Shown here: piece after piece, positions 1 to 64,000 of the stretch
Layout of the letters: each line of letters starts with the position of its first letter
Numbering within the stretch: the stretch's first letter is position 1
From: a virus
Lineage: Duplodnaviria; Caudoviricetes
Length of the DNA: 64,000 nucleotides
IMG/VR virus record: IMGVR_UViG_3300049142_000092
Location: 5,185-69,184 of that record
Direction: 5' to 3' (one strand)
The notes under the pieces: generated by a model
What the model was told of the DNA's origin: nothing
Seen by the model: the letters and a program-made list of their open reading frames with translations, nothing else
The model's database searches: none
Position numbers and translations under genes: made by a program

Positions 1-86
1 GCGGGTGGACTCCCCCACTTCGATCCAGCCCCCGACACGGCGGGCCCTCGGGCAGTCCGCGCCACTGCACGCGGTGATCCACTCAG

Positions 87-482
87 TCATGCGAACTCCT
101 CGATCGCAGGGAACTGCACTTCGAGCCACAGCCGGGCCTTGAGCCCGGACGGGTCGTGGATCACCGGCATGTGTTTGGTCATGTGTGTGGGGTCGTCGTC
201 GATCACGACTCCGGCGTCCACGAGGCCATCGGCCAGTGCCTTTAGCGTCGGTGTGGGGTTCTCGACATCGCGGACCCGTCTGTCGCGGGGCACGTAGTGC
301 AGGGTCACCTCGACGTGCGGCCACGGCCCACCGACGTGGAGTCGCTGCTGCTTCGCGAGGAGGCATGCGGTTTCGCGGAGCATGGCGGCCTTCTTGGCGT
401 AGGCGCGCCAGTGGCGGCGGTGGTTCAGCGACAGCGGCGGTGACGTCCACGGCAGCTCAAGCTCGTACACGGGCACGGTCAC
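87..482 (-). CDS. rusA: RusA-like Holliday junction resolvase
   Basis: PPLSLN..., VTLHYVPRDRRVRDVENPTPTLKALADGLVDAGVVIDDD matches the RusA pattern (DxxN...K...D.L...G...DD); lies in the phage replication module. Start chosen at GTG 482. Confidence 0.85.
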   Translation of the reverse strand: MTVPVYELELPWTSPPLSLNHRRHWRAYAKKAAMLRETACLLAKQQRLHVGGPWPHVEVTLHYVPRDRRVRDVENPTPTLKALADGLVDAGVVIDDDPTHMTKHMPVIHDPSGLKARLWLEVQFPAIEEFA

Positions 483-648
483 GACGCCACCTTGAATCCG
501 GTCCACGGGCGGAAGCGGTGGGCTCGTTTGATCTCCCGCCGGACGTTGTCTTCAGACGGCCGCGGCGATCTACGTTGGTCTCGGCATGGCTCGCCTGGCT
601 GGGCTTTGCATGCCGGGCAGATGCCGAAGCCGTTCCAGTAGGTCGCGC

Positions 649-783
649 TCATCGCCCCTCCCCTGCTCCCTGGAGTTCGGCTCGGACGGAGGTGAGGGCA
701 CCCCAGCCGCGTTGGGTGCGGTACCGGCGCTGTGCCGCGACGAGGACTTCGGTGAGGCGGGCAGTGAGGTCGTCGTTGGTCAT
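649..783 (-). CDS. small hypothetical phage protein
   Basis: MTNDDLTARLTEVLVAAQRRY...; start overlaps the stop of the upstream ORF, as elsewhere in this operon. Confidence 0.45.
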   Translation of the reverse strand: MTNDDLTARLTEVLVAAQRRYRTQRGWGALTSVRAELQGAGEGR

Positions 784-971
784 GCGGCGGTCCACCATCC
801 GGTTCGGTCGTCCCAACGCCCCTCGAACCTCCGCCGCGCTGCGGCCCGCAACTGGGCTGCCTCCCACGGGGTTGGCCAGCACTGGCACACCCCGGACCGG
901 AGCCGCGGGTTCGGGTCGTTGGGGTCGGCGGGCAGCAGGTAACACCTGGAGCACGGAAAGACGTGGTTCAC
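780..971 (-). CDS. small Cys-containing hypothetical protein
   Basis: MNHVFPCSRCYLL...VCQCWPTPWE; GTGA start/stop overlap with the upstream gene. Confidence 0.5.
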   Translation of the reverse strand: MNHVFPCSRCYLLPADPNDPNPRLRSGVCQCWPTPWEAAQLRAAARRRFEGRWDDRTGWWTAA

Positions 972-1234
972 GCGGCACCTCTCATGATCGTGTTGGTTGC
1001 CAGGCCGAGTCGCTCCCGGATCCGAGCCGTCGTGTACGTGCTCATCCGCGTGTGGACGGCGATCTCCACGTCTGCCCAACCAGAGGCGGCCAGCGCGAAC
1101 ACCAGGTCCTCCCGATCCCTGGGATCCAAGGCCTCGGCGGGTTCACGGCCGGCGCAGCACGCCTCCCACAACACCTGCCCCGAACGCACACCAGGAGGAC
1201 GGCGCAGCGACGTAGGAATCTGCCGGCGCATCAC
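968..1234 (-). CDS. small HTH DNA-binding protein
   Basis: LVFALAASGWADVEIAVHTRMSTYTTARIRERLGL is an HTH-like pattern. Confidence 0.65.
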   Translation of the reverse strand: MMRRQIPTSLRRPPGVRSGQVLWEACCAGREPAEALDPRDREDLVFALAASGWADVEIAVHTRMSTYTTARIRERLGLATNTIMRGAA

Positions 1235-1731
1235 GACGCCCCCTTGAGGTGCTCCGCCAGCTGCTCAGCACGCGACGGATGACACGGCGACTCCTTCAAC
1301 GGCTTCCCCGTCGACAGCGACGTGCACCGCACACCAGCAGCCGCATGGCAGTGGGGGCACGCCACCCGCAGCGCGAACCCCTCACGATCCCGATGCCCCT
1401 CCGACCACCCCATGTGCTGCGCCAGCTCACCCACGATCTGCTGGATCCGCGCCGCGGCAGCCGGGTCGGTGGGGGCCGCCTCCAACGCAAGGGCTTCATC
1501 GCGCATCGCCTGGTCCTGCCGGGCCGCCTTCACGCGGGAGGTGATGTGCGCCGGCATCAGGTAGTCGGGGTTCTCCGCGAAATGCGCATGGACCGCGGCC
1601 AGGGCTTCGGGGAACGTCCACCGGCCGAGCTCGGCTGCCTTGCCCCAAGCGAACACCGCGGCAGGGTTAGCCTTCCGGTTGTCGTAGGCGGCGATGGCGG
1701 TCAGCAGGTCGACGACCTGATCGTGGGTCAT
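1231..1731 (-). CDS. putative helicase loader/inhibitor (G39P-like) with C-terminal zinc finger
   Basis: N-terminus VVDLLTAIAAYDNRK...W...L...FPEALAAVHAHF...YLMPAHI; C-terminal CPHC...C...CH; directly downstream of the replication initiator. Confidence 0.6.
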   Translation of the reverse strand: MTHDQVVDLLTAIAAYDNRKANPAAVFAWGKAAELGRWTFPEALAAVHAHFAENPDYLMPAHITSRVKAARQDQAMRDEALALEAAPTDPAAAARIQQIVGELAQHMGWSEGHRDREGFALRVACPHCHAAAGVRCTSLSTGKPLKESPCHPSRAEQLAEHLKGAS

Positions 1732-2552
1732 CACAGTTGACTCCCGTTGATGGCTCGGAGTGGTGGCCGGTCGTCTGTGCCGGTCGCTTTGAGGGCCTGC
1801 CAACCGGTGATGTGATCCGGCATGTCACGCGGGGAGCGCGTTGCGTTACGGCGTTCCGGTTCGGGCTCGTTGTCGAAGGCGTCGGCGTTCAGCCACGTCG
1901 CCGGGAGTTTGATGAAGCGGCGCTCGTTGCCGATCTGCAGCCGGGCGTAGGCGCGGGCGGCGTTGATGACCTTGTCCGGGTCGGCTCCGCGCTTCATCGC
2001 GGCTCGCCACGCCTTCTCTGCGGCTCGGCGGTCCTGCCGTCGCGGGTAGGCCTCGTAGAACTCCGCGAAGCGGTCGGGCTCGGGAGCAGGCGCAGCCTGC
2101 GAGTGTTCTTCTTCTGTATGGGTCGGGTCGGGTCGGGTCGGGGGGGCCGTGACTGACGGCGTGACTACACGTGTGACTGACGCGCTGCTAACGCCGTTAC
2201 TCGCTTCGCTGACCTGCGGCTTCTTGTAGATTCCGGCTCTGTACTTGGCTTGACGGTCAGCCGCAGCAGAACGCTTGTCCTGGACACTTTTCGCCGTGGG
2301 TTGCCGCCCGTTTTCGTTCCATTCGTGGAACTGGCAGCCGCCGTCGACCTCTATCCACAGCCCTGTCTTGATCAGCTTCTGCTTCTGGGCAGGCGTCCCG
2401 AGGATCGCCACCATGTGGTCCGGGATGAACCCATCCGTCAGGTGTTGGGCACACCAGGAGCCAGCTCGTACCCACAGGCCCATCGCCGCGTTGCCGGCGG
2501 CCACCACCTTCCGATGGAAGGCGAGGTTGTCGTCGACCTTGAACCAAGTCAC
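1731..2552 (-). CDS. phage replication initiator protein
   Basis: MTWFKVDDNLAFHRKVVAAGNAAMGLW...TDGFIP N-terminus and FAEFYEAYPRR...KAW...PATWLNAD C-terminal domain, both typical of actinophage initiators; internal iteron-like repeats. Confidence 0.8.
   Translation of the reverse strand: MTWFKVDDNLAFHRKVVAAGNAAMGLWVRAGSWCAQHLTDGFIPDHMVAILGTPAQKQKLIKTGLWIEVDGGCQFHEWNENGRQPTAKSVQDKRSAAADRQAKYRAGIYKKPQVSEASNGVSSASVTRVVTPSVTAPPTRPDPTHTEEEHSQAAPAPEPDRFAEFYEAYPRRQDRRAAEKAWRAAMKRGADPDKVINAARAYARLQIGNERRFIKLPATWLNADAFDNEPEPERRNATRSPRDMPDHITGWQALKATGTDDRPPLRAINGSQL
2120..2184. repeat. iteron-like repeats inside the initiator gene (candidate phage origin)
   Basis: GGGTC x4 (2120-2139), then three GTGACT-initiated 12-bp units at 2149, 2161, 2173. 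Confidence 0.55.
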
Positions 2553-2686
2553 CGGACGCCTTCAGTCCTGGCGCGCCAGGATGTGTGGGGAGCAGTCACC
2601 GACGCCGCCTCCTTCTCGTTGTGCTGTCGGGGGATGTCGCTGTCGGCGGGCCCGAGGTTGTGCCGGCACCCGGGCCCGCCGGCGGT

Positions 2687-3133
2687 CTAAAAGGGGCTGT
2701 CCTCCTCGGAGGCAGCCGCGGTGGGCCACGGGTCTCCCCCGGACTGGCCAGCAGGCTGAGACGACGGGCCGGTGACCTTGTTGACCTGGACCGTGGCGTA
2801 GCGGACTGAGGGCCCGATCTCGTCTACGTCGAGTTCGATGACGCTGCGCTTCTGCCCGTCCTTCTCGAAGGAGCGCTGCTTCAACCGGCCGGTGACGATC
2901 ACTCGGGTGCCGCGGTGGATGCCTGACTCGGCGAGGTTCTCAGCGGGCTGCCGCCACAACGCGCACCGCATGAACAGGGCGTCGCCATCGCGCCACTCAC
3001 CGGACGCCTTGTCGAACGAGCGTGGCGTCGACGCCACGGTGAAGTTCGCGACCGCCGCCCCGGACGGGGTGAATCGCAGCTCCGGCGCCTCGACGAGGTT
3101 GCCGATGATGGTCACATTGGTTTCTCCAGCCAC
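2687..3133 (-). CDS. ssb: single-stranded DNA-binding protein
   Basis: [38 protein letters not shown]...LKQRSFE...acidic tail ending EEDSPF. Confidence 0.97.
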
Positions 3134-3135
3134 GG

Positions 3136-3450
3136 CTACGCGGCCTCCTCGTTCTGGTAGTTGCCGGTGGGGGTGAGGAAGACGAACTCGCGGCCGGTGA
3201 CCCACACGGGGGTAGTGGCTGGGTCGGCGTAGGACGGGACGGTCCAGCCCTGCTCACGGGCCCGCTTCGGGTTCACCGTGATATGCATGTGATGCGGGTG
3301 GCAGAGGTGCATGAGGTTTTCCGGGGTCCACTTGCCGCCCTGGGAGCGGTTACGGCGGTGGTGCATGTCGGTGGCCGGGGCAATCCAGCAGACCTCGCAT
3401 CTGCCCTCTGACCGGGCCTTCACGATCTGCCTTGCCTTGCGCTCGTTCAC
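3136..3450 (-). CDS. HNH endonuclease
   Basis: CEVC...[12 protein letters not shown]...[10 protein letters not shown]. Confidence 0.85.
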
Positions 3451-3815
3451 GCGGCACCGCTCAAACCAGCGGCGTGGATCTTGTCGACCTCGCGCTCCGA
3501 CGTGACCGCTGTGCGACCTGTGGCGACCTGCTCGCGGAGCTGGCGCAGCTTCTCCCGGTGCGAGTCCTGCAAAGCCGCCGTGATGAGGCGGTTGCGGTAC
3601 AGGCCGGCGATCTCCTCGTCAGCCTCGGCACGCGCCTCAGCCTCGGCGTGGGAGATCCGCTCGGTCTCCCTCGCCTTGACCTGCAGAATCATGCGGGCGC
3701 GAGCCGACTTGTGCGCGGCCTCTGCCTCGGCGGCGCGGAGGGCGATCGCCCTGTACTCGTCGGCAGCGAGCTCGTAGGCGCGAGACACCTCGCCGAGCCG
3801 GCGGATGGCGCTCAT
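3447..3815 (-). CDS. helical hypothetical phage protein
   Basis: MSAIRRLGEVSRAYE...; coupled start/stop overlaps on both sides. Confidence 0.7.
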   Translation of the reverse strand: MSAIRRLGEVSRAYELAADEYRAIALRAAEAEAAHKSARARMILQVKARETERISHAEAEARAEADEEIAGLYRNRLITAALQDSHREKLRQLREQVATGRTAVTSEREVDKIHAAGLSGAA

Positions 3816-4411
3816 GCCGCCGGCGCCTTCAGCTCGTCGTCGGAGCGGTCGAACAGGGACGCTGTGAACGCCACGATCCGCTCGGCGTCGGTCTCTGTCC
3901 TCAGGTCGCCGTCGTAGAGGGCGGCGATGCGGTTGAGGTCCCAGCCCTTCTTCGAGCACTGCGCCTTGAGCACAGCGCGGGCCTGGTCGGCCGGGTCGAC
4001 CTGCTGCGGGCGGACGCGGGACTGCTCGGCTACGGCGCCGTCGTCGTCCTCGTCGGCGGCCACACCGGTCACGGCGGCGAGGCAGTAGCGGCGCCCGTAG
4101 GTGAGTGCGGAGCCGATCTCCCACGCCGTACCGGTGGGCAGCGGGTAGGTGCCGCGCCGGGACTCCCCCGACGTGTGCAACAGCTCGTACTGGAGGACAA
4201 ACCGGCCAGCGTCGTCGTAGGTGGGCATCGTCATCCACGACAACCCCTGAGCAGCCAGCAGCGGCAGGACGGTGGCGGACAGGTCCGACAGGTCGGCGTA
4301 CTTGTAGGAACGCTTCCCAGGCACCTGCCCGGTGGCTCCTTTGTGGACAGCGGGGAGGGACGCCTGGAACGCAGCCAGAGCCGCAGCGAGGGTGTCGGGG
4401 GTGGTGGGCAT
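3812..4411 (-). CDS. erf: ERF-family single-strand annealing protein
   Basis: YKYADLSD...GSALTYGRRYCLAAVTGVAADEDDDG is the ERF signature. Confidence 0.92.
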   Translation of the reverse strand: MPTTPDTLAAALAAFQASLPAVHKGATGQVPGKRSYKYADLSDLSATVLPLLAAQGLSWMTMPTYDDAGRFVLQYELLHTSGESRRGTYPLPTGTAWEIGSALTYGRRYCLAAVTGVAADEDDDGAVAEQSRVRPQQVDPADQARAVLKAQCSKKGWDLNRIAALYDGDLRTETDAERIVAFTASLFDRSDDELKAPAA

Positions 4412-4614
4412 CAGGCTGCGCCGCCTCTCGGGATGTCTTCGTGCCAGGGGAGCGGGAAGTACGGGGCGCCCCGACGGGGCACGCAGTGAGGGCAGGGGGT
4501 CTTCACCCACGCCCCGACGGGGAAGGCGCGGACCTTGACCTCGCCCGCGCCTTCACAGACGGTGCAGCTGGAGGTCGCGGACGCCACGACGGCGATCGCG
4601 CGGTGACGCGGCAT
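4411..4614 (-). CDS. small zinc-finger protein
   Basis: CTVCEGAG...CPHC. Confidence 0.5.
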   Translation of the reverse strand: MPRHRAIAVVASATSSCTVCEGAGEVKVRAFPVGAWVKTPCPHCVPRRGAPYFPLPWHEDIPRGGAA

Positions 4615-4988
4615 CACGCACCACCCTGGGCGGGGCGGCGGCACTCGGGTCCATGCTCGCCCGTGTCCTCCAGCGTGTAGAACGGGCAGCCACATGCCGC
4701 CGCTGGCTCGTGTTCGACACAGTGCGAACAAGGAGGCGCGCAGAAGCACGTGCAGCCTTCACAGTCGATCGGACACCGGGAGTGCGCACGGCCGTCCTCG
4801 AACATCGCCACGTCATTGCGCGGGTTCGGCTTCACATAGCCGCGCAGCCGGCGGATCTCCTCGCACGGGGCGACGTGTAGCCACTCGACGACTGCGATCC
4901 GAGCAGCAGCTTCGTCGGCGTTCTGGTCGGACAGGAACGTCTCGGCCTCGCGCACGAGGGCGGCAGCCATCTCGTCGAGCCGCGGCAT
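4614..4988 (-). CDS. Cys-rich hypothetical protein
   Basis: ORF track; CPIDCEGCTCFCAPPCSHC; overlapping start/stop with neighbours. Confidence 0.6.
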   Translation of the reverse strand: MPRLDEMAAALVREAETFLSDQNADEAAARIAVVEWLHVAPCEEIRRLRGYVKPNPRNDVAMFEDGRAHSRCPIDCEGCTCFCAPPCSHCVEHEPAAACGCPFYTLEDTGEHGPECRRPAQGGA

Positions 4989-5167
4989 CAGACCGTCCCC
5001 CGCTCGGTTTCCTTCGCCGCAATGTCGGCCGCGGACTGGGCGATCAACCGCTCGGGGTGGAGACCGACGGCGAGCTGCTTCTTCTCGGGGATGCAGGGCC
5101 AGCCCGGTTGGGCGCCGCAGCGGTCACAACCTCGGGAAACCATGGCGCGGAAGGTGAAGGCGTCCAT
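4988..5167 (-). CDS. 59-aa zinc-finger protein (below ORF-track cutoff)
   Basis: Translated by hand: MDAFTFRAMVSRGCDRCGAQPGWPCIPEKKQLAVGLHPERL...; ATGA overlaps at both ends. Confidence 0.6.
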   Translation of the reverse strand: MDAFTFRAMVSRGCDRCGAQPGWPCIPEKKQLAVGLHPERLIAQSAADIAAKETERGTV

Positions 5168-6030
5168 CAGGCCACCGCCGCCGGGTACTCCCGCACCTGC
5201 AGCTCAGCGGGCCAGGTGTCGATGTCGCCGCCCTTATGTGGGCCGTGCGCCGACCCGAGCTGCTTCACGAACGGCGCGATGGCTGCGGCCTGGCACTGGT
5301 CGACGAGCGACTGCGCCCAGTCGAGCTCCATGCGGCGCGCTCCAGGGCCGGACTCCCCACCGATGATCACCCAGTCCAGGTGCGGCAGCGGGCGTCCGCT
5401 GAGCCGCCGCCGGTTCGACGGGTTCGAAAGGTGCTCCCAGATGCTCACCGGCCCGAGCAGCGGCTCGCAGGACAGGAATCGCACCGCGGCCGGGGTGTCG
5501 AGGAGGGCGGGGATGCGGAGGTCGGCCCGCTTCTGGTCCTCGACGGACACGCCGAGCCAGACGTTCGGCAGCGGCCACCATCCTGGCGGGTCATCGAAGT
5601 CGGGGTCCGCGCGCTCGGCGGTCTGCTGAACCTGCCAGGCGAACGCGCCTGTGTTCAGCAGGCTCCGCATGCGGCCATGTCGCTTCGTGAGCACCTGGTA
5701 CGTGTGCTGTGGTGTGCGGGCCATCACGGCGAAGACCTGCGCGAGGAACGACTGCGGGATGTCGTCGTGGAACAGGTCGGACATGCTGTTGACGAACACC
5801 CGGCGGGGCTTCCGCCAGCGCAGCGGCTCGCTCAACGTCGCCGGGTGGATGCTCACCCCGAAGCCGGGGCCGCTCGTGCGGGGGTCGCCGTCGCGCTGGT
5901 ACTTCTCCGAGCCCATGCCCTTCAGCCGGCGGGCCATCGTCATGGCGTAGCAGTTGTCGCAGCCGGGGCTGACGCGGTCACATCCGGTGGTTGGATTCCA
6001 GACGGTGTCGGTCCACTCGATTGCTGTCAT
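5167..6030 (-). CDS. DUF5131 / phage Gp37-Gp68 family protein
   Basis: MTAIEWTDTVWNPTTGCDRVSPGCDNCYA...VFVNSMSDLFH...FLSCEPLLG...WVIIGGESG. Confidence 0.93.
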   Translation of the reverse strand: MTAIEWTDTVWNPTTGCDRVSPGCDNCYAMTMARRLKGMGSEKYQRDGDPRTSGPGFGVSIHPATLSEPLRWRKPRRVFVNSMSDLFHDDIPQSFLAQVFAVMARTPQHTYQVLTKRHGRMRSLLNTGAFAWQVQQTAERADPDFDDPPGWWPLPNVWLGVSVEDQKRADLRIPALLDTPAAVRFLSCEPLLGPVSIWEHLSNPSNRRRLSGRPLPHLDWVIIGGESGPGARRMELDWAQSLVDQCQAAAIAPFVKQLGSAHGPHKGGDIDTWPAELQVREYPAAVA

Positions 6031-6308
6031 GACGCCGCCCTTGCTGGCTGTCGGGGTGTGCGCGAGAGCTGGACGAGAACACGGGTGCGGATCCGGCTCT
6101 GCTTGCGGTGCTTGTAGATGCCGCCCCACAACCCGGTGTGGTGGTGTTCGTTGCCCTCCGCACGGCAGGCGGCAATGACGGGGCAGGCGTTGCAGAACAA
6201 GTCGGCGGTTTCCTGGAGCCGCTGGATGTCGCGGACCGTGTGGCTGTCCTGCTCTGCGAACAACTCCGGGTCCGCGTCGAGACATGCCGCGTTGGTACGC
6301 CAGTTCAC
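6027..6308 (-). CDS. whiB: WhiB-family transcription factor
   Basis: WRTNAACLDADPELF...CNACPVIAAC...GLWGG: four Cys plus G(L)WGG. Confidence 0.9.
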   Translation of the reverse strand: MNWRTNAACLDADPELFAEQDSHTVRDIQRLQETADLFCNACPVIAACRAEGNEHHHTGLWGGIYKHRKQSRIRTRVLVQLSRTPRQPARAAS

Positions 6309-6697
6309 TTCACCCTCCCGATGGTGTGGTCGTGTGGCCGCAAGGTCTGGGGGATGGTCCAGATACCGGCGTCGCTGGCCGGCTGCTCCGGCACAGCCCG
6401 CGGATCCCCGGCAGATCGGGCGCGGAAGTAGGCGCGGTCGAACGTCTCCCACTTCAAACCCAGCCGCTCCGCTGCGTTGCGGCGCGTGTAGCCCTCGGAG
6501 CGCAACAGGTCCCATTCGCCCATCAGTTCGTCGCGGGACCACGTGGTGCGGGGGTAGTCGTCCAACCGGCCCGCGTACTGGGCCTGCCGATAGCAGGGAG
6601 GGCACAGGCCGCGGCCCTCATGTGTGTCGACCCGTGTTGTCCCGGACGAGCGGGGAACCATGGTGTTGCCGCACTCGGCGCAGTTGCAGCTGGCCAT
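6305..6697 (-). CDS. zinc finger + HTH DNA-binding protein
   Basis: CAECG...GLCPPCY and LRSEGYTRRNAAERLGLKWETFDRAY. Confidence 0.7.
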   Translation of the reverse strand: MASCNCAECGNTMVPRSSGTTRVDTHEGRGLCPPCYRQAQYAGRLDDYPRTTWSRDELMGEWDLLRSEGYTRRNAAERLGLKWETFDRAYFRARSAGDPRAVPEQPASDAGIWTIPQTLRPHDHTIGRVK

Positions 6698-8572
6698 CAG
6701 ATCCCCCGATACTCGGGTTCAGGCCCGCCGGGCAGTCGCACGTTCTCCCACGCCTGGTCGTTGAACGGCGGGGGTGGACCGCCCAGGGTTTGTAGCCGCT
6801 TCAAGGCAACGATCGTCTTGAGCAGCACATCCAGGGCTTCCGCGTCTTCGCCGGACAGGCGGCGCAGTAGATGGCTCGCAGCTTCCTGGGGGGTCACAGT
6901 GCCCTGCCGGCGTAAGCGTCGAACCGGTCGAGCTGCTCCTGCACGCCGGCCTGGAAGTCGGCGGCACCGCAATCGCATCCGTCGGCTGGGTCTGGTGACT
7001 TCCAGATGAGGCACGCCAGGCTGTGAACGCCACTGGGTTCGTCTTCGCCGCGCCAGTCTGCGGCCCACGTGTAGCTCAACGGGCCACCCCCCAGCAGTGA
7101 GCCTGGCCGTCGGCGCCCAACACCGAGCCGTAGCGCTCGTCGCGCACCCACACCTTCACCGCGAACGGGCCTTGCATCGTGGTGTGGCTGTAGCGGCTGG
7201 TGACGACGTCGCACACCGTGCAGCGCTGGTGCTTCAGCTTGGCCATGTCAGATCCCCTCGACGGTCGCGAAGTCGTCGCACCCGCACACGAGCGGGCCTC
7301 CGAAGTCGTGGGAGTGCCAGCGCTCGACGCACGGCCCGTGCTGCGCGACCAACGCGCAGGCGTTGGCACTGCCGGCCCCGCCCACGGTTCGGGTTTTGTT
7401 CGTGGCAGGGCGGCAGTTGGCGTGCACTCCGGCGTCGTGCTGCTGCGTGTACGGGTGAAAGGAGTCGAGGTGGGCGGTCATCGGTCATGCCCTCCGTCTT
7501 CCGGCCCGCGTGGGTCGTGATCAGGCAGGCCTCGCCCATCAGGCACGTCACACATGCTGGTTCGATGTCCATGACGGCGCAGGCGCATCCGTGCCCGGTC
7601 CAGTTCGCGCAGGTCTCCGCGAGGCACCTCATCGAGCGCGCCCCTGTTCCTCGCCGGCCGCGGAAACCCACTCGGCGGGGTATGCGCCGATCGCGGTGAG
7701 CGCAGTTGGGTTCTGGTTCATGACCAGAACCTCGGCGGTGATCTCGTCAGCGGCTTCGACGGTGCGGGAGTCGTCGCGACCGTGCTCGTTCTTGAAGTGC
7801 ACGTGATACTTCATCGGGCCCTCCCGTCGGCGTCGTTGGCTGGTGCGGGCTGCCAGGTGGCGGTGTCGTTGACGGCGTCGAGGAGCGCGGCGATCCGGTC
7901 GGCCATCGCGGTGGTTCGGAGGCGCTCGACGAGAGCGTCATCAGATTCCGGTGTGTTGGTCATCGGTGGTCCTCGGCGGTGAGGTTGAACGAACGGACGA
8001 CAGCGACGGCTTCGGCTGTGTCGCGGTTGCGTTGCATGTGGCGTGCGGTGTTGGCGCGTTCCCGCTCGAGTTCGCCGTGGTAGTCGCACGGCTGGTTGGC
8101 GCGGCAGGTGCAGGTGGCGCGGTGCTGAGGGCAGCGATAGGGCCAGGCGCAGTCGCAGGTGTTTGCCCAGTCGCGCTCTCGGCACTGGTTGCAGCGATAG
8201 TCACCGCTGCAGAGGCAGGGCAGGTCGTACATCACGGCCCCTCGGTGGTGTCGGGCGTCCAGTCGATCTCCACGCCGTGGTCCTCGCACACCTGCTCAAC
8301 CAGTTCGGGTTGACGGGTGTGGAGGTCGCGCAGCACGGCGACCAGCGAGACCACGAGGTCGACGTGCACGTGTTCGTCGTCGGTCATGCCGGCACCGCCT
8401 CGATTGGGTGGATGGGGAAGAGGTCGGCCGGGTGGGCTGCCACAGGGACCATCCGGTCATCCAGGGAGACGAGCACCCGGCGAGGAGTGGCGAACAGGAC
8501 CGTGCCGGGGATCAGGCGCTGCTTCTCCGGGTCGAACCAGTTGACGCGGTCGTCGACGTGGTAGGCGGTCAT
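6697..8572 (-). other. array of ~10 tiny, tightly overlapping hypothetical phage ORFs
   Basis: Likely genes 6697-6897, 6894-7079, 7076-7246, 7248-7481, 7629-7814, 7811-7963, 7960-8232, 8232-8387, 8384-8572; mostly ATGA/GTGA overlaps, several Cys-rich; the frame around 7480-7630 is ambiguous. Confidence 0.6.
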
Positions 8573-8937
8573 GCGGTCACCGCCACAGGCCAGAAGAACC
8601 GGGGCTCGGTGAGGCGGTGGCGGCGGCATTCCCACTCCCCACCCACCCGGTTGGCCTCTTCGCGGAGGCCGTCCGGCCACTCCTCGGGGTCGGCGGGCAG
8701 GTCGGACCAGTCGGGGCGCACCTTCGCGAGAGCCCGAGCCAGTGACTGCACATGTCCGCGGGTGGGCCCCCAGTACGGGAACGCCGTACCTGACGGGCCG
8801 TGGGTGAGGCGCCATTCGGGTTTGAATGCGGGGTCACCGCCTGCCGGTGTGACGACCAGGCCAGGCACGGCGGTCGGTTCCGCCGGGACGTCGCGGGTGG
8901 TGCCGTCGCTGTAGCGGATCGTCACGGTGGTGGTCAT
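8569..8937 (-). CDS. hypothetical protein (paralog of 9897-10268)
   Basis: VVTPAGG...EWRLTHGPSG...LARAL...DW. Confidence 0.65.
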   Translation of the reverse strand: MTTTVTIRYSDGTTRDVPAEPTAVPGLVVTPAGGDPAFKPEWRLTHGPSGTAFPYWGPTRGHVQSLARALAKVRPDWSDLPADPEEWPDGLREEANRVGGEWECRRHRLTEPRFFWPVAVTA

Positions 8938-9224
8938 GCCGCCACCTCCAGCTTCGCGGTGATGGCGTCGACGTCGGCGGCCGTGATCAGCCGGGAGTCG
9001 ACGTGGATGACGCCGTACTCGGCGGCGTGCGACTGGGAGGCGAGGATGCAGCGCAGGTTGTCGCAGCAGAACCACTCGAGCGGTTCCCAGGTGTCGCCGA
9101 TGGGGACCCGGGCTTCGACGACGAGGTGGGCGGGGCGACCGCAGCGGCCCTGCCACATCGCACACAGCACGTCTTGGGAGGGACGGAACCGGGGTTCCGG
9201 AGGGATTTTGAGAGGGGCAGCCAT
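8934..9224 (-). CDS. hypothetical protein, first gene behind a leaderless promoter
   Basis: MAAPLKIPPEPRF...; ATG 6 nt downstream of a CATAAT -10 box. Confidence 0.7.
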   Translation of the reverse strand: MAAPLKIPPEPRFRPSQDVLCAMWQGRCGRPAHLVVEARVPIGDTWEPLEWFCCDNLRCILASQSHAAEYGVIHVDSRLITAADVDAITAKLEVAA

Positions 9225-9277
9225 GTGCAGATTATGGCAGGAATCGGCAGATCTGTCTAGCAGGATCGGCAACCCTG
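9225..9277 (-). promoter_or_regulatory. leftward sigma-A-type leaderless promoter with operator-like repeats
   Basis: Minus strand TAGACA-17 nt-CATAAT-6 nt-ATG; aligns over ~55 bp with the cro promoter at 11665-11719. Confidence 0.7.
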
Positions 9278-9303
9278 CCACCATAAACCTGCCCAACATG
9301 CAA

Positions 9304-9340
9304 GACGCCCCCCAGGGCGGCGCGTTGCCTGGGAGGCGTC
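9304..9340 (-). terminator. GC-rich hairpin, putative terminator
   Basis: gacgcc-cccagg ... cctggg-a-ggcgtc stem in the intergenic gap upstream of the 9224 promoter. Confidence 0.45.
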
Positions 9341-9401
9341 CTGCAGGGAGCAAACGACGACGGGCCCGCCAGGGAGGGGTGTCCCAGCGGGCCCGCCGAC
9401 C

Positions 9402-9593
9402 TCAAGGGCCGGGCACGACCCCCGAGCTTCCATGCAGCCACGACCACACCACCGGCTGCTCCTCGAGCTCGCGGCTGCGCCGCTCACGCCGGTGCCGACA
9501 CTGACACGTCGCCCGAACCATCGTCTGGCCCGTCACAGGGTTCACGTGCGGCGTTTCCAGCTCGCACTCGCCGTCGTGCAGCAGTCCTGTCAC
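9402..9593 (-). CDS. small hypothetical protein
   Basis: MTGLLHDGECELETPHVNP...CQC. Confidence 0.5.
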   Translation of the reverse strand: MTGLLHDGECELETPHVNPVTGQTMVRATCQCRHRRERRSRELEEQPVVWSWLHGSSGVVPGP

Positions 9594-9900
9594 TTCTCGT
9601 CCCTCTCGGGCCGCCGATCCGCAAGACGGACCACCTGCGCGACCCCGAGACCCACGATGACGGCGAGCAGCAGCCACACCAAGCCCAGCACCAGAAACGT
9701 CGTCATGACATCCCCCGGCCGGCCAGCACCGCCGCCACACCGAGGGCGACATGCGCCCCGGCCACCACCGACAGCAGCGGCCACACCGACATGCCCCCAC
9801 GCCGGCGAGCACGCCGATGGCAGAGCGTCCCGCCGAGCGTCACCAAATCGGGGGCGGCCACAGCCAGCGCAACCCCGACAAGCACAAAGGCGGTGCTCAC
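9590..9900 (-). other. three very small hydrophobic (single-TM) ORFs
   Basis: 9590-9706 MTTFLVLGLVWLLLAVIVGLGVAQ..., ~9703-9792 MSVWPLLSVVAG..., ~9789-9900 MSTAFVLVGVALAV...; overlapping starts and stops. Confidence 0.5.
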
Positions 9901-10268
9901 AACTCGTTTCCCCACTCGTCTTCGTCGTAGCGGTAGGCGTCGCAGATCACTAGGGCGAGCACGCGCTTCGCGGACTCCTGAGTCGCCACCGGGGCTGCGT
10001 CGCGACTGTCGAACGCCCAGTCGAGGTTGTGCAGCTGGCCGGCTACGTCACGCAAGAACGACGGCCGATCCGACGCGATCAGGCGCAGCCCCGTTGGCTT
10101 GTGGGTCAGGGTCCAGTGGCCCGCGTACCGGCCGTCCTGGCCTATGGCCGGGGTAACCCACAGCTCCGGCGTTCCGGTCGCCTCTCCGACAACCGTCACC
10201 CTCCGACCCTCGAGGAGGGTGAGCACGACCGGAGACAGCTCAACGGCGATCCCGAAGGCGTCCATCAT
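9897..10268 (-). CDS. hypothetical protein (paralog of 8569-8937)
   Basis: WVTPAIG...HWTLTHKPTG...VAGQL...DW. Confidence 0.7.
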   Translation of the reverse strand: MMDAFGIAVELSPVVLTLLEGRRVTVVGEATGTPELWVTPAIGQDGRYAGHWTLTHKPTGLRLIASDRPSFLRDVAGQLHNLDWAFDSRDAAPVATQESAKRVLALVICDAYRYDEDEWGNEL

Positions 10269-10657
10269 TTTGCATCCTCTCCGGACAGCTCCCGGTCAAT
10301 GAGCTCTAGAGTTTCCGCAGGGATCTCGTTAGCGAGGTCGGACAAGCCTCCGACCACGCCGATGGGTAGTGCTCGAGCCAGATCGGTCAGGTCGTCGAAC
10401 AGGCGACCTGCCATCTCCAGCCCGTGCTGCCAGCAGGTGTCAGCGGACTGGCGAAACCGGTTCTCCAGGTCGACCGGGCCAGGGACGCGGAGGACACCGA
10501 CCGGCCACTCGGCTACTGCCTTGTCGTCCTGACCCCCGCCGCCACCAACGTGCAGCCACCGGTTGGCTGCGACCTTGATCCACGGTCCGGAGTCGCGTGG
10601 GTTCCTCCACCGGCACGTGCCCGGCGGGTCCTGCGCCGGGTTGCCGTACCTGCTCAT
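10265..10657 (-). CDS. hypothetical protein
   Basis: ORF track; coupled overlaps. Confidence 0.65.
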   Translation of the reverse strand: MSRYGNPAQDPPGTCRWRNPRDSGPWIKVAANRWLHVGGGGGQDDKAVAEWPVGVLRVPGPVDLENRFRQSADTCWQHGLEMAGRLFDDLTDLARALPIGVVGGLSDLANEIPAETLELIDRELSGEDAK

Positions 10658-10911
10658 CGGTCCTGCCCTGCGTCCTCGTCCTGGTTAGCCCGCGCCAGCA
10701 CGTCGTAGTCCATGATCGCCTTGCCGACTGCACTGATCTCGAGGTGAACGGACCGGCCCGGATGCGCCAGCGCTTCGACAAGGTCATGGGCCGCCTGCAC
10801 CAGCTCTACGGTCACCTTCTCGATCGGCCGCAGCCGCCGCACCTCGGCCTGGAGCTTGTCGTTCTCGGCCATCAATCTGCCGATGGCACGCCCAACCTCC
10901 AGCTCGTTCAC
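10654..10911 (-). CDS. coiled-coil hypothetical protein
   Basis: ORF track; coupled overlaps. Confidence 0.65.
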   Translation of the reverse strand: MNELEVGRAIGRLMAENDKLQAEVRRLRPIEKVTVELVQAAHDLVEALAHPGRSVHLEISAVGKAIMDYDVLARANQDEDAGQDR

Positions 10912-11126
10912 GACCCCACCTCCGTCCCGCCACGCGCGGCGGCCTCGTCGACGGAGAGGACGCGGCGGTTGTTCCGGCGAAGGATCGCCTCAACGGTGTA
11001 CGCCTCGCGGGTTCCGCCCACACGAGGGAACCCAGGCAACGTCAGGCCAGACTTGATCCGGTGTCGCCCGCGCATCGCCTCGGAGGTGTCACGGTCGGAT
11101 CGGTTACGATGTTGGTTGACGCTCAC
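10908..11126 (-). CDS. hypothetical protein
   Basis: ORF track; in operon. Confidence 0.5.
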   Translation of the reverse strand: MSVNQHRNRSDRDTSEAMRGRHRIKSGLTLPGFPRVGGTREAYTVEAILRRNNRRVLSVDEAAARGGTEVGS

Positions 11127-11209
11127 GTGGGGCAGCCAATCTCTTCGGGGTCGTCGACGAGCCCTCCTCCGTGCACCGGTGGAGGGCTGCGTCGTTCAGG
11201 GGGTTTGGT

Positions 11210-11389
11210 TCAGGCCACGTCGGCGGAGTGCAGAAGCTCCTCGAGCGCGTGGGCTGGGATGCGGAAGTGCCGGCCCACCTTGATCGCGGCCAGTTCGCGG
11301 CGGTGGATGAGCGCATACACCTGTTTCGCCGGCAGCTGCAGCAGCTGGGCGACCTGGTCGACGGTGTAGGCGCGAGGTTTGTCGGTCAT
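11210..11389 (-). CDS. xis: excisionase / HTH_17 DNA-binding protein (59 aa, not in ORF track)
   Basis: Hand translation MTDKPRAYTVDQVAQLLQLPAKQVYALIHRRELAAIKVGRHFRIPAHALEELLHSADVA. Confidence 0.85.
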   Translation of the reverse strand: MTDKPRAYTVDQVAQLLQLPAKQVYALIHRRELAAIKVGRHFRIPAHALEELLHSADVA

Positions 11390-11664
11390 GCCGCGGCCTG
11401 GTCGCTGATCAGGGTGGTGAACTCGTCGATGCTGACGTCTCGGCCGAGGTGCTCGGAGAGGACCCGGCGAGCCCGGTACACCTTGGGCGCGGACAGCTGG
11501 TGCCCGATCGACTCAGGCTTCTTGGCGTCGCGGCCGACCTCGAGTTCGACGTTCTTGAGGTGACCGACGGAGCAGTCGATCGCGGTTGCGAGTTCGCGGC
11601 GATGCAGGCCTGCCTGTTCGCGGAGCAGCTTCAGCTGCCTGCCGTGGACCTTCCGACCTTCCAT
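11386..11664 (-). CDS. Cro-like HTH regulator
   Basis: LKLLREQAGLHRRELATAIDCSVGHLKNVE; divergent from the repressor. Confidence 0.8.
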   Translation of the reverse strand: MEGRKVHGRQLKLLREQAGLHRRELATAIDCSVGHLKNVELEVGRDAKKPESIGHQLSAPKVYRARRVLSEHLGRDVSIDEFTTLISDQAAA

Positions 11665-11719
11665 GCGGCAGATACTAGCAGGATTGAGCAGATCGTGACA
11701 AGCAGGATAGGCAGCCCTG
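11665..11719 (-). promoter_or_regulatory. early leftward leaderless promoter with operator-like repeats
   Basis: Minus strand TTGTCA-18 nt-TAGTAT-7 nt-ATG; repeated GCAG(G)AT units overlap -35 and -10. Confidence 0.75.
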
Positions 11720-11820
11720 TAGCGAAATCGCGGCCGCTCGTGTCAGTGTGACTGACTGTGACGGGGACACAAAGGCAAGGCCCACCACCGACTCTGCCCT
11801 TTTCTGCCTACACTCACAGA

Positions 11821-12237
11821 GTGACCTGGACAGGGCAACGCCTACGCGACGCACGCGCAAGACGCGGCTGGACCCAAGCAGAGCTCGCCGAACAACTCGG
11901 AGCAGCACCACGCTCCGTCGCCTCCTGGGAACGCGAGGAAGCCCGCCCACAAGCCCACTGGATCAGCAAACTCGACACCCTCTTCGCCGACGAACCCCCC
12001 ACCGACCGGCTCGACCAAGCCACCATCGAACGCGCCCTCGACGAGGCCACCTTCCTCGACCTCCTCGCAGCCGTCGCCCGCAAACACGCACGCCTCGCCA
12101 AACCCGACGGGGACACACCCGATCTGCCATCCGGCCGGTACGTGTGGCGCACGGAGGACGCCCCCTCCACCAGACGGGCCCGCCAAATCCCCCCAGACAA
12201 GGATCAACCGGGCGGACCGGGAGGCCAAGTGCTGTAA
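11821..12237 (+). CDS. CI-like immunity repressor (XRE HTH)
   Basis: LRDARARRGWTQAELAEQLGAAPRSVASWE; GTG 6 nt after a TACACT -10 box (11809-11814), suggesting leaderless expression. Confidence 0.85.
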   Translation: MTWTGQRLRDARARRGWTQAELAEQLGAAPRSVASWEREEARPQAHWISKLDTLFADEPPTDRLDQATIERALDEATFLDLLAAVARKHARLAKPDGDTPDLPSGRYVWRTEDAPSTRRARQIPPDKDQPGGPGGQVL

Positions 12238-12352
12238 CACGCACAGCGCGTGGCACGATCCGCACAGTGCGTGCCCCCCACGGGGAGGGAGACCGCTTAC
12301 CTGAGCCGGGGCGCGAACCACCACCGTCGGTCCATAAAGGTAGGTTCCCACC

Positions 12353-12661
12353 GTGACACAGGCGCTGACCAGTGAACCAAGGAATCTCGAACAGTGCCTG
12401 GACGGGTTCATCACCACGCTGCGCCGGCTCTCCGAAGAGTGGGCCATCACCGTTGAACACGCCGCGCTCCCCGCGTGTGACCTCGGCGAGTTCGACCCCG
12501 CCACACGCACCGTGCGGATCCGCCACGACGCCCCCCTCGAAGACCAGCTGACCGTCATCTCCGACGTGTGGTGGCTGCTGACCTTCGGGCCGCACGCCAC
12601 CCGCTCCGCCCGCCGGCAGCCGCACCTCCAGCTCGTCCCCACCCCCCGCACCGGCAGCTGA
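12353..12661 (+). CDS. ImmA/IrrE-like protein lacking HEXXH
   Basis: ITVEHAAL...GEFDPATRTVRIRHDAPLEDQLTVISDV resembles the ImmA N-terminal fold; located between repressor and integrase. Confidence 0.5.
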   Translation: MTQALTSEPRNLEQCLDGFITTLRRLSEEWAITVEHAALPACDLGEFDPATRTVRIRHDAPLEDQLTVISDVWWLLTFGPHATRSARRQPHLQLVPTPRTGS

Positions 12662-12662
12662 G

Positions 12663-13805
12663 ATGGGGCGACAGCCCCTCCCGATCGGCGCCCACGGCAA
12701 CATCAAAACCACCCCCGTCGGGCCGAAGCTGTGGCTCGCCAGGTGCCGCTACCGCGACCCCGACGGCGTCACCCGGCAGGTGAAACGCACCGGCCGCTCA
12801 AAGTCGGCGGCCGAGAACGAGCTCCGCAAAGCCCTCACCGAACGCAAACGCACCGCCGGCGCCACCATCACCGGCGACTCCCGCCTCGCCGACGCCGCCA
12901 CCAAGTGGTTCGTGCAGCGCCGCGCAGAGGTCGACGGCGGCGACCTCGCCCCCACCACCCTCGCCGTGTACGAGTCAGCGTGGACCCTGTACGTCGAGCC
13001 GGCACTCGGGCAGGTCCGGCTGCGTGAGTTCACCGTGGCCCTGTGCGAGGACTGGATCGTCAACCTGCGCCGCCGCAAAGGCCCCTCAGCCACCAAGTCG
13101 GCGCGGACCGTGCTGTCCGGGATCCTCGGCTACGCCGCCCGCCTCGGTGCCATCCACACCAACCCTGTGCGGGACCTCTCAAGGATCCCCGGCGGGAAAA
13201 AACAGCCCGTGCGGGCTCTCACCACAGAGGAGCGCCGGCAGTGGCTCGAGGCCATGGAAGCCGACGAGAAAGCCGCACGGTGGGACATCCCCGACCTCAC
13301 CCGGTTCATGCTCGCCACCGGCTGCCGCGTCGGCGAAGCCTTGGCCGTGTCATGGGATGAGGTCGACTTCGACCAGGCGACCGTCAACATCCGCTGGCGG
13401 CTCGTCCCCGTGAAGGGTGAAGGGATCCGGCGGGTGAAGGGCGCCAAGAGCGTCGCCGGGGAACGGGTGCTGCAGCTGCCCCGCTGGTGCGTCGACATGC
13501 TCATGCGCCGACGCATCGACCCCATGTCCGGGTACCCCGTGTTCCCCGACGGACTCGGCGGTTGGCGGTGGCCCACCAACGTGTTGAAGGTGCTGCGGCA
13601 GGCCCGCGACGACGCCGGCTTCGGATGGGTCACCTCGCACGTGTTCCGGAAGACGACCCTCACCGTGCTCGACGAGGCCGGGCTGACACCGCGGGTACTC
13701 GCCGACCAGGCAGGGCACTCGGATCCGTCGATGACGCAGCGGGTGTACATGGCGCGGAAGGTCGCGTCGGAGCAGGCGGCACAGGCGCTCGAGGATCTGC
13801 TGTAG
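12663..13805 (+). CDS. int: tyrosine integrase
   Basis: ATGCRVGEALA (Arg), KGAKS, TSHVFRKT (HxxR), AGHSDPSMTQRVY (His/Tyr). Confidence 0.97.
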   Translation: MGRQPLPIGAHGNIKTTPVGPKLWLARCRYRDPDGVTRQVKRTGRSKSAAENELRKALTERKRTAGATITGDSRLADAATKWFVQRRAEVDGGDLAPTTLAVYESAWTLYVEPALGQVRLREFTVALCEDWIVNLRRRKGPSATKSARTVLSGILGYAARLGAIHTNPVRDLSRIPGGKKQPVRALTTEERRQWLEAMEADEKAARWDIPDLTRFMLATGCRVGEALAVSWDEVDFDQATVNIRWRLVPVKGEGIRRVKGAKSVAGERVLQLPRWCVDMLMRRRIDPMSGYPVFPDGLGGWRWPTNVLKVLRQARDDAGFGWVTSHVFRKTTLTVLDEAGLTPRVLADQAGHSDPSMTQRVYMARKVASEQAAQALEDLL

Positions 13806-13810
13806 GTGGC

Positions 13811-13845
13811 TTGCTCTTTGTCGCGCAACGCGATAACGTAAAGGC
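13811..13845 (+). promoter_or_regulatory. putative leaderless promoter
   Basis: TTGCTC-17 nt-TAACGT-6 nt-ATG(13846). Confidence 0.5.
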
Positions 13846-14037
13846 ATGCTCACCGACGCAGACATCCGCCGCCAAGTCACTCAAGCCGTCACCGCCAACG
13901 GTCCCGCGCTCGCAGAGGGCATCGACATCGATGCCGTCGTGCGGGAGATCATCGCCGCCTACGGCCTGGTCGACATCGACGAGATCGGCGACAACTTCTG
14001 GGAGATCGTCGCCCGCAACGACAGCACCCAGGCATGA
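13846..14037 (+). CDS. small acidic hypothetical protein
   Basis: ORF track, good codon bias, promoter directly upstream. Confidence 0.7.
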   Translation: MLTDADIRRQVTQAVTANGPALAEGIDIDAVVREIIAAYGLVDIDEIGDNFWEIVARNDSTQA

Positions 14038-14219
14038 CCGAACTCATGTCCCGCGACGAGGTCGCAGCCCTGCTCGGGATCAAACCCAACTCGGTGCGGG
14101 ACACCCTGCGCCGCTACGGCATCACCGAGCAGCGCGGCTACCCCCGCGAAGCCGTCGAGAACCTGAAGCGGCCCGGCCGCGGACATCGCACCGACCTACA
14201 CGGCCCACCCGCCAACTAA
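14034..14219 (+). CDS. small MerR/AlpA-like HTH protein
   Basis: MSRDEVAALLGIKPNSVRDTLRR...RPGRGHRTDL. Confidence 0.75.
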   Translation: MTELMSRDEVAALLGIKPNSVRDTLRRYGITEQRGYPREAVENLKRPGRGHRTDLHGPPAN

Positions 14220-14254
14220 CCGCCAGTTTCGTTGGCTCTACAGGAGGTAGAAGC

Positions 14255-14446
14255 ATGGATCAGGCGGAGCACCCGCCACGCTGCGGGCGATGCTGGGCAC
14301 CGCTCCGCCTCGATGGTGCTGGCGAGTGGGTGAACGACGAGCCCCTCTCGGGGCCCGTGTGCATGAGGAACGGCCCGCACGAGCCAATGGACGACGTGAC
14401 GCTCAAGCTGTGGCACCGCGTCAACAGGCCCGGCTCCGTCCGATAA
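14255..14446 (+). CDS. small zinc-finger protein
   Basis: RBS aggagg; CGRC...C...H. Confidence 0.55.
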   Translation: MDQAEHPPRCGRCWAPLRLDGAGEWVNDEPLSGPVCMRNGPHEPMDDVTLKLWHRVNRPGSVR

Positions 14447-14487
14447 CTGCCTCGAATGACAGAACTTCGACTGAGGAGACTGCACTC

Positions 14488-14673
14488 ATGACGGACGAAG
14501 AGACGATCACGGCGGCGTTGACAGCAGCCGGGATACACGTCGAGCACGTCGACCTGACCCCAGGCACGGTAGCGGACTACGACGCAGACCGGCGCGTGTT
14601 GACAATCTCGAACAGCGCAGACGTTGACGAGCGCATCTGGGCCCTGACTGAGGTCCAGGAAGCACTCTCCTGA
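14488..14673 (+). CDS. ImmA-like fragment (paralog of 12353-12661)
   Basis: GIHVEHVDL...ADYDADRRVLTISNSADVDERIWALTEV; RBS gaggag. Confidence 0.55.
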   Translation: MTDEETITAALTAAGIHVEHVDLTPGTVADYDADRRVLTISNSADVDERIWALTEVQEALS

Positions 14674-14932
14674 CAGCTCATTGCTCCTTTCAGGGCCCTA
14701 AGCGTGCCCTGATCTTGCCGGACCGATCTTTCGTGGAGCGTCTGGCCTGGTCATCGGTGGGGCGGGTGGGACTCGAACCCACGACCTGACGGTTTCTTAT
14801 CGACGCTGCCCGTTGGTTCCCAGTGCTGCCCGACAGGCCCCTTGAGCACCCTCTCCGCGAACCGATCTCGCCCGTTGATGCCAGGCGAGACCAGTTGCCG
14901 TTCGTACATTCCGTGCCCTAAAGGTGCCCTCA
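14639..14932. other. attP site (core plus arm-type integrase sites)
   Basis: tRNA 3'-half core at 14756-14794; G(T/G)GCCCTNA repeats at 14639, 14693, 14704 (left) and 14913, 14924 (right); both tandem pairs are 11 bp apart. Confidence 0.75.
14756..14794 (-). tRNA. 3' half of a tRNA gene only (att core); isoacceptor not assignable
   Basis: Minus strand AA CCGTC AGGTC GTGGG TTCGAGT CCCAC CCGCCCC A CC = anticodon 3' strand, variable loop, T-arm, acceptor 3' strand; no 5' half nearby. Confidence 0.85.
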
Positions 14933-15379
14933 GGAGACGCTGAGGCCCGGCGCCCACTCCTCGCGGTAGCCCGGCCGGTCCGCGTACGCAGACGCGAGCG
15001 GCCGTAGCACGTCAAGTTCCCATAGCTGCCGCACGCTCTCGACATGATCTCGAACCTCGTCGTCGACCGCGGTCGCCCCGAAGGCGAGAGCCGCCTCGTC
15101 CACAATCGCGCGCTTGGCCGCGACGTCGCGCAGCACACGCGCCGGGTCGTGACGGGCGATGTGGTCGGCAATTGGGGCGAGGACCTCGTGGGCCACAGAC
15201 CAGTAGTGTCCCGCCTTGTCTTCGGAAACGTGGCGCCGCTCGGGATCGTCGGCATACTGGTCCGCGGACCAGGTCCCAGGCTGCACTGCGTCCGGATGCA
15301 ACGCCGCCCACGCCACGCGCTCGTCCTCGTCCAGCTGCGCACGCAGCCAGGCCACCAGGCCGACGACATGCTCAGCCAC
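14930..15379 (-). CDS. DUF6221-family protein
   Basis: LVAWLRAQLDEDE...HIARHDPARVLRDVAAKRAI...LASAYADRPGYREEWAP. Confidence 0.85.
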   Translation of the reverse strand: MAEHVVGLVAWLRAQLDEDERVAWAALHPDAVQPGTWSADQYADDPERRHVSEDKAGHYWSVAHEVLAPIADHIARHDPARVLRDVAAKRAIVDEAALAFGATAVDDEVRDHVESVRQLWELDVLRPLASAYADRPGYREEWAPGLSVS

Positions 15380-15417
15380 AGTTCACCTCCGTGTCCGGCG
15401 CCCACTCGGCCCGGTAC
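15371..15417 (-). repeat. 47-bp imperfect inverted repeat, left copy
   Basis: Reverse complement matches 27301-27347 at 43/47 positions. Confidence 0.9.
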
Positions 15418-15872
15418 GAGTCGTGCCCAGCGTAGGGAAGAGCGAGCAGACGCATAGTGACGCACGGCCACTCCGGCTGCCAGGCGCAGTACGAGCAGCA
15501 GATGCAGTTGGGCAGCTGGAGATGCGGCCGGCTGTACTCGCGTGGCTGGTGCAGGTCGATGATGCGGCGTTTCGCCTGCACATCCGCGAGCACCCGCGCC
15601 GGATCCCACCGGGCAATGTGGTTTCGGTAGTTCTCTCCGTCGAAGTACATCTCGCCGCATCGTGCGACCAGGTTCGATCCGCCGTGTACGAGCAGCTCGC
15701 CATCCGACAGCTGCAGAGCCTCGGGATCGTCCGACGTCACGACCGCATAGTTGTACTCGTCGCCAACGTCGACAGCGGCAGTCCAAGAGGACTCACCGCG
15801 CTCGATGGCTTGAGCCGCCTGCTCGTCCTCGTCGAGGCGGGCCTTCAGGAAGGCCACCAGGTCATCAGTCAC
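15372..15872 (-). CDS. DUF6221-family protein (second copy)
   Basis: LVAFLKARLDEDE...HIARWDPARVLADVQAKRRI...PCVTMRLLALPYAGHDSYRAEWAP. Confidence 0.85.
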   Translation of the reverse strand: MTDDLVAFLKARLDEDEQAAQAIERGESSWTAAVDVGDEYNYAVVTSDDPEALQLSDGELLVHGGSNLVARCGEMYFDGENYRNHIARWDPARVLADVQAKRRIIDLHQPREYSRPHLQLPNCICCSYCAWQPEWPCVTMRLLALPYAGHDSYRAEWAPDTEVNCG

Positions 15873-16107
15873 GAGGTCCCCATGTCGGCTCGAACCCGTT
15901 GACGCCGAAGCCGATGCTGATCGTTGCGTCGTCGGGCAGCTCGTCACACGCAAGCTTGACCGAGTGCCAGGAGGTCAGATCGATCGGCCAGGCAGCTCGC
16001 CAGCTGTGCTTCCCGCACCTGTCCACGCCCTCGTAGACCAGTTCCAACGGGATGACGTCGTCGTCGACGAGGAGGCGCGCGTTCTTTGGCGGTACCGGCT
16101 CAGTCAT
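15865..16107 (-). CDS. hypothetical protein
   Basis: MTEPVPPKNARLLVDDDVIPLEL...; ATGA overlap with the Nudix gene. Confidence 0.6.
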   Translation of the reverse strand: MTEPVPPKNARLLVDDDVIPLELVYEGVDRCGKHSWRAAWPIDLTSWHSVKLACDELPDDATISIGFGVNGFEPTWGPRD

Positions 16108-16700
16108 GAGATAACCCGCCCGAGGTGTTCCCGGACTGGCTCGTACACGCCCGGCAGCAGGGTGTCGACCTCGGCGAGGGACAGCCAGCGGACCTCCGCG
16201 AGCTCGTCCTTGTCGCCCACGAAGACGTCCGTGCCCGCGACAGGGGTGCACGCCAGGTAGATCATCGTTCGGCCCGTCTTCGGGTGGACACGTCGGCCGA
16301 TCTCGTGGTGACCGGCGCGCACCTCGAGCCCCGTCTCTTCCTTCACCTCGCGCACGGCGGCGTCGACAGCGGACTCGCCGGGCTCGATCTCCCCCGCGAT
16401 GAACGTCCACGGCGGCTTGCCGTCGTTGCGCTTCCCCGCGAGCACGCCGCGGTGGCTGGTGACGATCGCCGCCACGACCGGCTGGTGCTCGGGGACAGCT
16501 GCGGGTTCGGGCACGCGGAACTCCTCCTCGTGGAGTCGAAGCTGACGGCGCACGTCGTTCAGGACCCACCGGGATTGACCCCTCGGTGTCACGAACGCGG
16601 GCCGGACTAGCCCGGCCCGCTGCCACCGCCACACGGTCGTCCGGCTGATGCCGAGCGCACGGGCAAGGGCGTTGCTCGTGAGGAACTCGGGGTCAGCCAC
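16104..16700 (-). CDS. HTH-Nudix hydrolase fusion (regulator)
   Basis: N-terminal ALARALGISRTTVWRW HTH; Nudix box variant AGEIEPGESAVDAAVREVKEETG; divergent from the mobilisation operon. Confidence 0.9.
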   Translation of the reverse strand: MADPEFLTSNALARALGISRTTVWRWQRAGLVRPAFVTPRGQSRWVLNDVRRQLRLHEEEFRVPEPAAVPEHQPVVAAIVTSHRGVLAGKRNDGKPPWTFIAGEIEPGESAVDAAVREVKEETGLEVRAGHHEIGRRVHPKTGRTMIYLACTPVAGTDVFVGDKDELAEVRWLSLAEVDTLLPGVYEPVREHLGRVIS

Positions 16701-16740
16701 CTCGTGAGCCTCCCAGAGACCGAGCAACGGATGCACTGGA

Positions 16741-16800
16741 GTGGAACGTATTGCAACGATCATCACCCTCCTCTACAGTCGTGGTGGAACAGATTGAAAC
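16741..16800. promoter_or_regulatory. 17-bp direct repeats in the divergent promoter (candidate operator)
   Basis: GTGGAACGTATTGCAAC (16741) and GTGGAACAGATTGAAAC (16784), 14/17 identical, 43 bp apart. Confidence 0.55.
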
Positions 16801-16815
16801 AGTTGGAGGCCGCAG

Positions 16816-17013
16816 ATGGCAAACACCCCCGCGAGCACCTGCTCCACCTGCAGCACGCCGGCGGGCCTCGGCGGCCACCCGCTGTACCCGGTCGTTGACG
16901 CCACCGGCCGCACGGAGCGGTGCTTCGCGTGCCTGCTCACGCTGGTGGCTCGGGTCCGCTCGAGCGAGGACGTGACCGTGTTCCTGGCCAGCACCACCGC
17001 GCTACCGACCTGA
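16816..17013 (+). CDS. small zinc-finger protein
   Basis: CSTC...CFAC; RBS ggagg. Confidence 0.65.
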   Translation: MANTPASTCSTCSTPAGLGGHPLYPVVDATGRTERCFACLLTLVARVRSSEDVTVFLASTTALPT

Positions 17014-17097
17014 CAACGAAGACGGCCCGGCAAGGAGCACCACCTCCCGCCGGGCCTAACCACCTCCACCCGGTCTCCACCAAGAAGGAAGGGCTCC

Positions 17098-17394
17098 ATG
17101 CAGTCTGTCAGTCCGCCCAGGGCACCTGCCACGGAGCAGCCCACACAGCCCCTGCCGATCGGCGCGACGCTGCCGCCAAGGCACAGCGACTTCAAGGAGT
17201 TCGGGCTGTGGCTGTTCCCCGGCGCACCCGTCGCCGCGGCCGCGGTCGGGATCCCTCTCCACGACCTGTGGATCTACACCGACGACGCGATGTTCGCGTT
17301 CGCGGTGCTCGGGCTCGGCGGGCTGCTCGTCGCCGCCCTGGTCGTGTTCCTGTTCGCCCGCGCCGTCAGCCGCGGGGAGGACGGGCGATCCTGA
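17098..17394 (+). CDS. small membrane protein
   Basis: Two hydrophobic segments; TGATG overlap with the next gene. Confidence 0.7.
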   Translation: MQSVSPPRAPATEQPTQPLPIGATLPPRHSDFKEFGLWLFPGAPVAAAAVGIPLHDLWIYTDDAMFAFAVLGLGGLLVAALVVFLFARAVSRGEDGRS

Positions 17395-18074
17395 TGGCCA
17401 CCTTCTTCCGCATCGCCGGCCTCGTCGTCGTCCTCGCCGCAGCCGCCGTCCTGTCGTTCGCCGCGCTCAGGGACTTGGCCATCGCGGTGCGGGTCCACGA
17501 ACAGTTGGCGTTCCTCCTGCCTATCGCAGTGGACGCCGGCGCGGCCGTGTCGTGCACGGTGTGGCTGTCCCCCGCCGTCCAACAGGACGCCCGCAGGTTC
17601 GCGTGCTGGCTGACGTGGCTGCTCCTCGGCGCCACCGTCATCGGCAACGCCGCCCAGCAGGGCATGCACGCCCACGGCATCACCCCGCCATGGCAGGTCG
17701 CCGTGCTCGTGGGTGCCATTTCCCCGGCCATCGTCGGAGGGGTCGTCCACCTGCTCGTCCTCGTCAACCGCAGCACCGCCGGCCCGAAGCTTGAGGACGA
17801 GCCCGTCGAAGAACTATCGCAGCTCGACGATCGCGGCCTGTCCCGGTTCTGGGAGACCGCTCCCGCCACCGAGGTCGTGGAGCGCCCCGTCTCGAAGCCC
17901 CCACGCAAGTCTCTTCCAGCCGCTCCGGTGGACATCGACCCCGAACTCGAGAAGCGGGCCCGGGAACTCATCGCCAACGGCAGCGGGCGGGTGGTGCTGC
18001 AGCAGGAACTGCGCATCTCCGAGTACCGCGCCAAGCAGCTCGTGAAGACCCTCACGAACGGACAGCCCTCATGA
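17394..18074 (+). CDS. DUF2637 / SpdA-like membrane protein
   Basis: AAAVLSFAALRDLA...LLPIAVDAG...TVIGNA... four TM segments, C-terminal HTH-like LQQELRISEYRAKQL. Confidence 0.75.
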   Translation: MATFFRIAGLVVVLAAAAVLSFAALRDLAIAVRVHEQLAFLLPIAVDAGAAVSCTVWLSPAVQQDARRFACWLTWLLLGATVIGNAAQQGMHAHGITPPWQVAVLVGAISPAIVGGVVHLLVLVNRSTAGPKLEDEPVEELSQLDDRGLSRFWETAPATEVVERPVSKPPRKSLPAAPVDIDPELEKRARELIANGSGRVVLQQELRISEYRAKQLVKTLTNGQPS

Positions 18075-18772
18075 CGACGCGCATCTGCAGCGTCGACGGC
18101 TGCGGACGACGCCACAGCGCCCACGGCTACTGCAGCACGCACTGCAACAGGTGGCGCCAGACGGGCAGCCCTCAGTCGGATCGACCGATCGCTGTGCGAG
18201 GCACCCCGAGCACATACGGCGCCGTTCACCTTCGCCTCCAGGCAGTACGAGGTTCGGCCTCCGCCTACCTGTGCTCCCACTGCGCAGCCTCGGCGCAGGA
18301 GTGGGCCTACGACGGGCTCGACCCGAACGCCCGCATAGACCCCAAAGGACGCGGAGCATTCACCCCTGACCTGAGCCACTACTTCCCTCTGTGCTGCTCA
18401 TGCCACCGGATCTACGACCGAGCACAACGACCGCCAGCGCCGCCGCCGTGTGACGTTGAGACCGCAGCCGCCCTCTACCGCGACATGAGCGCTCAGGAGG
18501 TGGCTGCCCGGCTCGGCGTGACCGGCGCAACCGTGATCACTCACTTGCGCAGGGCTGGCGTCGCCATCCGGACGCGTGGAACCCCGCCAGGCGGCCGTCA
18601 GTCGCGATTCGACGTCGACCGCTGCGTTGCGCTCTACCGCTCTGGTCTGAGCGCCGCCGCGATTGCCCTGAAGGTTGGCGCTGGGCGCACGACAGTCAAA
18701 CGACTCCTGAAGCAGGCCGGCGTTGAGATGCGCCCGAGCTCACTACCACGGCAGAGGAAGGGATCTCGATGA
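18071..18772 (+). CDS. HNH-type homing endonuclease-like protein with tandem C-terminal HTHs
   Basis: CSVDGC...GYCSTH; YGAVHLRL...C.HC...WAYD...PLCCSCH; two HTH motifs. Confidence 0.65.
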   Translation: MTTRICSVDGCGRRHSAHGYCSTHCNRWRQTGSPQSDRPIAVRGTPSTYGAVHLRLQAVRGSASAYLCSHCAASAQEWAYDGLDPNARIDPKGRGAFTPDLSHYFPLCCSCHRIYDRAQRPPAPPPCDVETAAALYRDMSAQEVAARLGVTGATVITHLRRAGVAIRTRGTPPGGRQSRFDVDRCVALYRSGLSAAAIALKVGAGRTTVKRLLKQAGVEMRPSSLPRQRKGSR

Positions 18773-20475
18773 CCCGCATGCGTCGGCTTCTCCGCATCGT
18801 TGCCGTGGCACTTGCGGTGACGGCGGTGCTGTGGGCCGTAGCGCCCCGCGCGACCGCGACCGTACTCCTTCTCGTAGGAGCTGCGGTCGGGCTCTGGGCG
18901 GTGCACCACTTCGGTGGGACTGCGCGCACCGTGATCCGCTGGGGTGAGCGAGCCCGGCGTCGCTCTGGGGTCGCCACCCCGTGGCAGATCTTCCGAACCA
19001 CATCCTGGTGGGCAATGCATCGGCGGGCGACCGCAGTCCGCCCATCCCTCCAGGACGTCGGATGGTGGCGTCGGTGGCGCACATCCACGTGGGAGCTCGG
19101 CGTTCAGCTGTGCCGGGCGGGCGGCATGCGAATCTGGGCAGCGGCTGAGGACGTGGTCCTCGTATTCGGAGGCCCCCGCACCGGAAAGACCGCATGGCTC
19201 GCCATCGCCGCCATCTTCGCGGCCGGCGCCGTGGTCATGACTTCCACTCGCCTCGACCTCATCAAGCTCACCCGGAAGTGGCGGGAGATGCGCGGTCTCC
19301 CCACGTGGGTGTTCAACCCGGGAGGTCTTGGCGACCTCCCATCCGACATCACGTTCGAACCCACCCACGGGTGCGACGACCCCGCGGTTGCGGTGGAGCG
19401 TGCCGCCGACATGATCCCCGTGAAGGAGGACGACCGGGGCGAGTCCGCCAGCTGGGACACCCGCGCCCAGGAGGTGTACGCGGCGTTCCTCCACGCGGCC
19501 GGGCTCTCCCACGGCACCCGAGACTCCCACGACATCCTCCGGTGGTCGGCCAACCCCGAACTCGCCGCCGAGGAGCTCCAGCTTCTGCTGCAGGACTCGC
19601 GGGTGCCTTCGTTCGCGTCTGCGGTCGAGCAGTTCATCGGGCTCGCCCCGCAGACCCGGTCCAGCATCGTCAACAGCATCATGCCGGCGCTGAAGTGGCT
19701 GAACTCCGAGAGCGCCGTCGCGGCCACCAAGGGCGGCAACCGGTTCGACGTCGGCGAACTCATCCGCGCCCGCGGCACCGTGTACATGCTCGGCCGGCAC
19801 GAGGCCCACACCGCGCCCCTGCTGGCCGCGCTCAACGGGTACATCGCACGCGAGGCCCGCAGGCTTGCCGCCCTTCAGCGGGACGGCCGGCTCGACCCAC
19901 CGCTCGGTCTTCACCTTGATGAGGCCGCTCGGGTGTCCCCCGTCCCGCTGCCTGACTGGTCCGGTGACGCCGGCGGGTCCGGGATCCAGCTGATCTGCGC
20001 GTTCCAGTCGCTCGCGGACGTGCGGGAGCGATGGGGCACCAACGGTGCCGCGAAGGTCCTCAACAACGCCGGGTCGGTGATGCTGTTCGGAGGGACGAAG
20101 GACCCGGTTGACCTCGAGGCGTGGGCGAAGCTTGCCGGCGACCGGGACGAGCCTGTCAAGACCCGCAACGGCGACGGCAAGGTCACGTCGACCTCTTCCC
20201 GGAAGGCGCCGGTTCTCGCTCCCGCGAAGCTGTCGAATCTCCCGGCGAAGCGGGTGGTTGTTTATACCCGCGGGATGGACCCGGTTGTGGGTCGCGCGCC
20301 TCGGGTGTGGGAGCGGCGGGTGCAGCGGGCCGCCCGGCGGCTCGCCCGGGTCTCCCGACTAGCGACCACCCACCCAGTCGCTCGCCCGCTCTCGGCTCCC
20401 GCACCCACGCCCGTTGCGTCGCCCACGCCCGTGGGTGCTGCGCCCGGACGGGAGCTGACCGATGTCGCCCACTGA
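18769..20475 (+). CDS. type IV coupling protein (VirD4/TraG-TraD family)
   Basis: Two N-terminal TMs; Walker A GGPRTGKT; Walker B LHLDEAA; GIQLICAFQSLADVRERWG...NNAG...LFGG TraD-type C-terminal motif. Confidence 0.9.
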   Translation: MTRMRRLLRIVAVALAVTAVLWAVAPRATATVLLLVGAAVGLWAVHHFGGTARTVIRWGERARRRSGVATPWQIFRTTSWWAMHRRATAVRPSLQDVGWWRRWRTSTWELGVQLCRAGGMRIWAAAEDVVLVFGGPRTGKTAWLAIAAIFAAGAVVMTSTRLDLIKLTRKWREMRGLPTWVFNPGGLGDLPSDITFEPTHGCDDPAVAVERAADMIPVKEDDRGESASWDTRAQEVYAAFLHAAGLSHGTRDSHDILRWSANPELAAEELQLLLQDSRVPSFASAVEQFIGLAPQTRSSIVNSIMPALKWLNSESAVAATKGGNRFDVGELIRARGTVYMLGRHEAHTAPLLAALNGYIAREARRLAALQRDGRLDPPLGLHLDEAARVSPVPLPDWSGDAGGSGIQLICAFQSLADVRERWGTNGAAKVLNNAGSVMLFGGTKDPVDLEAWAKLAGDRDEPVKTRNGDGKVTSTSSRKAPVLAPAKLSNLPAKRVVVYTRGMDPVVGRAPRVWERRVQRAARRLARVSRLATTHPVARPLSAPAPTPVASPTPVGAAPGRELTDVAH

Positions 20476-21154
20476 CCCGCCCGCCGGCCCTCCTCCGGGG
20501 GAGCCCACCCAGCCGCTCGACGCCCAGGCGATCGGGCGGGAGCTCGACCGCATCTCCCGCTGGGTGCAGAAGCAAGCCGACGAGCGGGAGTGGACCGACG
20601 AACTCCGGAAGATGTGGGACGCCACGCGCGAGTGCTTCGACGGCCTCTCGGCGCTTGCCGCCGCCACCAAGCCGGCCCCCAGTCGGGCGTGGCTGCTGCA
20701 GGTTGGCGAGGAGCCGGAGAAGCTCTCCGAACGCCTCACCAGCCTCGTCGAGTGGCTGGACAAGGTGTTCCTGCGCTACCCGGCCGCACAGCTGCCTTCG
20801 TGCTGGTCACGGCACCCGTGGCTGGTTGAAGAGCTGCTGTGGCTGCAGGCCTACCACAGCGACGCGTATGGGCCGCGTGGGTCGTCGACCGCGCAGGGCA
20901 TGTGGCACGACCAGTCCCTGCCTCGGCTGCTGGAGCGGATGAAGCACGTCACCGGATGTGATCTTTCGAAGCACGTTCCTGGTGGTCAGGAGGCTAAGCC
21001 GCCACTCGCGGCACCTCTCGCAGGGCACATCAAGGAGATCGCGGAGGCCTGGTCAACCACGGGTCTGCCGCCTGAGCCGTCGACCGAGCAGCTCGAGGAA
21101 GCGCGCAAGCACCGAGAGCTCAAGCTCCGCCGAAACACCTCCAACACCAACTGA
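20462..21154 (+). CDS. DUF4913-like protein
   Basis: WLDKVFLRY...LPSCWSRHPWLVEELLWL...W motif, which I associate with actinobacterial T4CP/relaxase loci. Confidence 0.6.
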   Translation: MSPTDPPAGPPPGEPTQPLDAQAIGRELDRISRWVQKQADEREWTDELRKMWDATRECFDGLSALAAATKPAPSRAWLLQVGEEPEKLSERLTSLVEWLDKVFLRYPAAQLPSCWSRHPWLVEELLWLQAYHSDAYGPRGSSTAQGMWHDQSLPRLLERMKHVTGCDLSKHVPGGQEAKPPLAAPLAGHIKEIAEAWSTTGLPPEPSTEQLEEARKHRELKLRRNTSNTN

Positions 21155-21224
21155 TCCCCATCTACCTAGATCCACTCACCCCCAAGATCCATCTACTCAA
21201 GATCACCACTCACCTCAAGATCCC
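21153..21224 (+). repeat. strand-biased GATC-anchored tandem repeats (candidate oriT/iteron region)
   Basis: Two ~33-bp units gatccccatctacctagatccactcacccccaa / gatccatctactcaagatcaccactcacctcaa plus a fifth GATC; G-poor and AT-enriched relative to the window. Confidence 0.7.
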
Positions 21225-21303
21225 TAACTGCCCTAAGAACAAGCAGCCACACCGATGCATTAGCCAATCCAGCGGTGTGACCAGCACAGGAAGGAAGATC
21301 CAC

Positions 21304-21645
21304 ATGGCCGATCTGAGCGATCCGAGGATCGCCGCTGAGGTCGAGGCGGCCTACGCCGAACGCCAGGCCCAGCTCGCGAACTCGCCGAGCTACCAGGCGT
21401 ACCAGCAGAACAGCCAGCGACTCACCGAGCGTGACCTCGCATTCAACGGCCTGCTCAACAAGCACACCTTCGCGGATCCGCGGCTCTCGACCCCGGACCA
21501 GATTGGTGCGGCGCATGAACGTGCCGCGCAACTGGCCGCCCAGGCCAACGGACGTCCCTTCACTCCAACCGAACAGGCCGAGTGGACCACCGCGCTCGGC
21601 ACGCAGGCCTCCCACTACGCAGCAGAGGAAGGACGGACCCGATGA
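21304..21645 (+). CDS. hypothetical protein
   Basis: RBS aggaag; MADLSDPRIAAEVEAAY... Confidence 0.7.
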   Translation: MADLSDPRIAAEVEAAYAERQAQLANSPSYQAYQQNSQRLTERDLAFNGLLNKHTFADPRLSTPDQIGAAHERAAQLAAQANGRPFTPTEQAEWTTALGTQASHYAAEEGRTR

Positions 21646-21806
21646 GCCGCCAGATGCCTTGGTTCCGCGACTACGACCGCGACCTGATGGAGGAGCGAGC
21701 ACTCCCCGACCCGGAAGTTGTTGACCGCATCGAGCGGCTGGCGGCCCAGGAGTGTGGCTCCTGGGAAGCCCCCGCTCAGTCCGATGAGGACGGGCGGGCC
21801 CGCTGA
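21642..21806 (+). CDS. small hypothetical protein
   Basis: ATGA overlap; MSRQMPWFRDYDRD... Confidence 0.55.
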   Translation: MSRQMPWFRDYDRDLMEERALPDPEVVDRIERLAAQECGSWEAPAQSDEDGRAR

Positions 21807-22006
21807 TGGACGACGGCTACACGCGGTGGGGCTGCCAAGACACCTGGGGCGCCCAAACCCACCCGATGGGTTACCGCCGTGACATGGCCCAGCAGAAGGC
21901 CCGGGAGGCGATCGCGGGCGTCTGCAACCTGCTGACGCCCGCGGCGTGGGAGTTCACAGCGCCGCCGAACTCCCGGCTGCAGGCCTACGCGCGGGCGCGG
22001 GCCTAA
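21806..22006 (+). CDS. small hypothetical protein
   Basis: TGATG overlap; directly upstream of the relaxase. Confidence 0.5.
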   Translation: MDDGYTRWGCQDTWGAQTHPMGYRRDMAQQKAREAIAGVCNLLTPAAWEFTAPPNSRLQAYARARA

Positions 22007-22012
22007 CCTCCC

Positions 22013-25000
22013 ATGTTCAAGGTGACCAAGGGCTACTCGGTGGAGTACCTGACCGGGCCGGTGTCGACCGGGCGGGAGGGCTATTACACGGGTGCCGTGG
22101 CCGCGGGTGAACCGCCCGGCGTGTGGCATGGGCGGGGCGCTGAGGCGCTCGGGCTGGCGGGCGAGGTCGACTCCGATCTGATGGAGGCGATCTACGCCCG
22201 CCTGCTCGACCCCCGCGACGAGGCCACCCATTCGCGGGCGAGATGGGCGGAAGCCGCAGCGTTGGCTCCCGCCCACCGCCGCTACCGGTCACCGGACGAG
22301 CTGTATCAGGAAGCGATCGCGAAAGAACCCGACGCCGGTCCGGAGCGACGCGCCGAAATGTTGGCGGCGGCCGAGCGGAAATCGCAGCAGGCGGTGGCGT
22401 TCTGGGATGCCACGTTCTCGGTGCCGAAGTCCGTCACCGTCCTCGCGGTCGCGTTCGAGCGGGCCACGGACACCGCCGCCAGTGCAGGACGGCACGAAGA
22501 GGCGGCGTCGTGGCGGGCCATGCTCGGCGCGGTTGAGGCCGCAGCGATGGCTGGTGCGTCGGCGAGCGTCGACTATCTCGAGGCCAACGCGTACGCCCGG
22601 GTTGGGAACCACTCGAGCGGCGCTGGGCGGTGGATGGAACAGAAGGGGTTCATAGTCGCCCAGTTCCTGCAGCACGACTCCCGCGACCGAGACCCGCAGC
22701 TGCACGTCCACCAGGCGATCCTGAACGCTCACGAACGTGCCGACGGGAAGTGGGGGCGCCTCGACGGGGCGGCGTTGACGCTGCACAAGTGGGCCGCCGC
22801 CGCTGTGGGTGAGCGGGTCATGGAGGCCGAGCTCACCCGGATGCTCGGGGTGCGGATGGTGACCCGTAAGGACGGTGTCGCCCGGGAGGTCGACGGTGTC
22901 CCTCAGCAGTTGATGGATCTGTTCTCGAAGCGGTCCCGCGCGGTCACCGCGAAGACCGCGGAGTTGATCGCCGCCTATGAGGCGCAGCACGGCCGGGCGG
23001 CGTCGGTGTTGGAGAGGCAGTACATCGCCGAGCAGGCCACGCTTCTCACCCGGAAGGGAAAGTCTCACACCGGGGAGACCGCGCAGGAGCGGCTGGACCG
23101 GTGGGAGCGTGAGGCCCGCACGAAGATGGCTGGCGGGTTGGAGCAGGTCGCCCACGACGTCCTCGCGGTGAAGGGACAAGCCCGGGCCGATGAGGTGTCA
23201 CCAGCGCAGGTGATCAGTAAGGCGTTGTGGGAGGTCGGGAAGAACGAGCAGGTGTGGACCCGCTCCGACCTGATCTTCGCGATTTCGAATGCGCTCCCCG
23301 CGAACCTCGGTGTACCCGCCGACCAAATCCCCGCGATGTTGGAGCGGCTTGCCGACAAAGCCCTCGTCGAAGCGAAGGTGGTTGTCGCCACCGAGGCGGT
23401 GGATGGGCTGCCGGCCGAGTTCCGCCTCGTCGGCGGGCTGTCCGCGTTCCAGCGTCCCGGCGCCGCCCGGTACGCCACGGTCGGGCAGATCGCCGAAGAA
23501 CGGGTCACCGAGCAGGCCGCTGTCCGGACCGGCGCCGCGAAGCTAACCGACGCGCAGGCGGATGCGTTCATCCGCCGCTACAACGAGGCCGCCGACGAGC
23601 CGTTGGGCGCGGACAAGGAGGCCGCGATTCGCGGTGTCCTCACCTCCGGCGCCTACGTCGAAACCATCTCGGCTGCCGCCGGCACCGGGAAGTCGACAAC
23701 CGTTGGGCTGATCGCGGAAGCATGGGCTGAGCACGGGCACCGCACCTTCGGCCTGGCCGCATCCCAGAACGCCGCCGACGTGATGGCCGAGGAAGGCGTG
23801 ACCGCGTTCAACTTCGACCGGTGGCGGCTCGCGGTCGAGAACGACGACTCCCTGCAGCTCCGCGCCGGCGACATGGTCGTGGTCGATGAGGCCGGCATGG
23901 CATCCACCCGCGACATGGCCGATCTGGTGCAACGCTGCGAAGAAGTCGGGGCGAAACTCCTCCCAGTCGGTGACGAACGGCAGATGCGATCGATCGAAGC
24001 CGGTGGCGTGTTCGCCGACCTGCGGCGCACGGCGCGCTCCTACGAGTTGACGCAGGTGTGGCGGTTCCAGGAGGAGTGGGAACGCGCGGCGTCACTGCTG
24101 TGGCGTGAAGGTGATGTCGCCGCGCTCGACGCTTACGACAAGCACGGCCGGTTACGTGGCTGCGGCACGGCCGAGCAGGCCGAACACAAGGCCGGTCAGG
24201 CGTGGCTGGCAGACACCCTCGCCGGGAAGAAGTCCCTGCTGCTGGTGCGGAGCAACGACCAGGCAGCGCGGGTGAACGCCCAGCTGCGCGCCGAGTTGGT
24301 GCGACTCGGGAAGGTGTCTGAGCAGGGTGTGGTGCTCGGCAAGGAGAACACCGTCGCAGGGGTCGGCGATCTGGTGCAGGCCCGCCACAACCACTGGCAC
24401 CTGTTCCGAGGCAACAGCCGGCCACTGATCAACCGGCAGACCTACCGGGTGACCGAGCTTCTCCCCGACGGTGGGCTGAAGGTCGAGAACAGCAAGGGTG
24501 TCTCCCTAACCGTGCCCGCCGACTACGTCGAGAAGCACCTGACCCTGGGCTACGCCTCCACCTTGCACGCCGCGCAGGGTCGCACCGTCGACACTGGGCA
24601 CGACCTGACCGGCACGTACGTCGGAATGACCCGCGGGCGGGAGTCGAACACGGCATGGGTGACCACTAAGGCGCTGTCCTCGGATGCACCTGTCGGTGAA
24701 GCCCAGGAGGTAGAGGAACGCACCGCGAAGGCTGTCCTCGCGGACACATTCAAGAACGCGGAGGAGGAGCGGGGGGCGATCGCCCAGCGCGAGCAGGCCA
24801 TCGAGGACGAAAAATCCACCTTCCGGAACGTCGACCGGTTGCTGGTCGGTATCGACAAGGCAACCGCTGGCAACACCGCCACCAGGCTGGACTACCTCAC
24901 CGCCGAAGGGATCATCACCCCCGAGCAGCGCGAAGCCCTCGCTGCGGACCAGGCGATGAGCGCGGTGGAGCGGCTGCTCCGCAACGCCGAGGTCGCCGGA

Positions 25001-26230
25001 CACAACCCTGAGTCGGTCCTCCGCGGCGCATTGGAGGGGAAGTCCCTGGCCGGTGCGGAGAGGGCAGCGCAGGTTTTGCACTCCCGCATCCGCAACACCC
25101 TCGGGAAGCAGATCCCGAGGATCACCTCCTACCGGGACCTCATCCCCGCCGGGGTGAGCGACGTGTGGCGTGGCTGGCTCGAGAAGCAAGCCGACAAGGC
25201 CGATGAACGGCGCCACGAGTTGGGCGCCAGAGTGGCTGAGGAGAAGCCGTCATGGGCGATGGAAACCCTCGGCCCGGTTCCGGAGGATCCGCTGCGGCGG
25301 GCAGTGTGGGAGTCCCGCGCCGGTTGGGCTGCCGCGTCCCGTGAGGGCGCCGAGTACACCGACGAGCACGATCCGCTGGGCCCTGCGCCTGCCGCGGGGT
25401 TGGCGGAGAAGCGCGCCATCTGGGCCACCGCCCACGACGCTCTCGGCCTGCCAGATGTGGGCCCTGAGGAGGCGATGCAGTCCGACGGGCAGCTGTTGGC
25501 GCGGGTGGCGGCGTGGGAGCGGGAGCAGCTGTGGGCGCCCCGCTATGTAGCGGACGAGCTTGCTGCCACATCCGAGCAGTTGGCGGACCGGCGTAGCCAG
25601 GTGGGGTTGTGGCGGGCGCACGCCGAAACCCTCGACGGCGACGAAAAGCAGGGCGTCCTCGAGGCGGCGGCGAAGGCTGAACGGGAGGCCGCGGAGCTTG
25701 AGCAGCTGAAGCTCAACCTTGAGGTCGCGGACAAGGAACGGACCGCATGGTTCCTCCACACCGCCGCCACCCGCGACTCCGGTGAACGAGCCAAGGCGGA
25801 GTTGGCCCGCCGCGAAGTCGACCTGGCCCACCCAGTGGATCGGACCACGATGGCCGAGTGGCTGGCGGCGGAGGAAGCCGACCGGGCGTCCGGGGACACG
25901 CACCGGCCGATCCATGAGGAAGACCTCGCCGACGAGCAGGTCGCTGACCTGCCCGCGCCGCACCGTCCCCTTGAGACCGCGGTCGCGGACATCCGCGACG
26001 TAGCGGTGGCGGACCCGACGGAACACGACCCACGCACCCGACGCGAAGTCCCGGCCGCCGATGTTGTGGCCGAGGCCGTGCAACGGGCACGCGAATCGCT
26101 CCTCGAGCGGATGAGCCGAGACCACGCCGACGAGGCGCGGCTGGCGGAAGAAGAGGCGGACCGGCAAACCCACTGGCTGGCCGCACCAGAACTGGCTGAC
26201 GAGCAAGCGCGAGTGAGGGAGATGTCATGA
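22013..26230 (+). CDS. MobF (TrwC-like) relaxase-helicase
   Basis: GYY catalytic tyrosines, PPGVWHGRGAEALGL, DATFSVPKSV, HDSRDRDPQLHVH (HUH motif), SF1 helicase AAAGTGKST / VVDEAGM / VGDERQ / GYASTLHAAQGRT. Confidence 0.97.
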   Translation: MFKVTKGYSVEYLTGPVSTGREGYYTGAVAAGEPPGVWHGRGAEALGLAGEVDSDLMEAIYARLLDPRDEATHSRARWAEAAALAPAHRRYRSPDELYQEAIAKEPDAGPERRAEMLAAAERKSQQAVAFWDATFSVPKSVTVLAVAFERATDTAASAGRHEEAASWRAMLGAVEAAAMAGASASVDYLEANAYARVGNHSSGAGRWMEQKGFIVAQFLQHDSRDRDPQLHVHQAILNAHERADGKWGRLDGAALTLHKWAAAAVGERVMEAELTRMLGVRMVTRKDGVAREVDGVPQQLMDLFSKRSRAVTAKTAELIAAYEAQHGRAASVLERQYIAEQATLLTRKGKSHTGETAQERLDRWEREARTKMAGGLEQVAHDVLAVKGQARADEVSPAQVISKALWEVGKNEQVWTRSDLIFAISNALPANLGVPADQIPAMLERLADKALVEAKVVVATEAVDGLPAEFRLVGGLSAFQRPGAARYATVGQIAEERVTEQAAVRTGAAKLTDAQADAFIRRYNEAADEPLGADKEAAIRGVLTSGAYVETISAAAGTGKSTTVGLIAEAWAEHGHRTFGLAASQNAADVMAEEGVTAFNFDRWRLAVENDDSLQLRAGDMVVVDEAGMASTRDMADLVQRCEEVGAKLLPVGDERQMRSIEAGGVFADLRRTARSYELTQVWRFQEEWERAASLLWREGDVAALDAYDKHGRLRGCGTAEQAEHKAGQAWLADTLAGKKSLLLVRSNDQAARVNAQLRAELVRLGKVSEQGVVLGKENTVAGVGDLVQARHNHWHLFRGNSRPLINRQTYRVTELLPDGGLKVENSKGVSLTVPADYVEKHLTLGYASTLHAAQGRTVDTGHDLTGTYVGMTRGRESNTAWVTTKALSSDAPVGEAQEVEERTAKAVLADTFKNAEEERGAIAQREQAIEDEKSTFRNVDRLLVGIDKATAGNTATRLDYLTAEGIITPEQREALAADQAMSAVERLLRNAEVAGHNPESVLRGALEGKSLAGAERAAQVLHSRIRNTLGKQIPRITSYRDLIPAGVSDVWRGWLEKQADKADERRHELGARVAEEKPSWAMETLGPVPEDPLRRAVWESRAGWAAASREGAEYTDEHDPLGPAPAAGLAEKRAIWATAHDALGLPDVGPEEAMQSDGQLLARVAAWEREQLWAPRYVADELAATSEQLADRRSQVGLWRAHAETLDGDEKQGVLEAAAKAEREAAELEQLKLNLEVADKERTAWFLHTAATRDSGERAKAELARREVDLAHPVDRTTMAEWLAAEEADRASGDTHRPIHEEDLADEQVADLPAPHRPLETAVADIRDVAVADPTEHDPRTRREVPAADVVAEAVQRARESLLERMSRDHADEARLAEEEADRQTHWLAAPELADEQARVREMS

Positions 26231-26553
26231 GCAACGACGCAGCCGACCTTGGGCTGAAGCTGTCACAGCTCCCTCACGACCACGAACTCGTCGTGGCTGC
26301 TCGGCTCGCTATGGAGCTCCGGGCAGACCGGATGCAGTCCTACGACGACTACGTGGGCGGTCGGTTCCACCGCACCCACGAACTGCCCGACGAGTACACG
26401 GAACTGCAGAAGCTGCGGTACCCACCGAACGGGGACCGCGACGAGTGGGTGCGCAACGGGAACCCCGTGACGATCCCGGCGCAGCGGCAGCCTACGGAGT
26501 GGACACCAGCACCCGCGGAGGACGCTGGCGCCGCACGAGTGAGGGGACGCTAG
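26227..26553 (+). CDS. hypothetical protein
   Basis: ATGA overlap with the relaxase stop. Confidence 0.65.
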   Translation: MSNDAADLGLKLSQLPHDHELVVAARLAMELRADRMQSYDDYVGGRFHRTHELPDEYTELQKLRYPPNGDRDEWVRNGNPVTIPAQRQPTEWTPAPAEDAGAARVRGR

Positions 26554-26960
26554 TGCGGCACCAGCGAAGCGAGACGCCGCCACCGAGCGACCTGCCCGCG
26601 GGCACAGTTCTCGGCGTCCCGGCGCTGCTCCGGCATCCCCGTCTTCCCGGCAAGCAGCTCGGCGGTGACTTGGTCAACCGATACGACTGTGCCGTCGGGG
26701 TTGCGTCGGGGCAGCTCAATCGGGGGGACGTCGGTCATCCCGAGGAGCCACGCGAGGGTGCTGGTGTCGTCATCGACGACCCGCGCCAGGACAGCTTCCT
26801 GGCTGGGGGTCTCTCGGGTGACCCAGTTGAGGATGGCGCACACCTCGCTGTGCAGGGACGCCCTGCCCACCTCTTCCGCCACCGCGTGGGCGATCCAGTG
26901 GCAGTCGGCGACCTCCCGGGCCGCCGGTGCAACCCAGACCGGTATCAGCGCCTCCCCCAT
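26550..26960 (-). CDS. hypothetical protein
   Basis: ORF track; convergent with the mob operon. Confidence 0.6.
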   Translation of the reverse strand: MGEALIPVWVAPAAREVADCHWIAHAVAEEVGRASLHSEVCAILNWVTRETPSQEAVLARVVDDDTSTLAWLLGMTDVPPIELPRRNPDGTVVSVDQVTAELLAGKTGMPEQRRDAENCARGQVARWRRLASLVPH

Positions 26961-27003
26961 GACTTGCAGTATGCGGCCGCGGTCTGACAGCGGCCAAACA
27001 GGT

Positions 27004-27021
27004 AGCAGGATTTCACCTGCT
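27004..27021. promoter_or_regulatory. palindrome AGCAGG-N6-CCTGCT in a divergent intergenic region
   Basis: Perfect 6-bp arms; left arm plus AT equals the AGCAGGAT unit of the early promoters. Confidence 0.45.
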
Positions 27022-27044
27022 CAACGCAATATGAAGGGACCGTC

Positions 27045-27346
27045 ATGTCCGAGTCTGAGGCGAGGGTGTCGGGGGACCTCGCTCGCCTCATGGCCAACCA
27101 CTGTGACCTTGAGCGGCTCCTGGTTGAGCACGCTCCTGACGAGAAGGGCCGCTGCGCCGCTTGCCGGTCGATAGGGTGCTCCACGTACCCGGCGGTGCTG
27201 GCAGCGGTGCAGCTACGGGCAAAGCGGGATGCCAAGTTCGGCAAGCTGCACGTGGAAGGATCCTCGGCGTGATTGACGACCTGGTGGTCTTCCGAGACAG
27301 GTACCAGGCCGGCTGGGCGCCGGACACGGAGGTGAACGGTGGCTGA
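27045..27346 (+). pseudogene. degenerate DUF6221-like remnant (76-aa ORF plus out-of-frame tail)
   Basis: EH...CAAC...C segment followed in another frame by RYQAGWAPDTEVNGG, matching the 15372 gene end YRAEWAPDTEVNCG. Confidence 0.4.
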
Positions 27347-27347
27347 G
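27301..27347 (+). repeat. 47-bp imperfect inverted repeat, right copy
   Basis: gtaccaggccggctgggcgccggacacggaggtgaacggtggctgag vs the reverse complement of 15371-15417. Confidence 0.9.
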
Positions 27348-27650
27348 ACTGAGGATGGCGTCTCCCGCGAGACTGGGTTCCGGATCCCACACCAGCACTG
27401 CGGCCAATGCGGGCGACCGGACACGACGCGCCAGCGCTACTCCAACGAGCGTGTCGAACTGCTCGCCACTACGCCATGCTGTGGCGCGCTGCCCTGCTAC
27501 GGATATGTTGCGTCCACGCCGTGGGTCGGACATCGAACCTGGACTCTGGTGTGGGCCTGCTGCATAGGTGAAGCGGATCGGCGACTCGGTGAGCAGACCA
27601 GCCTGATCCTTCCATCTAAGGAAGGCGGTGCATGGTGGGCCAAGGCATGA
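27339..27650 (+). CDS. Cys-containing hypothetical protein
   Basis: RBS gaggtg; CGQC...CC... Confidence 0.55.
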   Translation: MAETEDGVSRETGFRIPHQHCGQCGRPDTTRQRYSNERVELLATTPCCGALPCYGYVASTPWVGHRTWTLVWACCIGEADRRLGEQTSLILPSKEGGAWWAKA

Positions 27651-27907
27651 CCGCCCAGGATCTCGCCGCCGATCTCGGCATGCTGCAGCCCGACGACATC
27701 CAGTGGCTGCTGTCCGAGCACCTCGGTGTGGATCTGCACGACGAGGTGGTCCCGGTTGAGTGGTGCGTCGAGGTGCGGTGGATCTTGAACCCGAACGGGG
27801 AACGCACCGCACCAGCGCCCTTCTTCTGGACAGGGCACCCACTGTCGTGGGCTGGAGACTCGCCGACGGCCGGTGAGGGCGACTACGAGGGGATGTTCGA
27901 CTGGTGA
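27632..27907 (+). CDS. hypothetical protein
   Basis: ORF track; RBS aaggaagg. Confidence 0.6.
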   Translation: MVGQGMTAQDLAADLGMLQPDDIQWLLSEHLGVDLHDEVVPVEWCVEVRWILNPNGERTAPAPFFWTGHPLSWAGDSPTAGEGDYEGMFDW

Positions 27908-28278
27908 GCCTCGTCAACCTGACTCCGCATCCAGTGCGGGTCTACGCCGTCGACACCCCCGACCGGATAGGCGACCTCGACGACGGCTTGCTCTTCGTCT
28001 TCCCGCCGTCGGGGAAAGTCGCCCGAATCGCGATGATCGACCTCGGGACGGCCGGGCACGCGTACGACGAAGCGTCGGGCTACTCGACCTGGATCGACTG
28101 GCAGCAGTTCGGCCAGTGTCACGACCTCCCGCGGCCGGAGCACGGAACGAACTTCATCGTCTCCCTGATCGTAGCCCGCGACCAGACCAACCGAACCGAT
28201 CTGATCTTCCCGATCTCCGAAGTACGGAACACCCAAGGCACCGTCGTCGGATGCCGAGGGTTCGGTCGCGTCTGCTGA
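27904..28278 (+). CDS. conserved-looking hypothetical protein (NLTPH ... GC motif)
   Basis: LVNLTPHPVRV...PPSG..AR...LP.P..GT..IVS...R.DL..P...R...G...GC. Confidence 0.75.
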   Translation: MSLVNLTPHPVRVYAVDTPDRIGDLDDGLLFVFPPSGKVARIAMIDLGTAGHAYDEASGYSTWIDWQQFGQCHDLPRPEHGTNFIVSLIVARDQTNRTDLIFPISEVRNTQGTVVGCRGFGRVC

Positions 28279-28292
28279 TCCTGAAAGCACGA

Positions 28293-28332
28293 AAGAGGCC
28301 CTGCCCCACCCGAAGGTGAGACAGGGCCTCTT
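28293..28332. terminator. bidirectional hairpin terminator
   Basis: AAGAGGCCCTG ... CAGGGCCTCTT 11-bp arms between convergent genes. Confidence 0.8.
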
Positions 28333-28375
28333 CGTCTGCCCGGCGTGACGGGGATCAGACCGGGCGAGCTTGAGG

Positions 28376-28723
28376 TCAGACGTTGACGCTCGGCGCTGGC
28401 ACCGGCGCAACAACGCGGTCGCGGACGACGTACCCGGCGATGATCCCGATCGGCACCATCAACGCGGCCTGCTGCTCGGCCGACCAGTCCAGGCCGAGGC
28501 CGACGAACAGGGCGATCACGGCCTGGGCCGCGCCGGTGAGGGCGGGCAGCAGGTTGTCGGCCTTGACCAGGAACGCGGTAACGGCACCGGCCACGGCGAC
28601 CGCGGCCGCGTTGAGCAGGGCCTGCATGGTCGGGTCGTCCACGAACCAGAACGCGGCCACGGCCTGCACGATCGGGGCCAGCAAGCTGATGTACAGCAGC
28701 GCGGGCTCTCTACGGATGGACAT
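28376..28723 (-). CDS. holin
   Basis: MSIRREPALL...; four TM-like segments; immediately downstream of the endolysin. Confidence 0.8.
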   Translation of the reverse strand: MSIRREPALLYISLLAPIVQAVAAFWFVDDPTMQALLNAAAVAVAGAVTAFLVKADNLLPALTGAAQAVIALFVGLGLDWSAEQQAALMVPIGIIAGYVVRDRVVAPVPAPSVNV

Positions 28724-28778
28724 GGTCTCCCCTTCGGGGTCGGCCGGGACGTCGTCCCGGAGGCTGTGGCGGCCCACG

Positions 28779-29564
28779 TCAGGACGTGGGCTTGCCCTCG
28801 AGCGCAGCGACGCGCCGGCCGAGGTCTTCGAGGGTGCGGATGATGGCCGCGAGCTGGCCCGAGTCCGTGGGCGGCTGCGGGGCCGGAACGGGCTCGGCGA
28901 GCTTGGCCAGGATCTGGTCGCGCGCGAAGCCCACATCGACCCGGCGCGCGACCGCGATCGCGGCCAGCTCGTCGGGGGTGAGCGCGTTCGGGGCGTTGAC
29001 CGGGTCGGGCACGCCGAGCGCGGTCATGATCTGGTCCCGGGCGAAGCCGAGGTCGCGACGGAGCAGGTCGAGCTGGGCTGGGGTCATCTCGTCCTCTACG
29101 GGGGCCGCCGCGCGGAGCGCGACAGCGGGCTGCAGCACGGACTGGATCTTCTGGACGGTCAGCGACGTGGCGGCGGCCCGGGTCAGCTCGAGGTGAATAT
29201 GATCAACATGTGCGTTCGTGCCCGTGTACACGCGCCAGCCCGCGTCCGGGTAGGCCCCGGACCAGATCCGGCCGTTCCAGATCAGGCACTGCACGCCGAG
29301 CTCGGCGGACTGCAGCCGGAGCTGTTCGGCGAGCAGGGTGCCGTACGGCGCGGCGTGTGGGTTGATGCCGAGGTCGCAGGCACGTCCCTCACCGTGCAGG
29401 GAGGTCGTGGTTCCGCCGCGCACCGACCGACAGTTGTAGATGCCCAGGTTCTTGCCGCCCTGGGACCCGAATTGGCCCAGGAAGTACGCCATGAGCGCCT
29501 TCGCGCCCGGGGTCGGCCCGTCGGTGCAGCGCTTCGCGGGCTCGTAGACCCGAGCGAGGCTCAT
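28779..29564 (-). CDS. endolysin (M15-like Zn peptidase domain)
   Basis: GIYNCR...SLHGEGRACD...HVDHIHLE; C-terminal duplicated (L/V)GFARDQI motif, possibly for cell-wall binding. Confidence 0.85.
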   Translation of the reverse strand: MSLARVYEPAKRCTDGPTPGAKALMAYFLGQFGSQGGKNLGIYNCRSVRGGTTTSLHGEGRACDLGINPHAAPYGTLLAEQLRLQSAELGVQCLIWNGRIWSGAYPDAGWRVYTGTNAHVDHIHLELTRAAATSLTVQKIQSVLQPAVALRAAAPVEDEMTPAQLDLLRRDLGFARDQIMTALGVPDPVNAPNALTPDELAAIAVARRVDVGFARDQILAKLAEPVPAPQPPTDSGQLAAIIRTLEDLGRRVAALEGKPTS

Positions 29565-29809
29565 GCTCCGAACCAGGGATCGACGTAGTTCGGGTCGTCC
29601 CGGTCGGTGACCTCGTCCTCGGTCGGGTCCGGGGCGTTCGGATCGATCCAGTCCCCGACGTCACCGCCGCGGGCAGGCTCAGACGGGCCGACTACGGGCA
29701 GCATCGTGGTCACGGCCGGGTTCTGGCCGGGAGACGGGGCGTCCTTGTCGTACATCCACTTGAACTGTCCCGGCTGGTCCGGGTCAGGACGGAGGGCCCA
29801 GTCGCCCAT
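29561..29809 (-). CDS. small acidic Pro-rich hypothetical protein
   Basis: ORF track; ATGA overlap with the endolysin. Confidence 0.7.
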   Translation of the reverse strand: MGDWALRPDPDQPGQFKWMYDKDAPSPGQNPAVTTMLPVVGPSEPARGGDVGDWIDPNAPDPTEDEVTDRDDPNYVDPWFGA

Positions 29810-29879
29810 GGCTCACCTCCCGCAGATAGGAGGACGTCCCGCCACCGGGGAGCAGTGGCGGGACGTCCAGTTCGGTGGA

Positions 29880-30257
29880 TCAGACGTTCTCGTCGGGGCT
29901 AGTGCCGTCGCCAACCGCCCCGTCGGTCCCGGTGCCCGAACCGTCGGCGGGCTGCCCGGTCCCGCCGTCTGCGTCCGGGACCGGGTTCTCCGGGTCCTGC
30001 CCCATCTGCTCGAGCCGGGCCACCATCGGCTCCAGCTCGGCGGCCAGGGCCTCGTCCTGCTGGGCGAGGCGCCCACGCAGATCCTCGAGGTCGCGGGCGA
30101 TCTCGTCGGTCGCTGCGGCCAGGCGAGCGCGCAGCTCATCCACTCGTGCCATGGTGGCTTCTCCGATCCTCGTGATGTACTCCGTCTGGTCCATGACGTA
30201 GGACCAGAGGTTCTGCAGGTCGCCACGCGTGGCGGGCAACCAGTAGTCCCAGCTCAT
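29880..30257 (-). CDS. coiled-coil hypothetical protein
   Basis: VDELRARLAAATDEIARDLEDLRGRL... Confidence 0.7.
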   Translation of the reverse strand: MSWDYWLPATRGDLQNLWSYVMDQTEYITRIGEATMARVDELRARLAAATDEIARDLEDLRGRLAQQDEALAAELEPMVARLEQMGQDPENPVPDADGGTGQPADGSGTGTDGAVGDGTSPDENV

Positions 30258-30481
30258 CGGCTCCTCGTTCCCCACCGGGTGTTCGGGGTCGCGGATGTCC
30301 CGGTGGGCACGTCGCGGCGACGCGGCTCGCTCGGTGGCCGCTGGGTGGGCATCCGGGACCGGATGCGCTCGGCCCGGTGGTCGTGATGCACCGCGAACGG
30401 CAGCAGCGGTGCGAGATTGCGCCAGAGTTCGATCTCGTCAAGGGCGTCGGCCAGGTGCCGGTACGCGTCACCGGGCGACAT
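30254..30481 (-). CDS. small hypothetical protein
   Basis: ATGA overlap. Confidence 0.5.
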   Translation of the reverse strand: MSPGDAYRHLADALDEIELWRNLAPLLPFAVHHDHRAERIRSRMPTQRPPSEPRRRDVPTGTSATPNTRWGTRSR

Positions 30482-30642
30482 CTACCGCCCCCTGACAGTG
30501 CGGGTGAGCCAGTCGCGTACGACCATCCAGACTGGGCGCGTGTAGCGCCGGCACCAGCAGATCGAGCACTCCGTGCCCGTCCGATGGTGAAGGTGGGAGT
30601 CGCGAGCATGACCGCAGGCCGAGCACTTCATGCGACCTCCAC

Positions 30643-31248
30643 TCAGGGCACGAGCCGTGCCCAGACGATCCAGTTGTCGATGTAGTGGCCACTGCCGCGG
30701 TCGAAGGCTCCGCCGCAGGTAATGAGCCGCAGCTCGGGTTCGACGGTCGCGGCGTAGACCCGGTCGGTGGGGAACGCGTCCTTGGCGTGCCGCTCGACCG
30801 CGTACACGGCGAACCGCAGCGTCACGCCGTCGTCTCGCTCGATCTGGACCTCATCCCCGGGCACGAGCTCGTGCAGCCGGGCGAACACTCCGGGCTGTCC
30901 TTTGCGGCCGTTGACGATCCCGTCCACGTGCCCGGCCACGACCGCGGGCCCGCGCTCTCCGGGCATGATCTCGTCCCCGTCGAACTCGGGGTCCAGACCG
31001 GCGTAGTACCCGGCCTGGCCGGGGTCGTCCACCGGCGGTACGGCCAGCTCCCCGGCCTCGGTCAGGCCGAGTTCGGTCAGCGTGGACATCACGCCGATCT
31101 TCGGGATCCGGATCGTCGCTGGTCGCACGGCCGGGGCAGGCGCGCTGCTGACGGTGATCCCAGTCGACCCGCTCGGGGCATCGGGCCCCGGGGTCGAACA
31201 TCCACCAATCAGCAGCGCGCCGAGGAGCAGGGTAACGAGCCGGATCAA
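30643..31248 (-). CDS. class F sortase (lipoprotein)
   Basis: Lipobox-like LLIGGC; IRIPKIGV...LAVP...AGHVD (His)...LRLITCGG (Cys)...HYIDNWIVWA. Confidence 0.92.
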   Translation of the reverse strand: MIRLVTLLLGALLIGGCSTPGPDAPSGSTGITVSSAPAPAVRPATIRIPKIGVMSTLTELGLTEAGELAVPPVDDPGQAGYYAGLDPEFDGDEIMPGERGPAVVAGHVDGIVNGRKGQPGVFARLHELVPGDEVQIERDDGVTLRFAVYAVERHAKDAFPTDRVYAATVEPELRLITCGGAFDRGSGHYIDNWIVWARLVP

Positions 31249-31823
31249 GCCGGTCCGCCGCCGGTGGCCACCCCGCCGCGCGGGACGACGACCTTCACAT
31301 CCGGCGGGTTCACGGTCGTGGGCGGGGACGGGATAGCCGTGGCCTTGTCGTCGTCATCATCGTCGTCGTCGTCCCCGTCATCATCCCCATCGTTATCGCC
31401 GTCGTCGCAGGCCTTGTCCTTGTCCTGGATCGCGACCTTGAGCAGGGTGCGCAGCTCGGCGAGCCGGTTCGAGTCGGTGTCCACAGCCTTCTGCGCGCGG
31501 TCCACCCGGTCCTTTGCCGCAGCCAGAGTGTCCTGCGCGGTCTTCAGCGCGGCCTTCAGGGCAGCGTCATCCGGGCTCGCCGCCAGGTCCGCCTTAGCCT
31601 TGTCGACCGCGACCTGGGCGGCGTTGCGGGCGACCTTGGCCGCGTCGAGCTCCTTCAGCTCGTCGACCCGCTCTTCGGCCGCCCGATTGTCGAACCGCGT
31701 CTGTGCGGTCACGACCAGGGCCTTGGCCTCGCTGCAGGTCAGCCTGTCCGCGGCAAGGGCGAACGGAGCGGTCACCAGGGACAGCGCCACCACGGCACTG
31801 GTGGCGATGAGGCTGTTCTTCAA
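31245..31823 (-). CDS. secreted coiled-coil protein, candidate sortase substrate
   Basis: Signal peptide MKNSLIATSAVVALSLVTAPFALA; Cys pair around an Ala/Lys coiled coil; poly-Asp tract; ends VPRGGVATGGGPA; stop overlaps the sortase start (TTGA). Confidence 0.85.
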   Translation of the reverse strand: MKNSLIATSAVVALSLVTAPFALAADRLTCSEAKALVVTAQTRFDNRAAEERVDELKELDAAKVARNAAQVAVDKAKADLAASPDDAALKAALKTAQDTLAAAKDRVDRAQKAVDTDSNRLAELRTLLKVAIQDKDKACDDGDNDGDDDGDDDDDDDDDKATAIPSPPTTVNPPDVKVVVPRGGVATGGGPA

Positions 31824-31863
31824 TGGTCTCCCCTTGTCGGTGGGACTTGTCATAAGGACGCGG

Positions 31864-32268
31864 CTACGGCGTGCAGCGTTGCGTCGGCGCGGGTGCGGCG
31901 GACCGGGTCTGGTCGGCCTGGTCGAGACGTTCGAGGTAGCTCTGGATCGCGACCCGGCGGTCGATACCGCTCTCCTGGGAGAGCAACAGCTCACGCTGGG
32001 CCTGCCGGTCGGAACGCCCGGCCGCGACCGCGGCCTGCGACCACGTCATGAGGCCGTCGACCACGTTCTGGTAGCACTCGTTGATGTGGCGCTGCTGGGC
32101 GACGTTGGTCATCAGATACACCCAGAGCACGATCACGGCCACCGTGTGCGCACCGAGCGTGATCAGGGTGGCGATCCTGATCCCGTCCATCTGGAGCATC
32201 GGCGGGACCGGTTCGGGTGGGTCGCCGCGCGGAGTATCAACGGGGTCCGGGGTGGCCTTCTCGGTCAC
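31864..32268 (-). CDS. single-TM membrane protein
   Basis: [21 protein letters not shown]; helical C-terminal domain with two Cys. Confidence 0.75.
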
Positions 32269-33056
32269 GGTCCTGGCTCGCTCTCGACGTCGTCCGGGGG
32301 CTCGGTCGTCGGTTCGGATGCGGAATCGGACGAACAGGAGTACGTGGGCGAGGAGTCGCTTCCGCCCTCGCGGGTGCAGAGGTAGTCGACGCCCTGCAAT
32401 GTCATCCGGTAGGCCCCAGGAGGGGGGCCGGCCGAGCCGGGTTCGCCCTGCGATCCGGGCGGTCCGGGCTCACCTTGCGGCCCGGCTGGTCCGGCCGGGC
32501 CCTGAGGACCGGCCACCCCGGGTGCGCCGTCCCGGCCGTCGATCCCATTCCGGCCCGCCGGACCAGCGGGTCCGGACGGTCCGGACGGTCCTTGCGGGCC
32601 CGGCACCGTGGAGTCCGTCCCCGGTGGGCCCTGCAGCCCGGTCTCGCCTTGCGGTCCGGCCGCACCCGGCTCACCGGCCGGACCGGGCGGACCGGGCACA
32701 GGGTCGGCCCGGACCTGCTCCGCTTCCTGGCAGACCCCGACCTGCTGCAGTCGCTTGGCGGCTTCCCCACCGGCCGCGCACGCGGCCACCACGCGCTCGG
32801 CCAGACCCTGCGCCTGGTCCGCGGCCGCATCGCGCTGACTGGTGACCACAGGTAGCTGCTCGGCCTGATCCTGGACTTGGCCGACTCGGCTGGTGAGCAG
32901 TACGCCCGCTCCCACGGCGAGCGCGGCCAGGATCGCGACGACCGCGAGCACCCAGCGCGGGTGGCCGCGCTCGTCCTTGCGATGCAGGCCGGTGATCTCG
33001 ACCACGTCACGCGGGGGCATTCGCACCCGCCGACCGTGTCGGCGCGGGGCCGTCAT
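32265..33056 (-). CDS. membrane-anchored collagen-like protein
   Basis: [22 protein letters not shown], coiled coil, ~29 Gly-X-Y triplets with one interruption, C-terminal two-Cys domain. Confidence 0.9.
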
Positions 33057-33303
33057 CGTCCTCGTCCGCCTCCAGGATCTCCGGGCGCGGCGGAACAGGG
33101 TGTCGGGCTTGCACGAGTTCTTCCTCGAGCAGGTTGATGTGTGCGAGCGCGGCCAAGAACTTGCGCTGCGCCTCGCGCGCCAGCCGCCGGTAGAACCGGC
33201 CGTCCTCTGCGACGCGGCGCGACCGACCGGCCAGCACGGCTGCGACCGCGGCCAGCAAACCGGTCAGGCCGGTGAACGTCGCCGAGATGAGTTCGACGCT
33301 CAA
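33007..33303 (-). CDS. single-TM protein (lysis cassette)
   Basis: N-terminal TM followed by a coiled coil. Confidence 0.7.
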
Positions 33304-33344
33304 CGCGCCCTCCCTGCGCTCGAACGATCACGTACACGCAGGGA

Positions 33345-33608
33345 TCAGTCCTCCGATCTTCGCCGCAGGTGGGCGAGCGTGCCGCCGAGCGCGAGCAGCA
33401 GACCCACGGCGAGCAGGGGCATACGCCAGTTGCCCGCGTTGCCCCAGGAGTCGATCTGTCCGGCCACAACCACAAACCCGATCACGGCCAGGCCGAGGAA
33501 ACGGGCTCGCTGGTCGAGCTTCATGTGTTCGCGCCACATGCTGTAGACGCACGTGAACGCCAGTGGGAGGGCCAGGCCGACACAGACTGCACGCAGGAAG
33601 TCCGCCAT
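33345..33608 (-). CDS. small 3-TM membrane protein (holin-like)
   Basis: Three hydrophobic segments, basic C-terminus. Confidence 0.7.
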   Translation of the reverse strand: MADFLRAVCVGLALPLAFTCVYSMWREHMKLDQRARFLGLAVIGFVVVAGQIDSWGNAGNWRMPLLAVGLLLALGGTLAHLRRRSED

Positions 33609-33668
33609 CAGTCCTCCTCCGGCGGGCCCGCGCTCAGGGGCGGACCGCGATGGGCGTGCCTGCACGGC

Positions 33669-35525
33669 TCACGGGGTGAACGTGGCGCCGGTGGCGAGGT
33701 TCTGCCACACCGACCCGGTCCACATGACCGGCCCCACGCCACAGGCCAGGCCGGAATCGGTGTTGTAGGCCCGGTCCCCGGTCGTGCGGGAGTTGACCAG
33801 GTCCAGGTCAATCGGGAAGTCCGGGGCGCGGACCGCGATGGTGCCGGCGTCGCGGAAGGTGCGCAGTGCGTTGGTGGTGCCGGTCAGCCCCTGGCCGTGG
33901 CGGATCACCAGGTTGCCGCCGGCGACATACACGATGCCGTTGATGGCGGAGACGTCGATGTCGGACAGGTTGACCTCGCCGGACAGCTGGGTGGCGAACC
34001 CCCAGGCCATGTCGCTGGCCCGGATCCCGCGCAGCACGGCACGCCCCAGGGTCCCGCTCGCAACCTGGGCGTCGAACAGGGCACCGTCCCCGATACCGGT
34101 GCAGGTCCCGTCGGACAGGTAGGCGGCGGTCACCGTCGCCCCGGTGCCCATGCGCACCACGGATGCGCTGGCGGGGAGTGTGACGGTGAAGTCGGAGACC
34201 GACAGGTTGGTTACGGTGCCCAGGACGATCACCATGTGGTCGCCGCTGGCCGGGGAGGCGTGGGTGACGCCTTGAACCAGCAACGACCCGACGGTGACTC
34301 CGGTGACGACCTGACAGAGGAACCCGGCGGTCGAGACGACGTTGCGAACGGTGACCTTTGAGCTGTTGCAGGCGACCTGCACGGCGATGAAGAAGTCGCC
34401 GGTGCCCTTCGCGGTGAGGCCGTCCACGAGCACGTTGTTGATGTGGCCGTCGGTGAGGGAGACACCGGTGTACTCGCCCAGCGAGGTGCCGCGAACGTTG
34501 CGGATGGCGACGTTGTCGATGTCCAGGCCGTTGCGGGTGAAGCACTTCACGATGTTGATCTCGGAGATGACGTCGATGTCCTCGAGCACCGCATCCCGGA
34601 TCTCGCCGGCCACGTCGGTGTACTGGTCGAGGTCGTCGCAGCCCAGCACCACCGAGTCATCCCCGGTGGTGCCGGTGATTCCGCGGATCGTCACCCCGTC
34701 CGCCGGGCCCTGCACGTGCACACCGTCCGAGCTGGTAGCGAACGACACGTCGGAGATCTTCAGCCGGGTCACGTCACCCGGGTTGATCGCGTACTTACCA
34801 GCCGAGGACACGACCCGCAGGTCGCGGACCGTCAGCCCGTCCACCCGCCGGAACCGCAGCATGTGCCGGCCGGGGTTGTCGAGCCCGCCCGCGTTGCTGC
34901 CCGCGTCCCAGGTGCCGCCGATGACCAGGATGTTCTCGTCCCGGTCGTAGACCGGGACGCTCGCGCCGCTCACCGTAGTGGCCGCGGCCGTGTCCAGGGT
35001 GGCGGTGGTGCCGGCCACCGACACGATCTTCGCGCAGAGTGGGGTCGTGGCCAGGCCGCTGGCTGCCACGCCCGCTCCCGGGACGGCGACGCTGCGGCCG
35101 ATGTCGTCGGTGGTCCAGGCCGCCGACGCCGAGGTGAGCGCGGTGGTGCCGGAGGTGATCGCGGCACCGGTGACCGTGCGCTGCACGGTCGCGACGGCGA
35201 AGTTCTGCAGCAGGTTCGCCTGGTCCACGCCCGCGTCCAGGACCACCTTGCAGCCGGTCATGTCGAGCACGGTGTTGGAGCCGATGATGAGCGGTCCACT
35301 GATCAGGTAGGTGCTGCCCGCTCGGCCGCGGATCAGGCCACCGGAGTTGCGCACCGCCGCGAGTTCGCCGTTGATCGCAGCGGTGTCGTCGGTGGCGCCG
35401 TCTCCGGCCGTGCCGGCGATCCCGCCTAGCGCCTCGACGACACCGCCCTCGATGTTGTTCAGTCGGGCGGCCGTGATCTCGGTGATCCCGAACCCGTCGA
35501 CCCAGGTGTACGGGGTGTACGGCAC
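33669..35525 (-). CDS. tailspike / pectin-lyase-like beta-helix protein
   Basis: N-terminal YTPYTWVDG...ITAARLNNIEGG anchor; AGDGATDDTAAI...G.TYLI pectate_lyase_3-like start; DGVHV...NITG..GDD rungs. Confidence 0.85.
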   Translation of the reverse strand: MPYTPYTWVDGFGITEITAARLNNIEGGVVEALGGIAGTAGDGATDDTAAINGELAAVRNSGGLIRGRAGSTYLISGPLIIGSNTVLDMTGCKVVLDAGVDQANLLQNFAVATVQRTVTGAAITSGTTALTSASAAWTTDDIGRSVAVPGAGVAASGLATTPLCAKIVSVAGTTATLDTAAATTVSGASVPVYDRDENILVIGGTWDAGSNAGGLDNPGRHMLRFRRVDGLTVRDLRVVSSAGKYAINPGDVTRLKISDVSFATSSDGVHVQGPADGVTIRGITGTTGDDSVVLGCDDLDQYTDVAGEIRDAVLEDIDVISEINIVKCFTRNGLDIDNVAIRNVRGTSLGEYTGVSLTDGHINNVLVDGLTAKGTGDFFIAVQVACNSSKVTVRNVVSTAGFLCQVVTGVTVGSLLVQGVTHASPASGDHMVIVLGTVTNLSVSDFTVTLPASASVVRMGTGATVTAAYLSDGTCTGIGDGALFDAQVASGTLGRAVLRGIRASDMAWGFATQLSGEVNLSDIDVSAINGIVYVAGGNLVIRHGQGLTGTTNALRTFRDAGTIAVRAPDFPIDLDLVNSRTTGDRAYNTDSGLACGVGPVMWTGSVWQNLATGATFTP

Positions 35526-35528
35526 GGG

Positions 35529-35678
35529 TCAGCCCTCCTGCTTCGATTCGTCACGCTGGGCCAGCAATGCCTCGACCACGGCCTCGTTGGCGGCGGCCCG
35601 CCACAGCGCTTCGCCGAGCGGCTCCCGGCAGAGGATCTGGACGACCCGCTCGGGCGGGACGGAGGGCAGGTCAGGCAT
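35529..35678 (-). CDS. 49-aa hypothetical tail-region protein (not in ORF track)
   Basis: Hand translation MPDLPSVPPERVVQILCREPLGEALWRAAANEAVVEALLAQRDESKQEG. Confidence 0.55.
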   Translation of the reverse strand: MPDLPSVPPERVVQILCREPLGEALWRAAANEAVVEALLAQRDESKQEG

Positions 35679-38600
35679 GGGGCCCCTTCTTCGGTGGGTC
35701 AGTCCAGCGCTTGGGGTCCTGCACGCCCTCGATCACAGGAGGTGGCTGCTCGCCACGCAGTTCCTGCACCAGGGCATACAGCTCGCGCACGGCATCGAGC
35801 GCCAAGGCCACGCGAGCATCCAGCGACACCGTGGGCTGGCCGTTGCGATTGGTACTCACCAGCTCGGGGGCCACGGCCGCGAGGTGCTCGGCGATCACGC
35901 CGTAGTGCCGCTGCGGCGGCTCTCTGCGGGCGACGTCCACGCGGACCTTCTCCATGCGCATCGAGCCGTCCGGCTGACGACGACGAAGCGGCACGGTGCG
36001 CGGTTCGATCGGGTCGAGGTCCCAGTCATAGAGGTAGCTGTAGTTGCGCACCCGAGCAACGACGTCCAGACTGCTCAACCCGCCGCCGAAGCTCAGCGGC
36101 TCGATCTCGCGCTTGGCCATCTCGGTGGACGCCTCCGGATTGAAACTCGCGGCGTAGACCGGGACGGTGGCGTTGCCGTTGCCGCGCGTGAACGTGATCC
36201 GGTTGTTCGACCAAGTGATGCCGGAGCCCTCCGGCGAGAAGCCGGGCGCCAGAATCGCCGGGTCGCCACCCCTGAAGCTGTTGCGCTGGTAGTGCAGGAC
36301 CGTGTCGTTTAGGTCCCCGGCGGCGTTCGCGATAACGAAGTGGAACCGGCTCGCAGTGCCGTCGTCCGGGGCCAGGTGCGACCAGATCCGGATACCGGTC
36401 ACCGGGGCGTTGAGCACCGCGTAGGTCAGGCCCACGTCCAGCTGCGAGCGGACCTGCGTGCTCGTCCCGTACCGGGCTCGCAGGCCGGTCGGATCGAAGT
36501 CGATCCGAGACCGGCGGCCGTTGGCGTCCGGCCGACTGATCGCCCGCCAGATACCGCCCTCGTTGGCCAGCTCGCCGTAGTCGACCCCGGTCGCCCCGTA
36601 GATCCGCATCGTCCCGTTGGACAGCAGCTCGAGGCGCTCGCCCTCCAGGTCGGTGAGGAAGTTCCCGGTCACGAGCATGGACGCGTCCGAGACCTGCCAA
36701 CGGCCAACCACGGTGTTGTTGCGGTAGAGCCGGATGCCCGCGTTGTCGAACTCGATCTTGTTGCCGTTGACCGTCGGCGTGGAGAACCGGCCACCCAGGA
36801 CGACCTGGGCATTCATCGTGCCGGCCGTGATCTTGCCGACGTTCACGTTGTCAATGTGCGCGTCGTTGACCGCGAGCTGGTCGATCTCCGCCGAGCCGAT
36901 GGCGGCCTGCCGGATCGTCTGCCGGTCGATCGTGCCCGGCCCGTACTCGATCGTGACCAACTTCTTCGGCAGCACACCGTCGGAGGTCTCGCTCGGGCCG
37001 GACGCGTTGCCCACCCGGTCGACGGCGACCAGGCGCGCGAAGTACGTGGTGCCGATCGTCAGGTCGGTCAGGTTCGTCGTGCCGGCGGCCATGAAGTTGG
37101 TCTTGTACGTGGTCGATAGCGACAGGTCGACCTTGCCATCCGGACCCACCGGCCGGTCCGGGATGAAGTCGATGCCCTCCGCGAGGTGCACCTCGACCAT
37201 GCCGCCGGACGCGAAGTCCGGCGCGGCGGCCAGCATGTCCTCGCCCGAGGCGCCCTTGCCGTCCCAGGTGACGTTGATCGTACGCAGGTAGGTCGAGACC
37301 GTCGGCCGGGACGGGATCGGCGGGGGCTGGTCGTCCGAGGCGGTGTCCACGGCCACGGTCACCGACCACGGTCCGACGTTGCCGGCCCGGTCGATCGCGC
37401 GCACCCGGACACCCAGGCTCCGGCCGCCCTCGATGTTGCCGAAGGTGAGTGAGGTCGAACGGGTGGGCGATCCCTCCGGCTCGACCCAGGTGGTGTCTTC
37501 GAGCAGACCCTGATCGATCTCCCACTGCTGGGACTCGGTCAGCGGCTGCTGGCCCAGGTAGGAGTAGTTGACCTGGTAGTGGTCGACATCGCCGGTGATC
37601 GGCCCGCTGCCCTGATGCGCGGCCGGGTAGTCACGCAGCCACGCCTCCGCGATGGCCGAGCGTTGCTCGGGGAAGTCCGGCAGGTTCTGGTCGGGGTGGG
37701 ACTGCTTGAACTCCGCCAGGAGAGCGTCGCCGTACGTGGTGACGATCAGCGGGCAGTTGTCCCAGGTCCAGGCGGGATCCCCTTCGTCGTTGACGTGCAT
37801 CGGCTGGCCCGACCGCAGCCGGTCGGCGACCAGGAGAGCGGCCTCCGCGCGGCCGGCCGCGGCCTCGTCCGGGTAGGCATCGGTGAGCACTGCCGCCCAG
37901 CCGGCCGACACCAGGGCCAGCGCAGGGATCTGATCCGGCACCCGGTAGGCGATCGTCGAGGCCAGCGTGAGTCCGGTCGGCGCGGCGGGCGGGATCCGGT
38001 CCTCGCCCGTCCCACCGGGTGTTGGAGTGGACGTGCCGACGACCGCGTCCCCGACCGAGATGGCGTTCAGACGCCGGTACAGCTCGACCACTCGGTTGGC
38101 GATCAGGTCGTTGAGCACGACCGTGCCGCGAGGCGGCTCGTTCTGCGTGAAGGTCAGGTTGATCTGCGCGATCCGCAGGCGCCTGCGCTTGTTGTTGACC
38201 CAGGTGTAGGCCCAGTCCCCGATGCCCCATCCCACGATCGGCAGCGGAACGCCGGTCGAGAACTCGACGTCGCCCACGAACTCGGCCACGCCGTTGCGGA
38301 CAGCCTCCAGCAAGGTCGCGGCGTAGGCCTGCACAGCGTCCTGCGTGGACAGTTGCCCTGCGTCGTCGGCGACCTCGGCTCGCCACCCCAGCTCGGCCTC
38401 GGCCGTGGCCGACTCCGCCCAGGCGTAGAAGCCTTCCGAGGCGGCCGCGAGCACAGCAGTGCCGGCGTCTTCGGCCGATTCCCGTCGGGCGTGCTTGGAC
38501 AGGTTGACCGCGTGCGCGAAGGTCAGCGGCACCAGGCCGGTCGTCCGGTCGGTGCCCATCGCCCCGGACGCGTACGCCCGCCACACCCGGCCGGCAGTCA

Positions 38601-40818
38601 GCTCGTACTCGAGCAACCCGAGCTCAACGAGCTTGTCGGCCACCTGCAGCAGGGACGTCTTCGGGGCGATGTTGAACGACGAGATGGTCTTCGCCCACGG
38701 GTTGCCGTTGCTGTCGTGCGTGGCCGTGAAGTCCCGAGTGACCAGCGGTAGGGCCCGCCGCGCCTGCGCCTGGTCCATGGCCACGGTCAGAATCAGGCCC
38801 GCGGTCGCGCCCACGAACCTCAGTTCGCCCTTCTCATTCTCCTCGGTGCGCTCCTGCGGGGCGACGATCGCCTTCTTCAGGAGCCACTCATGGAAGTGCC
38901 CGTCGAAGGTCCACGTGCCGCCCGGGATGAGGTCGTCGCCCGCCTTCTGGGTCAACCAGCCGCCGAGCGCGCCTTCCTGGGAGCCGCCGAGCCAGATCCG
39001 AACTTCGAGCGCGCGCAGCGGGTAGGCCGAGACGTTGTCGAACAGGGCCGAGAAGCCCGGCGCGCCGGCGGGGTAGTCGATGCTGATCGACCCGGGTGCG
39101 TTGCGCACCGGGGAGATGTCGAGCTTCGTCCACGCCGGCAGCGGGATGAGCTTTCCGGTCCGGTCCACCGCGTACACCGACGGAACGAGTACGCCACCCG
39201 GGGCGGTCGGCGGTGGCGTACCGGCCTTCACTAGCGGCGTCCCGAACGCGGCCGTCGAGGCGATGCCCACGGCGCGCACGTCCTGGGGCCCGTCGGCCAC
39301 CGAGAACAGCGGCAGGCCGAACGCCTGCTTGGACGTGATCTTGCCTGCCGCGCTGACGGTCTGCGATCCAGCGGGCGGGGGTCCGGTCCCGTCGCCCAGG
39401 GTGTATCCGAGCGTGAACGGCAGCACCGTGTCGGTCCCGAGCAAGGTGGCGTGCGAGCCGGGCGGCGGTGGGGACTCCGCGCCGGTGATTGTCGGCACGC
39501 CGAACTGCTGCCCGGACGGGATCCCGGACGTCGTCACGGTCTGCGTGCCCGGCGGCGGGGTGACCGGGGTCAGGGTGTAGACCCGGTACCACTCGACCTC
39601 CATCGTGGCCGGGGTCTGATTCGTGCCGTCGAAGTTGTCCAGCTGGATCGTGCCGAAGCCCTTCGGCATGTCCTGGATGTTGCGACGGCTCGAGCTCGAC
39701 CCGCCCGAGGTGGAGAACCACTCGACGCCGTCGATGAAGCCCTTGATGTGGTCCGGGGTCCACTCGATCGCGATGTTGTGGAACTGGCTCAGGTCCACGC
39801 CGGACTTGTTGAACTCGCGCTGTTGGGAGCCGTCGCCCGGGAAGTGCATGAACGCGGTCAGCGTCGTTCCACCCGGCCGACCGGGCTCGTAATAGTCGTA
39901 CTCGCCGTCTGCGGACATCGAGTTGCTGGTCGGCCAGATCAGCAGCACCGGCGAGTACTCGTTGCCGTTGGAGGTGCCGGTGTTGTACGCGCGCACGCGC
40001 ACTTCCCAGCGGCCGTACTGCTGGTTGAGCTTGTTGGCCATCCAGCCGGAGTCGCCGTTGGCCAGCCCGGTCATGATCAGGCGGCCGTCCTGCACGGTCT
40101 GGCGCTCGGGTCGCCTGCGCCCGTTCCCGGCGTGCCCGGCCCAGTCCGTGCCCGGCAACGACCACTTAGCGGGGTTCGGCGGGCCGGGCTCGTCGAACTC
40201 GTCGCTGTAGGCGGCGATCGGCAGGCCCCAGCCGTTCCGGCCCGCGGCCGTAGTCATGTCCGTGGGCGGCGGGTCGGTGGGGCCTCCGCCGCCCGGGGTG
40301 CTGCCGACCAACGCGCCGGTGCCGTCGGAGTCGTTCGGGTCGCCGTTGATACCGACGTCGCCGGCCTGCAGGAACGTCAGGCGCGGCCCGAGCCCGGTCT
40401 TGCGCCAGATCCCGGCCGAGTCCTGAGTGAACGCCCCGGCCGCCGGCGTGGCGAAGTAGGTGTTGTTCGTGATCGTGGTCGAGACCGGTGCGACCAGCTG
40501 GGTGACCGCCTGCCCGGTGGCCGCCCGGATGACCGCGTTCCCATCGATCGTGCAGCCGGACGGGGCCAGCGAGTAGTTGTCGCCGACCCGCACACCCTCG
40601 GGGCAGTCCACGATGACGTTGTTGCGGACCTGGGCGTTGACCACCCGCCAGTGCCCGGACAGGTTCGTGGACGAGCCCTCGGCGTCACCGGTGTCCAGGA
40701 GCATCGGCCCCTGGAACGAGCCACCGTAGATGCCGGCCACGTAGTTGAACGAGACCTCGTGGTCGCGGTCATAGAACCGGAACCCGCCGGAGCCGATGGT
40801 GGTGCCGAACGTGGCCAC
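35671..40818 (-). CDS. multidomain minor tail (hub/Tal-type) protein: PL6 C-terminal half + GH16 + hub + Fn3 + fibre + S74 chaperone
   Basis: aa ~3-165 GGFRFYDRDHEVSFNY; GH16 with EYDYYE (ExDxxE); siphovirus hub-like region; Fn3-like PPAAPTGL / PPIPSRPTV; C-terminal S74-like S...KREIEPL...HYGVIAE...PELV. Confidence 0.9.
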   Translation of the reverse strand: MATFGTTIGSGGFRFYDRDHEVSFNYVAGIYGGSFQGPMLLDTGDAEGSSTNLSGHWRVVNAQVRNNVIVDCPEGVRVGDNYSLAPSGCTIDGNAVIRAATGQAVTQLVAPVSTTITNNTYFATPAAGAFTQDSAGIWRKTGLGPRLTFLQAGDVGINGDPNDSDGTGALVGSTPGGGGPTDPPPTDMTTAAGRNGWGLPIAAYSDEFDEPGPPNPAKWSLPGTDWAGHAGNGRRRPERQTVQDGRLIMTGLANGDSGWMANKLNQQYGRWEVRVRAYNTGTSNGNEYSPVLLIWPTSNSMSADGEYDYYEPGRPGGTTLTAFMHFPGDGSQQREFNKSGVDLSQFHNIAIEWTPDHIKGFIDGVEWFSTSGGSSSSRRNIQDMPKGFGTIQLDNFDGTNQTPATMEVEWYRVYTLTPVTPPPGTQTVTTSGIPSGQQFGVPTITGAESPPPPGSHATLLGTDTVLPFTLGYTLGDGTGPPPAGSQTVSAAGKITSKQAFGLPLFSVADGPQDVRAVGIASTAAFGTPLVKAGTPPPTAPGGVLVPSVYAVDRTGKLIPLPAWTKLDISPVRNAPGSISIDYPAGAPGFSALFDNVSAYPLRALEVRIWLGGSQEGALGGWLTQKAGDDLIPGGTWTFDGHFHEWLLKKAIVAPQERTEENEKGELRFVGATAGLILTVAMDQAQARRALPLVTRDFTATHDSNGNPWAKTISSFNIAPKTSLLQVADKLVELGLLEYELTAGRVWRAYASGAMGTDRTTGLVPLTFAHAVNLSKHARRESAEDAGTAVLAAASEGFYAWAESATAEAELGWRAEVADDAGQLSTQDAVQAYAATLLEAVRNGVAEFVGDVEFSTGVPLPIVGWGIGDWAYTWVNNKRRRLRIAQINLTFTQNEPPRGTVVLNDLIANRVVELYRRLNAISVGDAVVGTSTPTPGGTGEDRIPPAAPTGLTLASTIAYRVPDQIPALALVSAGWAAVLTDAYPDEAAAGRAEAALLVADRLRSGQPMHVNDEGDPAWTWDNCPLIVTTYGDALLAEFKQSHPDQNLPDFPEQRSAIAEAWLRDYPAAHQGSGPITGDVDHYQVNYSYLGQQPLTESQQWEIDQGLLEDTTWVEPEGSPTRSTSLTFGNIEGGRSLGVRVRAIDRAGNVGPWSVTVAVDTASDDQPPPIPSRPTVSTYLRTINVTWDGKGASGEDMLAAAPDFASGGMVEVHLAEGIDFIPDRPVGPDGKVDLSLSTTYKTNFMAAGTTNLTDLTIGTTYFARLVAVDRVGNASGPSETSDGVLPKKLVTIEYGPGTIDRQTIRQAAIGSAEIDQLAVNDAHIDNVNVGKITAGTMNAQVVLGGRFSTPTVNGNKIEFDNAGIRLYRNNTVVGRWQVSDASMLVTGNFLTDLEGERLELLSNGTMRIYGATGVDYGELANEGGIWRAISRPDANGRRSRIDFDPTGLRARYGTSTQVRSQLDVGLTYAVLNAPVTGIRIWSHLAPDDGTASRFHFVIANAAGDLNDTVLHYQRNSFRGGDPAILAPGFSPEGSGITWSNNRITFTRGNGNATVPVYAASFNPEASTEMAKREIEPLSFGGGLSSLDVVARVRNYSYLYDWDLDPIEPRTVPLRRRQPDGSMRMEKVRVDVARREPPQRHYGVIAEHLAAVAPELVSTNRNGQPTVSLDARVALALDAVRELYALVQELRGEQPPPVIEGVQDPKRWTDPPKKGPHA

Positions 40819-40842
40819 GTGGCTCCTACTCTGTGGGGATGG
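40807..40842. repeat. 36-bp direct repeat, copy 1
   Basis: gaacgtggccacgtggctcctactctgtggggatgg; 35/36 identical to 42794-42829. Confidence 0.95.
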
Positions 40843-41207
40843 ACGACAGGGACGTGACCGGATTCCGGCGGGTGCTGCACGAGTGGGCGCGACGGCAGCT
40901 CGAAGAGCAGTCCGACCACGTGGGGCCGTTCGAGATCGTCCACGTCGAGCTTGACCACGACCTCGGGTCCTCGATGAGCAGCGAAGAGACTTCAGTGGCG
41001 ATCAGGTTCCGCCACGAGGGGAACTGCCCGGCCTACCTTCCGTGCTACCTGGAGCTCAGCCGGGTTGGACCCCAGCGGTGCCTAGTCGAGTGGTGGAGCA
41101 TGCCCGACACCAAGCGCACCGTGGAGATGGTGAACGAGCTGCTAGCCATCGCTCAGAGCGACGTCGGACCGGATCCGGACGTGACGCTGATGCCCACATC
41201 GCCGTAA
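40839..41207 (+). CDS. antisense leaderless hypothetical gene inside the tail operon
   Basis: TACTCT -10 box, 6 nt, then ATG; GC3-rich codons; fills the intergenic gap. Confidence 0.65.
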   Translation: MDDRDVTGFRRVLHEWARRQLEEQSDHVGPFEIVHVELDHDLGSSMSSEETSVAIRFRHEGNCPAYLPCYLELSRVGPQRCLVEWWSMPDTKRTVEMVNELLAIAQSDVGPDPDVTLMPTSP

Positions 41208-42805
41208 CCACTGCCCACGGTGTTGTCGGACCAGAACTTGACATTGCTCGCCCCGTCGCCCAGGTCCACGACGTGGTCGGAGCTGCCGGTGAAGCGGTTG
41301 CGCGTGATGTTCACGTTGTTCACGCCGTCGAGCTTGATGCACTGGTTCCAGGAGTCACCGAACTCATTCTCAGCGATCAGCCAGTTGTTCGGGCTGCCGC
41401 TGCCACCGGAGTTGCCGCCCCGGTTCAGGCCCTCGGCCATGATGCACTGATGGATGCTCGCGATCGCGTTGTCGCGGGACGGGTTGGCCGGGCCGGTGGC
41501 CTTGTTGCCGACGATCTCCCAGTTCGCACTCGCCACCGGGTGCGACGAGCTGACCCACGTCTGGATGAAGTCGGTGTGGCTGTCGCCCGGGTCGCTGACG
41601 CCCACGAAGTTGATCGCGGTGTTGTACCGGATCTTGATATTGTTGCCGAACGCCGTGATCGCGTTCAGGTCACCGTCACCGGTCGGCTTCACGCCCTTGA
41701 TGTCGTTGTTCTGGAACGTGATGTTGTTCCCGTCCAGCAGCGCCCCGTACTGACTGTTCGCGTTGATCCGGAAGTTCTGGACCACCACGTAGTTCGCGGT
41801 GACGTTGATCCGCCCGACCGTGTGCCCCTGCCCGTCGTAGATCCGCGGGCTAGACGCCGTCCCGGACGTGGAGATGGTCAGCGCCGAGGTCGAGTCCGAC
41901 GTGGTCAGGATCGCCCCAGACGGCGTGGCCACCCCGCCCACGCCCAGGGTCTGCGACGGGGTCGAGATCGTGACGTCGTCCACGATGTAGTTGTCGGTCA
42001 TGATCCCGTTGGTGCCGTGCCGGTAGACCAGGCCACCGATGGACTTGACCACGGTGTTGCCGGTGATCCGGATCCCGCACGCCTTCGCGGAGACGATCTC
42101 CGGCTCGCAGATGCAGTCCTCGAACCGGTTCCGCTCGATCACCGAGTTGGAGAAGGTCTTGCTCATGGTCGACACGCCGAGCCGGATCGGCTCCTTCTCG
42201 TTGTCCACCTCGGGCTTGATCGAGTGGATGTAGTTGTGATCGATCCGGACGTGCTTGACCACCTGGAACGTGTCAAAGTTGCCGTCCGCCAGGATCGCGT
42301 TGCCGGGGTTGGCCTTGTTCCGGATCTCGCAGTGGTCGACCCGGATGAAGTCGCAGTTGTCGCCCATGTACACGAACGGCGACTTGGACGAGCCCGGGCT
42401 GCCGATCGAGGACGGGCCGAACAGGCAGCGGGTGATCCGGCAGCGCACGGCGTTGCCGCGGAACTGTGTCACGTTCCCCGAGCTCAGCTCGTACGGGAAC
42501 GACAGGCCCTTGATCGTGACGTACGAGCAGTCCTTGACCGTGAACGTCGACCCGCTGGCGAACACCGCCCCACCGGTGTTCCCGGCCTCGATCGAGATCC
42601 CGGACGTGGACGACCCGTTCTTTCCGGTGATCGAGAAGGCGCCCGAGTAGGTGCCGTTCGCGAGCACGATCCGGTGGCCAGCCGTGGCATTGCTCAGCGC
42701 AGTGGTGAGCGCGCTCGAGTTCGACACGTTGACCACGGTCGAGCCCATCGGAATGACCGGGTACGCCTGGCCGTCGGGGAAGCCCGAGTACGGGAACGTG
42801 GCCAC
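41153..42805 (-). CDS. PL6 (chondroitinase B/alginate lyase-like) N-terminal half + second beta-helix domain
   Basis: RIVLANGTY, RIDHNY, EKEPIRLG, EPEIVSAKA (Lys), YRHG (Arg); the PL6 pattern stops at TDNYIVD, followed by a different right-handed beta-helix. Confidence 0.85.
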   Translation of the reverse strand: MATFPYSGFPDGQAYPVIPMGSTVVNVSNSSALTTALSNATAGHRIVLANGTYSGAFSITGKNGSSTSGISIEAGNTGGAVFASGSTFTVKDCSYVTIKGLSFPYELSSGNVTQFRGNAVRCRITRCLFGPSSIGSPGSSKSPFVYMGDNCDFIRVDHCEIRNKANPGNAILADGNFDTFQVVKHVRIDHNYIHSIKPEVDNEKEPIRLGVSTMSKTFSNSVIERNRFEDCICEPEIVSAKACGIRITGNTVVKSIGGLVYRHGTNGIMTDNYIVDDVTISTPSQTLGVGGVATPSGAILTTSDSTSALTISTSGTASSPRIYDGQGHTVGRINVTANYVVVQNFRINANSQYGALLDGNNITFQNNDIKGVKPTGDGDLNAITAFGNNIKIRYNTAINFVGVSDPGDSHTDFIQTWVSSSHPVASANWEIVGNKATGPANPSRDNAIASIHQCIMAEGLNRGGNSGGSGSPNNWLIAENEFGDSWNQCIKLDGVNNVNITRNRFTGSSDHVVDLGDGASNVKFWSDNTVGSGYGDVGISVTSGSGPTSL

Positions 42806-42829
42806 GCGGCTCCTACTCTGTGGGGATGG
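42794..42829. repeat. 36-bp direct repeat, copy 2
   Basis: gaacgtggccacgcggctcctactctgtggggatgg. Confidence 0.95.
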
Positions 42830-43095
42830 CTGCGGAACCTCTGACGTGCTTCCTTGCCCCTAGTGGACGGTGGAAGCTCGGCGCGGCGTGCCAGTGTGGA
42901 ATCACGCTCCGGGACTGCTGGGTGGGCGAGTCCCGGAGAGGGCGCCAGTGCTGTTGGCGGTGCGAAAAGGACGAGCGCACGGCGCATGCCATCCGCGACG
43001 GCGGGGACAGTGAGGTCATCGCGTCGCTTACTGACGACGACCGGGCGCTCCTACGGGCTCATGGCTGGATCGACCCAATCCAGCTACTGACCTAG
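42826..43095 (+). CDS. antisense leaderless Cys-rich hypothetical gene
   Basis: TACTCT-6 nt-ATG; CQC...C...CCWRC; stop abuts the stop of the PL7 gene. Confidence 0.55.
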   Translation: MAAEPLTCFLAPSGRWKLGAACQCGITLRDCWVGESRRGRQCCWRCEKDERTAHAIRDGGDSEVIASLTDDDRALLRAHGWIDPIQLLT

Positions 43096-44402
43096 CTGTG
43101 CGAGCAGAACAGGTCGCGCAGCTCGGACCGGCCGTACTCCGAGGACGGGTTGTTCTGGTCGGTCGAGTTTTGCTGCACGTACTCGCCGACCTTGAAGTAC
43201 TGGCCCGAGCCCCAGTCCGGATCACCGGTGTACTTCGTGGTGCCATTGATCTTCACGGTCAGCGTGCCGTTGTTGACGTCGATGTCCCAGGCGACCTCCT
43301 GCCCCAGAGCCACGCCGGAGATCAGATCGGCGACTTCGGACCCATTGATGGACAGCCGCCAGGTCTGCGAGCCGGTCGGCGACGAAGCCTCCGCCCGGAT
43401 CTGCAAGGTGTCGTCTGAGGCGTCGTGCATCTGCGCGACCACGACCTCGCACTTCTCCGGGGCGTAGTGCATGACCTTGGTCTTGCCGCGCAAGATGTGC
43501 CGGCCAGAGCTGCCGGACCAGGACGCCTTCGTGGACGTCGACCCGGTGGCCATCTCGCGGAACTCACACCGGGGGTACTTGGTGTTCGTGCTGGTCCGGC
43601 CGCCGTTCATGAACACCTGCATCTGCACGGCTGTGCCGGCAGAGTTCATGACGTAGTACGGGTTGTTGACGTAGCCGTTCTGCAGCTGCGTCGGGGTGAT
43701 GTCCGTGTGGCCGGACTCGAACCCGATCCCCAGGTTCCACCAGCCGCCGGTCGCGTTCCCGAGCCCGTTGATGTTCAGGAACGTGGACGGGTCGCTCGAG
43801 GCCCCGCCGCCGCCCCCGCCGAACGGCAGGACTGCGGTCACGTGGTTGGATGCGGCCGACTCGACGCCGCTGACCAGCGCAGTGACCCAGTATTCATAGT
43901 TCCGGGCGGTGTTCGGGGTCCGGGTGGTCGTGGTCGTGGTCAGGGCAGTCGCGCCGGACACGCCGGACGGGGACTCGGTCTCGTACAGCTTGTACGAGGT
44001 CGCGCCCGCGACCGCGTCCCAGGACAGGTTGATCGCGCCGATGGTGCCGCCAGCGGTGACGGTGGCCTTCATGTTCTTCGGCGAGGTGCTCGACCCGGCG
44101 GTCTCGACCTCGGTCCCGTCCGCGTAGATCCAGGATGTGCCGGTACCCCAGATGACCTTGCCCTTGACGCCGAGACTGGTATCCAGGTAGGGCAGGCCGA
44201 TGGCCGGGGACGGGCGCTGTGCGGTCGTGCCGGACTGAATCTGGCGCGAAGACCCGCCGCCGGCCAGGATCGCGGTCACCTGGTCGTACAGGTCGTCGAG
44301 GGCCTGGTCGAGCGCCTCGATCCCGGTCTCCCAACGGTTGAGCTGGACCGCGTTGACCTGCTCGCCGTCCACCCAGACCTTCGGGGTGTACAGGTCGGCC
44401 AT
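43092..44402 (-). CDS. tail-associated protein: anchor + Fn3 + PL7 alginate lyase
   Basis: YTPKVWVDG...NAVQLNRWETGI anchor; Fn3 LSWDAVAGATSYKLY...YEYWVTA; PL7 motifs RCEFRE, AQMHD, YFKVGEYVQ. Confidence 0.88.
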   Translation of the reverse strand: MADLYTPKVWVDGEQVNAVQLNRWETGIEALDQALDDLYDQVTAILAGGGSSRQIQSGTTAQRPSPAIGLPYLDTSLGVKGKVIWGTGTSWIYADGTEVETAGSSTSPKNMKATVTAGGTIGAINLSWDAVAGATSYKLYETESPSGVSGATALTTTTTTRTPNTARNYEYWVTALVSGVESAASNHVTAVLPFGGGGGGASSDPSTFLNINGLGNATGGWWNLGIGFESGHTDITPTQLQNGYVNNPYYVMNSAGTAVQMQVFMNGGRTSTNTKYPRCEFREMATGSTSTKASWSGSSGRHILRGKTKVMHYAPEKCEVVVAQMHDASDDTLQIRAEASSPTGSQTWRLSINGSEVADLISGVALGQEVAWDIDVNNGTLTVKINGTTKYTGDPDWGSGQYFKVGEYVQQNSTDQNNPSSEYGRSELRDLFCSHS

Positions 44403-44471
44403 GGGCAGGTACCTCCAGGGATCGTCAGTGCCTGCCTATGGCCTCGCTATGGAGTTGTCGGGCAGGGATGG

Positions 44472-45314
44472 TTAGGGGGCTAGCAGGTCAGGTCGGTACT
44501 GCCGCAGCAACTCGACGGCCCACTCGACCTTCTGCTCAACGCGCTGGCCTGCGGGCTGGGCGGAGCTCCACAGCTCGAGGTTTCCGGACCGGAACTCGAC
44601 GAGCGGACCGTCGGTGGAGTTGTCCGAGCGCTCGCCGTTGACGTGATGGACGGTCTCTGACTGCGCTAGTTGGCGCCCCAGGAGCTGCTCCATGAGGTAC
44701 CGATGCTCTGGAACCCATTGGCCAGACTCGACTTTGATGAGGACGTAGCCGTTATAGCCACGTCGACGCGTACCGACCGGAAGGGCGACTCCTCGCTTGT
44801 CTTCCCGCCCCATCATCGAGCAGCGACGTGAGCAATACCTCGTCTTCGGCTTCTTGTTGATCAGCGGTTCGCCACACTCTGCACAGGTCTTCGCTGGCAC
44901 TTGCTTGTTGCGCAGACGCAGCTCTCGGCCACACGCGTAGCTGCATGTCTTGGCCGAGCCCTTGAAAGGCGTGTCACACACAGGGCACGGCCGCGAAGCA
45001 CGATCCACGACGTACCAGCAGGCGCGAGAGCAGTACCTGCCAGCAGCCCCGTCCTTCACTAGGAATGACATACCGCATGTCTCGCAGGAGGCCTTGCCGA
45101 GGCGACACTCGTCGGAGCAGTAGACGTTCCGGTTGTACTTGGGCTGGAACGTCTGTCCGCATGCTCGACAGGGTTTCGGCTGTGGTCCGACCAGGCCGGT
45201 GGTGCCCCTTCGGTACTGCCGCATGTAGTGAACCTGGCAGTACCCCTTCCGGTCTGCCGGGGTGTCACACTCGCTCACACTGCACGTTGCGCCCATGGCT
45301 GGTGACATTACCAT
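44472..45314 (-). CDS. HNH homing endonuclease with repeated zinc fingers
   Basis: Four C..C...F...(Y)CS..C units; EHRYLMEQLLGR...VHHVNGERSDN...NLELW. Confidence 0.9.
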   Translation of the reverse strand: MVMSPAMGATCSVSECDTPADRKGYCQVHYMRQYRRGTTGLVGPQPKPCRACGQTFQPKYNRNVYCSDECRLGKASCETCGMSFLVKDGAAGRYCSRACWYVVDRASRPCPVCDTPFKGSAKTCSYACGRELRLRNKQVPAKTCAECGEPLINKKPKTRYCSRRCSMMGREDKRGVALPVGTRRRGYNGYVLIKVESGQWVPEHRYLMEQLLGRQLAQSETVHHVNGERSDNSTDGPLVEFRSGNLELWSSAQPAGQRVEQKVEWAVELLRQYRPDLLAP

Positions 45315-45332
45315 GAACGAGTCGAACGGGCC

Positions 45333-45767
45333 TTACAAACGGAAGACACGCAAACTCCCGTTATCGAAGCTGACCGTGATGTTTTGCCCGTTGGGGGTCA
45401 CGGGGAGCCCCGTGGCGGTGTCGATGTAGGCGATGAGCCGCTGCGCAGTCGCGGCCACGTCCGCACCCCCGCCCACGGCCGAGGACTGGAACAGAATGAT
45501 CGCCGGGATCGCCGCGCCAGCCGCGACGGACGAGAACACGACGTCGGCCGCGTCCGCCACACCGGCCGCGTTGGTCAGCGACGTGAGCGCGGCCGAGGTC
45601 GCGACCAGGGTGCCGCCCGCGCCGGTCACATCCGAGACGAACTTGTGGCTGGCGTCGAACGTGTAGCCGCGCACCAGCGCGGCCTTGATCGTGGATCCGC
45701 TGGCCTTCCAGACGATCTCGCCGCTGAGGAAGCCCTCACGGCCCGGATCGAAAAGCGATGACGCCAC
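45333..45767 (-). CDS. minor tail protein
   Basis: MASSLFDPGREGFLSGEI...GLPVTPNGQNITVSFD; sits in the tail operon. Confidence 0.75.
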   Translation of the reverse strand: MASSLFDPGREGFLSGEIVWKASGSTIKAALVRGYTFDASHKFVSDVTGAGGTLVATSAALTSLTNAAGVADAADVVFSSVAAGAAIPAIILFQSSAVGGGADVAATAQRLIAYIDTATGLPVTPNGQNITVSFDNGSLRVFRL

Positions 45768-45833
45768 GTGCTCCTCCTGGGGGCATGCGAAAGACCCGCG
45801 CCGGGGAGTCGTGCGCGGTACAGAGTGGACAGG

Positions 45834-47798
45834 TCAGGACGTGCGGTAACGCCGCTTGCCCGACACCTCGACGGTCATGGTTCCGCCGGTGGTGTGGGTC
45901 AGGATCGCGCCAAGCGGCTCGCTCGGGTCGATCTCGAACAGGCGCGGGCCGGGCGAGTAGGTGAGCCCGTCGAACCCGGGCGTCCAGGCCGCGCCGGAGG
46001 CCTGGTGGGTGAACCCGGTCCCGGTGTCGATCCCGAGCTGCCGGCCGGAGGCGATGACGCCGTTCCAGCCGACGTAACCGGTCGACGTGCTGAGCCGCGG
46101 GTTGTTCCCGGCATGGAACACCACCTGCAGTTCCGTGCACGGTGCGGTGGCGGCGGCGAACACGGACAGGTCGAGGAACCCGTTCGTGGGCAGCGCGACC
46201 GGGCCGGTGGTGACCGGGGTGATGTCGGTCCAGTGCCCGGCCGGGATCACGAACACGGTCCGGAACCGGCCGAACCAGGGCGAGCTCGGTGCACGGCTGG
46301 GGGTGATGGACTCACCCGGGGACAGATGGGCGAAGGCGCGTCGAATGGTGCCGTCCGGGCGCGCGTGGTCGATCACGACCTTGCGCCGGAAGAACCGCCG
46401 GACAATGTCGTCCCAGCGGGTGAACCACTCCTCCTGAGTGGAGGAACCGCCTGGGATCACTCCCGTGTCCGGGTCCAGGCCCTTTAGCCAGAGATCGAAC
46501 GTGATCCGCCCCAGGCTGTCAGCTCTACGCGGCTGGCCGAAGTCACCGAAGACCTGCAGTTCTCCGTCGCGCCCCGGCAGGGGAACGTTGTCCCCGACCG
46601 GGGCGGGCGTATCGAGGAGCCCCTCCGCGGTCTCGATACGGACCGCGTAGTTGCGCAGAGGGACGGCGTCGATGAAGTACTGGTCGGACTCGCTCGGGGT
46701 CGGAACGGGGATCTCGAGCAGCAGCGTCGGCCGACCGAACGCGGCCTCGGACACGACCCCGATGGTCTCAATGGTCTGTGGCGGGATCGGGTCGACCGTG
46801 ACCGCGGGAACCGGGAAGCTCTCGCCTGTGCCGACCCCGAGGACCAGGACGAGCTGAGAGCCGTCGGAGACCCCGACGAGCGGCGAACCGAAGCCCGTCG
46901 TGGAGTCGACCGCGACCGGCAGGACGGTCTGCTCTGTCGGTGCCGGCGCGGCAACGCCGGGATAGAGCCCGGTACCCGGATAGATCCCGGTGCCCGGGAA
47001 CAGTCCGACGCCGGGTGGCACGGTGACCGTGGGGGCGCCGAAGCCTCCCGCACTGGCGATGCCGACCGCGGTAACGGTCTGGGGCGTGGTGGCGACGTTG
47101 ACCGTCGGGGAACCGAACCCGGACGACGAGGAGATCCCGAACGGGGAGACCGCCAGCGGTGAGGGCTGCTGGATGACCAGCGACATCGTGACGTACGGCG
47201 CGCTGGCGGTACAGGTAGCGATCTTCGTGCCGGTCGTCCCGCTCGCGGCCAACGCCTGGTAGTAGACGCCGAGCAGTACATACCCGGACGTCGACAGGGT
47301 CGACTGCTTGGCCAGCGTCATCCCGCTCGGCGTGCCGCCCGCGTAGGAGCGGGTGGTGCCGTTGGTGCCCGCGATGTGCGCGGTGAGCAGAACTCCGTTC
47401 GCCGTCCCGGTCACCGAAGTGGCCGGGTGAGTAGTGGTGCTGCTCCCGTTCCCCCAGGTGGGGACGACCGCGAAGGGCTGCGACGGATCGAAGCCCCGCA
47501 GGGCAGCGATGACGACGTCCGCACCGGCCGCGGTGGAGTCGTTGAACTGGTACTGGGTCGGTTCGCTCGAGGTGGCGGTCTTGCGCCAGACCTTGACGAA
47601 CCCGACGTCGGACCGACTGGTGGAGTCGACCAGCGTCCAGCCGGTCGGGGCGGTCATCGCCGTCAGCGACCCGCGCCGGTCCGAGACGTGGATCGCCAGC
47701 AGCAGGTCCCCGGAGGCGATCCCGGTCGGCGGCACCGGCACCACCGGGTTGGTGGTGCCGCGGGCATCCTCGGAGGCTGCGACGAACGAGACCGCCAA
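45834..47798 (-). CDS. distal tail (Dit)-like protein with N-terminal accessory domain and repeats
   Basis: Directly after the TMP; N-terminal beta-rich domain, GIxSxxxFGxP repeats, C-terminal PGRDGE...RITFDLWL...F..P..W Dit-like region. Confidence 0.75.
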   Translation of the reverse strand: MAVSFVAASEDARGTTNPVVPVPPTGIASGDLLLAIHVSDRRGSLTAMTAPTGWTLVDSTSRSDVGFVKVWRKTATSSEPTQYQFNDSTAAGADVVIAALRGFDPSQPFAVVPTWGNGSSTTTHPATSVTGTANGVLLTAHIAGTNGTTRSYAGGTPSGMTLAKQSTLSTSGYVLLGVYYQALAASGTTGTKIATCTASAPYVTMSLVIQQPSPLAVSPFGISSSSGFGSPTVNVATTPQTVTAVGIASAGGFGAPTVTVPPGVGLFPGTGIYPGTGLYPGVAAPAPTEQTVLPVAVDSTTGFGSPLVGVSDGSQLVLVLGVGTGESFPVPAVTVDPIPPQTIETIGVVSEAAFGRPTLLLEIPVPTPSESDQYFIDAVPLRNYAVRIETAEGLLDTPAPVGDNVPLPGRDGELQVFGDFGQPRRADSLGRITFDLWLKGLDPDTGVIPGGSSTQEEWFTRWDDIVRRFFRRKVVIDHARPDGTIRRAFAHLSPGESITPSRAPSSPWFGRFRTVFVIPAGHWTDITPVTTGPVALPTNGFLDLSVFAAATAPCTELQVVFHAGNNPRLSTSTGYVGWNGVIASGRQLGIDTGTGFTHQASGAAWTPGFDGLTYSPGPRLFEIDPSEPLGAILTHTTGGTMTVEVSGKRRYRTS

Positions 47799-47825
47799 CG
47801 TGCTGCTCCCTCGTCGTCTGTGGGG

Positions 47826-50800
47826 TTAGAAGGCGCCGAGCTCGGACCGGACTCGGGCGGCCGACGCACGTGCAGTCGGATCCCCCGCATCTCCCCCTGG
47901 GCCGAGAGCGCGTCGCAGGGCGCGAAGTTCCTGCACGATCGCGGCGTTGTCACCGTGATGGTCGACGTCACCGCGCAGGGCGCGCAGGGCACTGACGATG
48001 CGCCCGTCGTCGAGGGAGACGCGGCTCGTCGAGCGCTGCGACACCGCCGAGCGCATCGAGGACAGCATCGCGCTCGAGGTGCCACCGGAGTTCGTCCCAC
48101 GGACATCGGCCATCCGAGGGACCAGATCGAAGCCCATCCGGCTGGCCGTGGTGGTCAGGATGGACTGCGATCGCGCACTCCGGTTTACCGGGATGAAGGC
48201 CTCGTCGCCCTGCATCCGGTCCCCGATGATCCGGGGCTGGCGGGCCGGCACTATCTCCGCCCGGGCCGCGGACATCGACCGCATGCCACCGTTCGCGTAC
48301 GCCGTCGCGTAGGCGCCCTCGGCGCGGGGCGTGGTGTACGCGCCCGCCGCGCGGGGTGGTGCCGCACCGGTGACGACGACGTTGATCGTGTGCGTGCTCG
48401 AGGTGTTCTGCTTGGCCTTGTCCTTCGCTGCCGTCACAGCAGAGTCGTTGCAGTTGATCGTGTGCATCGATGAGGTGGGCTCTTGAGCCCTGCTCTTCGC
48501 GTCGACGACAGCCTTGTCGTCGACGTTCAAGGTGTGCAGGCTCTGCGACGGCTGCTGGGCGGTCGTCTTGGCCGTCTGGACCGGTCCCGCATCGACGTTC
48601 ATGGTGTGGATGCTCGCGGTCGCGGTCTGGGCGGCAGCCTTCGCAGCGGTGACCGGGCCCGCATCGACGTTGATCGTGTGCGTGCTCGAGGTAGGCGCGG
48701 ACACTGCCGTCCTGGCGGCGTCCGCTGCAGCAGTGTTGGGCGTCAGGTTGACCGGCGCCTCGACCGGATTTCCCGCCTCGGTCCTCGCTGCGTCGGACGG
48801 CCCAGTGTTGGGCGTCAAGTTGACCGGTGCATCGACCGGCTGCCCGGCCGCGGTTCTCGCGGCATCCGCGGGGGCGGTAACGGCCTCGAACGTGACCGCA
48901 CCGGTGGTCTGGTCGACCTTGAGCTTGAACCCGGTCAAGTCCGCCTCGCCAGGCGCCGCATTGCCTAGGATCTGCAGAGTGCCCGTGGTGGCGTCGATCG
49001 CGTACTTGGTCTGGCCGATCGTCAGCATTACCGGCTGGTTGTCGGCGTTGAAGGTGACCGTGGCCTGCTGGCCGTTCGCGAACTGAATGACCTGGGTCAG
49101 CGTGTCGTTCACCCGCGTGGGATCGCCGACGAAGGTCACCGTGCCGACGTACTCCTGCGACACCAGATCGTTGACCGTGGCCTTGTACGACTCAATCTTT
49201 CCGGTCTCCGCGTTGGTCACGATCGTGACCGTCCGACCGTCCGGCAGCGTGAGAACCTCGGTCTTCAGCCCGGTCATCTGCGCGGACGCGGAGAGCGCGG
49301 CCAGGCCCGTGTTGTCCAGGTTGGACGCGAGCTTGACGAACGCGTCCCGTCCGGCGGCCGTGCCGTCGTTCAGCTTGAGCAACTCGCGGTTGTAGGTCTC
49401 CAGGCCCACCTTGGCCCGGGTGTTCGCGTCCACCCCCTTCAGCTGCGACTCGGCGGCCTTCTGCGCGGCCTGCGCCTGCTGCTCCTGCGAGCGCGCCAGG
49501 TCCAGAACCTTGGCTTTGTAGTCGTCGCTGTTCGCCCCGGACTTCTTCAGGGCATCGTTGGCGGTCTTGTGTGCCTCGCCGGTCCGCTTGACTGCGTCCT
49601 CGTAAGCGAGCGCAGTACCGATCTGGGTCTGCATCGACGACCCGAGGTCGCGGATGGCGTCCGCGTGGGTCTTGGCCGCGGACGCCGCCGTCTCCTGTTC
49701 GGCGGCGAGTCGGTCGTTGGCCGCGGTCAGGTCGCCAAGGGCTGAGTTGGCCTGCTGGCTGCTTGGACCGAACTGCTCCACGGCAGCTCGCCACACGTTC
49801 GCCGCCATGGCCGCGTCCAGCTGGGCCTGCTGTAGCGGGGTCATCGCCGCGCGGGCCTCGTCAGTGGACGAGGTGAACAGGTCCATGGCGCTGCCGACGG
49901 TGCGCAGTACAGCACCGAGCGGGCCGCCTGCGTTCTTCAGCGAGTCCATCGCGAAGGTCTGTGCCTGCAGACCGGCGGCCGCCTCCTGGGCCGCGGCACC
50001 GCCCGCGTCCATGGCGCGAGCGGCCTCGTCAGTGGACACCGTCAGGGCATCCCAGGCTGAGGCCAGGGCAACGACCGCCACCCCGACGATCGGCACTGCG
50101 GTACCGAGCGCGGAGAACGTCCGAGTGATCCCACTGACGGCACCGGCCGACGCGCCGAGTCTGCCCGCCAGCCCGCCGATCTTCGTGCCCAACCCGGTGA
50201 TCAGGGCATTGATCGGCTGCAGGCCCTTGAACGCCAACGCCATGGCGACCACGGCGCCGGGGATCGGGCCCAGTGCTCCCAGTAGTCCAACCAGGCCCGA
50301 CACGATCGGTCCGATTACGACGGAGACCGCAGAGAGTGCATTGGCCAGGGCGTCCACGACGCCGCCGGCCAACGTGCCCAGCGCGGGCAACAACGGGGCA
50401 ATCGCGGTCGCCATACTGGAGAACGCCTGTCCGGCCGCGACCAGCGCGCCCGTGTTGGCGAAGGCCTCGACCGCCTGCGCGGCGGCCTGTCCCAGTGCGG
50501 CCAGCCCGGGCATGATCGCGTCGATGGTGCGGCGGATCTCGGAGAAGACCGCGATCATCTGCCGCTGGCCCTCGGCGCTTCTGGCCCAGCGCTCCATCCC
50601 GCCGGTGAGCCGGTCCAGGGTGTCGAGCAGGCTCGCGCCGGCCTGGCGTTGAGCCGCGAAGACCGCGAGAAGAGTGCCGCCGACGTTCCCCGCGATCGAG
50701 CCGAGCGTCTTGAGTGTGTCGACGCCGCTCTGGATCCAGACCTTCAGTTCACCCGACCGACGTGCCTCGTCGATGAAGGTGCGGAACCGGCCGGTGGCCG

Positions 50801-52220
50801 CGGTCAGCTCACCGGCAAGTTCAGGCAGTAGTTCACTGCCGACCACGCCGATGTCCAGGAACGCCGCCGCCAAGTTCTGGGCGGCCGGGCGAGCGACCTG
50901 CAGGGCCGAGGTGATGTTGCGGAAGATCGCGTCAACGTTGCCAACGGTGCGCGCGCCGGTGGCGAACCCGACGAAGTCCTTCGCGATCAGGTTGAACTCG
51001 GTCGAGATCCCGCCCAGCCCGGACTTCAGGCTCGGCAGGTACGCCCCGGACAGCAGCTTGAACTGCTGGCCAAGACCGGCGAACAGCCGCTCCTGGACGT
51101 CGAGCCGGACCGAGTTCCAGGCCGGGGCAAGGCTGCGGACCGCGGTCGCGAACTCGCGCGCGGCCGGGGACAGCTTCTTGAGGGCCTCCGCGAACTTCTT
51201 CGCGTCATCGAGGTTCTTGAGTGCGTCCCCGACCCCGGACAGGCCGACCTTCAAGGTGGCCACAGCTGCAGCCGCGCCCAACAGAGCGCCCGGCAGGACG
51301 CCGATCGCACCGGACGCGGACAGGGCCGCCCCGCCGAGCGCAGCGATGACCGGAACCCCGCCCGCGAGCGCGACCGGAATCGACAGCAGCGCCAGCGCTC
51401 GGCCGAGTGCCGCAACCTTGACCAGGGCATCCGACCACGACTTGTCGACGTCGACCTTCACCCGGGCGGTCGAGGTGCGCCCGTTCAGTCGCGCGAGCTG
51501 CTGCTCGATCTGCTCGATCTGATGACGGGCGAGCGCAGTGTCCGCCTGGACGACCGGCGTCGGCTGCATCCGGGACAGCTCGGCCAGGCGAACGCGCAGT
51601 CGGGCGAGCTCCTCCATCGCCCGCTGGGTGTCGGCGTCGATCTCGATGTTGCCGTGAATGGAGCGAATCTCCCGGCGGACCTCCGCGAGCTCGCCGAGGA
51701 AGGTGCGCGAGTTCAGGTTGATGTTGACGTTGTTCGCGCTGCCCTGCAGACCCTGCAGAGCGGTCACCAGCAGCGCGACCGCGGCCATGGCAGCGCCGGC
51801 GTCGACGTCGACCTTGATCTTCAGCGGTGACAGGGCCTTGAGCTCGCGCATCTTCGTCGCAAGCAGGTTCAAGCGGGTGACGGAGCCACCGGTGTTGATC
51901 TCGACCTTGGCCGATGCGTCCGAGAGGGACGTCATCTTGGCCTTGAGTTGGTCGAGTTTGCGCTCGGCCTCGGTCAGGCCGTCGACCTTGACTTCGACCT
52001 TGGCCTTCGGGAGGTTCTTCGTCGCCTCGCGGACCTTGCGACGCATCTCCTTCAGGCCGGCGTCGACGTCCGACCCGTCGAACTTCGGCCTGATCTCGAC
52101 CTTCAGGCGGTCGAGGTCCTTGAGCTTGTGCTCCAGCCGCTCGGCCGCCTCGGCGACCTTGAGGAACGCCGCCGACGCCCGCTCGACGGCGCTGACGTCA
52201 AAGCGCATGGCCTGGGTCAT
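47826..52220 (-). CDS. tape measure protein
   Basis: 1464 aa, Ala/Gly-rich helical protein; C-terminal ANGG...DRMQGDEAFIP; 22-aa repeats near the C-terminus. Confidence 0.95.
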   Translation of the reverse strand: MTQAMRFDVSAVERASAAFLKVAEAAERLEHKLKDLDRLKVEIRPKFDGSDVDAGLKEMRRKVREATKNLPKAKVEVKVDGLTEAERKLDQLKAKMTSLSDASAKVEINTGGSVTRLNLLATKMRELKALSPLKIKVDVDAGAAMAAVALLVTALQGLQGSANNVNINLNSRTFLGELAEVRREIRSIHGNIEIDADTQRAMEELARLRVRLAELSRMQPTPVVQADTALARHQIEQIEQQLARLNGRTSTARVKVDVDKSWSDALVKVAALGRALALLSIPVALAGGVPVIAALGGAALSASGAIGVLPGALLGAAAAVATLKVGLSGVGDALKNLDDAKKFAEALKKLSPAAREFATAVRSLAPAWNSVRLDVQERLFAGLGQQFKLLSGAYLPSLKSGLGGISTEFNLIAKDFVGFATGARTVGNVDAIFRNITSALQVARPAAQNLAAAFLDIGVVGSELLPELAGELTAATGRFRTFIDEARRSGELKVWIQSGVDTLKTLGSIAGNVGGTLLAVFAAQRQAGASLLDTLDRLTGGMERWARSAEGQRQMIAVFSEIRRTIDAIMPGLAALGQAAAQAVEAFANTGALVAAGQAFSSMATAIAPLLPALGTLAGGVVDALANALSAVSVVIGPIVSGLVGLLGALGPIPGAVVAMALAFKGLQPINALITGLGTKIGGLAGRLGASAGAVSGITRTFSALGTAVPIVGVAVVALASAWDALTVSTDEAARAMDAGGAAAQEAAAGLQAQTFAMDSLKNAGGPLGAVLRTVGSAMDLFTSSTDEARAAMTPLQQAQLDAAMAANVWRAAVEQFGPSSQQANSALGDLTAANDRLAAEQETAASAAKTHADAIRDLGSSMQTQIGTALAYEDAVKRTGEAHKTANDALKKSGANSDDYKAKVLDLARSQEQQAQAAQKAAESQLKGVDANTRAKVGLETYNRELLKLNDGTAAGRDAFVKLASNLDNTGLAALSASAQMTGLKTEVLTLPDGRTVTIVTNAETGKIESYKATVNDLVSQEYVGTVTFVGDPTRVNDTLTQVIQFANGQQATVTFNADNQPVMLTIGQTKYAIDATTGTLQILGNAAPGEADLTGFKLKVDQTTGAVTFEAVTAPADAARTAAGQPVDAPVNLTPNTGPSDAARTEAGNPVEAPVNLTPNTAAADAARTAVSAPTSSTHTINVDAGPVTAAKAAAQTATASIHTMNVDAGPVQTAKTTAQQPSQSLHTLNVDDKAVVDAKSRAQEPTSSMHTINCNDSAVTAAKDKAKQNTSSTHTINVVVTGAAPPRAAGAYTTPRAEGAYATAYANGGMRSMSAARAEIVPARQPRIIGDRMQGDEAFIPVNRSARSQSILTTTASRMGFDLVPRMADVRGTNSGGTSSAMLSSMRSAVSQRSTSRVSLDDGRIVSALRALRGDVDHHGDNAAIVQELRALRRALGPGGDAGDPTARASAARVRSELGAF

Positions 52221-52271
52221 CGACGGTCACCCCCCAGGCGCGCGCATGAAGTTGTTGCAGGACGGGACAGG

Positions 52272-52649
52272 TCAGGCGACGGCGGGCTCGGGCTCGGGCT
52301 CCTTCTTCGCGGCCTTCTTCGACGCGACCTTCTGGGCGGGCTCCTCTGGGGCCTCGATCGGTTCCATTGACCCGAGCAGGGCGAACAGGTCGTTTTCGCC
52401 GTCGATCTGCTCGACGACCTCGTCCCAGGTGACCTTCTCCCCGGCCTGGCGCTTGGTGATGAGTACGAGCCCGATCAGCGCGCCGGGGTCGCCCATCGGC
52501 AGGCCCATGAACATCTCCAGGACCGTCATCCCGGCGTGCTGCTTGATCAGCAGGGCGTCGGCGGCCGAGATGTGGCCCTTGTACTCGTACGTCGTGCCGC
52601 CCAGCTCGAACCGGTACTGGGTGCGGTACTGCTTGCCGCGGTCTGCCAC
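52272..52649 (-). CDS. second tail-assembly-chaperone-like protein
   Basis: Immediately upstream of the TMP; F.LGG..YE...; Lys/Pro-rich tail. Confidence 0.55.
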   Translation of the reverse strand: MADRGKQYRTQYRFELGGTTYEYKGHISAADALLIKQHAGMTVLEMFMGLPMGDPGALIGLVLITKRQAGEKVTWDEVVEQIDGENDLFALLGSMEPIEAPEEPAQKVASKKAAKKEPEPEPAVA

Positions 52650-52656
52650 GTCTCCC

Positions 52657-53154
52657 CTATCCCATGATCTTGCGCGCAGTGATGGCCATCGCGCGCAGCA
52701 CCGCAGCTCGAAAGCGCGGCTCGGCGGCCCGGATGGTCACGAAGAACCACGGCCGCCCGATGTTCGTGCGCCACACCCGCCGGTTCCCGAACACGGGATG
52801 GCGCCAGCGGGGGGCCAGCTCGGTGTCCGAGAGCTTGGCCAGGCGGTGCCCGTACGGGCCCACCTGGGCGCCGTGCACCTCGAACCGGATCCCGACCCCC
52901 TGCGGCTCCACGGTCGTAGCCGCGGCCAGCCGGCCACGCAGATTGGTGGAGGTGTCCGGCGGGGCAGTACCGCCCCGCTCGGAGCCGACCTCCAGGCTCC
53001 GGACCGAGGTCTTGATCTGTGTCAGTACCGGACGCCCCTCGCGACGGATCCCGGTCGTCAGGTCGCGCTGCAGGCCACCCTCAGCGGCCGCTCGGAACCG
53101 CCTCGCCAACCGTCGCAGCTCGCCGGTGTTGCCCACTCGGATCCGGATCGTCAT
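52657..53154 (-). CDS. HK97 gp10-like neck/tail completion protein
   Basis: GELRRLARRFR...NLRGRL...WRHPVFG...RPWF. Confidence 0.7.
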   Translation of the reverse strand: MTIRIRVGNTGELRRLARRFRAAAEGGLQRDLTTGIRREGRPVLTQIKTSVRSLEVGSERGGTAPPDTSTNLRGRLAAATTVEPQGVGIRFEVHGAQVGPYGHRLAKLSDTELAPRWRHPVFGNRRVWRTNIGRPWFFVTIRAAEPRFRAAVLRAMAITARKIMG

Positions 53155-53506
53155 CGGTGGCCCCCGCTCGCGGCTTCAGCGTGATGCGCACCCCCCGGCC
53201 CTTGTCCTCCTTCGGGGCGGAGTCGTACGCCTCCTGGGCCTGTTCCAGGGCCGCGCAGCCCGCGCACCGGCTCTGCGCGGCCACGTACGCGTGCCGGTCA
53301 CCGCCCTTGCGCGGGTCCCACTCGTCCGGATGTGTGCCGCAGTCGCGGCAGAACTCAGCCCGGTAGGAGCGGTGCCAAATGGCCTTGTCGCGATCCTGAG
53401 CGGTCCACACCAGCGGGCCGCCGAGGAAGTGTGAGTGCGGAATGCGGTACTGCTGGCAAACGTCCAGCTCGAGCGCGAGCCGTGCGTCCGCCCTCAGTCT
53501 TTTCCC
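53081..53506 (-). CDS. tail assembly chaperone -1 frameshift extension (GT product 54000->53081)
   Basis: After slippage at G GGA AAA the -1 frame reads GKRLRADARLALELDVCQQYRIPHSHFLGG...W. Confidence 0.8.
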   Translation of the reverse strand, partial: GKRLRADARLALELDVCQQYRIPHSHFLGGPLVWTAQDRDKAIWHRSYRAEFCRDCGTHPDEWDPRKGGDRHAYVAAQSRCAGCAALEQAQEAYDSAPKEDKGRGVRITLKPRAGATDDDPDPSGQHRRAATVGEAVPSGR

Positions 53507-54000
53507 ACGTGCATGTCGATACGGCGGTCGTTGACCTGCAGGCAGGCCTGGTACAGGGCGACCAGCTCGCCGGACACGCCGGCGGACGCGGTCGTGGTCC
53601 AGTCGATCCAGTCCTTCTCGCTCATCCGCTCGGCCTCGGGCAGCTCCTGGCCGATGCACGCGGCCAGCAGGGCCGGCACGAAGGTGTCAGGGTTCCAGAC
53701 GAACCCGTCCTCGCGCTGCTTGTCGGTCGGCGGGTGCGCGCCGATCAGCTCGTCGTACTCGTTGGCCGCGACCGCGGATACGAGCAGGATCTCCTGGTAC
53801 TGCGCCAGGGCGGCCTTCGTCTCCGCCACCCGGGCGCGGATCTGCTCGAGGTCGGCGGTGCGGAACTCCGCGGTACGCAGGTCCCGCACCGCCTCCTCGT
53901 GTGCGGCGAACGCGGCGTCGGCCTCGGGGGAGAAATCGACCCGGATTGCCACCCGCGTGGGCGGGACACGACGACCGAGCAGACGCTCCCGCTGCGACAT
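53494..54000 (-). CDS. tail assembly chaperone
   Basis: Follows the major tail protein; YDELIGAHPPT...NPDTFVPALLAAC; slippery site at the 3' end. Confidence 0.85.
   Translation of the reverse strand: MSQRERLLGRRVPPTRVAIRVDFSPEADAAFAAHEEAVRDLRTAEFRTADLEQIRARVAETKAALAQYQEILLVSAVAANEYDELIGAHPPTDKQREDGFVWNPDTFVPALLAACIGQELPEAERMSEKDWIDWTTTASAGVSGELVALYQACLQVNDRRIDMHVGKD
53500..53506 (-). other. programmed -1 frameshift heptamer GGGAAAA
   Basis: In-frame G GGA AAA just before the TAC stop; open -1 frame downstream. Confidence 0.85.
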
Positions 54001-54491
54001 CAGGTGAGGGCCGGGATGACGACGTTCTCGACGGGCTCCTGGGTGATGTTGAAGTCGACCCGGATGAGCGTGGCCGAGTCCATCGACCGCACCTTCGGCG
54101 CCGAGGCGACCTGGACCGGGAACACGTCCATGGTGTTGGTCGGCACGTCACCGGAGTCCATCCACACGATGAAGCCGACCGTGTCGCGCGGGAACACCGC
54201 GCGAGCGTCGTCGCCGTCCTCGTCCGCGTAGAACGACAGCGACGAGTCCTCGGCCGTGATCGCACCGGCGATCGAGGACACGAACCGGGACACCATGTCC
54301 GGCGTGTCGATCTTCTCCGAGGTCGTCGACCACCCTTCCATCTCCGCGATCTCACGGGTCAGGTCGGTCCCGGCGTTGATCTCCGGACGGGTCGGGTTCA
54401 GGTTCGAGGCCACGATCGTCGGCAGGAACAGGCACTGCGTGTGGCCGACGGTGTAGAACCTGGTGCTCTTCGGGATCGGGGTCGCGGGCAT
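54000..54491 (-). CDS. major tail protein
   Basis: PTRPEINAGTDLT..I....GW....IDTPD...I.G......SLSFY actinophage tail-tube pattern. Confidence 0.88.
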   Translation of the reverse strand: MPATPIPKSTRFYTVGHTQCLFLPTIVASNLNPTRPEINAGTDLTREIAEMEGWSTTSEKIDTPDMVSRFVSSIAGAITAEDSSLSFYADEDGDDARAVFPRDTVGFIVWMDSGDVPTNTMDVFPVQVASAPKVRSMDSATLIRVDFNITQEPVENVVIPALT

Positions 54492-54682
54492 CAGGCGTTA
54501 CCTGCCTTCTTCGAATCGGCCGTGGGCACACCTGCGTCCGCGACCTTCTTCTCGTCCTCCTTCGAGGCGAGCTGCCAGCCGCGCTCCTGCCAGTGCTTGA
54601 CCGAGATCGGCGCGACGCGCGCAGGGGGCGCGTCCTTGAGGTCCGGGTGCTTGATCTCCACCCATTCGTCGTGCTCCGCCAT
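54491..54682 (-). CDS. small hypothetical virion protein
   Basis: MAEHDEWVEIKHPDL...WQERGW. Confidence 0.7.
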   Translation of the reverse strand: MAEHDEWVEIKHPDLKDAPPARVAPISVKHWQERGWQLASKEDEKKVADAGVPTADSKKAGNA

Positions 54683-54761
54683 GCGGGTTCTTCCTTCCTG
54701 GACGTGTCCGGACATGCCGAACGGCCGCACGGCGGTGCCGAGCGGTGCAACTGCGAGGTGG

Positions 54762-55193
54762 TCAGAGAACGTCGACGGCCACGGTGAACCGCACGTCGAC
54801 CACCAGGACGCCGTTCTCGGCGCGCCAGGGCTCATAGGTCGAGCCCGCGAACCGAGCGCGGGTGACCGCCCGGCCCAGCGACGGGTCGGCGTCCAACTCC
54901 TCACGTACAGCGTCGATCAGCCGGTACGTGCGTGTGCGTTGGTCGCGCGCCGATGCGTTGCCCGACCAGGACCGGGCCAGGCACAGCACTGGGAATGACT
55001 CCGACGAACTGTTCAGGCCGGAGATGAACTCCGTCGACTCGACCCCGACGACATCCTCGGGCGCCATGCCGACCGCGATCAGGTCGCCGGTCGCGTTCTG
55101 GGTCGGCGGACCGTCGATGATGGTCGCTGTACCCGTGAAGCGACGTTCGAACTTGGCCACCAGGGCATCGATCGCAGCAGGTACGGCGCTCAC
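54762..55193 (-). CDS. tail terminator-like protein
   Basis: Position upstream of the MTP; ADPSLGRAV motif. Confidence 0.7.
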   Translation of the reverse strand: MSAVPAAIDALVAKFERRFTGTATIIDGPPTQNATGDLIAVGMAPEDVVGVESTEFISGLNSSSESFPVLCLARSWSGNASARDQRTRTYRLIDAVREELDADPSLGRAVTRARFAGSTYEPWRAENGVLVVDVRFTVAVDVL

Positions 55194-55978
55194 GGCCGGT
55201 TCGCCGCCTTCCCGCCGAGCAACTGCGCGGCCTGGTTCGGGATCAGGTACCCCCGGCCGGGCACGGTCGCAACCGTCTCAGCGCCGCCGAACCCAGGCGC
55301 GGCCGGGGCGGCCGGACGCTGCGTCGTCCACAGGTGCGCGGCGATGATCGCGGTCGCGGTCTGGACGTGCTCGGGGACCTCGGTCGGGCCCGCCGTGTAG
55401 GTCACGGTCACCCATCCGTCGGCCAGGCCGGTGATCGCACCGGTGAACCCGTTGATCGCGTCGCTGGTCGGCACGTCCAGCTCGGTGCCGTCCAGGGCGG
55501 TCACGGCCGTCACCGTGACCACCGGCGGGCGCAGGTAGCCGACCCCGCCGATCACGTACACCTCTTCGGTCAGGGTGCGCCGGGCCCAGACCTGGCCGGT
55601 GTACTCCTCGACCACCAGTGAGGCGGTGTCGATGAACTCGCGCAGCTCATCGTCCTCGACCAGGTCGTCCTTGTTTAGGAACGCTTTCAGTTCGTCGAGC
55701 GAGATCAGCGCGACCGGTTCGAGGGCCGAGGCGACGTTCAGCACGTCGGTCTGACTGGCCGTCACCTCGTCGGTGGCACGCCACCGCACCACGTGTCGAC
55801 CCACAACTGTGGGCACGACCGTGGTGGCGTAGGCGCCCAGGCTGACGCGCTCGACCGTGAGCGGACTGCTGATCCCACCGGGGGTCACGAGCGTGGCCGT
55901 GACGGTGGCGTCGGTCAGCTCGCGTGCGTGGTCGAGGACGCGCCAGCTCAGCCGGACCGCGTCCCCGACCTCGTACAC
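55190..55978 (-). CDS. head-tail connector (gp6-like) with N-terminal Ig-like domain
   Basis: ISLDELKAFLN...DDELREFIDTAS..VE.YTG; VTVTYTAG...PEHV..A. Confidence 0.8.
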   Translation of the reverse strand: MYEVGDAVRLSWRVLDHARELTDATVTATLVTPGGISSPLTVERVSLGAYATTVVPTVVGRHVVRWRATDEVTASQTDVLNVASALEPVALISLDELKAFLNKDDLVEDDELREFIDTASLVVEEYTGQVWARRTLTEEVYVIGGVGYLRPPVVTVTAVTALDGTELDVPTSDAINGFTGAITGLADGWVTVTYTAGPTEVPEHVQTATAIIAAHLWTTQRPAAPAAPGFGGAETVATVPGRGYLIPNQAAQLLGGKAANRP

Positions 55979-55979
55979 G

Positions 55980-56354
55980 TCAGGCCTTGTCCGAGTCGGC
56001 CGAGCGCGCCTTGTTTCGGCGGGCCGGGGCCTTCTTCGACTCCGACTGCGGCGGGGTGGCCTCGGACTCGACCTCAGAGTCGGTCGTGGCGTACGACGGC
56101 TGGGTGATCGGCTGCCGCTCGGCCGGCTTGACGTCGCCGATCCGCTTGGCGCGGTCGCCGTACTCCTCGGCCTCCTCCTCAGAGAGCTTGACCGTGGTCG
56201 TGAAGTTGCGGTGCTGCACCTCGTACAGCGCGAGCTCGGCCACCGGGGGCCTCCTCTTGGTCTGAGCTGGGACGTCGAAGACGTGTTGCGTGGGCGCGCC
56301 TGCCCCGCATGCAGCGTGCGGGGTGTCGCACACGGGGCAGACGCGCGCCATCAG
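55980..56354 (-). CDS. hypothetical virion protein
   Basis: CPVCD...; C-terminal KKAPARRNKAR; position after the capsid. Confidence 0.65.
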   Translation of the reverse strand: MMARVCPVCDTPHAACGAGAPTQHVFDVPAQTKRRPPVAELALYEVQHRNFTTTVKLSEEEAEEYGDRAKRIGDVKPAERQPITQPSYATTDSEVESEATPPQSESKKAPARRNKARSADSDKA

Positions 56355-56539
56355 GAGCTGATGATCCCGGCCTTGCGGCACTCCGCCAGGAGCGCGTTCA
56401 GCTTCGTCTTCAGCTCGTTGATCAGATCCGCCTCGGGCTGCCCGTAGGTGGCGTCCGCGTTGGCGGTGGCCACGTTCGCCACCGCAACCTCGGCGTAATC
56501 GCCCCGCCGGGCACCGGCGGAGGTGTTCAGATAGGCCAT
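56351..56539 (-). CDS. small head fibre/decoration-like protein
   Basis: AEVAVANVA...INELKTKLNALLAECRKAGII. Confidence 0.65.
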   Translation of the reverse strand: MAYLNTSAGARRGDYAEVAVANVATANADATYGQPEADLINELKTKLNALLAECRKAGIISS

Positions 56540-56553
56540 GTCAGGTCCTCCGA

Positions 56554-57894
56554 TCAGGCCGTCAGGTCAACCTCGACGAAGGCATTCGGCTGAAGCACAC
56601 CGAAGGCCGCCCTCATCTCAGCGAGGATCGCGACCAGGTTCCGCACGAAGAAGTCCGCGTGCGAGTCCGTGGTCGTGATCGTGGACGCCTGCCGGTCCCA
56701 GAGCACAGCCTTCGTCCAGTCACCGACGTACGCCGTGCCCGCGGGCACGGCCTCGGACTGGACGATGGGCAGACCCCACAGCGACGGCGCAACGCCGGCC
56801 GAGAACGGGCCACTGCCGTAGTAGCGGCCCTCGTTGTCCTGCAGCAGGTCGACGGTCTCCAGGTCGGCCGGGTTCATCACGTACCCGTTCGGGTTCGCCC
56901 GGCCGACCAGCTGCACCTTGGTCTTGGCCTTGCGCAGCGTGGTGAGGATGTTGGTGTCCCAGGCCTGGGCCTGCACACCGGAGACGTTCGCGAGGCCCTC
57001 GAAGTTCTCGCCGGAGCCGTCCCCGGCGATCATCTGGTCTTCGAGTTCCTCCTCGAGGCCGTACTCGAGGAACCCGTCGATCAGGGTGACCATCTGCGCG
57101 GCGTCGGCCAGAGCACGCTTGGTCACCGGGATCCAGTGCGCGATCGTGCGGACCGGCGTGCTGTAGCGGGCCACAGCAAGGCCGGACTCCGGCTTGTACC
57201 CGCCGCCCGCGGCCTGCACGAGCGCCCCGGCACCACCAGGCGCGGTCGGCAGGGCCGAGGTCGTGGCCTCCGGGACGGGCGCGGCGTTGTTCGTGATCGA
57301 GGTGACGCGCACGTACTCGATCGAGTCCGAGGTCGTGGTGCCGTTGGTGACCAGGTTCCGCAGCGTGAGCGGGCGCTGGAACGGCTCCATCCCGACCTGC
57401 AGGCCGAGGTCGTCCGCGCGGACGAACGCACCACCAGAGGTGTCGGACGTGCCCGTGACGAGCGCCTTCTGGCCGTGCGCACCGATCAGGTTCTTGAACC
57501 CGACCGGGCGGACGTTGATCCGCTGGTTCTTGCGGAACTCACCACCGGACGCCTGCGCCTCGTCGACCAGGCCCTTGTACTCGGCCGACTCGACGTAGTG
57601 CTGACCGACCGACTTGCGGCCGGGCACGATCAGGCCGGACGGGGTGACCCGCTCGCCGGACTTCTCGTTCAGGCCGATCTCGTCGCCGAGCCCACTCATG
57701 GCCGCCTTGACGGCCTCGTCCGCCTTCGCCCGGTCGAGCTTGGCCTTGGCCTCGTTCGCCTTGCCCATCAGCTCGGTCAGCGCGGTGCGCTCGACGTCGG
57801 TGTACTCCCGGTTCTCGGCCTCGGCCTTCGCCGCGATCTCCCGGGCCTCGACGAGATGCTTGCGCAGCTCGCCCTTCACGCTCTCGATGTCCAC
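56554..57894 (-). CDS. major capsid protein (HK97 fold)
   Basis: N-terminal coiled-coil delta domain; GGAFV...; VRTIAHWIPVT; DFFVRNLVAILAEMRAAFGV..P.AF. Confidence 0.95.
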   Translation of the reverse strand: MDIESVKGELRKHLVEAREIAAKAEAENREYTDVERTALTELMGKANEAKAKLDRAKADEAVKAAMSGLGDEIGLNEKSGERVTPSGLIVPGRKSVGQHYVESAEYKGLVDEAQASGGEFRKNQRINVRPVGFKNLIGAHGQKALVTGTSDTSGGAFVRADDLGLQVGMEPFQRPLTLRNLVTNGTTTSDSIEYVRVTSITNNAAPVPEATTSALPTAPGGAGALVQAAGGGYKPESGLAVARYSTPVRTIAHWIPVTKRALADAAQMVTLIDGFLEYGLEEELEDQMIAGDGSGENFEGLANVSGVQAQAWDTNILTTLRKAKTKVQLVGRANPNGYVMNPADLETVDLLQDNEGRYYGSGPFSAGVAPSLWGLPIVQSEAVPAGTAYVGDWTKAVLWDRQASTITTTDSHADFFVRNLVAILAEMRAAFGVLQPNAFVEVDLTA

Positions 57895-57905
57895 TGGGGT
57901 TCTCC

Positions 57906-58802
57906 TCAGATCGTGTACGAATCGAGCTCGAGCAGTGCGAGCTCGGTGCGCAGACGCTCGGAGGCGGAACCGGCCGGTGCGGGCTCGTTGCTCTTGGTCT
58001 CCGGAGCGGCCTGTTCGGCGGCCTGGGGGACCTCGGGCGTGGCGGGCGTGGTCGGGCTGGCCTTCTCGGCGTTGCTGTCGGCGACGGACTCTCCGTCACC
58101 GGTGGCCTCGGCCTTGACCGAGGCCAGCAGTTCCGAGGCCAGGCGCGCGATTTCCGCGACCCGGTCCTCGTTCTGCTTCGACAGGACGCGGCCGGCCTTC
58201 TGGCCGGTGGCGCTGTCGGTCGTCTTCATCGGAGTGACGAGATCACCCGCGGGTGCGGGCGGGAGGCCCATCCGCTCGCGGGCCTCGTTCACGGTCATGA
58301 ACGACTGCTCGTGCTTCACGTCCAGTAGCGCGGTTGCGCGATTTGCTCCGATGAGGCAGGGCCCCACTTCATGGAGCGTGAGCCTGTGCAGCTCCTGCAC
58401 ATCGGTGCCGTCGTCCTTCTTGCCCGGCCGCGCCTCGTCGATGTCGTACGCGAAGCTGAACGACTTTACCCGGCGACCCTTGAGCAGCCGGTACACCTGG
58501 GCAGCCTTCGGGGCGTCGGTGTCGATTCGGGCCCGCACCCAGAGCCCCTCGGGGCGCTCCTCGGCCTTCTCGACATAGCCGATGTGGTAGTCCGGGTCAT
58601 CGCTCTTGTGCGACCAGATGACCGGGATTGGCGAGCCGGACGCCTCCCACGCGTCAAGCGACGCCTTGAACGCGCCGGGCACGATGCGGTCGCCGACTGA
58701 GTCGACGTTGTACGCGGCGACGATCGCCTCGAACACGCCCTCCTCGGTGCCCTCATGGGTGCCCGCGGCCTTGATCGTGGCCGAGCACGTCTTGACCTGC
58801 AT
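57906..58802 (-). CDS. HK97-family prohead protease with C-terminal extension
   Basis: FEAIVAAYN.D...D.I..GAF; WSH; GLWV; SFSFAY; LHEVGPCLIGAN. Confidence 0.92.
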   Translation of the reverse strand: MQVKTCSATIKAAGTHEGTEEGVFEAIVAAYNVDSVGDRIVPGAFKASLDAWEASGSPIPVIWSHKSDDPDYHIGYVEKAEERPEGLWVRARIDTDAPKAAQVYRLLKGRRVKSFSFAYDIDEARPGKKDDGTDVQELHRLTLHEVGPCLIGANRATALLDVKHEQSFMTVNEARERMGLPPAPAGDLVTPMKTTDSATGQKAGRVLSKQNEDRVAEIARLASELLASVKAEATGDGESVADSNAEKASPTTPATPEVPQAAEQAAPETKSNEPAPAGSASERLRTELALLELDSYTI

Positions 58803-58830
58803 GGACGCGTTCCCTTCGTGTGGCTGGCAA

Positions 58831-58860
58831 GCAAAAGGCCCCGCCGTAGCGAGGGCCTTG
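58831..58860 (-). terminator. rho-independent terminator-like hairpin
   Basis: Minus strand aaggccc...gggcctttt. Confidence 0.55.
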
Positions 58861-58877
58861 CTCCTAGCCACCGAGGG

Positions 58878-59579
58878 CTAGGCGGTTGTTCGGACTCTCT
58901 GTGCTGGCACGAACGGCCAGCGCCCTGCCTTACCGCTGTTACACGGCCGACAAGCGGGCCGGAGGTTAGCGAGCATGTTCGGGCCACCAGCCACGATCGG
59001 CTTTACGTGGTCCACAGTGGTTCCCAACTGACCGCAGATCCAGCATCGGTTGCCGTAGTAGGAGAGGCGCTGCAGCAACTGCTCCGGCGTGAACGCCACT
59101 TGCGGCACCGAACGCAGCCGAGCGCGGCGCACCGCTGCCGTCGCGGCGGCAATCATCCGGTAGTACTCGGGCCTCTTGGCCTTAGCCCTCTCGATGCTCG
59201 CCCGGCTACGGGCCGGGTCGCGCGCATAGTAGGCGGCCACGTAGGCGAGGCGACTCTCGCGGTTCTGCTGGTAGAAGCGTCGCTTGCTAGCGCGGACAGC
59301 CTCCTGGTTCCGCTTCGCGTACTGACGGACCCTCAGGCGGATCGGATCCGGATCAGCCGCGTACTGAGCCTTGCGCTTCGCACTGATCGTCTCGCGGTTC
59401 GCGCGGCCGTATCGGCGAGCGTTCGCAGCGTTGCAGGCCTTGCACCAGGGGTTGAGGCCGTCGCGACGGTTCTTGTCTCGGCCGAAGCCGTCGAGCGGCT
59501 TAGTCTCGTTGCACTTCGTGCAGGTCTTGCAGACAGGCGTAGCCTGGTTCATGTCAACCTGCTTCCTCAGGTTGGCCAC
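58878..59579 (-). CDS. HNH endonuclease
   Basis: CTKC.ETKPL..F...DG...WCKAC; CWICG...DHVKPI..GG....NL..AC..CN. Confidence 0.9.
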   Translation of the reverse strand: MANLRKQVDMNQATPVCKTCTKCNETKPLDGFGRDKNRRDGLNPWCKACNAANARRYGRANRETISAKRKAQYAADPDPIRLRVRQYAKRNQEAVRASKRRFYQQNRESRLAYVAAYYARDPARSRASIERAKAKRPEYYRMIAAATAAVRRARLRSVPQVAFTPEQLLQRLSYYGNRCWICGQLGTTVDHVKPIVAGGPNMLANLRPACRPCNSGKAGRWPFVPAQRVRTTA

Positions 59580-59655
59580 AGCCCGGGGGTGTTACCAGCA
59601 CCCGCCGGGCCCTTACTTACACTGATGATATTACCAGTTTCAGCAGGTCAAAGCT

Positions 59656-60345
59656 TCAGCCAGCCTCATTCAAGGTCACTGCTACCTGGATCTCCGACCA
59701 GGCTCGCGGGCCATGCTTCAGGTAGCCGATCGCAGCCGTCAGGTTGGCGATGTCGTCGCGCGCATGACCGAGCATGGTGTTGCACCGGGTGCATAGCAGC
59801 CCCCGCACTCTGCCTGTCTTGTGATCGTGGTCGACGTGCGCCCGGATGTCGATCGAGTCATAACAGATGCCGCAGGCGTGCATCTGTCGTTCGAGCATCA
59901 CGCGCACGTCATCGTCTGAGACCCCATACTTGCGGAGCCGCTTCTCGGAGCGGAATCGGGCTGGGTCAGCCTGGTACCGCGCCCGGTTCCGAGCCTGGAT
60001 CTGCTCGCGGTTCTCCGTCCGGTACCGCTGACGCGCCTCCGCATAGCGCGGGTTGTAGGCGTTCATGCAGACGCGGCAAAAGTCCTGTCTCCCATCTCGT
60101 TTCGTCGAGTTTCGACGGAACGCAGACAAGGGCTTGGTCTCCTGGCATCGATAGCACTTCTTCGGCTGCGACTCGTCCGACACGCTTACCGCCGCGTTCC
60201 GTTGCCGGTGCTCAGCTCGCTTCTGCGCACGCCACCGCGCGCCGTTCGCGTTCTTGCACGTACGGCAGACACGGTTGCCGTCGCTCGGCCGAACCCAGAC
60301 GTTCTCGTCCGTTAGTTCGTGCCCGTGCCTACACCGGTCAATCAC
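59656..60345 (-). CDS. endonuclease VII-domain homing endonuclease
   Basis: Q..ACGIC...HVDHDHKTGRVRGLLCTRCNTMLG; shares the N-terminal CxxC-ETKPL domain with its neighbour. Confidence 0.9.
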   Translation of the reverse strand: MIDRCRHGHELTDENVWVRPSDGNRVCRTCKNANGARWRAQKRAEHRQRNAAVSVSDESQPKKCYRCQETKPLSAFRRNSTKRDGRQDFCRVCMNAYNPRYAEARQRYRTENREQIQARNRARYQADPARFRSEKRLRKYGVSDDDVRVMLERQMHACGICYDSIDIRAHVDHDHKTGRVRGLLCTRCNTMLGHARDDIANLTAAIGYLKHGPRAWSEIQVAVTLNEAG

Positions 60346-61622
60346 TCCCCGCCCTCCACGGCGCGTAAACGGGCGCGTGGGGACACGCCCTCGGTCAGTT
60401 CGATCTGCCCCTGCGGGGGCGGTGCGGAGTCCGTGGGCGACGCCTGGCCGCCCTCGAGCACGTTCAACGGGGTGATCAGCTCATCGCCCTCGGGGACCTG
60501 CGGCAGATTCAGCCGGGCACGGGCCTCGTTGCGGGTCATGTACGGAGCCCCGACCGCGGTCTGCAGCTGCACCGACTGCTCCTCGAAGCTGCCCTTGAGC
60601 TTCTCGGCCAGGTTGAACTCGACGTACAGGTCCTCGGTCCCGGCGAAGTCCGGCAGCAGCTGCAGTGCGAGCTCCTGCTCGATCATCGACAGCCACGGGC
60701 CGAGGGTGTCCTGATACAGCATCTTGTGCTGCTCGGTGATGTTCGAGTAGGTGGCGTTCTCCAGGATCCCGACCAAGGTCAGCGGCACGTGATAGGCGGC
60801 CGTGACCTCCTCGCGGGTCAACCGACGGGACTCGACGTACTGCGCGTCGCGCGGGTTCACGGCAGCGGGCGTGTACGTCATGCCGTCCTCGAGGATCGGC
60901 GTTCCGCCCACCCGGGACCCGTCGCCCGAGTACTGGGCCTGCCACTGCGAGCGGAACCGCTCCTTAGCCGTCGCGCTCCACTGCGGGGCGTCGGCCGGGC
61001 GCTGCAGGTACCCGCTCAACCGGGCCCCGTTGCGCCACAGCTGCTCGCGGTAGAGCGTGGCCTGGTACTCCTCGGCCAGCCGCGTGCGCAACGTCTCCAA
61101 CGGGCTGATGCCCTGCCGCGCGTCCACCGGGGAGTAACCCCGGAAGTGCACCACGTCCTCGGGTTTGAATTCGGCCTTGGCGACCTTGAACCCGTCCGGA
61201 GCGAACGGGTTCTTGCCGATCAGCTGAACCTGCGCAGGGTCGAGGCGGACCAGGCCGGCAGGCTGGTCCTTCGGCCGGAACTTCAAGATGAACGCGTTGT
61301 CGTAGATGGCCAGGTCGCTGACCAGTGCCTCGACGAACCGGTACGGCGTCGTCTTCGGGTTCGGCCGGGCAAGTAGCTCCGCCAACGGGTGGTCGAGCAC
61401 GCGCTCGCGGTCCACGTCGGACACCCGCTTATACACGTGCAGGCCGAGCTGGGCGATGTTGCGGGCCAGAAAGCCCACAACCGTGCGCACCGCCGGCTGG
61501 GACTTCCACAGCTGGGCGTAGGTCTCGGACAGCGAGTCACCCAGGCGCACCGGGGCGAACCCGCCACCGGCCGTAGGCTTGTACAGCTCCGTGATCCGGC
61601 CTTCGGAGATCGAGAACGCCAT
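60342..61622 (-). CDS. portal protein (HK97 family)
   Basis: V...V..LA..IAQL.L.VY; PNP; V.HFR; G.SP; NGA; ILEDGM; MTRNEAR. Confidence 0.95.
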   Translation of the reverse strand: MAFSISEGRITELYKPTAGGGFAPVRLGDSLSETYAQLWKSQPAVRTVVGFLARNIAQLGLHVYKRVSDVDRERVLDHPLAELLARPNPKTTPYRFVEALVSDLAIYDNAFILKFRPKDQPAGLVRLDPAQVQLIGKNPFAPDGFKVAKAEFKPEDVVHFRGYSPVDARQGISPLETLRTRLAEEYQATLYREQLWRNGARLSGYLQRPADAPQWSATAKERFRSQWQAQYSGDGSRVGGTPILEDGMTYTPAAVNPRDAQYVESRRLTREEVTAAYHVPLTLVGILENATYSNITEQHKMLYQDTLGPWLSMIEQELALQLLPDFAGTEDLYVEFNLAEKLKGSFEEQSVQLQTAVGAPYMTRNEARARLNLPQVPEGDELITPLNVLEGGQASPTDSAPPPQGQIELTEGVSPRARLRAVEGGE

Positions 61623-61906
61623 CAGTCAGGCACCGCCTGGACGTACTCGACGCGCGCGCGTTCGATCACGACGTCTCCGTCCATCTTGGTCGGCTCCGTG
61701 CCGGGTTCGAACAGCTCCGCGCCCTTGATGACGATCCGGTTCGCCTTCGTGGTCCACAGCGTCCCGACCACCGCGCGGCCGGTGTCCAGCTGCACGAGCA
61801 CCCGGCGGCGCACGACGAGACGTCGCGACCACAGCAGGTCGACGAGGTGCCACCCGCACGCAGCCGCGATCGCGAGCACGCCGAGGGCCAGGACGACGAG
61901 CTCCAC
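61622..61906 (-). CDS. small TM-anchored Sm-like protein between terminase and portal
   Basis: TM followed by RRVLVQLDTGRAVVGTL...IERARVEYVQ. Confidence 0.75.
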   Translation of the reverse strand: MELVVLALGVLAIAAACGWHLVDLLWSRRLVVRRRVLVQLDTGRAVVGTLWTTKANRIVIKGAELFEPGTEPTKMDGDVVIERARVEYVQAVPD

Positions 61907-61933
61907 GCGCTGTCCTCCTGGGATGATGGGTCG

Positions 61934-62092
61934 ATGGGTAGACCACGGGACGCCGAGCACGCCGAGGACTGGCTGTACGAGCGGGCAGAAGAGGCCGCAG
62001 CCGTCGGCCTGCCGCTGGACAAGGCACTGCAGGCCGTACGGGACGGGTACTCCAGCATCGAGGCTGACCGCACGATCGCCGAGGATCCCTAG
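61934..62092 (+). CDS. small antisense ORF within the packaging operon
   Basis: MGRPRDAEHAEDWLYERAEEAAAVG...; exactly fills the gap and abuts the terL stop. Confidence 0.45.
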   Translation: MGRPRDAEHAEDWLYERAEEAAAVGLPLDKALQAVRDGYSSIEADRTIAEDP

Positions 62093-63525
62093 ACCACGAC
62101 CAAGTCGTCGTCCTCGTAGGCCGAGCGCTTCTCCGGCGCACCGTGCGTGGCCACGCCGTGCCACGCGAGCGTGACCGCGACCAACGGGCTGATGTCCACC
62201 GTGGAATCCCGCCGGTGCCACGCCCACGCGTCGCTCAGGTGACGCTTGCGAGCCCCGGACAGGGCCGCATTGAGCTGCGGCTGATCGATGTGGCGCAGCG
62301 CGCCGTTCTCGACCACGTCCTCGTACAGCGCGCCACAGGCCTGCGCCATCTCCCGGCCGGTGATGAGCACCGGCTCAATGCCGCGCTCCTGCAGGGCCGG
62401 GATCCACGCGCCCGCAGCCGAGGCCGGGTCCAGGACCCAGGCCCGGGGCTTGTGCCGCTGGTGCAGTTCCACGACCCGGTCCACGACCCAGCCGGTGCCG
62501 CTACGCATGTCGGCGACCTCGACGTGGCCCAGCCCGTCCTTGCGCCGGCCAGCGACCGCGATCGCGGCCCCTGAGCGCTCCGGTGTGGCGTCCACGGCGA
62601 ATACCCGGGGCCCGTCGATCCGGGAGTCCAGATCGGCCAGCGCAGCCCACTTGCGGCCGTCGATGACCATCTGGGCACTCGGGTCGAACCAGATCCCGAG
62701 CCGCTCCCGGCTGAACCCGGTGTCGTCCATCGCGTCCCGTTCGGACTCGATGAACTCCTCGGTGATCCGGATCCCGAGCGCCGGGTTGGCCTGCGCCCAG
62801 GCCGCACGGTCGTCCAGGTCCACGTCGGCCGGGGCCGACCACTCGAAGTAGGCCAACCGTTTGGACTCGCCCGCCAGACCGCGTTCACGGACCCTCCGCA
62901 GCTGGTCCGAGGACGCCATGCCGGCTGAGGACGTGTACCAGATCTGCGGGTTCGGGCGAGCACTCAGCGTAGGCAGCAACGCGGACATGCCCTCGGACGC
63001 CAGGTTGTAGGCCTCGTCCAGAATCACCGTGTCCCCGGAGAAGCCGCGGCCCGAGCCCGTCGAACGGGCCACGAAGCGTAGTCGGGCACCGGACTTGAGC
63101 TCGATGCCCTCCTCGCCGTGCGAGGTGCGCACCCGGGCGACACGTTTCCGCAGGTCAGAGGCGTTTTCCACGTGCGCGAGCACGCGCCGGAACGCCTCCT
63201 GGGCGGTCTTGAACTCGTGCGCGGAGTGCAGGATCAGGCCCTCGCCGAACAGGAACAGGCCGGCCAGCTCGCGCGCCTCCAGGATCGCGCCCTTGCCGTT
63301 CTGCCGAGGCACCAGAACGGCCACCTCGAACGCTGCGTACTTACCGTCACGGCGCTCGCCGAGCGACTCGCGCACCACGTGGCGCTGCCACGGGTCCAGA
63401 TGCAGGCCGATCGAGGTGCAAAAGTCGACCGCCTCCTCGCCGGCGGACGAAACATACTCCGGGACCAGCTCAACCCGCGGGCGCTGCCCGCCTACGAGCT
63501 GCTCTGCGGGCGAGGAGGTCGTCAA
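62089..63525 (-). CDS. terL: terminase large subunit
   Basis: LDPWQ; Walker A VPRQNGKG; Walker B VILDEA; nuclease region DISPLVAVTLA. Confidence 0.97.
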   Translation of the reverse strand: MTTSSPAEQLVGGQRPRVELVPEYVSSAGEEAVDFCTSIGLHLDPWQRHVVRESLGERRDGKYAAFEVAVLVPRQNGKGAILEARELAGLFLFGEGLILHSAHEFKTAQEAFRRVLAHVENASDLRKRVARVRTSHGEEGIELKSGARLRFVARSTGSGRGFSGDTVILDEAYNLASEGMSALLPTLSARPNPQIWYTSSAGMASSDQLRRVRERGLAGESKRLAYFEWSAPADVDLDDRAAWAQANPALGIRITEEFIESERDAMDDTGFSRERLGIWFDPSAQMVIDGRKWAALADLDSRIDGPRVFAVDATPERSGAAIAVAGRRKDGLGHVEVADMRSGTGWVVDRVVELHQRHKPRAWVLDPASAAGAWIPALQERGIEPVLITGREMAQACGALYEDVVENGALRHIDQPQLNAALSGARKRHLSDAWAWHRRDSTVDISPLVAVTLAWHGVATHGAPEKRSAYEDDDLVVV

Positions 63526-63778
63526 CCTTGTCCCCCTCCGCCTTCGCAGGGGCCTTCGCCCGCAGTTCCGTCATGCATTCCCGCAGCTCAGACACCAATC
63601 CGGCCTGGAAACGGAAGGAAATGGGGCCGAGGTCGATGCTGTCGGCCAGCCGCAGCGCCGCCGCAGCCGTTGCGGAGGCCCGCAGGTCGGCGGGAAGCCC
63701 CTCGAGCTCGGCCTCGACCGCCCGGCGGACCAGGTTCTCGGGGAGTTCGTCCGGCACGGTCGCTTCTCGTGACCCCAT
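63470..63778 (-). CDS. terS: terminase small subunit
   Basis: Upstream of and overlapping terL; A.A..LA..ID...ELR..M..L...DKVDDLLARRAAR. Confidence 0.8.
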   Translation of the reverse strand: MGSREATVPDELPENLVRRAVEAELEGLPADLRASATAAAALRLADSIDLGPISFRFQAGLVSELRECMTELRAKAPAKAEGDKVDDLLARRAARRRAAPAG

Positions 63779-64000
63779 GTGACGACGCCTCCCTCTGTTA
63801 CGGAGTGTGATGGCCACAAGAGGTGGGCACGTCACGTGTGGTGACGGCCGACAAACGGTTCGGGCTACTCCGAGCCCCCGAACACGCCCTGTTCGACGCC
63901 CTGGCCAGGCGTTTTCGCAGGTCACAGGCGGTTACAGGCCGGTGGCGAGGCCCTGACCTGCAGGAACGCTCGCGAACGTTTCCTGCGTGGGGAGAGAAGG

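What the first reader, a model, noticed from the sequence alone, without database searches (positions are those of the whole stretch)
16104..26553. Conjugative mobilisation module (MobF relaxase + VirD4-type coupling protein) inside a complete temperate phage
Seen: between the lysis cassette and attP, where phage accessory genes sit, is a co-oriented operon: Zn-finger, membrane protein, DUF2637/SpdA-like, HNH-like, T4CP (intact Walker A/B), DUF4913-like, repeat region, three small ORFs, and a full-length relaxase-helicase with YY, HUH and helicase motifs intact. A divergent HTH-Nudix regulator heads it. No VirB4, MPF genes, own integrase or plasmid rep are present. Established: MobF relaxase plus T4CP is the mobilisation machinery of plasmids/IMEs, and Spd and Nudix proteins are typical of actinomycete conjugative elements such as pSAM2. 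Inference: the phage genome may have a second, conjugative route (mobilised in trans, or hypha-to-hypha with Spd-like help), or it carries an IME whose transfer is extended by virion packaging.
Basis: partly seen in the sequence, partly recalled or inferred. Interest (0 to 1): 0.92.

Follow-up and report, generated by a model that had tools for sequence, protein, structure and literature searches.

The report
Temperate actinophage carrying relaxase/coupling-protein transfer module
A soil temperate tailed phage, and a whole lineage of its relatives, carries as a conserved part of its own genome the DNA-nicking relaxase, coupling ATPase and a candidate transfer origin that plasmids use to launch DNA into a mating channel, so it may spread by cell contact as well as by virus particles, which has not been shown for any phage.

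Summary
Window 16104-26553 holds a divergent HTH-Nudix gene and a co-oriented operon. The operon encodes a DUF2637 membrane protein, a membrane-anchored VirD4-type coupling protein (T4CP), a conserved ~215-230-aa protein and a 1405-aa MobF relaxase-helicase with all catalytic motifs. It lies between the lysis genes and attP/integrase of a 69-kb tailed phage.

New here:
- attP mimics a tRNA-Met 3' end.
- The phage has its own replication initiator.
- No VirB4, AAA_10 or FtsK is present.
- An independent assembly spans both module junctions at uniform ~171x depth.
- At least seven diverged phage contigs carry the module in the same place, with different head modules and integrase types.
- dN/dS is 0.13 for the relaxase and 0.40 for the T4CP.
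- The same core sits in Pseudonocardia chromosomal islands without phage genes.
- A unique non-coding motif (AAGATC repeats plus a CACACC...GCAT...GGTG hairpin) is conserved in all 11 phage and island loci. It is a strong oriT candidate.

Best reading (about 0.55): a mobilisable temperate phage. The DNA channel is unknown.

This scan has noted similar phage-relaxase hybrids on other DNA. Published reviews report none.

The parts
12663..13805 (+). Phage tyrosine integrase
   Evidence: Pfam Phage_integrase 3.7e-16
14755..14795 (-). attP core; it mimics the 3' end (T-arm plus acceptor stem) of a tRNA-Met gene
   Evidence: A ~40-nt match at 90-98% identity was found in 141 of 151 Pseudonocardiaceae genomes searched. 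In G146 and G089 the match lies in tRNA-Met(CAT). Sequence read.
16104..16766 (-). Divergent HTH-Nudix protein, probably a regulator or immunity factor of the module
   Evidence: Pfam NUDIX 5.4e-20 and HTH_17 5e-05. It is 70% identical in G001, with dN/dS 0.26.
16816..17013 (+). Small Cys-rich protein (65 aa)
   Evidence: Weak DUF6510 hit. Conserved in G001 and L010.
17098..17394 (+). 98-aa protein with one C-terminal hydrophobic segment
   Evidence: Hydropathy. Conserved in G001, L007 and L010.
17391..18074 (+). DUF2637 membrane protein, a core component
   Evidence: Pfam DUF2637 7.4e-11. Several hydrophobic segments. Present in phage and island versions.
18071..18772 (+). HNH-type zinc-finger / double-HTH protein, a variable insert
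   Evidence: phrog_4160 2.5e-26, HNH endonuclease PHROGs and HTH_7/HTH_38. Absent from G001 and all other loci.
18769..20475 (+). VirD4/TraG-type coupling protein (T4CP), a core component
   Evidence: T4SS-DNA_transf 1e-19, TraG-D_C 5e-18 and TrwB_AAD_bind. Walker A and B read. dN/dS 0.40.
20462..21154 (+). Conserved 230-aa protein with invariant C114/H118/C166/H171, a core component of unknown role
   Evidence: Homologues directly follow the T4CP gene in 10 of the 11 loci; in L011 the contig starts just upstream, so no T4CP gene is seen (A3). There is only a weak lead to DUF4913. The fold gave no PDB match.
21155..21303 (+). Candidate oriT: four or five AAGATC[CA] direct repeats (21158-21223), then the hairpin CACACCG...CGGTGTG (21248-21279)
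   Evidence: Repeats found. It is 87% identical to G001, against ~71% for the flanking coding DNA. The motif is conserved in all 11 loci (A2) and unique in the window. The ssDNA hairpin folds at -9.3 kcal/mol, z -2.9.
21304..21645 (+). Small ORF (113 aa) starting just after the oriT candidate
   Evidence: GC3 frame. The N-terminal 24 aa and the C-terminus are shared with G001, and the middle differs.
21806..22006 (+). Small ORF (66 aa) just upstream of the relaxase; specific to the phage clade
   Evidence: 47-70% identical in G001, L007, L010 and L011.
22013..26230 (+). MobF relaxase-helicase (1405 aa)
   Evidence: TrwC 2e-47 and AAA_30 4e-52. NCBIfam MobF 154 bits, above the cut-off. Catalytic residues are invariant. 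dN/dS 0.13 against G001.
26227..26553 (+). 108-aa protein, translationally coupled to the relaxase
   Evidence: 79% identical in G001 and 72% in L010. dN/dS 0.19.
26550..26960 (-). Convergent 136-aa protein conserved next to the relaxase
   Evidence: 29-77% identical in 7 loci, including the island L009.

Best explanation
**What it is (shown)**
- The window is a temperate siphovirus-type phage that integrates at a tRNA-Met gene.
- Its host is probably a member of the Pseudonocardiaceae or a related high-GC actinomycete.
- Between attP and the lysis genes it has kept a complete DNA-processing (Dtr) module of conjugative type: a candidate oriT, a MobF relaxase-helicase, a membrane-anchored T4CP and three conserved partners (DUF2637, the ~215-230-aa protein and p136). 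An HTH-Nudix gene heads it.

**Proposed mechanism (inferred)**
- In a lysogen, or after excision to a circle, the relaxase nicks the conserved CACACC...GCAT site. It binds the 5' end covalently through Tyr24/25 and unwinds the strand with its SF1B helicase.
- The T4CP hexamer then pumps the relaxase-bound single strand of the whole phage genome into a neighbouring cell.
- In the recipient the relaxase recloses the strand. The complement is synthesised and the phage integrase inserts the circle at tRNA-Met.

**The missing piece**
- The phage encodes no VirB4 or other channel genes.
- The channel must therefore come from a co-resident conjugative element, or from an unrecognised minimal apparatus built from the conserved membrane partners.

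**Consequence**
- The phage would have a second, non-lytic, receptor-independent route of spread.
For: **Module intact**
- All defining motifs are present, and family scores exceed the curated cut-offs.

**Real and contiguous**
- A 13.6-kb Logan contig bridges both junctions at 171x depth, against 163-176x for its neighbours.
- GC content is indistinguishable from the backbone.

**Kept by phages**
- The same module sits in the same position in G001, G002, G003, L010, L012 and the P0015 contig.
- Those phages have different terL, portal and capsid families, and either Tyr or Ser integrases.

**Purifying selection**
- dN/dS is 0.13 for the relaxase, 0.40 for the T4CP and 0.38 for p230.

**Cis site**
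- A non-coding motif is conserved across relaxases only 48-54% identical, in phages and in Pseudonocardia islands.
- It is unique in the window.
- It is more conserved than the flanking genes.

**Transfer context of the relatives**
- The closest cellular relatives sit in integrated islands that have their own Prim-Pol/DUF3987 replication genes and integrase. There the module is the transfer part, not the replication part.

**Phage replication is covered separately**
- The phage has its own replication initiator (phrog_2447, 4e-45), plus SSB, ERF and RusA.
Against: - No transfer has been observed, and no channel is encoded.
- The host is unknown, so a helper cannot be checked.
- The nick site is inferred only from conservation.
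- No listed run holding this DNA is on record as RNA, so expression is untested.
- 69 kb is large but not unusual for conjugative transfer.
- A phage that lyses its donor gains from conjugation only if the module acts in lysogeny, and that is not shown.
- One member of the mainly phage-borne relaxase clade (P0072) has no phage genes within 10 kb. The module therefore moves between element types, and its phage association is not exclusive.
Confidence: 0.55

Rival explanations
1. The module serves the phage's own DNA metabolism, not cell-to-cell transfer. The HUH relaxase-helicase would nick the conserved site to start rolling-circle replication, or to process or recircularise the genome. The T4CP-like ATPase and membrane partners would anchor or move phage DNA inside the cell or across hyphal septa.
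For: - Relaxases and rolling-circle Rep proteins share HUH chemistry (established knowledge).
- The relaxase is the best-conserved shared protein: 88% identity and dN/dS 0.13.
- No channel genes are present.
- PHROGs matches only its helicase part, to Dda-like phage helicases.
Against: - The phage already has a replication initiator, SSB, ERF and RusA in its early operon.
- The module lies outside that operon, in the accessory slot next to attP, on the opposite strand.
- The same core in Pseudonocardia islands coexists with separate Prim-Pol/DUF3987 replication genes.
- A membrane-anchored VirD4-type T4CP has no known role in replication.
Confidence: 0.2
2. The module acts against competitors rather than for the phage's own spread. 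It might interfere with resident plasmids or ICEs by titrating or hijacking their channels. Alternatively it might act with the Nudix protein as an exclusion or immunity function in the lysogen.
For: - It sits in the lysogenic-conversion slot between attP and lysis, where actinophages often keep defence genes (own knowledge).
- It is headed by a Nudix gene. The Nudix protein Pif gives transfer immunity in pSAM2 (own knowledge, not checked here).
Against: - A conserved cis-acting oriT-like site on the phage itself is not needed for interference.
- A full-length helicase domain under strong constraint is not needed either.
- The module was not scanned against the defence library (PADLOC).
Confidence: 0.1
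3. The module is passive cargo. A mobilisable island's transfer genes were captured by recombination and are carried without benefit to the phage.
For: - The core is shared with chromosomal islands.
- One relative in the mainly phage-borne clade shows no phage genes nearby.
- A homing-type HNH/HTH gene has been inserted into the operon.
Against: - The module is retained in the same position in phages whose relaxases are only 52-70% identical and whose head modules and integrases differ.
- All tested genes are under purifying selection.
- There are no frameshifts or stops.
- There are no flanking att-like direct repeats.
Confidence: 0.08
4. Assembly artefact: a phage contig and a conjugative-element contig were joined wrongly.
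For: It is a metagenome-derived record, and a single run holds it.
Against: - An independent contig set bridges both junctions with no differences at uniform depth.
- The same synteny occurs in IMG/VR, JGI, ENA and Logan contigs from other samples.
Confidence: 0.02

Closest known systems
Integrative mobilisable elements (IMEs) and mobilisable plasmids that encode a relaxase plus their own T4CP but no mating-pair-formation system
   Same: - Relaxase, T4CP and an oriT-like site are present, and VirB4/MPF is absent.
- The nearest cellular homologues (52-53% identity) sit in such islands in Pseudonocardia chromosomes, with the same gene order.
   Different: - Here the module has no integrase, replication gene or att sites of its own.
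- The element that carries it is a full tailed phage with packaging, capsid, tail and lysis genes.
TrwC/TrwB of plasmid R388 (MOBF relaxase-helicase plus T4CP)
   Same: - A two-domain relaxase-helicase with a Tyr pair and a three-His motif.
- A membrane-anchored hexameric-type T4CP.
- oriT lies upstream of the relaxase operon, with an inverted repeat near the presumed nick (own knowledge of R388; motifs read).
   Different: - Similarity is only at the family level.
- The relaxase has an extra conserved ~500-aa C-terminal region.
- No TrwA-type RHH protein was recognised.
- There is no Trw (VirB-type) channel.
Streptococcal mobilisable prophages and phage-ICE tandems (Huang et al. 2023, cited in PMC12282955; PMC13651849)
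   Same: A prophage genome proposed, or in that case shown, to move by conjugation.
   Different: - There the relaxase, VirD4 and VirB4/T4SS belong to a separate ICE placed next to the phage (PMC13651849).
- Here relaxase, T4CP and oriT are internal to the phage genome, and no ICE is attached.
Actinomycete integrative conjugative elements of the pSAM2 type (AICEs)
   Same: - An actinomycete host range.
- A Nudix gene and, in relatives, a GntR-type regulator heading the transfer genes.
- Small membrane proteins are present.
   Different: - AICEs transfer double-stranded DNA with an FtsK-like TraB and have no relaxase.
- No FtsK_SpoIIIE domain is present here.
GenBank record 'Mycobacterium phage Adler' (KF981876, UNVERIFIED_ORG, 95.7 kb, circular)
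   Same: It is the only phage record among 50,697 with a clear relaxase match over about half of the query. It is annotated with a putative relaxase and a VirD4-like protein ~4 kb apart.
   Different: - It is 24% identical over 53% of the relaxase.
- Its VirD4-like gene is not detected with this T4CP.
- Its gene order differs.
- The record's status as a phage is unverified.

Membership tests
MOBF (TrwC/TraI/MobF) relaxase | N-terminal TrwC-type relaxase domain above the curated threshold | tested here: met
   Pfam TrwC 162.5 bits (cut-off 25). NCBIfam MobF NF041492 154 bits (cut-off 100).
MOBF (TrwC/TraI/MobF) relaxase | Catalytic tyrosine pair and the HxD...HxH metal-binding motif | tested here: met
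   Y24/Y25 and H221, D222, H231, H233 are invariant in 14 homologues.
MOBF (TrwC/TraI/MobF) relaxase | Fused SF1B (RecD-like) helicase with Walker A and B | tested here: met
   AAA_30 at 177 bits. GTGKS (557-561) and DEAG (625-628) are conserved.
MOBF (TrwC/TraI/MobF) relaxase | Site-specific nicking at a cognate oriT | not testable with these tools
   Only a conserved candidate site was found.
Type IV coupling protein (VirD4/TraG/TrwB) | T4SS-DNA_transf / TraG-D_C domains above threshold, with Walker A and B | tested here: met
   71.2 and 65.6 bits (cut-offs 20.1 and 22). GPRTGKT and HLDEA are present.
Type IV coupling protein (VirD4/TraG/TrwB) | N-terminal membrane anchor | tested here: met
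   Hydrophobic segments within residues 4-50, by Kyte-Doolittle scan.
Self-transmissible conjugative element (ICE or conjugative plasmid, T4SS type) | VirB4-family ATPase and mating-pair-formation genes | tested here: not met
   No AAA_10 or CagE_TrbE_VirB match in the 69-kb record.
AICE (pSAM2 type, dsDNA transfer) | FtsK/SpoIIIE-like TraB translocase | tested here: not met
   No FtsK_SpoIIIE match in the record.
Integrative mobilisable element (IME) | Relaxase with or without T4CP, an oriT, and no MPF | tested here: met
   The oriT is only a candidate.
Integrative mobilisable element (IME) | A discrete element with its own recombinase and att sites, and no virion genes | tested here: not met
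   - The only integrase is the phage's.
- No flanking direct repeats were found.
- The carrier encodes a full virion.
Temperate tailed phage (Caudoviricetes) | Terminase, portal, protease, major capsid, tape measure, tail and holin genes | tested here: met
   PHROGs hits from 1e-14 to 1e-128. A terS-like ORF lies upstream of terL. CheckV completeness is 89%.
Temperate tailed phage (Caudoviricetes) | Integrase with an attP matching a host site | tested here: met
   A Tyr integrase. The 40-nt core matches tRNA-Met 3' ends.
Phage-plasmid | Plasmid replication and partition genes, with extrachromosomal lysogeny | not tested
   No such genes appeared among the ~60 ORFs scanned, but no dedicated Rep/Par search was run. 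The integrase and attP argue for integration.
Phage-ICE tandem (Streptococcus type) | A separate ICE, with its own integrase and T4SS, placed beside the phage | tested here: not met
   No second integrase and no VirB4.

The most novel reading that the evidence does not exclude
The conserved core may be a self-sufficient minimal single-strand conjugation machine of mycelial actinomycetes. The core comprises the DUF2637 membrane protein, the T4CP, the Cys/His ~215-aa protein, the MobF relaxase, p136 and the oriT. It occurs without VirB4 both in Pseudonocardia islands and in these phages. If it needs no helper, these would be truly conjugative phages, able to pass their genome hypha to hypha unaided.
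Probability: 0.15. Interest if true: 0.95.

Novelty: new variant of a known kind. Interest (0 to 1): 0.8.

Why it matters
Phages and conjugative elements are treated as using separate routes of horizontal transfer. [quoted passage not shown] It records only mobilisation of streptococcal prophages by conjugation systems encoded in ICEs (PMC12282955).

A phage lineage that keeps its own relaxase, coupling protein and oriT under selection would blur that divide. It could escape receptor-based host range and abortive or lytic costs. It could move as a prophage between cells that resist infection. It could also drag neighbouring chromosomal DNA from its tRNA-Met site in an Hfr-like way.

The finding also exposes a widespread, VirB4-less relaxase/T4CP core in Pseudonocardiaceae whose transfer mechanism is unknown. 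The conserved oriT motif gives an immediate biochemical handle.

Tried and rejected
**Searches that found nothing**
- Megablast of the module against the phage and plasmid collections: no match.
- The T4CP against 50,697 phage records and, by exact peptide patterns, against IMG/VR: no match.
- Literature on DUF2637 and on phage Adler's relaxase: nothing useful.
- Earlier findings of this scan, searched by sequence: none.

**The p230 protein**
- No hit in Pfam, NCBIfam or PHROGs.
- The Atlas gave only weak DUF4913 leads: score 0.88, TM 0.36-0.48.
- The AlphaFold model was mediocre (pLDDT 67.6), and Foldseek on PDB gave nothing at E <= 0.001.

**Other scans**
- The promoter/terminator scan was uninformative.
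- No direct repeats that could be IME att sites flank the module.

**Sequencing runs**
- Only one soil-metagenome DNA run holds this DNA, and it may be the source. No RNA holder is listed, so expression is untested.
- A 16.7-kb 'skip' joint in that run has only 21 nt on one side and was disregarded.

**Host**
- Host identification through attP failed to discriminate. The tRNA-Met core is conserved across the whole family.

**Possible helper**
- Each of two Pseudonocardia genomes has one AAA_10 ORF. In the one examined (P. broussonetiae) it lies ~2.5 kb from an NlpC/P60 hydrolase gene, beside the dnaK operon.
- This was not pursued.

**Not attempted**
- A predicted complex of T4CP with p230 or with the relaxase, because no binding claim is made.


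Full report
**1. What the window is**

The window is bases 5185-69184 of a 69,184-bp linear virus record, rated 89% complete by CheckV. Its GC content is about 69% throughout, the module included.

On the minus strand, from the right end, lie:
- a terS-like ORF;
- terL (62089-63525), portal, protease and major capsid;
- the tape measure (47826-52220);
- large tail proteins;
- a sortase (30643-31248);
- a holin-like gene (28376-28936).

The left arm carries an early operon on the minus strand:
- RusA;
- a replication-initiation protein (1731-2552; phrog_2447, 4e-45);
- SSB, ERF and DUF5131.

A tyrosine integrase lies at 12663-13805 (+).

**2. attP**

A 40-nt stretch at about 14755-14795 is the reverse complement of a tRNA 3' end. 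It matches, at 90-98% identity, a sequence present in 141 of 151 Pseudonocardiaceae genomes searched. In G146 and G089 that sequence lies in tRNA-Met(CAT).

Six of the 151 genomes are unpublished: G131, G070, G095, G046, G137 and G012. The tRNA identification rests only on G146 and G089. The tally of 141 includes the six unpublished genomes.

The finding therefore does lie between the lysis cassette and attP of a temperate phage.

**3. The module**

*The relaxase* (22013-26230)
- It passes the curated MobF and TrwC thresholds.
- The Tyr pair, the three-His motif and the helicase Walker motifs are invariant across homologues.

*The T4CP* (18769-20475)
- It passes the T4SS-DNA_transf and TraG-D_C thresholds.
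- It has Walker A and B motifs and an N-terminal hydrophobic anchor.

*The 233-aa gene*
- It is an HNH-type zinc-finger / double-HTH protein.
- It is absent from every relative examined, so it looks like a later insertion.

*The 230-aa protein after the T4CP*
- It has no family assignment.
- A homologue directly follows the T4CP gene in 10 of the 11 loci. In the eleventh (L011) the contig starts just upstream of the gene, so no T4CP gene is seen there.
- It has invariant Cys/His residues.

*What is absent*
- No VirB4, AAA_10 or FtsK domain is present in the record.

**4. Not an artefact**

Logan's independent contigs were built from the one run that holds the sequence. That run is a soil metagenome and possibly the source.
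- One contig of 13,630 nt covers 15694-29323 without a difference, at 171x depth.
- The neighbouring contigs have 163-176x depth.
- The unitig breaks fall at the tRNA-like attP core and at the duplicated DUF6221 genes.
- Among the pieces listed, the contigs that share only those short cores have 2-15x depth. The phage DNA is therefore far more abundant than any chromosome carrying that tRNA core. This is an inference that the phage was replicating or free in the sample.

**5. A lineage, not a one-off**

*G001* (IMG/VR contig, 72 kb, 93% complete)
- It is collinear with the window from the early genes through the Nudix gene, the module, the lysis genes and the tail-tip genes.
- Its terminase, portal, protease, capsid and tape-measure genes are unrelated.

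*Protein searches*
- 745 relaxase relatives were found.

*Contexts inspected*

| Contig | Relaxase identity | Features |
|---|---|---|
| G002 (55 kb, CheckV 100%) | 66% | terL |
| L010 | 70% | serine integrase, sortase, tail genes |
| G003 | 64% | HK97 capsid |
| P0015 contig (69.7 kb) | 60% | serine integrase, CHAP lysin |
| L012 | 54% | lysin, Tyr integrase, RecT |
| L020 | 52% | CI/Cro-like pair, serine integrase |

In each of these the module sits between the integrase and the lysis genes.

*Tree*

In a FastTree of 120 relaxases:
- A 34-row split (support 95) holds eight checked phage contexts and no cultured-isolate genome.
- All named Pseudonocardia isolates fall in the other large clade.
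- One member of the 34-row set (P0072) shows no phage genes within 10 kb, so exchange with non-phage elements has occurred.
- The root rests on one distant partial outgroup and is unsure.

**6. Origin of the module**

The chromosomes of P. halophobica, P. parietis and P. broussonetiae carry the same order: HTH_17/WhiB, DUF2637, T4CP, a ~210-aa protein, then the relaxase (52-53% identity).
- In P. halophobica and P. parietis this order lies in islands with Prim-Pol, DUF3987 and integrases, and GntR regulators.
- In P. broussonetiae it lies next to a Nudix gene.
- These islands have no phage genes and no VirB4 within 10 kb.

The core shared by phages and islands is DUF2637, T4CP, the ~215-aa protein, the relaxase and, weakly, p136.

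**7. Candidate oriT**

The 149-bp gap after the 230-aa gene has lower GC than its surroundings. It holds AAGATC[CA] direct repeats and a hairpin, CACACCG...CGGTGTG.
- It is 87% identical between the window and G001, against about 71% for the flanking coding block.
- Aligning the equivalent gap from 11 loci, phages and islands alike, gives invariant CACACC, a conserved GCAT..CGATCC..GGTG core and upstream AAGATC repeats.
- The motif occurs once in the 64-kb window.
- Conservation of a non-coding site across relaxases that are only about 50% identical is what a relaxase recognition and nick site would show.

**8. Selection**

Between the window and G001, dN/dS values are:

| Gene | dN/dS |
|---|---|
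| Relaxase | 0.13 |
| p108 | 0.19 |
| Nudix | 0.26 |
| p230 | 0.38 |
| T4CP | 0.40 |
| Backbone sortase and tail genes | about 0.38-0.39 |

dS is near saturation, so these values are approximate.

**9. Interpretation**

- The module is intact, selected, and paired with a cis site.
- The phage has a separate replication module.
- The cellular relatives use the same core in elements that have their own replication genes.

Together these favour a DNA-transfer role: a mobilisable temperate phage. The channel is the missing piece.

Two Pseudonocardia genomes each carry four to six T4CP loci but only one AAA_10 ORF. In the one examined, that ORF lies near an NlpC/P60 hydrolase gene. This fits two possibilities equally well:
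- many hitchers share one helper; or
- the mechanism does not depend on VirB4.

The alternatives (a role in replication or genome processing, interference or immunity, passive cargo) are weighed in the rival explanations.

**10. Comparison with what is known**

- PHROGs holds no family that matches the relaxase domain or the T4CP.
- Among 50,697 phage records, the relaxase's only substantial match (about half the query) is the unverified 'Adler' record, at 24% identity. The T4CP finds nothing.
[quoted passage not shown] It cites mobilisation of streptococcal prophages by conjugation systems encoded in ICEs.
- In the later streptococcal phage-ICE tandem work, the relaxase and T4SS belong to the ICE part.
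- Earlier notes of this scan describe similar relaxase/T4CP prophages on other DNA, from actinobacteria and planctomycetes. They agree with this reading but were not tested here, and they are not independent evidence.

Noticed in passing
window 30643-31248 (-): A sortase gene (Pfam Sortase, 7e-20) lies among the tail and lysis genes. It is conserved in the related phages G001, L007, L010 and L011 (46-58% identity). A phage-encoded sortase is unusual, and its substrate was not sought.
   Followed up: partly
window 14930-15953 (-) and 27296-27347: Two tandem DUF6221 genes flank attP on the module side. A 52-nt inverted repeat (88% complementary) links the junction between them (15371-15422) to a remnant at 27296-27347, on the far side of the module. 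In G001, L007 and L010 the DUF6221 gene lies on that far side. This suggests recombination between copies around the module.
   Followed up: partly
window 18071-18772 (+): An HNH-type zinc-finger / double-HTH gene sits inside the transfer operon and is absent from all relatives. L010 instead has a NUMOD4/HNH_3 gene at another spot in the operon. These look like homing-endonuclease-type insertions.
   Followed up: partly
L008, L009, L021 (Pseudonocardia chromosomes): A VirB4-less core (DUF2637, T4CP, a ~210-aa Cys/His protein, MobF relaxase and the same oriT-like motif) is common in Pseudonocardiaceae islands. Each genome checked has four to six T4CP loci but only one AAA_10 ORF. Their transfer mechanism appears undescribed.
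   Followed up: partly
L031 (P. broussonetiae G008:C1:1829000-1848999): The single AAA_10 ORF (944 aa) lies ~2.5 kb from an NlpC/P60 hydrolase gene, next to the dnaK-grpE-dnaJ operon. Its GC3 is core-like. It may be a chromosomal VirB4-type locus.
   Followed up: no
window 28293-28332: A strong 18-bp inverted repeat lies between the convergent p124 and holin genes. It is probably a bidirectional terminator closing the accessory region.
   Followed up: no
G001 (L003-L006) against the window: The two phages share early, module, lysis and tail-tip genes, but their terminase-to-tape-measure modules are unrelated. This is a clear case of modular mosaicism.
   Followed up: yes

Follow-up and report, generated by a model that had tools for sequence, protein, structure and literature searches.

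Does a temperate phage of soil actinobacteria encode, side by side, a sortase and the protein which this enzyme attaches, and what would such a pair do at the host surface? The question is raised by two overlapping genes in the 64-kb window, that is, the whole stretch of DNA analysed here, which belongs to the 69-kb IMG/VR soil virus record IMGVR_UViG_3300049142_000092 (69,184 bp; CheckV estimate, 89% complete). The record carries virion genes (terminase, portal, capsid, and tape measure), lysis genes (holin and endolysin), and integration genes on one virus-sized molecule and thus represents a tailed phage, which is deemed temperate because of its tyrosine integrase.

The pair and its phage setting

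The genes considered here are the following (coordinates of the window):

12663..13805, plus strand: tyrosine integrase (PF00589, 59.8-61.3 bits)
28376..28936, minus strand: holin, context of the pair (phrog_9752 holin, E = 1.1e-14)
28779..29564, minus strand: endolysin, context, outside the pair (phrog_32486 and a weak Extensin-like_C match)
30643..31248, minus strand: class F-type sortase, 201 aa, predicted lipoprotein (Pfam, NCBIfam, AlphaFold2, Foldseek)
31245..31248, minus strand: TTGA overlap of the partner stop and the sortase start, 4 nt (translational coupling)
31245..31823, minus strand: partner, a 192-aa secreted acidic protein (pI about 4.5) and candidate sortase substrate (open reading frame and start)
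32265..33056, minus strand: collagen-like protein with an N-terminal membrane helix, context (Pfam Collagen, E = 1.3e-13)

The initial annotation placed the pair within the lysis cassette, between the collagen-like gene and the endolysin. The pair is indeed co-oriented with the late genes, lying about 1.1 kb upstream of the lysis genes with no terminator in between, but it adjoins the lysis genes rather than being inside them; the order given for the flanking genes holds, but four small ORFs come before the endolysin and a 134-aa membrane ORF before the collagen-like gene. The GC and GC3 contents of the pair are the same as those of the neighboring genes. The endolysin combines a LAS/M15-like N-terminal half with tandem GFARDQI repeats, and two of the viral contigs with a sortase also encode relatives of it. 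A tail-fibre query found no relatives. A scan for promoters and terminators, using a consensus that is not actinobacterial, detected no site on the strand of the pair; since no such element sets the pair apart, its expression in lysogens is not indicated. The same scan returned one terminator-like match on the opposite strand. The sequencing runs comprise one soil metagenome, which is probably the source, and one run with a small share; there is no RNA run among them.

The sortase starts at a TTG codon, and its N-terminus, MIRLVTLLLGALLIGGC, bears a lipobox. Three of its residues stand out in the alignment of homologues:

31198..31200, minus strand: lipobox Cys17 (LLIGG-C), invariant in 36 of 36 homologues
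30928..30930, minus strand: catalytic His107 (motif VVAGHVDG), invariant in 36 homologues
30715..30717, minus strand: catalytic Cys178 (motif LRLITCGG), invariant in 36 homologues

With a signal peptide that ends in the lipobox and an invariant Cys17, the enzyme is predicted from its sequence to be a lipoprotein. It matches the Pfam Sortase profile PF04203 at 71.4 bits (cut-off, 26.6), covering profile positions 1-125 of 125, and the NCBIfam class_F_sortase profile NF033748, which we used as the profile check for class F, at 166.9 bits, a margin of only 0.9 bits over the cut-off of 166; the class E profile reaches only 22.7 bits. Five related phage sortases score 127-158 bits against NF033748, and the sortase of a Pseudonocardia autotrophica prophage described below scores 155.8 bits, all of them below the cut-off of 166. 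The AlphaFold2 model (pLDDT 86.9) retrieves sortases E (9m4u), D (4d70), C, and A as its top Foldseek matches in the PDB (probability 1.0, E ~1e-8; target-normalised TM 0.5-0.7), and the protein is accordingly modeled with the eight-stranded beta-barrel sortase fold. Across the 36 aligned homologues we detected no invariant Arg fitting the classical His-Cys-Arg triad. Since sequence searches of the PDB (phmmer and profiles) gave nothing useful, with alignments to PDB sortases ending at the Cys, the catalytic Arg could not be placed. Asn192, on the last strand, is invariant in 36 close homologues; its position is conserved as DN, SN, or EN in the cellular class F copies read and is occupied by Gln in the P. 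autotrophica copy.

The partner is read from a TTG start behind the Shine-Dalgarno-like sequence AAGGGGAG and is organized as follows:

31752..31823, minus strand: Sec-type signal peptide, residues 1-24, with an A-L-A cleavage site (read from the sequence)
31401..31736, minus strand: antiparallel two-helix hairpin, residues 30-141 (AlphaFold2)
31284..31400, minus strand: disordered acidic (poly-Asp), Pro/Thr-rich stalk, residues 142-180 (pLDDT < 50 from residue 145)
31248..31283, minus strand: C-terminal sorting motif P-R-G-G-V-A-T-G-G-G-P-A, followed by the stop, without a membrane helix or basic tail

The signal peptide ends in ...APFALA|A, with A19, P20, A22, and A24 invariant in the partner alignment, and a comparable signal peptide opens 22 of 22 partner homologues. 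In the AlphaFold2 model, helices H30-82 and H87-141 form the hairpin with a core pLDDT above 90, and Cys30, which is invariant, and Cys139, which is nearly so, meet at its open end, where they probably form a disulfide staple. Homologues carry Excalibur-like Ca-binding segments in place of the poly-Asp stalk. Neither Pfam nor PHROG holds a family matching the partner, and Foldseek of its model against the PDB yielded generic helical hairpins only (BAR domains and colicin R-domains, E ≥ 0.038). Weak NCBIfam matches to TraP/PgrA "surface exclusion" proteins were dismissed as coiled-coil noise far below cut-off. A signal peptide, a Cys-bracketed coiled coil, a poly-Asp tract, and a C-terminal motif had all been read in this protein by the initial annotation, as had the His and Cys motifs and the lipobox of the sortase and the TTGA overlap, and all of these are borne out by the features listed above.

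The C-terminus of the partner is VVVPRGGVATGGGPA, its tail as a peptide being ...VVPRGGVATGGGPA, so that the chain ends two residues past GGG. The tail P-x-G-G-V-x-T-G-G-G-P-A-stop is invariant in 12 of 12 aligned partners, the bodies of which vary and are otherwise unrelated, with GGVDTGGG, GGVNTGGG, and GGVETGGG as variants in relatives; across the 69-kb genome, the partner is the only ORF bearing the motif. In 9 of 11 cellular loci compared, which derive from plasmid or chromid records and one metagenome-assembled genome (MAG), the gene upstream of the class F sortase has this motif at its end, with a membrane helix and RRR behind it. The NCBIfam model NF058571, "GVDTG sorting domain" (GVDTG_CTERM), matches such cellular neighbors in Cryobacterium (34.4 bits) and Arthrobacter agilis (27.1 bits), while it gives no match to the phage partner even at E ≤ 10 (cut-off, 29 bits). 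Because the upstream genes of cellular class F sortases end in this motif plus a helix and an Arg tail, the phage partner appears, by its sequence, to carry the cognate class F signal in a stripped form.

The two genes overlap by 4 nt, and in related loci the partner and the sortase are joined by GTGA or TTGA overlaps or separated by gaps of at most 2 nt. We considered whether a -1 frameshift at the TTGA could fuse the motif to the hydrophobic N-terminus of the sortase and so mimic a full signal; this was rejected, since there is no slippery site and 4-nt overlaps denote ordinary coupling. Prediction of the partner-sortase complex gave an ipSAE of 0.42, against 0.02 for the best control, with at least 91% of contacts agreeing between runs and a partner pLDDT of at least 53. 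The prediction was graded as "weak support". In calibration, 58 of 80 solved complexes attained the ipSAE mark, as did 2 of 110 mismatched pairs, but only 7 of the 80 scored 0.60 or less. This grade, together with the lack of a conserved Arg in the sortase and the placement of the tail at the very C-terminus, would suit a tail that is not cleaved and acts as a noncovalent docking peptide, or an enzyme that is inactive, the pair being then a simple secreted complex. We deem this very improbable, since the nucleophile Cys and the His are invariant and the same motif occurs in cellular proteins with full sorting architecture.

Conservation of the pair across phages

Scans of IMG/VR with the sortase or the partner as single proteins retrieved nothing, whereas a search with the exact C-terminal tail of the partner as a DNA pattern succeeded, identifying 9 viral contigs and another 14 from metagenomes. 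A sortase gene directly follows the tail in 8 of the 9 viral contigs, the exception being one (L004) in which the partner is present with no adjacent sortase, and in all 13 metagenome contigs that could be evaluated. Partner homologues (n = 11) always lie on contigs that also bear sortase homologues. The pairing of the partner and the sortase is far beyond chance. Other collections were silent: tblastn of the sortase against 50,697 GenBank phages gave no match, PHROGs has a family for neither protein, and the viral structures of BFVD include no sortase fold at E ≤ 1e-3.

The sortases found in phage context form one clade (17 sequences, support 0.91) and are 50-86% identical to one another, but at most about 52% identical to the closest named cellular copy. 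The cassette is an accessory one: it is present in phages with unrelated portals and absent from a 98%-complete related provirus. A more distant version of the same design, with the tail VPSGAAETGQM-stop, resides in a prophage of Pseudonocardia autotrophica (proteins BBG01541 and BBG01542). The initial annotation had proposed that the phage encodes a class F sortase together with its secreted substrate and that the pair would serve to place a phage protein on the host wall; the phage setting with its integrase, the profile matches, the tail shared with cellular substrates, and the synteny, which keeps the pair together in a clade of phage contigs and not in host chromosomes only, agree with that proposal.

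Actinobacterial genomes and plasmids often harbor a class F sortase paired with a substrate, and the cassette is not universal in related phages, as might be expected of host DNA carried passively and with no function for the phage. Such an origin is nonetheless highly improbable in our judgment, given that the phage sortases form a clade of their own, that the catalytic residues and the tail are invariant, that the composition fits the phage, and that the exact tail, searched in 185,579 cellular genomes, gave two matches only, both judged to be chance.

The order of pair, small ORFs, endolysin, and holin recurs in loci L013, L008, L030, and L009. Together with the co-orientation and the proximity described above, it could point to an accessory of lysis, in which a late bulk product caps the amines of lipid II or of cross-bridges, or otherwise perturbs the wall, so that cross-linking is reduced and the endolysin and holin are aided. 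However, the pair ends the operon in a 69.7-kb contig (P0011), where genes on the opposite strand come next, and a GH16-like gene follows it in the P. autotrophica prophage; moreover, related phages lyse without the pair and the mechanism has no known precedent, which makes a role in lysis quite unlikely.

Proposed action at the host surface

The explanation which we consider probable is that the two genes form a self-contained sortase-plus-cargo cassette by which a temperate actinobacterial phage covalently coats the surface of its host, with masking or exclusion as the likeliest use. The identity of the genes, their place in a phage, the agreement of the tail with class F substrates, and the conservation of the pair are shown by the data above; how the partner is cleaved, what accepts it, when the genes are expressed, and what they do for the phage we infer along the following lines. 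Both proteins would be exported; Cys17 would make the sortase a lipoprotein and keep it on the outside of the membrane, and signal peptidase would free the partner as a soluble, very acidic protein consisting of the stapled helical hairpin and the disordered poly-Asp stalk. The sortase would recognize the C-terminal P-x-G-G-V-x-T-G-G-G tag, a class F ("GVDTG"-type) motif, which, by analogy with other sortases, Cys178 and His107 would cleave after Thr187, and the partner would be transferred to an amine of the envelope, most likely of a peptidoglycan precursor or cross-bridge, leaving the host surface coated with a covalently bound phage protein. Since the tag is devoid of a membrane helix and a basic tail, its capture would have to rely on the co-translated, membrane-tethered enzyme, and for the same reason a large share of the partner may be merely secreted. 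The likeliest purpose would be a masked or altered surface to which further phages adsorb less well, either as superinfection exclusion in lysogens or by shielding progeny from the debris of dead cells. A role of the pair in the virion was also considered and rejected, as the export signals on both proteins argue against it.

The sortase might instead process the partner toward an acceptor other than peptidoglycan, either by remaining bound to it as a long-lived thioester on the lipoprotein, which would amount to a 1:1 membrane tether that translational coupling would make possible, or by ligating it to an envelope protein of the phage, such as the membrane-anchored collagen-like one encoded just upstream. 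The signal without a membrane anchor and the 4-nt overlap, which suggests 1:1 synthesis, speak for this reading, as do the collagen-like protein with a membrane helix and the small membrane proteins encoded ahead of the pair in many loci. In L001, L003, and L008, the upstream genes include one for a collagen-type protein (G-X-Y repeats) that starts with a membrane helix; L007 has a similar TM protein there, and the P0011 contig has a collagen gene. The collagen-like gene does not, however, adjoin the pair in L002, L009, or the P. autotrophica prophage, neither a Lys motif of the pilin type nor an N-terminal Gly that could act as acceptor is apparent, and cellular class F substrates have ordinary wall-sorting architecture, so that we regard a nonpeptidoglycan acceptor as unlikely.

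A more far-reaching form of the coating cassette is conceivable, and we put it forward tentatively, as one that may well not hold: a minimal portable class F system, in which a lipoprotein sortase and an anchor-less signal of ~12 residues would couple interchangeable acidic Ca-binding cargo covalently to the wall and thereby exclude other phages. If true, it would be the first case of a class F sortase system in a phage and the first natural demonstration of class F enzymes acting on GVxTG tags, and protein ligation might benefit from a sorting tag that is naturally free of an anchor.

Comparison with known systems

The closest counterparts of the pair are cellular class F sortases (NF033748) accompanied by GVDTG proteins (NF058571), which we saw on replicons of Arthrobacter, Cryobacterium, Streptomyces, Embleya, and Nonomuraea. 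They share with the phage pair the enzyme class, the position of the substrate gene directly upstream, and the motif P-x-G-G-[VIA]-x-[TA]-G-x-G-G. The phage pair differs from them by its 4-nt gene overlap and its place in a phage late-gene array, and its substrates stop 2-9 residues past the motif, with neither the membrane helix nor the Arg-rich tail of cellular GVDTG proteins. One cellular locus, in a Kutzneria MAG, also has an anchor-less tail (...PRGPAQTGGGGTAS-stop); its sortase and that of a viral locus (L005) form a group that is sister to the main phage clade. The motif type is already catalogued, as NF058571; what is new is that an actinophage carries a class F cassette and that the signal lacks an anchor. 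Our literature search found nothing on a GVDTG sorting signal or on actinophage sortases. For classical substrates, work on Staphylococcus aureus protein A established that the hydrophobic helix and the charged tail are needed for efficient anchoring. The anchor-less signal runs counter to this textbook three-part design, and it could show by what means a soluble substrate is captured by its sortase.

With respect to the proposed role, Llp of phage T5 and Ltp of Streptococcus thermophilus phage TP-J34, lipoproteins which block superinfection, offer what we take to be a functional analogy only. Like the coat proposed here, they are phage encoded, exported, and attached to the envelope, and they alter the surface against incoming phage; they are unrelated in sequence to the phage pair and act without a transpeptidase.

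Biochemical study of class F has been confined to SrtF of Cutibacterium (Propionibacterium) acnes, which is reported to be a housekeeping enzyme with LPXTG as its target (Di Girolamo et al. 2019, as cited in PMC8225981 and PMC13251363). The phage enzyme has the same class assignment, but the tail that accompanies it is Gly-rich and of the GVxTG type, and the enzyme is predicted to be a lipoprotein. In Actinoplanes missouriensis, a quadruple srtF deletion had no phenotype (PMC13251363). Class F sortases are widespread in actinobacteria, and no smaller natural unit of enzyme and substrate exists in this class than the phage cassette, which makes a direct assay possible; the related cassette in the prophage of the cultured P. 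autotrophica makes experiments feasible.

The initial annotation knew of no described phage sortase system, a statement which is superseded by an October 2026 preprint reporting class B sortases in huge gut phages, with a putative substrate gene immediately upstream and a proposed display of proteins on the host wall (bioRxiv 10.64898/2026.10.24.761521). Those modules resemble the present pair in having a phage-encoded sortase and a substrate gene immediately upstream of it. They differ in that their enzymes are of class B, akin to Bacillota sortases, and reside in phages of > 200 kb from animal guts (bioRxiv 10.64898/2026.10.24.761521), whereas the system described here is of class F and belongs to temperate phages of ~50-77 kb infecting soil actinobacteria; their substrates also retain the full motif, hydrophobic segment, and charged tail, in contrast to the stripped signal of the present phage. 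Beyond the class B enzymes of huge gut phages, phage-encoded sortases are thus found in temperate soil actinophages of ordinary size as well, and the two settings suggest that phages have repeatedly turned to covalent remodeling of the host wall.

The sortase gene and its coupled partner

According to our analysis, two overlapping genes encode a sortase and, directly upstream, an acidic secreted protein which is its candidate substrate (the partner):

30643-31248, minus strand: sortase, 201 aa, identified by PF04203 and NF033748 matches and by its AlphaFold2 fold
31245-31823, minus strand: partner, 192 aa, the ORF directly upstream of the sortase gene

The initial annotation had recognized a sortase by its AGHVD and LITCGG motifs and a lipobox-like N-terminus, and this identification holds, since the protein scores 71.4 bits against Pfam PF04203 (cut-off 26.6) and His107 (AGHVDG), Cys178 (LITCGG), and Cys17 of the lipobox (LLIGGC) are all invariant in an alignment of 36 sequences. 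Asn192, in the last strand, is also invariant in this alignment, in which no invariant Arg was found. The proposed assignment to class F was borne out by profile search, with 166.9 bits against the NCBIfam model class_F_sortase (NF033748), barely above the curated cut-off of 166, versus only 22.7 bits for the class E profile. The AlphaFold2 model, built from 36 homologues, has a pLDDT of 86.9, and Foldseek pairs it with solved class E, D, C, and A sortases at a probability of 1.0.

All parts previously ascribed to the partner (signal peptide, Cys-bracketed coiled coil, poly-Asp tract, and C-terminal VPRGGVATGGG) were found, as was the overlap of its TGA stop with the TTG start of the sortase gene (TTGA). 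The Sec signal peptide ends in A-L-A; residues 30-141 are predicted to form a two-helix hairpin (core pLDDT of >90) whose open end bears the conserved Cys30 and Cys139, and a disordered stalk of poly-Asp and Pro/Thr and the C-terminus VVVPRGGVATGGGPA follow. No other ORF in the 69-kb genome bears the motif.

Eleven partner homologues and a differently built 239-aa protein on a 66-kb contig have little in common apart from the signal peptide and an unvarying C-terminus, P-x-G-G-V-x-T-G-G-G-P-A-stop. The 22 distinct partners compared all have a signal peptide, are all acidic (pI 4.0-4.8), contain 1 to 4 Cys each, and display at least three types of body:

Type 1: stapled hairpin and poly-Asp
Type 2: hairpin and Excalibur-like Ca-binding segment
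Type 3: different N-domain and Excalibur-like segment

The C-terminal sorting motif and the distribution of the cassette

When the partner's C-terminal tail was searched as a degenerate DNA pattern, it was detected in 9 IMG/VR contigs (7 to 77 kb), in 16 contigs of the JGI metagenomes, and twice, both times by chance, in 185,579 species-representative cellular genomes. One cellular match was rejected for want of a stop after the motif. The other (L012, a Fermentibacterales MAG, 630-662) is the end of what its visible C-terminal sequence indicates to be an undecaprenyl-diphosphate synthase, with GGVDTGGGPA-stop arising by chance, so that diagnosis from the 10-residue tail also requires a signal peptide and a neighbouring sortase. 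A sortase gene lies immediately 3' of the tail in eight of the nine viral contigs and in 13 of the 16 from metagenomes, mostly across a GTGA or TTGA overlap; the three remaining metagenome contigs comprise one chance match and two that break off too early. The one viral exception is the 7-kb contig L004 (IMGVR_UViG_3300037193_001278), where a partner homologue with the full tail (4854-5492, ...VPRGGVSTGGGPA-stop) is followed by a 310-aa ORF and no sortase. These counts mark the tail as a conserved signal linked to the sortase gene, and the pair itself recurs in phage contigs rather than only on host chromosomes.

For comparison, we examined 11 cellular loci with a class F sortase, 10 on plasmid or chromid records of actinobacteria and one in a Kutzneria MAG. 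At nine of these loci, the product of the gene directly 5' of the sortase gene has the ending P-x-G-G-[VIA]-x-[TA]-G (e.g., PSGGADTG, PNGGVETGGG, PHGGIHTGGGG, and PHGGVHTGIGG), and by this likeness the phage partner carries the cognate class F motif. The cellular proteins continue beyond the motif into a hydrophobic helix and a tail of RRR(R), whereas the phage partner stops 2 to 9 residues past it, lacks both elements, and gives no match to NF058571, the "GVDTG sorting domain" by which NCBIfam release 20 models the cellular ending (34.4 bits for a Cryobacterium protein, cut-off 29; other cellular proteins are sub-threshold). Among the cellular loci read, only the Kutzneria contig (L014, 7466-8573) has an anchor-less partner (...VPRGPAQTGGGGTAS-stop); the class F sortase encoded with it is chromosomal and has housekeeping genes as neighbours, so phages are not alone in having stripped sorting signals.

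In a FastTree phylogeny of 31 sortase domains, the phage-context sortases form one clade of 17 sequences (support 0.91), separate from Streptomyces, Micrococcales, and other cellular copies, with the Kutzneria sortase and that of viral locus L005 as its sister. Identity to the window's sortase is 50 to 86% inside the clade and about 52% for the closest named cellular sortase. Two long contigs show the order tail genes, partner, sortase, and in a 6-kb contig from the bin of a Thermobifida alba MAG the order is partner, sortase, small ORFs, CHAP endolysin, and holin. The 80 closest portal relatives include none of the sortase-bearing IMG/VR contigs, which places the cassette in mosaic backgrounds. 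A sortase (155.8 bits, 36% identity) does occur in two proviruses whose portals are 65% identical, where it is 4-nt-coupled to an Excalibur-domain protein ending in VPSGAAETGQM-stop, a pair exactly matching Pseudonocardia autotrophica BBG01541 and BBG01542. No sortase is present in a 98%-complete related provirus, and 50,697 GenBank phages gave no sortase match, which makes the cassette accessory. The cassette is long-lived in phages and exchanged among them.

Phage setting, and putative mechanism and role

The source record is a single-contig IMG/VR virus of 69,184 bp, classed as linear, with a CheckV completeness estimate of 89%; the window covers its bases 5185-69184, and the only sequencing run containing the stretch is a soil metagenome. 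The phage is temperate, as shown by its integrase gene:

12663-13805, plus strand: tyrosine integrase

The minus strand encodes, in this order and with short intergenic gaps, terminase, portal, major capsid protein, tape measure, large tail proteins, collagen-like protein, the pair, four small ORFs, endolysin, and holin, which agrees with the proposed co-orientation with late genes between collagen-like protein and endolysin. GC and GC3 of the pair equal those of adjoining genes, and no promoter-like or terminator-like site was found on its strand with a consensus that is not actinobacterial. The 1,715-aa tail protein (35671-40818, minus strand) includes a concanavalin/GH16-like segment (IEWTPDHIKGFIDGVEWF) resembling a secreted 348-aa protein encoded directly 3' of the sortase in a Pseudonocardia autotrophica prophage (L135, oriented 1884-2930).

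By analogy, both proteins would be exported, and the sortase, tethered to the membrane through a lipid anchor, would recognize the tail of the soluble partner, form an acyl-enzyme at Thr187, and pass the partner to an envelope amine. Complex prediction for sortase residues 40-201 and partner residues 150-192 gave an ipSAE of 0.42 versus 0.02 for the best control, graded as weak support (of 80 solved complexes, 58 attained this mark, against 2 of 110 mismatched pairs, and only 7 of those 80 scored ≤0.60), with contact agreement of at least 91% between runs and partner pLDDT of at least 53. What is truly odd about the system is the lack of a membrane anchor, which may be offset by coupled synthesis beside the tethered enzyme. 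Alternatively, the product may be other than a wall-linked protein, such as a sortase adduct or a ligation to the collagen-like protein.

The collagen-like "tail fibre" gene (32265-33056, minus strand) encodes a protein of type II membrane topology, its N-terminus rich in Arg and succeeded by a strong membrane helix, and is flanked by small membrane-protein ORFs (33007-33303, 31864-32268, and 33345-33665, all minus strand). In four comparison loci (L001, L003, L007, and L008), the pair is likewise preceded by a small TM protein and by a collagen-like protein with a TM anchor. These genes may belong to a larger envelope module rather than encode virion parts.

Surface masking or exclusion is the role we rank first as most likely, on the grounds that this is a temperate phage whose cassette is dispensable and carries a variable, surface-directed cargo. 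A lysis helper is possible: the suggested location within the lysis cassette stands insofar as the pair adjoins the lysis genes, but four small ORFs precede the endolysin, and siting beside lysis genes is not universal. Directly 3' of the sortase, a previously unlisted 49-aa ORF (30482-30631, minus strand) has a strong GGAGG Shine-Dalgarno sequence and a zinc-ribbon-like CxxC...CxxC pattern; similar small Cys-rich ORFs lie 3' of the sortase in locus L008 and 5' of the partner in L009. The endolysin (28779-29564, minus strand) joins a LAS/M15-like catalytic half (HGEGRACD...HVDHIH) to tandem GF/WARDQI repeats, which in a related contig (L013, 3034-3792) are fused to a CHAP domain instead, indicating that catalytic domains are exchanged as modules on a common wall-binding part.

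Relation to described sortase systems

Reviews and a 2026 mBio paper (PMC8225981, PMC13251363) describe class F sortases as enzymes without an established role, and the papers we searched contain nothing on GVDTG signals or actinophage sortases. The initial annotation knew of no described phage sortase system, a point that needs narrowing, since an October 2026 preprint, which calls sortases previously undocumented in viruses, reports sortase B and full-signal substrates in 24 huge gut phages (bioRxiv 10.64898/2026.10.24.761521). Both the principle of pairing and the class of motif are already catalogued, whereas the class F cassette borne by an actinophage, with its anchor-less signal, is not: the huge gut phages combine a class B enzyme with a full signal, while the phage studied here combines a class F enzyme with a signal devoid of its anchor.

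Follow-up and report, generated by a model that had tools for sequence, protein, structure and literature searches.

The locus analyzed here raises the question of how a PL6 polysaccharide lyase beta-helix came to be split over two adjacent tail genes of an uncultured high-GC phage, and whether the two pieces still act together. Gene fission normally occurs between domains. Here, the cut falls within a single catalytic beta-helix and leaves active-site residues on both products, and the arrangement has been kept up to a divergence of ~50% identity. The two genes, which we call A and B, lie on the minus strand of the window (the whole 64-kb stretch of DNA analyzed) and contain the following features.

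41153-42805, minus strand: gene A (P0001), 550 aa
41975..42805, minus strand: PL6 N-half, P0001 residues 1-277 (PF14592; PDB matches 7o84, 6qps, and 5gkd; VIA)
42083-42085, minus strand: catalytic K241, in the N-half of P0001
42020-42022, minus strand: catalytic R262, in the N-half of P0001
41936..41974, minus strand: flexible Ser/Thr/Pro-rich linker, P0001 residues 278-290, directly past the break (AF2 pLDDT <50)
41153..41935, minus strand: cargo BH2, P0001 residues 291-550 plus stop, a separate right-handed beta-helix with a weak PF13229 match
35671-40818, minus strand: gene B (P0002), 1715 aa
40315..40818, minus strand: PL6 C-half, P0002 residues 1-168 (phmmer match to 7o84_A; PF14592; AF2 plus VIA)
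40777-40779, minus strand: Arg14 of P0002, equivalent of AlyGC R265 and BcelPL6 R294, subsite +2
39589..40095, minus strand: GH16 glycoside hydrolase domain, P0002 residues 242-410 (PF00722, E value 6.4e-9)
35671..39588, minus strand: rest of P0002, fn3-like and central-tail-fibre-J-like, with a weak C-terminal Peptidase_S74 (Pfam, PHROG)

Residues 27-277 of P0001 match PL6 (PF14592, E value 3.6e-30), the PDB sequence match to 7o84_A covers chain residues 16-262, and the PL6 match stops at Asp276/Asp277, near base 41975-41980. The preliminary description of this DNA had read gene A as a PL6 N-terminal part with the catalytic Lys and Arg, ending at about 41978, and PF14592, 7o84_A, and the AF2 model all agree with that reading. 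When the AF2 model was aligned to single-domain PL6 structures (7o84 and 6qps) with VIA, only model residues 22-278 aligned (Z 27.5, rmsd 2.0 Å), corresponding to the first two thirds of those structures. Lys241 and Arg262 align to K249 and R270 of BcelPL6 and to K220 and R241 of AlyGC, and N202, E205, E234, and E236 align to the PL6 Ca2+ ligands. The catalytic Lys/Arg pair and the Ca2+-binding Asn/Glu/Glu/Glu set that characterize PL6 are thus all on P0001, and His263 is a further catalytic residue in this half.

The chain breaks one rung past the catalytic Arg. The AF2 model of P0001 has a pTM of 0.52 although its mean pLDDT is 88, and pLDDT drops below 50 in the linker at residues 278-290; the N-half and BH2 appear as separate domains with a disordered linker between them and with the last PL6 rung uncapped. 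The N-half folds confidently alone (pLDDT mostly >85 over residues 11-260). P0001 is therefore a truncated PL6 plus a separate domain in the AF2 model, and the idea that it might fold as a complete PL6 by itself failed. Homologues have P/G/S/T-rich linkers of variable length at the same point. The top whole-model fold matches of P0001 were two-domain PL6 lyases (AlyGC 5GKD, BcAlyPL6 7DMK, and Patl3640 7O77), in which, as in P0001, the catalytic beta-helix is followed by a second one. However, the N-terminal domain of those enzymes is complete, whereas that of P0001 is truncated at residue 277 and lacks the last third, which sets it apart from the AlyGC type. No sequence similarity was detectable between BH2 and the C-terminal domain of these enzymes, and the superpositions are non-rigid (rmsd ~16 Å); the whole-model search was dominated by the N-half. 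BH2 had no PDB sequence match. Modules homologous to BH2 (55-85% identity) are found in actinobacterial and metagenomic proteins, either by themselves or combined with discoidin domains or PL7 lyases.

The last third of the fold was found at the start of gene B. Residues 9-143 of P0002 match 7o84_A 266-399 (phmmer, E value 8e-6), the exact continuation of the P0001 match, and the N-terminal AF2 model aligns to AlyGC 258-423 (VIA, Z 12.9). This bears out the earlier expectation that the next tail gene begins with the PL6 continuation, and the contrary case, an N terminus of other origin, is contradicted by both sequence and fold. A duplicated catalytic-Arg rung (a paralogue) was also considered for this N terminus and dropped, because the PDB alignment places the next rung there. 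In BcelPL6, Arg-294 binds at subsite +2 and is 98% conserved (PMC6879350). This conserved PL6 residue is present in the split pair, yet on the other gene product, as Arg14 of P0002. Modeled alone, the C-half had a pLDDT of 34 to 65 over residues 1-60 and high confidence afterwards; the model came from a shallow alignment (14 sequences), and the low N-terminal confidence may be technical. The rest of P0002 matches the tail-protein families phrog_31 and phrog_1330. Its fn3 match had a Pfam score below the cutoff, as did the C-terminal Peptidase_S74 match (PF13884, E value 0.0026, 18.5 bits against a 22-bit cutoff), which recurs faintly in the P0002 homologues of L013 and L016.

The split is real, and the pieces tile the PL6 fold exactly. 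Residues 1-277 of P0001 and residues 9-143 of P0002 together correspond to 7o84 residues 16-399 of 426, P0001 covers PF14592 profile positions 1 to ~254 of 426 and P0002 positions 256-356, and both halves have the right-handed parallel beta-helix fold of PL6. The gene starts are 1987 bp apart and so out of frame by 1, as first reported. Single-domain PL6 lyases acting on alginate or dermatan sulfate (Pedsa0632 7O84, BcelPL6 6QPS, and chondroitinase B 1DBG) share with the split pair the fold, the Ca2+ ligands, the catalytic Lys and Arg, the His, and the +2-subsite Arg. They are single polypeptides, however, whereas in the split pair the active-site residues are on two products and a cargo sits at the break. 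Beta-eliminative cleavage of polyuronates is the activity predicted for the paired halves. Exact tiling is by itself no evidence that the halves function together, since an insertion into a gene gives complementary fragments by construction.

Twelve independent metagenomic loci (assemblies) have the split form, and their halves have diverged to ~50% identity. The split loci listed are the window, L001, L007, L009, L010, L012 to L018, and L019; L011, which came without downstream DNA, was left out. Every look-up from a PL6N-cargo gene with downstream DNA found a gene B with a PL6 C-half (5 out of 5; two further look-ups, without downstream DNA, are outside this count), and, starting from gene B, a PL6N-cargo gene lay upstream in 5 out of 5 look-ups. 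A metagenome scan with the C-half alignment gave five loci, and most loci came from exact-protein look-ups instead. These data show that a clade of uncultured high-GC siphoviruses has inherited and conserved the split. Co-occurrence of the halves is also expected from shared ancestry and synteny.

Relatives with a contiguous domain, which the preliminary description had proposed to look for, were found as well: L003 (P0123), L005, L006, P0130, P0134, and others. In L003, L005, and L006, the two pieces are joined by merely a short loop. The uninterrupted phage relatives belong to the same clade and have the same tail-module synteny as the window, to which their N-half is 57-75% and their C-half 63-74% identical, and their PL6 is continuous, with further enzyme domains (PL7 and GH16) in the same chain. 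They support the earlier proposal that an ancestral fusion was interrupted by an insertion with its own ribosome binding site (RBS); the insertion supplies a stop, an RBS, and a start. In the PL6N tree, uninterrupted L005 and L006 are nested among split forms, which implies at least two state changes. Among ~150 PL6 cluster representatives listed, entries of at least 600 aa have adjoining halves (gap of at most 16 residues), this clade excepted; ~16 shorter entries (81-560 aa), also without an N-half, were left out of this comparison. None of the ~150 was a single-chain form with cargo between the halves and no stop. The cultured-phage database contained nothing that matched the region, P0001, or the C-half at the DNA or protein level, a scan of GTDB species genomes with the N-half found no relative, and literature searches yielded no account of a PL6 or a beta-helix depolymerase that is split.

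Some trends were apparent at the break. First, at least six kinds of cargo follow the N-half (BH2, discoidin plus BH2, discoidin, GH5, phage-tail-tip repeats, and an unassigned domain), and all six begin past the same residue, behind P/G/S/T linkers. L018 has an additional apiosidase-like cargo on the gene-B side. Second, BH2 is 86% identical between the window and L012, whereas the PL6 halves of the same pair are just 52-55% identical. Sequence comparison shows that cargo has been swapped at the break and that the cassette has moved between backbones. Third, there are three break positions across the split loci. For example, the N-piece of L017 is longer by 46 PL6 residues and its C-piece starts almost exactly at its end, with about four loop residues replaced. 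Finally, the spacers between the halves vary widely (3, 11, 15, 17, 33, 59, 150, 334, and ~1470 bp), and some contain antisense genes.

The starts of the two genes and their surroundings contain further features.

42794..42829, minus strand: 36-nt direct repeat, copy 1, RBS region plus first four codons (V-A-T-F) of gene A
40807..40842, minus strand: 36-nt direct repeat, copy 2, RBS region plus first four codons of gene B
40833..41207, plus strand: P0124 (124 aa), antisense gene within the 334-bp spacer that separates the halves
43092..44402, minus strand: PL7 alginate-lyase tail-module gene upstream of gene A (PF08787, E value 3.7e-37)

The repeat, absent from the preliminary description, is 35/36 identical (97%) between copies spaced 1987 bp apart, which flank gene A and the spacer. 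It covers the RBS region and the initial four codons of each gene, so that gene B starts afresh from a duplicate of the gene A start region. A general start-associated motif of the phage was rejected as an explanation, since the 16-nt core (at most three mismatches allowed) matches only these two starts in the 64-kb window. The upstream motif also precedes gene B in L014, L015, and L019, and gene A or the uninterrupted gene in L014, L007, L009, and L005, the last being an uninterrupted form with the motif as in the window. Where spacers are 3 to 17 bp, the repeat is short or absent. A CGTGG microhomology had been noted at both break points. It is present at both places, with the left copy at Val275, ahead of the break, but in this sequence, a pair of 21-bp windows picked at random has some 5-mer in common 34% of the time, and the density of CGTGG or its complement is 5.25 per kb. 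CGTGG therefore carries no evidential weight, and it was rejected as a recombination scar.

The 3′ end of P0124 overlaps that of P0001 by 55 bp, and a homologue (56% identical, E value 4e-37) occupies the same antisense position in L015; neither P0124 nor the other antisense spacer genes had a match in Pfam, PHROG, or Atlas. The PL7 gene is a conserved neighbor of gene A in the related loci in which that flank was read (L009, L012 to L016, and L018). An HNH endonuclease-like gene lies nearby, at 44472-45314.

An insertion that split the gene, followed by reassembly of the halves in trans and docking of cargo on the tail protein, is the best explanation of these observations, and we consider it somewhat more probable than not. 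The ancestor would have had its PL6 beta-helix at the N terminus of one large tail-protein gene. A cassette would then have entered a surface loop between two rungs, one rung past the catalytic Arg, bringing with it a flexible linker, the cargo domain (BH2 in the window), a stop codon, and a duplicate of the RBS region and start codon of the gene itself. Gene A now encodes the PL6 N-half, the linker, and the cargo, and gene B the PL6 C-half, GH16, and the tail fiber. On the virion, the halves may stack noncovalently into one beta-helix, with an active site rebuilt from the Ca2+ ligands, Lys, Arg, and His of gene A and the +2-subsite Arg of gene B. This contact would tether a swappable cargo enzyme to the tail, and the near-identical start regions may help equal production of genes A and B. 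In its most specific form, a plug-and-socket, the C-half would be a socket on the tail protein and the N-half a universal plug with swappable cargo, docking of which rebuilds the shared active site; we give this form an even chance. Modular phage depolymerases and receptor-binding proteins, such as the Klebsiella KP32-type and G7C-type anchor-branch systems, combine a conserved N-terminal anchor with an exchangeable hypervariable C-terminal enzyme and are similar in that an enzymatic module is swapped by recombination and the partner is on a neighboring tail protein. Their anchor is a dedicated small adaptor domain, whereas the anchor pair proposed here consists of two catalytic beta-helix halves.

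Conservation suggests that reassembly of the PL6 halves in trans on the tail is plausible. All seven active-site residues of the N-half were kept in 53 of 56 homologous sequences. In the C-half, uninterrupted forms have 40 invariant columns. The window retains every one of them, and split-form C-halves paired with a live N-half keep 39 to 40, Arg14 included (an outlier, P0131, has 37). Three N-halves (P0030, P0033, and P0034) have lost the active-site residues and are catalytically dead. Both halves are retained in the corresponding loci (L009, L015, and L016), and both are under purifying selection, the dead clade included (dN/dS <1; NG86 values of 0.22-0.29 in the dead clade), although strong GC3 bias depresses dS and makes these values valid only relative to neighboring domains. 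The dead-clade C-halves have three to five changes at otherwise invariant columns, D45E being common to them; the dead clade goes back to one evolutionary event, and its correlated relaxation in both halves therefore counts as n = 1. The extreme N-terminal residues of gene B are conserved, though disordered in the isolated model.

The strongest rival holds that the pieces are independent and do not reassemble, the PL6N-cargo protein being a free enzyme released at lysis or otherwise attached, and the C-half a structural stalk. We regard this as the less likely course of events, though a serious one. Complementarity and synteny follow from the insertion itself, and AF2 gives confident models for each piece alone, for most of the N-half as noted above and for C-half rungs 61-140. 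Other means, such as self-association, could also stabilize a truncated beta-helix that has a free edge. However, this explanation accounts neither for a stalk that keeps the +2-subsite Arg and 39-40 of 40 enzyme-invariant columns nor for a dead N-half held under purifying selection beside its C-half. It also leaves unexplained why the extreme N terminus of gene B, disordered in isolation, is conserved, and why the last rung of the N-half is left uncapped by the flexible linkers past the break.

The remaining alternatives fare worse. A switch, in which recombination regularly either removes the insert and restores an uninterrupted lyase or removes gene A by way of the 36-nt repeat, giving alternative tail configurations within a phage population, would fit the 97% identical repeat flanking gene A and the spacer and the nesting of L005 and L006 among split forms. 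We consider it improbable, because recombination at the 36-nt repeat would remove the whole N-half instead of rejoining the domain, loci with 3- to 17-bp spacers have a short repeat or none, CGTGG is at chance level and not at the break, and no deletion variant occurred among the loci examined. The earlier suggestion that a deletion through CGTGG regenerates a full enzyme found no support, and the sole real repeat would delete all of gene A. Mobile-looking DNA nearby (the antisense spacer gene and the HNH endonuclease-like gene) could suggest a recent accident or assembly artifact in a decaying lyase gene, but the same split in 12 independent assemblies at ~50% identity, with catalytic residues intact and dN/dS <1, refutes this. 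Fusion of both frames by recoding (frameshift, read-through, or bypass) or by protein splicing is refuted for practical purposes. The genes are indeed same-strand neighbors whose frames are offset by one base, but the cargo domain and its stop sit between the halves, a strong RBS precedes each gene-B start, and L001 has an in-frame stop directly before that start. A programmed frameshift or read-through pair would have a conserved overlap or slippery site and fixed spacing, whereas the spacers range from 3 to ~1470 bp and can contain antisense genes. Pfam scans of P0001, P0002, and homologues found no intein/Hint family, and the cargo consists of beta-helix, discoidin, GH5, and similar domains instead of an intein or trans-splicing element.

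Even without reassembly, the locus is a well-documented case of tail genes reshaped by the insertion of a cassette and the shuffling of domains. If the halves reassemble, they would represent a new principle of depolymerase attachment in phages, with a split enzyme acting as adaptor, and would explain how tail enzymes are swapped at one fixed junction. They would also provide an evolved split-beta-helix pair for protein engineering, e.g., for modular enzyme display on phage tails. The plug-and-socket arrangement, if true, would be an undescribed route by which phages attach and exchange their tail enzymes, as well as a natural case of fragment complementation inside one beta-helix domain. The combination of PL7, PL6, GH16, and further glycan-active modules on the tails of this uncultured soil-phage clade points to hosts with a polyuronate-rich envelope.

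The G+C content of the window is 66-71% throughout, and a siphovirus-type tail module occupies the minus strand from ~52 kb down to 33 kb.

Genes of the tail module, in order.
47826-52220, minus strand: tape-measure protein, first in the order
Between the tape-measure and HNH-like genes, minus strand: a 654-aa protein, then a 144-aa protein
44472-45314, minus strand: HNH-endonuclease-like gene, 280 aa (PHROG 1271, E 3e-21)
43092-44402, minus strand: 436-aa protein with a PL7 alginate-lyase domain, directly before P0001
41153-42805, minus strand: gene A, encoding P0001 (550 aa; PL6 N-half, linker, and a second beta-helix, BH2), followed by a 334-bp spacer
35671-40818, minus strand: gene B, encoding P0002 (PL6 C-half, GH16, and the remainder of the tail protein), after the 334-bp spacer
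33669-35525, minus strand: 618-aa protein downstream of P0002, with a weak pectate-lyase-like match (PF12708, E 5e-4)

The region had no match in cultured phages of the INPHARED collection at the DNA or protein level. The HNH-like gene at 44472-45314, which had no significant Pfam match, separates the 144-aa gene from the PL7 gene in the window. In the related loci L009, L012, L014, L016, and L018, these two genes are adjacent, so the HNH-like gene has the appearance of a free-standing homing endonuclease inserted into the tail module. Besides PL6, the glycan-active parts of the module are the upstream PL7, the GH16 within P0002, and the weak PF12708 match downstream; together they point to a polyuronate-rich host surface.

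The preliminary description had proposed that one PL6 domain is divided between two tail genes, and this was confirmed. P0001 matches the PL6 family (PF14592, E 3.6e-30), and its alignment to solved PL6 lyases is confined to residues 22-277 (for example, 7o84_A 16-262 and 6qps_A 41-283). The Lys and Arg previously read as catalytic in type, Lys241 and Arg262, fall in these alignments on the catalytic pairs of BcelPL6 (K249/R270) and AlyGC (K220/R241). His263 coincides with the conserved His, and Asn202, Glu205, Glu234, and Glu236 with the Ca2+ ligands. The first 143 residues of P0002 match 7o84_A 266-399 (E 8e-6) and also AlyGC from residue 259 onward. Since both products match consecutive stretches of 7o84_A, together they tile a single PL6 domain that is broken between residues 262 and 266 of this chain. 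Arg14 of P0002 is the equivalent of AlyGC R265 and of BcelPL6 R294, which is 98% conserved and touches the substrate carboxylate at subsite +2; the arginines equivalent to R294 are important for activity in AlyGC and AlyF (PMC6879350). Jointly, P0001 and P0002 have the sequence and fold that define PL6, without the one complete domain per polypeptide that known PL6 enzymes have.

The AF2 model of P0001, built with 28 homologues, has a mean pLDDT of 88 and a pTM of 0.52, with residues 278-290 below pLDDT 50, which means that P0001 is predicted to be two well-folded domains joined by a flexible linker. When single-domain PL6 structures are superposed on the model, they cover only its residues 22-278 (Z 25-27.5, rmsd ~2 Å). 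Their last ~130 residues are unmatched, and therefore P0001 is not a complete PL6. The likeness of P0001 to two-domain PL6 lyases (AlyGC, for example) is superficial: in P0001 the first domain is truncated, and the second, BH2, has no sequence relationship to the second domain of those enzymes. The AF2 model of P0002 residues 1-179 is a beta-helix stub, and among known structures AlyGC 258-423 matches it best (Z 12.9), in agreement with a PL6-derived N terminus. Neither of the two outcomes that the preliminary description named as refuting a split domain was thus observed. With a shallow alignment behind the model, the stub has a pLDDT of 34-65 over its first 60 residues, the side that would abut the N-half, and of 79-92 over residues 61-140.

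Relatives with a contiguous PL6 domain do exist. In L003 (IMG/VR), a single reading frame, P0123, encodes the N-half and C-half joined by a short loop, followed by PL7 and then GH16, and the domain is also continuous in L005, L006/L008, P0045, P0088, P0130, and P0134. Aligned with these forms, P0001 departs from PL6 sequence 1-2 residues past the conserved Asp276 and P0002 re-enters it two residues ahead of the conserved Thr-Phe-Gly, so that at most ~2 loop residues are missing. The uninterrupted relatives support the earlier suggestion that an ancestral lyase-tail fusion was interrupted; the split arose by insertion into an uninterrupted ancestor. An exhaustive HMMER search yielded ~150 PL6 cluster representatives. 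Outside the clade, all of those of at least 600 aa have the halves adjoining, and in none of the ~150 was a domain seen inserted at the break within one chain; ~16 short representatives (81-560 aa), probably fragments, also lack the N-half.

Three break positions were found. The common one (i) lies after Asp276 and before Thr-Phe-Gly, as in the window; in L012 (ii), the break is in the same loop with the gene B start five residues later; and in L017 (iii), an additional rung of 46 PL6 residues precedes the linker and BH2 in the gene A product (P0039), and gene B begins almost exactly at the end of this extra piece. On the PL6 N-half tree, the split state must have changed two or more times: L012 clusters with P0123 and P0088 (SH-aLRT 94), both uninterrupted, and two more uninterrupted forms, L005 and L006, are nested among split ones. 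Two seemingly uninterrupted metagenomic PL6 proteins, P0044 and P0054, have Arg/Pro/His-rich tails that cannot be aligned with relatives; their 3′ ends look frameshifted or misassembled, and they were excluded from the trees and conservation counts.

The split of one catalytic domain is real and heritable. More than 25 full-length homologues of the 550-aa N-half plus BH2 protein were found in soil metagenomes at 50-81% identity. Both genes are readable in 12 loci (the window, L001, L007, L009, L010, L012 to L018), and in a 13th, L019, gene A runs off the contig yet is recognizable and gene B is complete. In every locus, the gene after the PL6N-cargo gene opens with the PL6 C-half, except in L018, where gene B (P0127, 5001-11714) has an apiosidase-like PF13204 domain, Collagen_bind_2, and a Pro/Gly linker ahead of the C-half; therefore, the C-half side of the break can also bear cargo. 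Starting from gene A, the C-half was found downstream in 5/5 look-ups with downstream DNA (the P0041 look-up gave no DNA, and the P0049 contig ends after the gene), and starting from gene B, the PL6N-cargo gene was found upstream in 5/5. The spacer between the genes is 3 bp in L017, 11-59 bp, 150 bp in L019, 334 bp in the window, and ~1.47 kb in L013. No description of such a PL6 split was found in the literature searched.

The N-half stops at one same residue in proteins with very different C-terminal parts. After a Pro/Gly/Ser/Thr-rich linker, present before every cargo, come BH2, discoidin plus BH2 (P0028-P0034), discoidin alone (P0049), a GH5 cellulase-type domain (P0038 and P0041), phage-tail-tip repeats (P0050), or an unassigned domain (P0053). 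BH2 is a ~265-aa beta-helix module (41153-41935, minus strand, in the window; P0046-P0121) with invariant Asp/His/Gln/Asn positions, without its own Pfam family or a solved relative by sequence. It occurs alone, following discoidin domains, or fused to PL7 alginate lyases, and BH2 after discoidin domains is widespread in Actinomycetota (Streptomyces, Micromonospora, and Amycolatopsis). Recombination has exchanged the cargo at the break. Between the window and L012, BH2 is 86% identical, whereas the PL6 halves are just 52-55% identical, and therefore the cassette moved between diverged backbones.

The CGTGG microhomology reported earlier is present at both sites but is not informative, since random 21-bp window pairs of this sequence share some 5-mer in 34% of cases and the left copy lies at Val275, ahead of the break. 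The start region, however, has been duplicated. A 36-nt direct repeat (35/36 identical; 42794-42829 and 40807-40842) comprises the GTG start, the three codons after it, and the 24 nt before it, which contain the AGGAG ribosome-binding site; its 16-nt core, allowing up to 3 mismatches, matches at only these two places in the window. In L014, L007, L009, and L005, the same upstream motif stands before gene A or the uninterrupted gene, and in L014, L015, and L019 it stands before gene B. Gene B starts with Val-Ala in all three break types; in type (i), the Thr-Phe that follows is native to both the PL6 N terminus and the break loop. The inserted DNA probably ended on the right with a duplicate of the start region of the PL6 gene, joined at the Thr-Phe microhomology.

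The window spacer contains an antisense gene (40833-41207, plus strand) for the 124-aa P0124, with no Pfam, PHROG, or Atlas match. A 56% identical homologue lies in the same antisense position in L015 (7159-7536, minus strand); the final ~17 residues, overlapping the P0001 end, are not conserved. The spacers before gene A and gene B, both with the start-region motif, repeatedly contain unrelated antisense genes of 53-448 aa (L013, 2446-3950; L014, 3766-4023 and 1881-2054; L015, 7159-7886; L018, 2737-3162; L011, 1155-1703), and these spacers look like moron landing sites. The genes of L018 and L011 are 45% identical to each other, and there are about five Cys-rich repeats in the 448-aa protein of L013.

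Both pieces are under purifying selection. Seven N-half active-site residues are retained in 53/56 N-halves, split and unsplit alike. In the C-half, 40 columns are invariant across 12 uninterrupted forms, and of the 10 split forms whose N-half is intact, nine differ at no more than one of these columns (the window at none); the outlier, P0131, differs at 3. The three N-half exceptions, P0030, P0033, and P0034, form one clade with discoidin plus BH2 cargo, in which the Asn, one Glu, the Arg, and the His are gone, and in P0034 the Lys as well. In their loci (L016, L015, and L009, respectively), gene B still opens with the C-half, with 3-5 changes at the 40 columns (Asp45Glu in all; Arg14Lys in L009). 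Since absolute dN/dS values are unreliable under GC3 bias, only the comparison between segments is meaningful: NG86 dN/dS in this clade is 0.22-0.29 for both halves, not above the cargo or the gene B remainder, and in other pairs that of the C-half is 0.25-0.55, like neighboring segments or lower. Having lost these residues, the clade serves as a naturally occurring, catalytically inactive control for the docking hypothesis.

That the halves are kept after catalysis was lost points to a structural or docking role, and we lean slightly toward the N-half and C-half stacking back together in trans. Consistent with this, both chains retain catalytic residues, the gene B N-terminal residues are conserved though predicted to be disordered in isolation, the flexible linkers leave the last N-half rung uncapped, and cargo can hang off either side of the break. 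The two pieces might instead function independently, which we consider less probable; complementarity and co-occurrence already follow from insertion and synteny, and the dead clade is a single event. A switch by recombination, recoding that joins both frames, and decay of the disrupted gene, the last to be set beside the purifying selection on both pieces, are minor alternatives. Assembly in trans is plausible and testable.

The split pair falls among the modular phage tail depolymerases of family PL6. Phage depolymerases combine an anchor with an exchangeable enzyme, and this layout would be the closest functional analogy, the proposed anchor here being half an enzyme. A further argument for reassembly is that the ancestral PL6 was covalently attached to the tail protein; reassembly would hold PL6 and its cargo on the virion.
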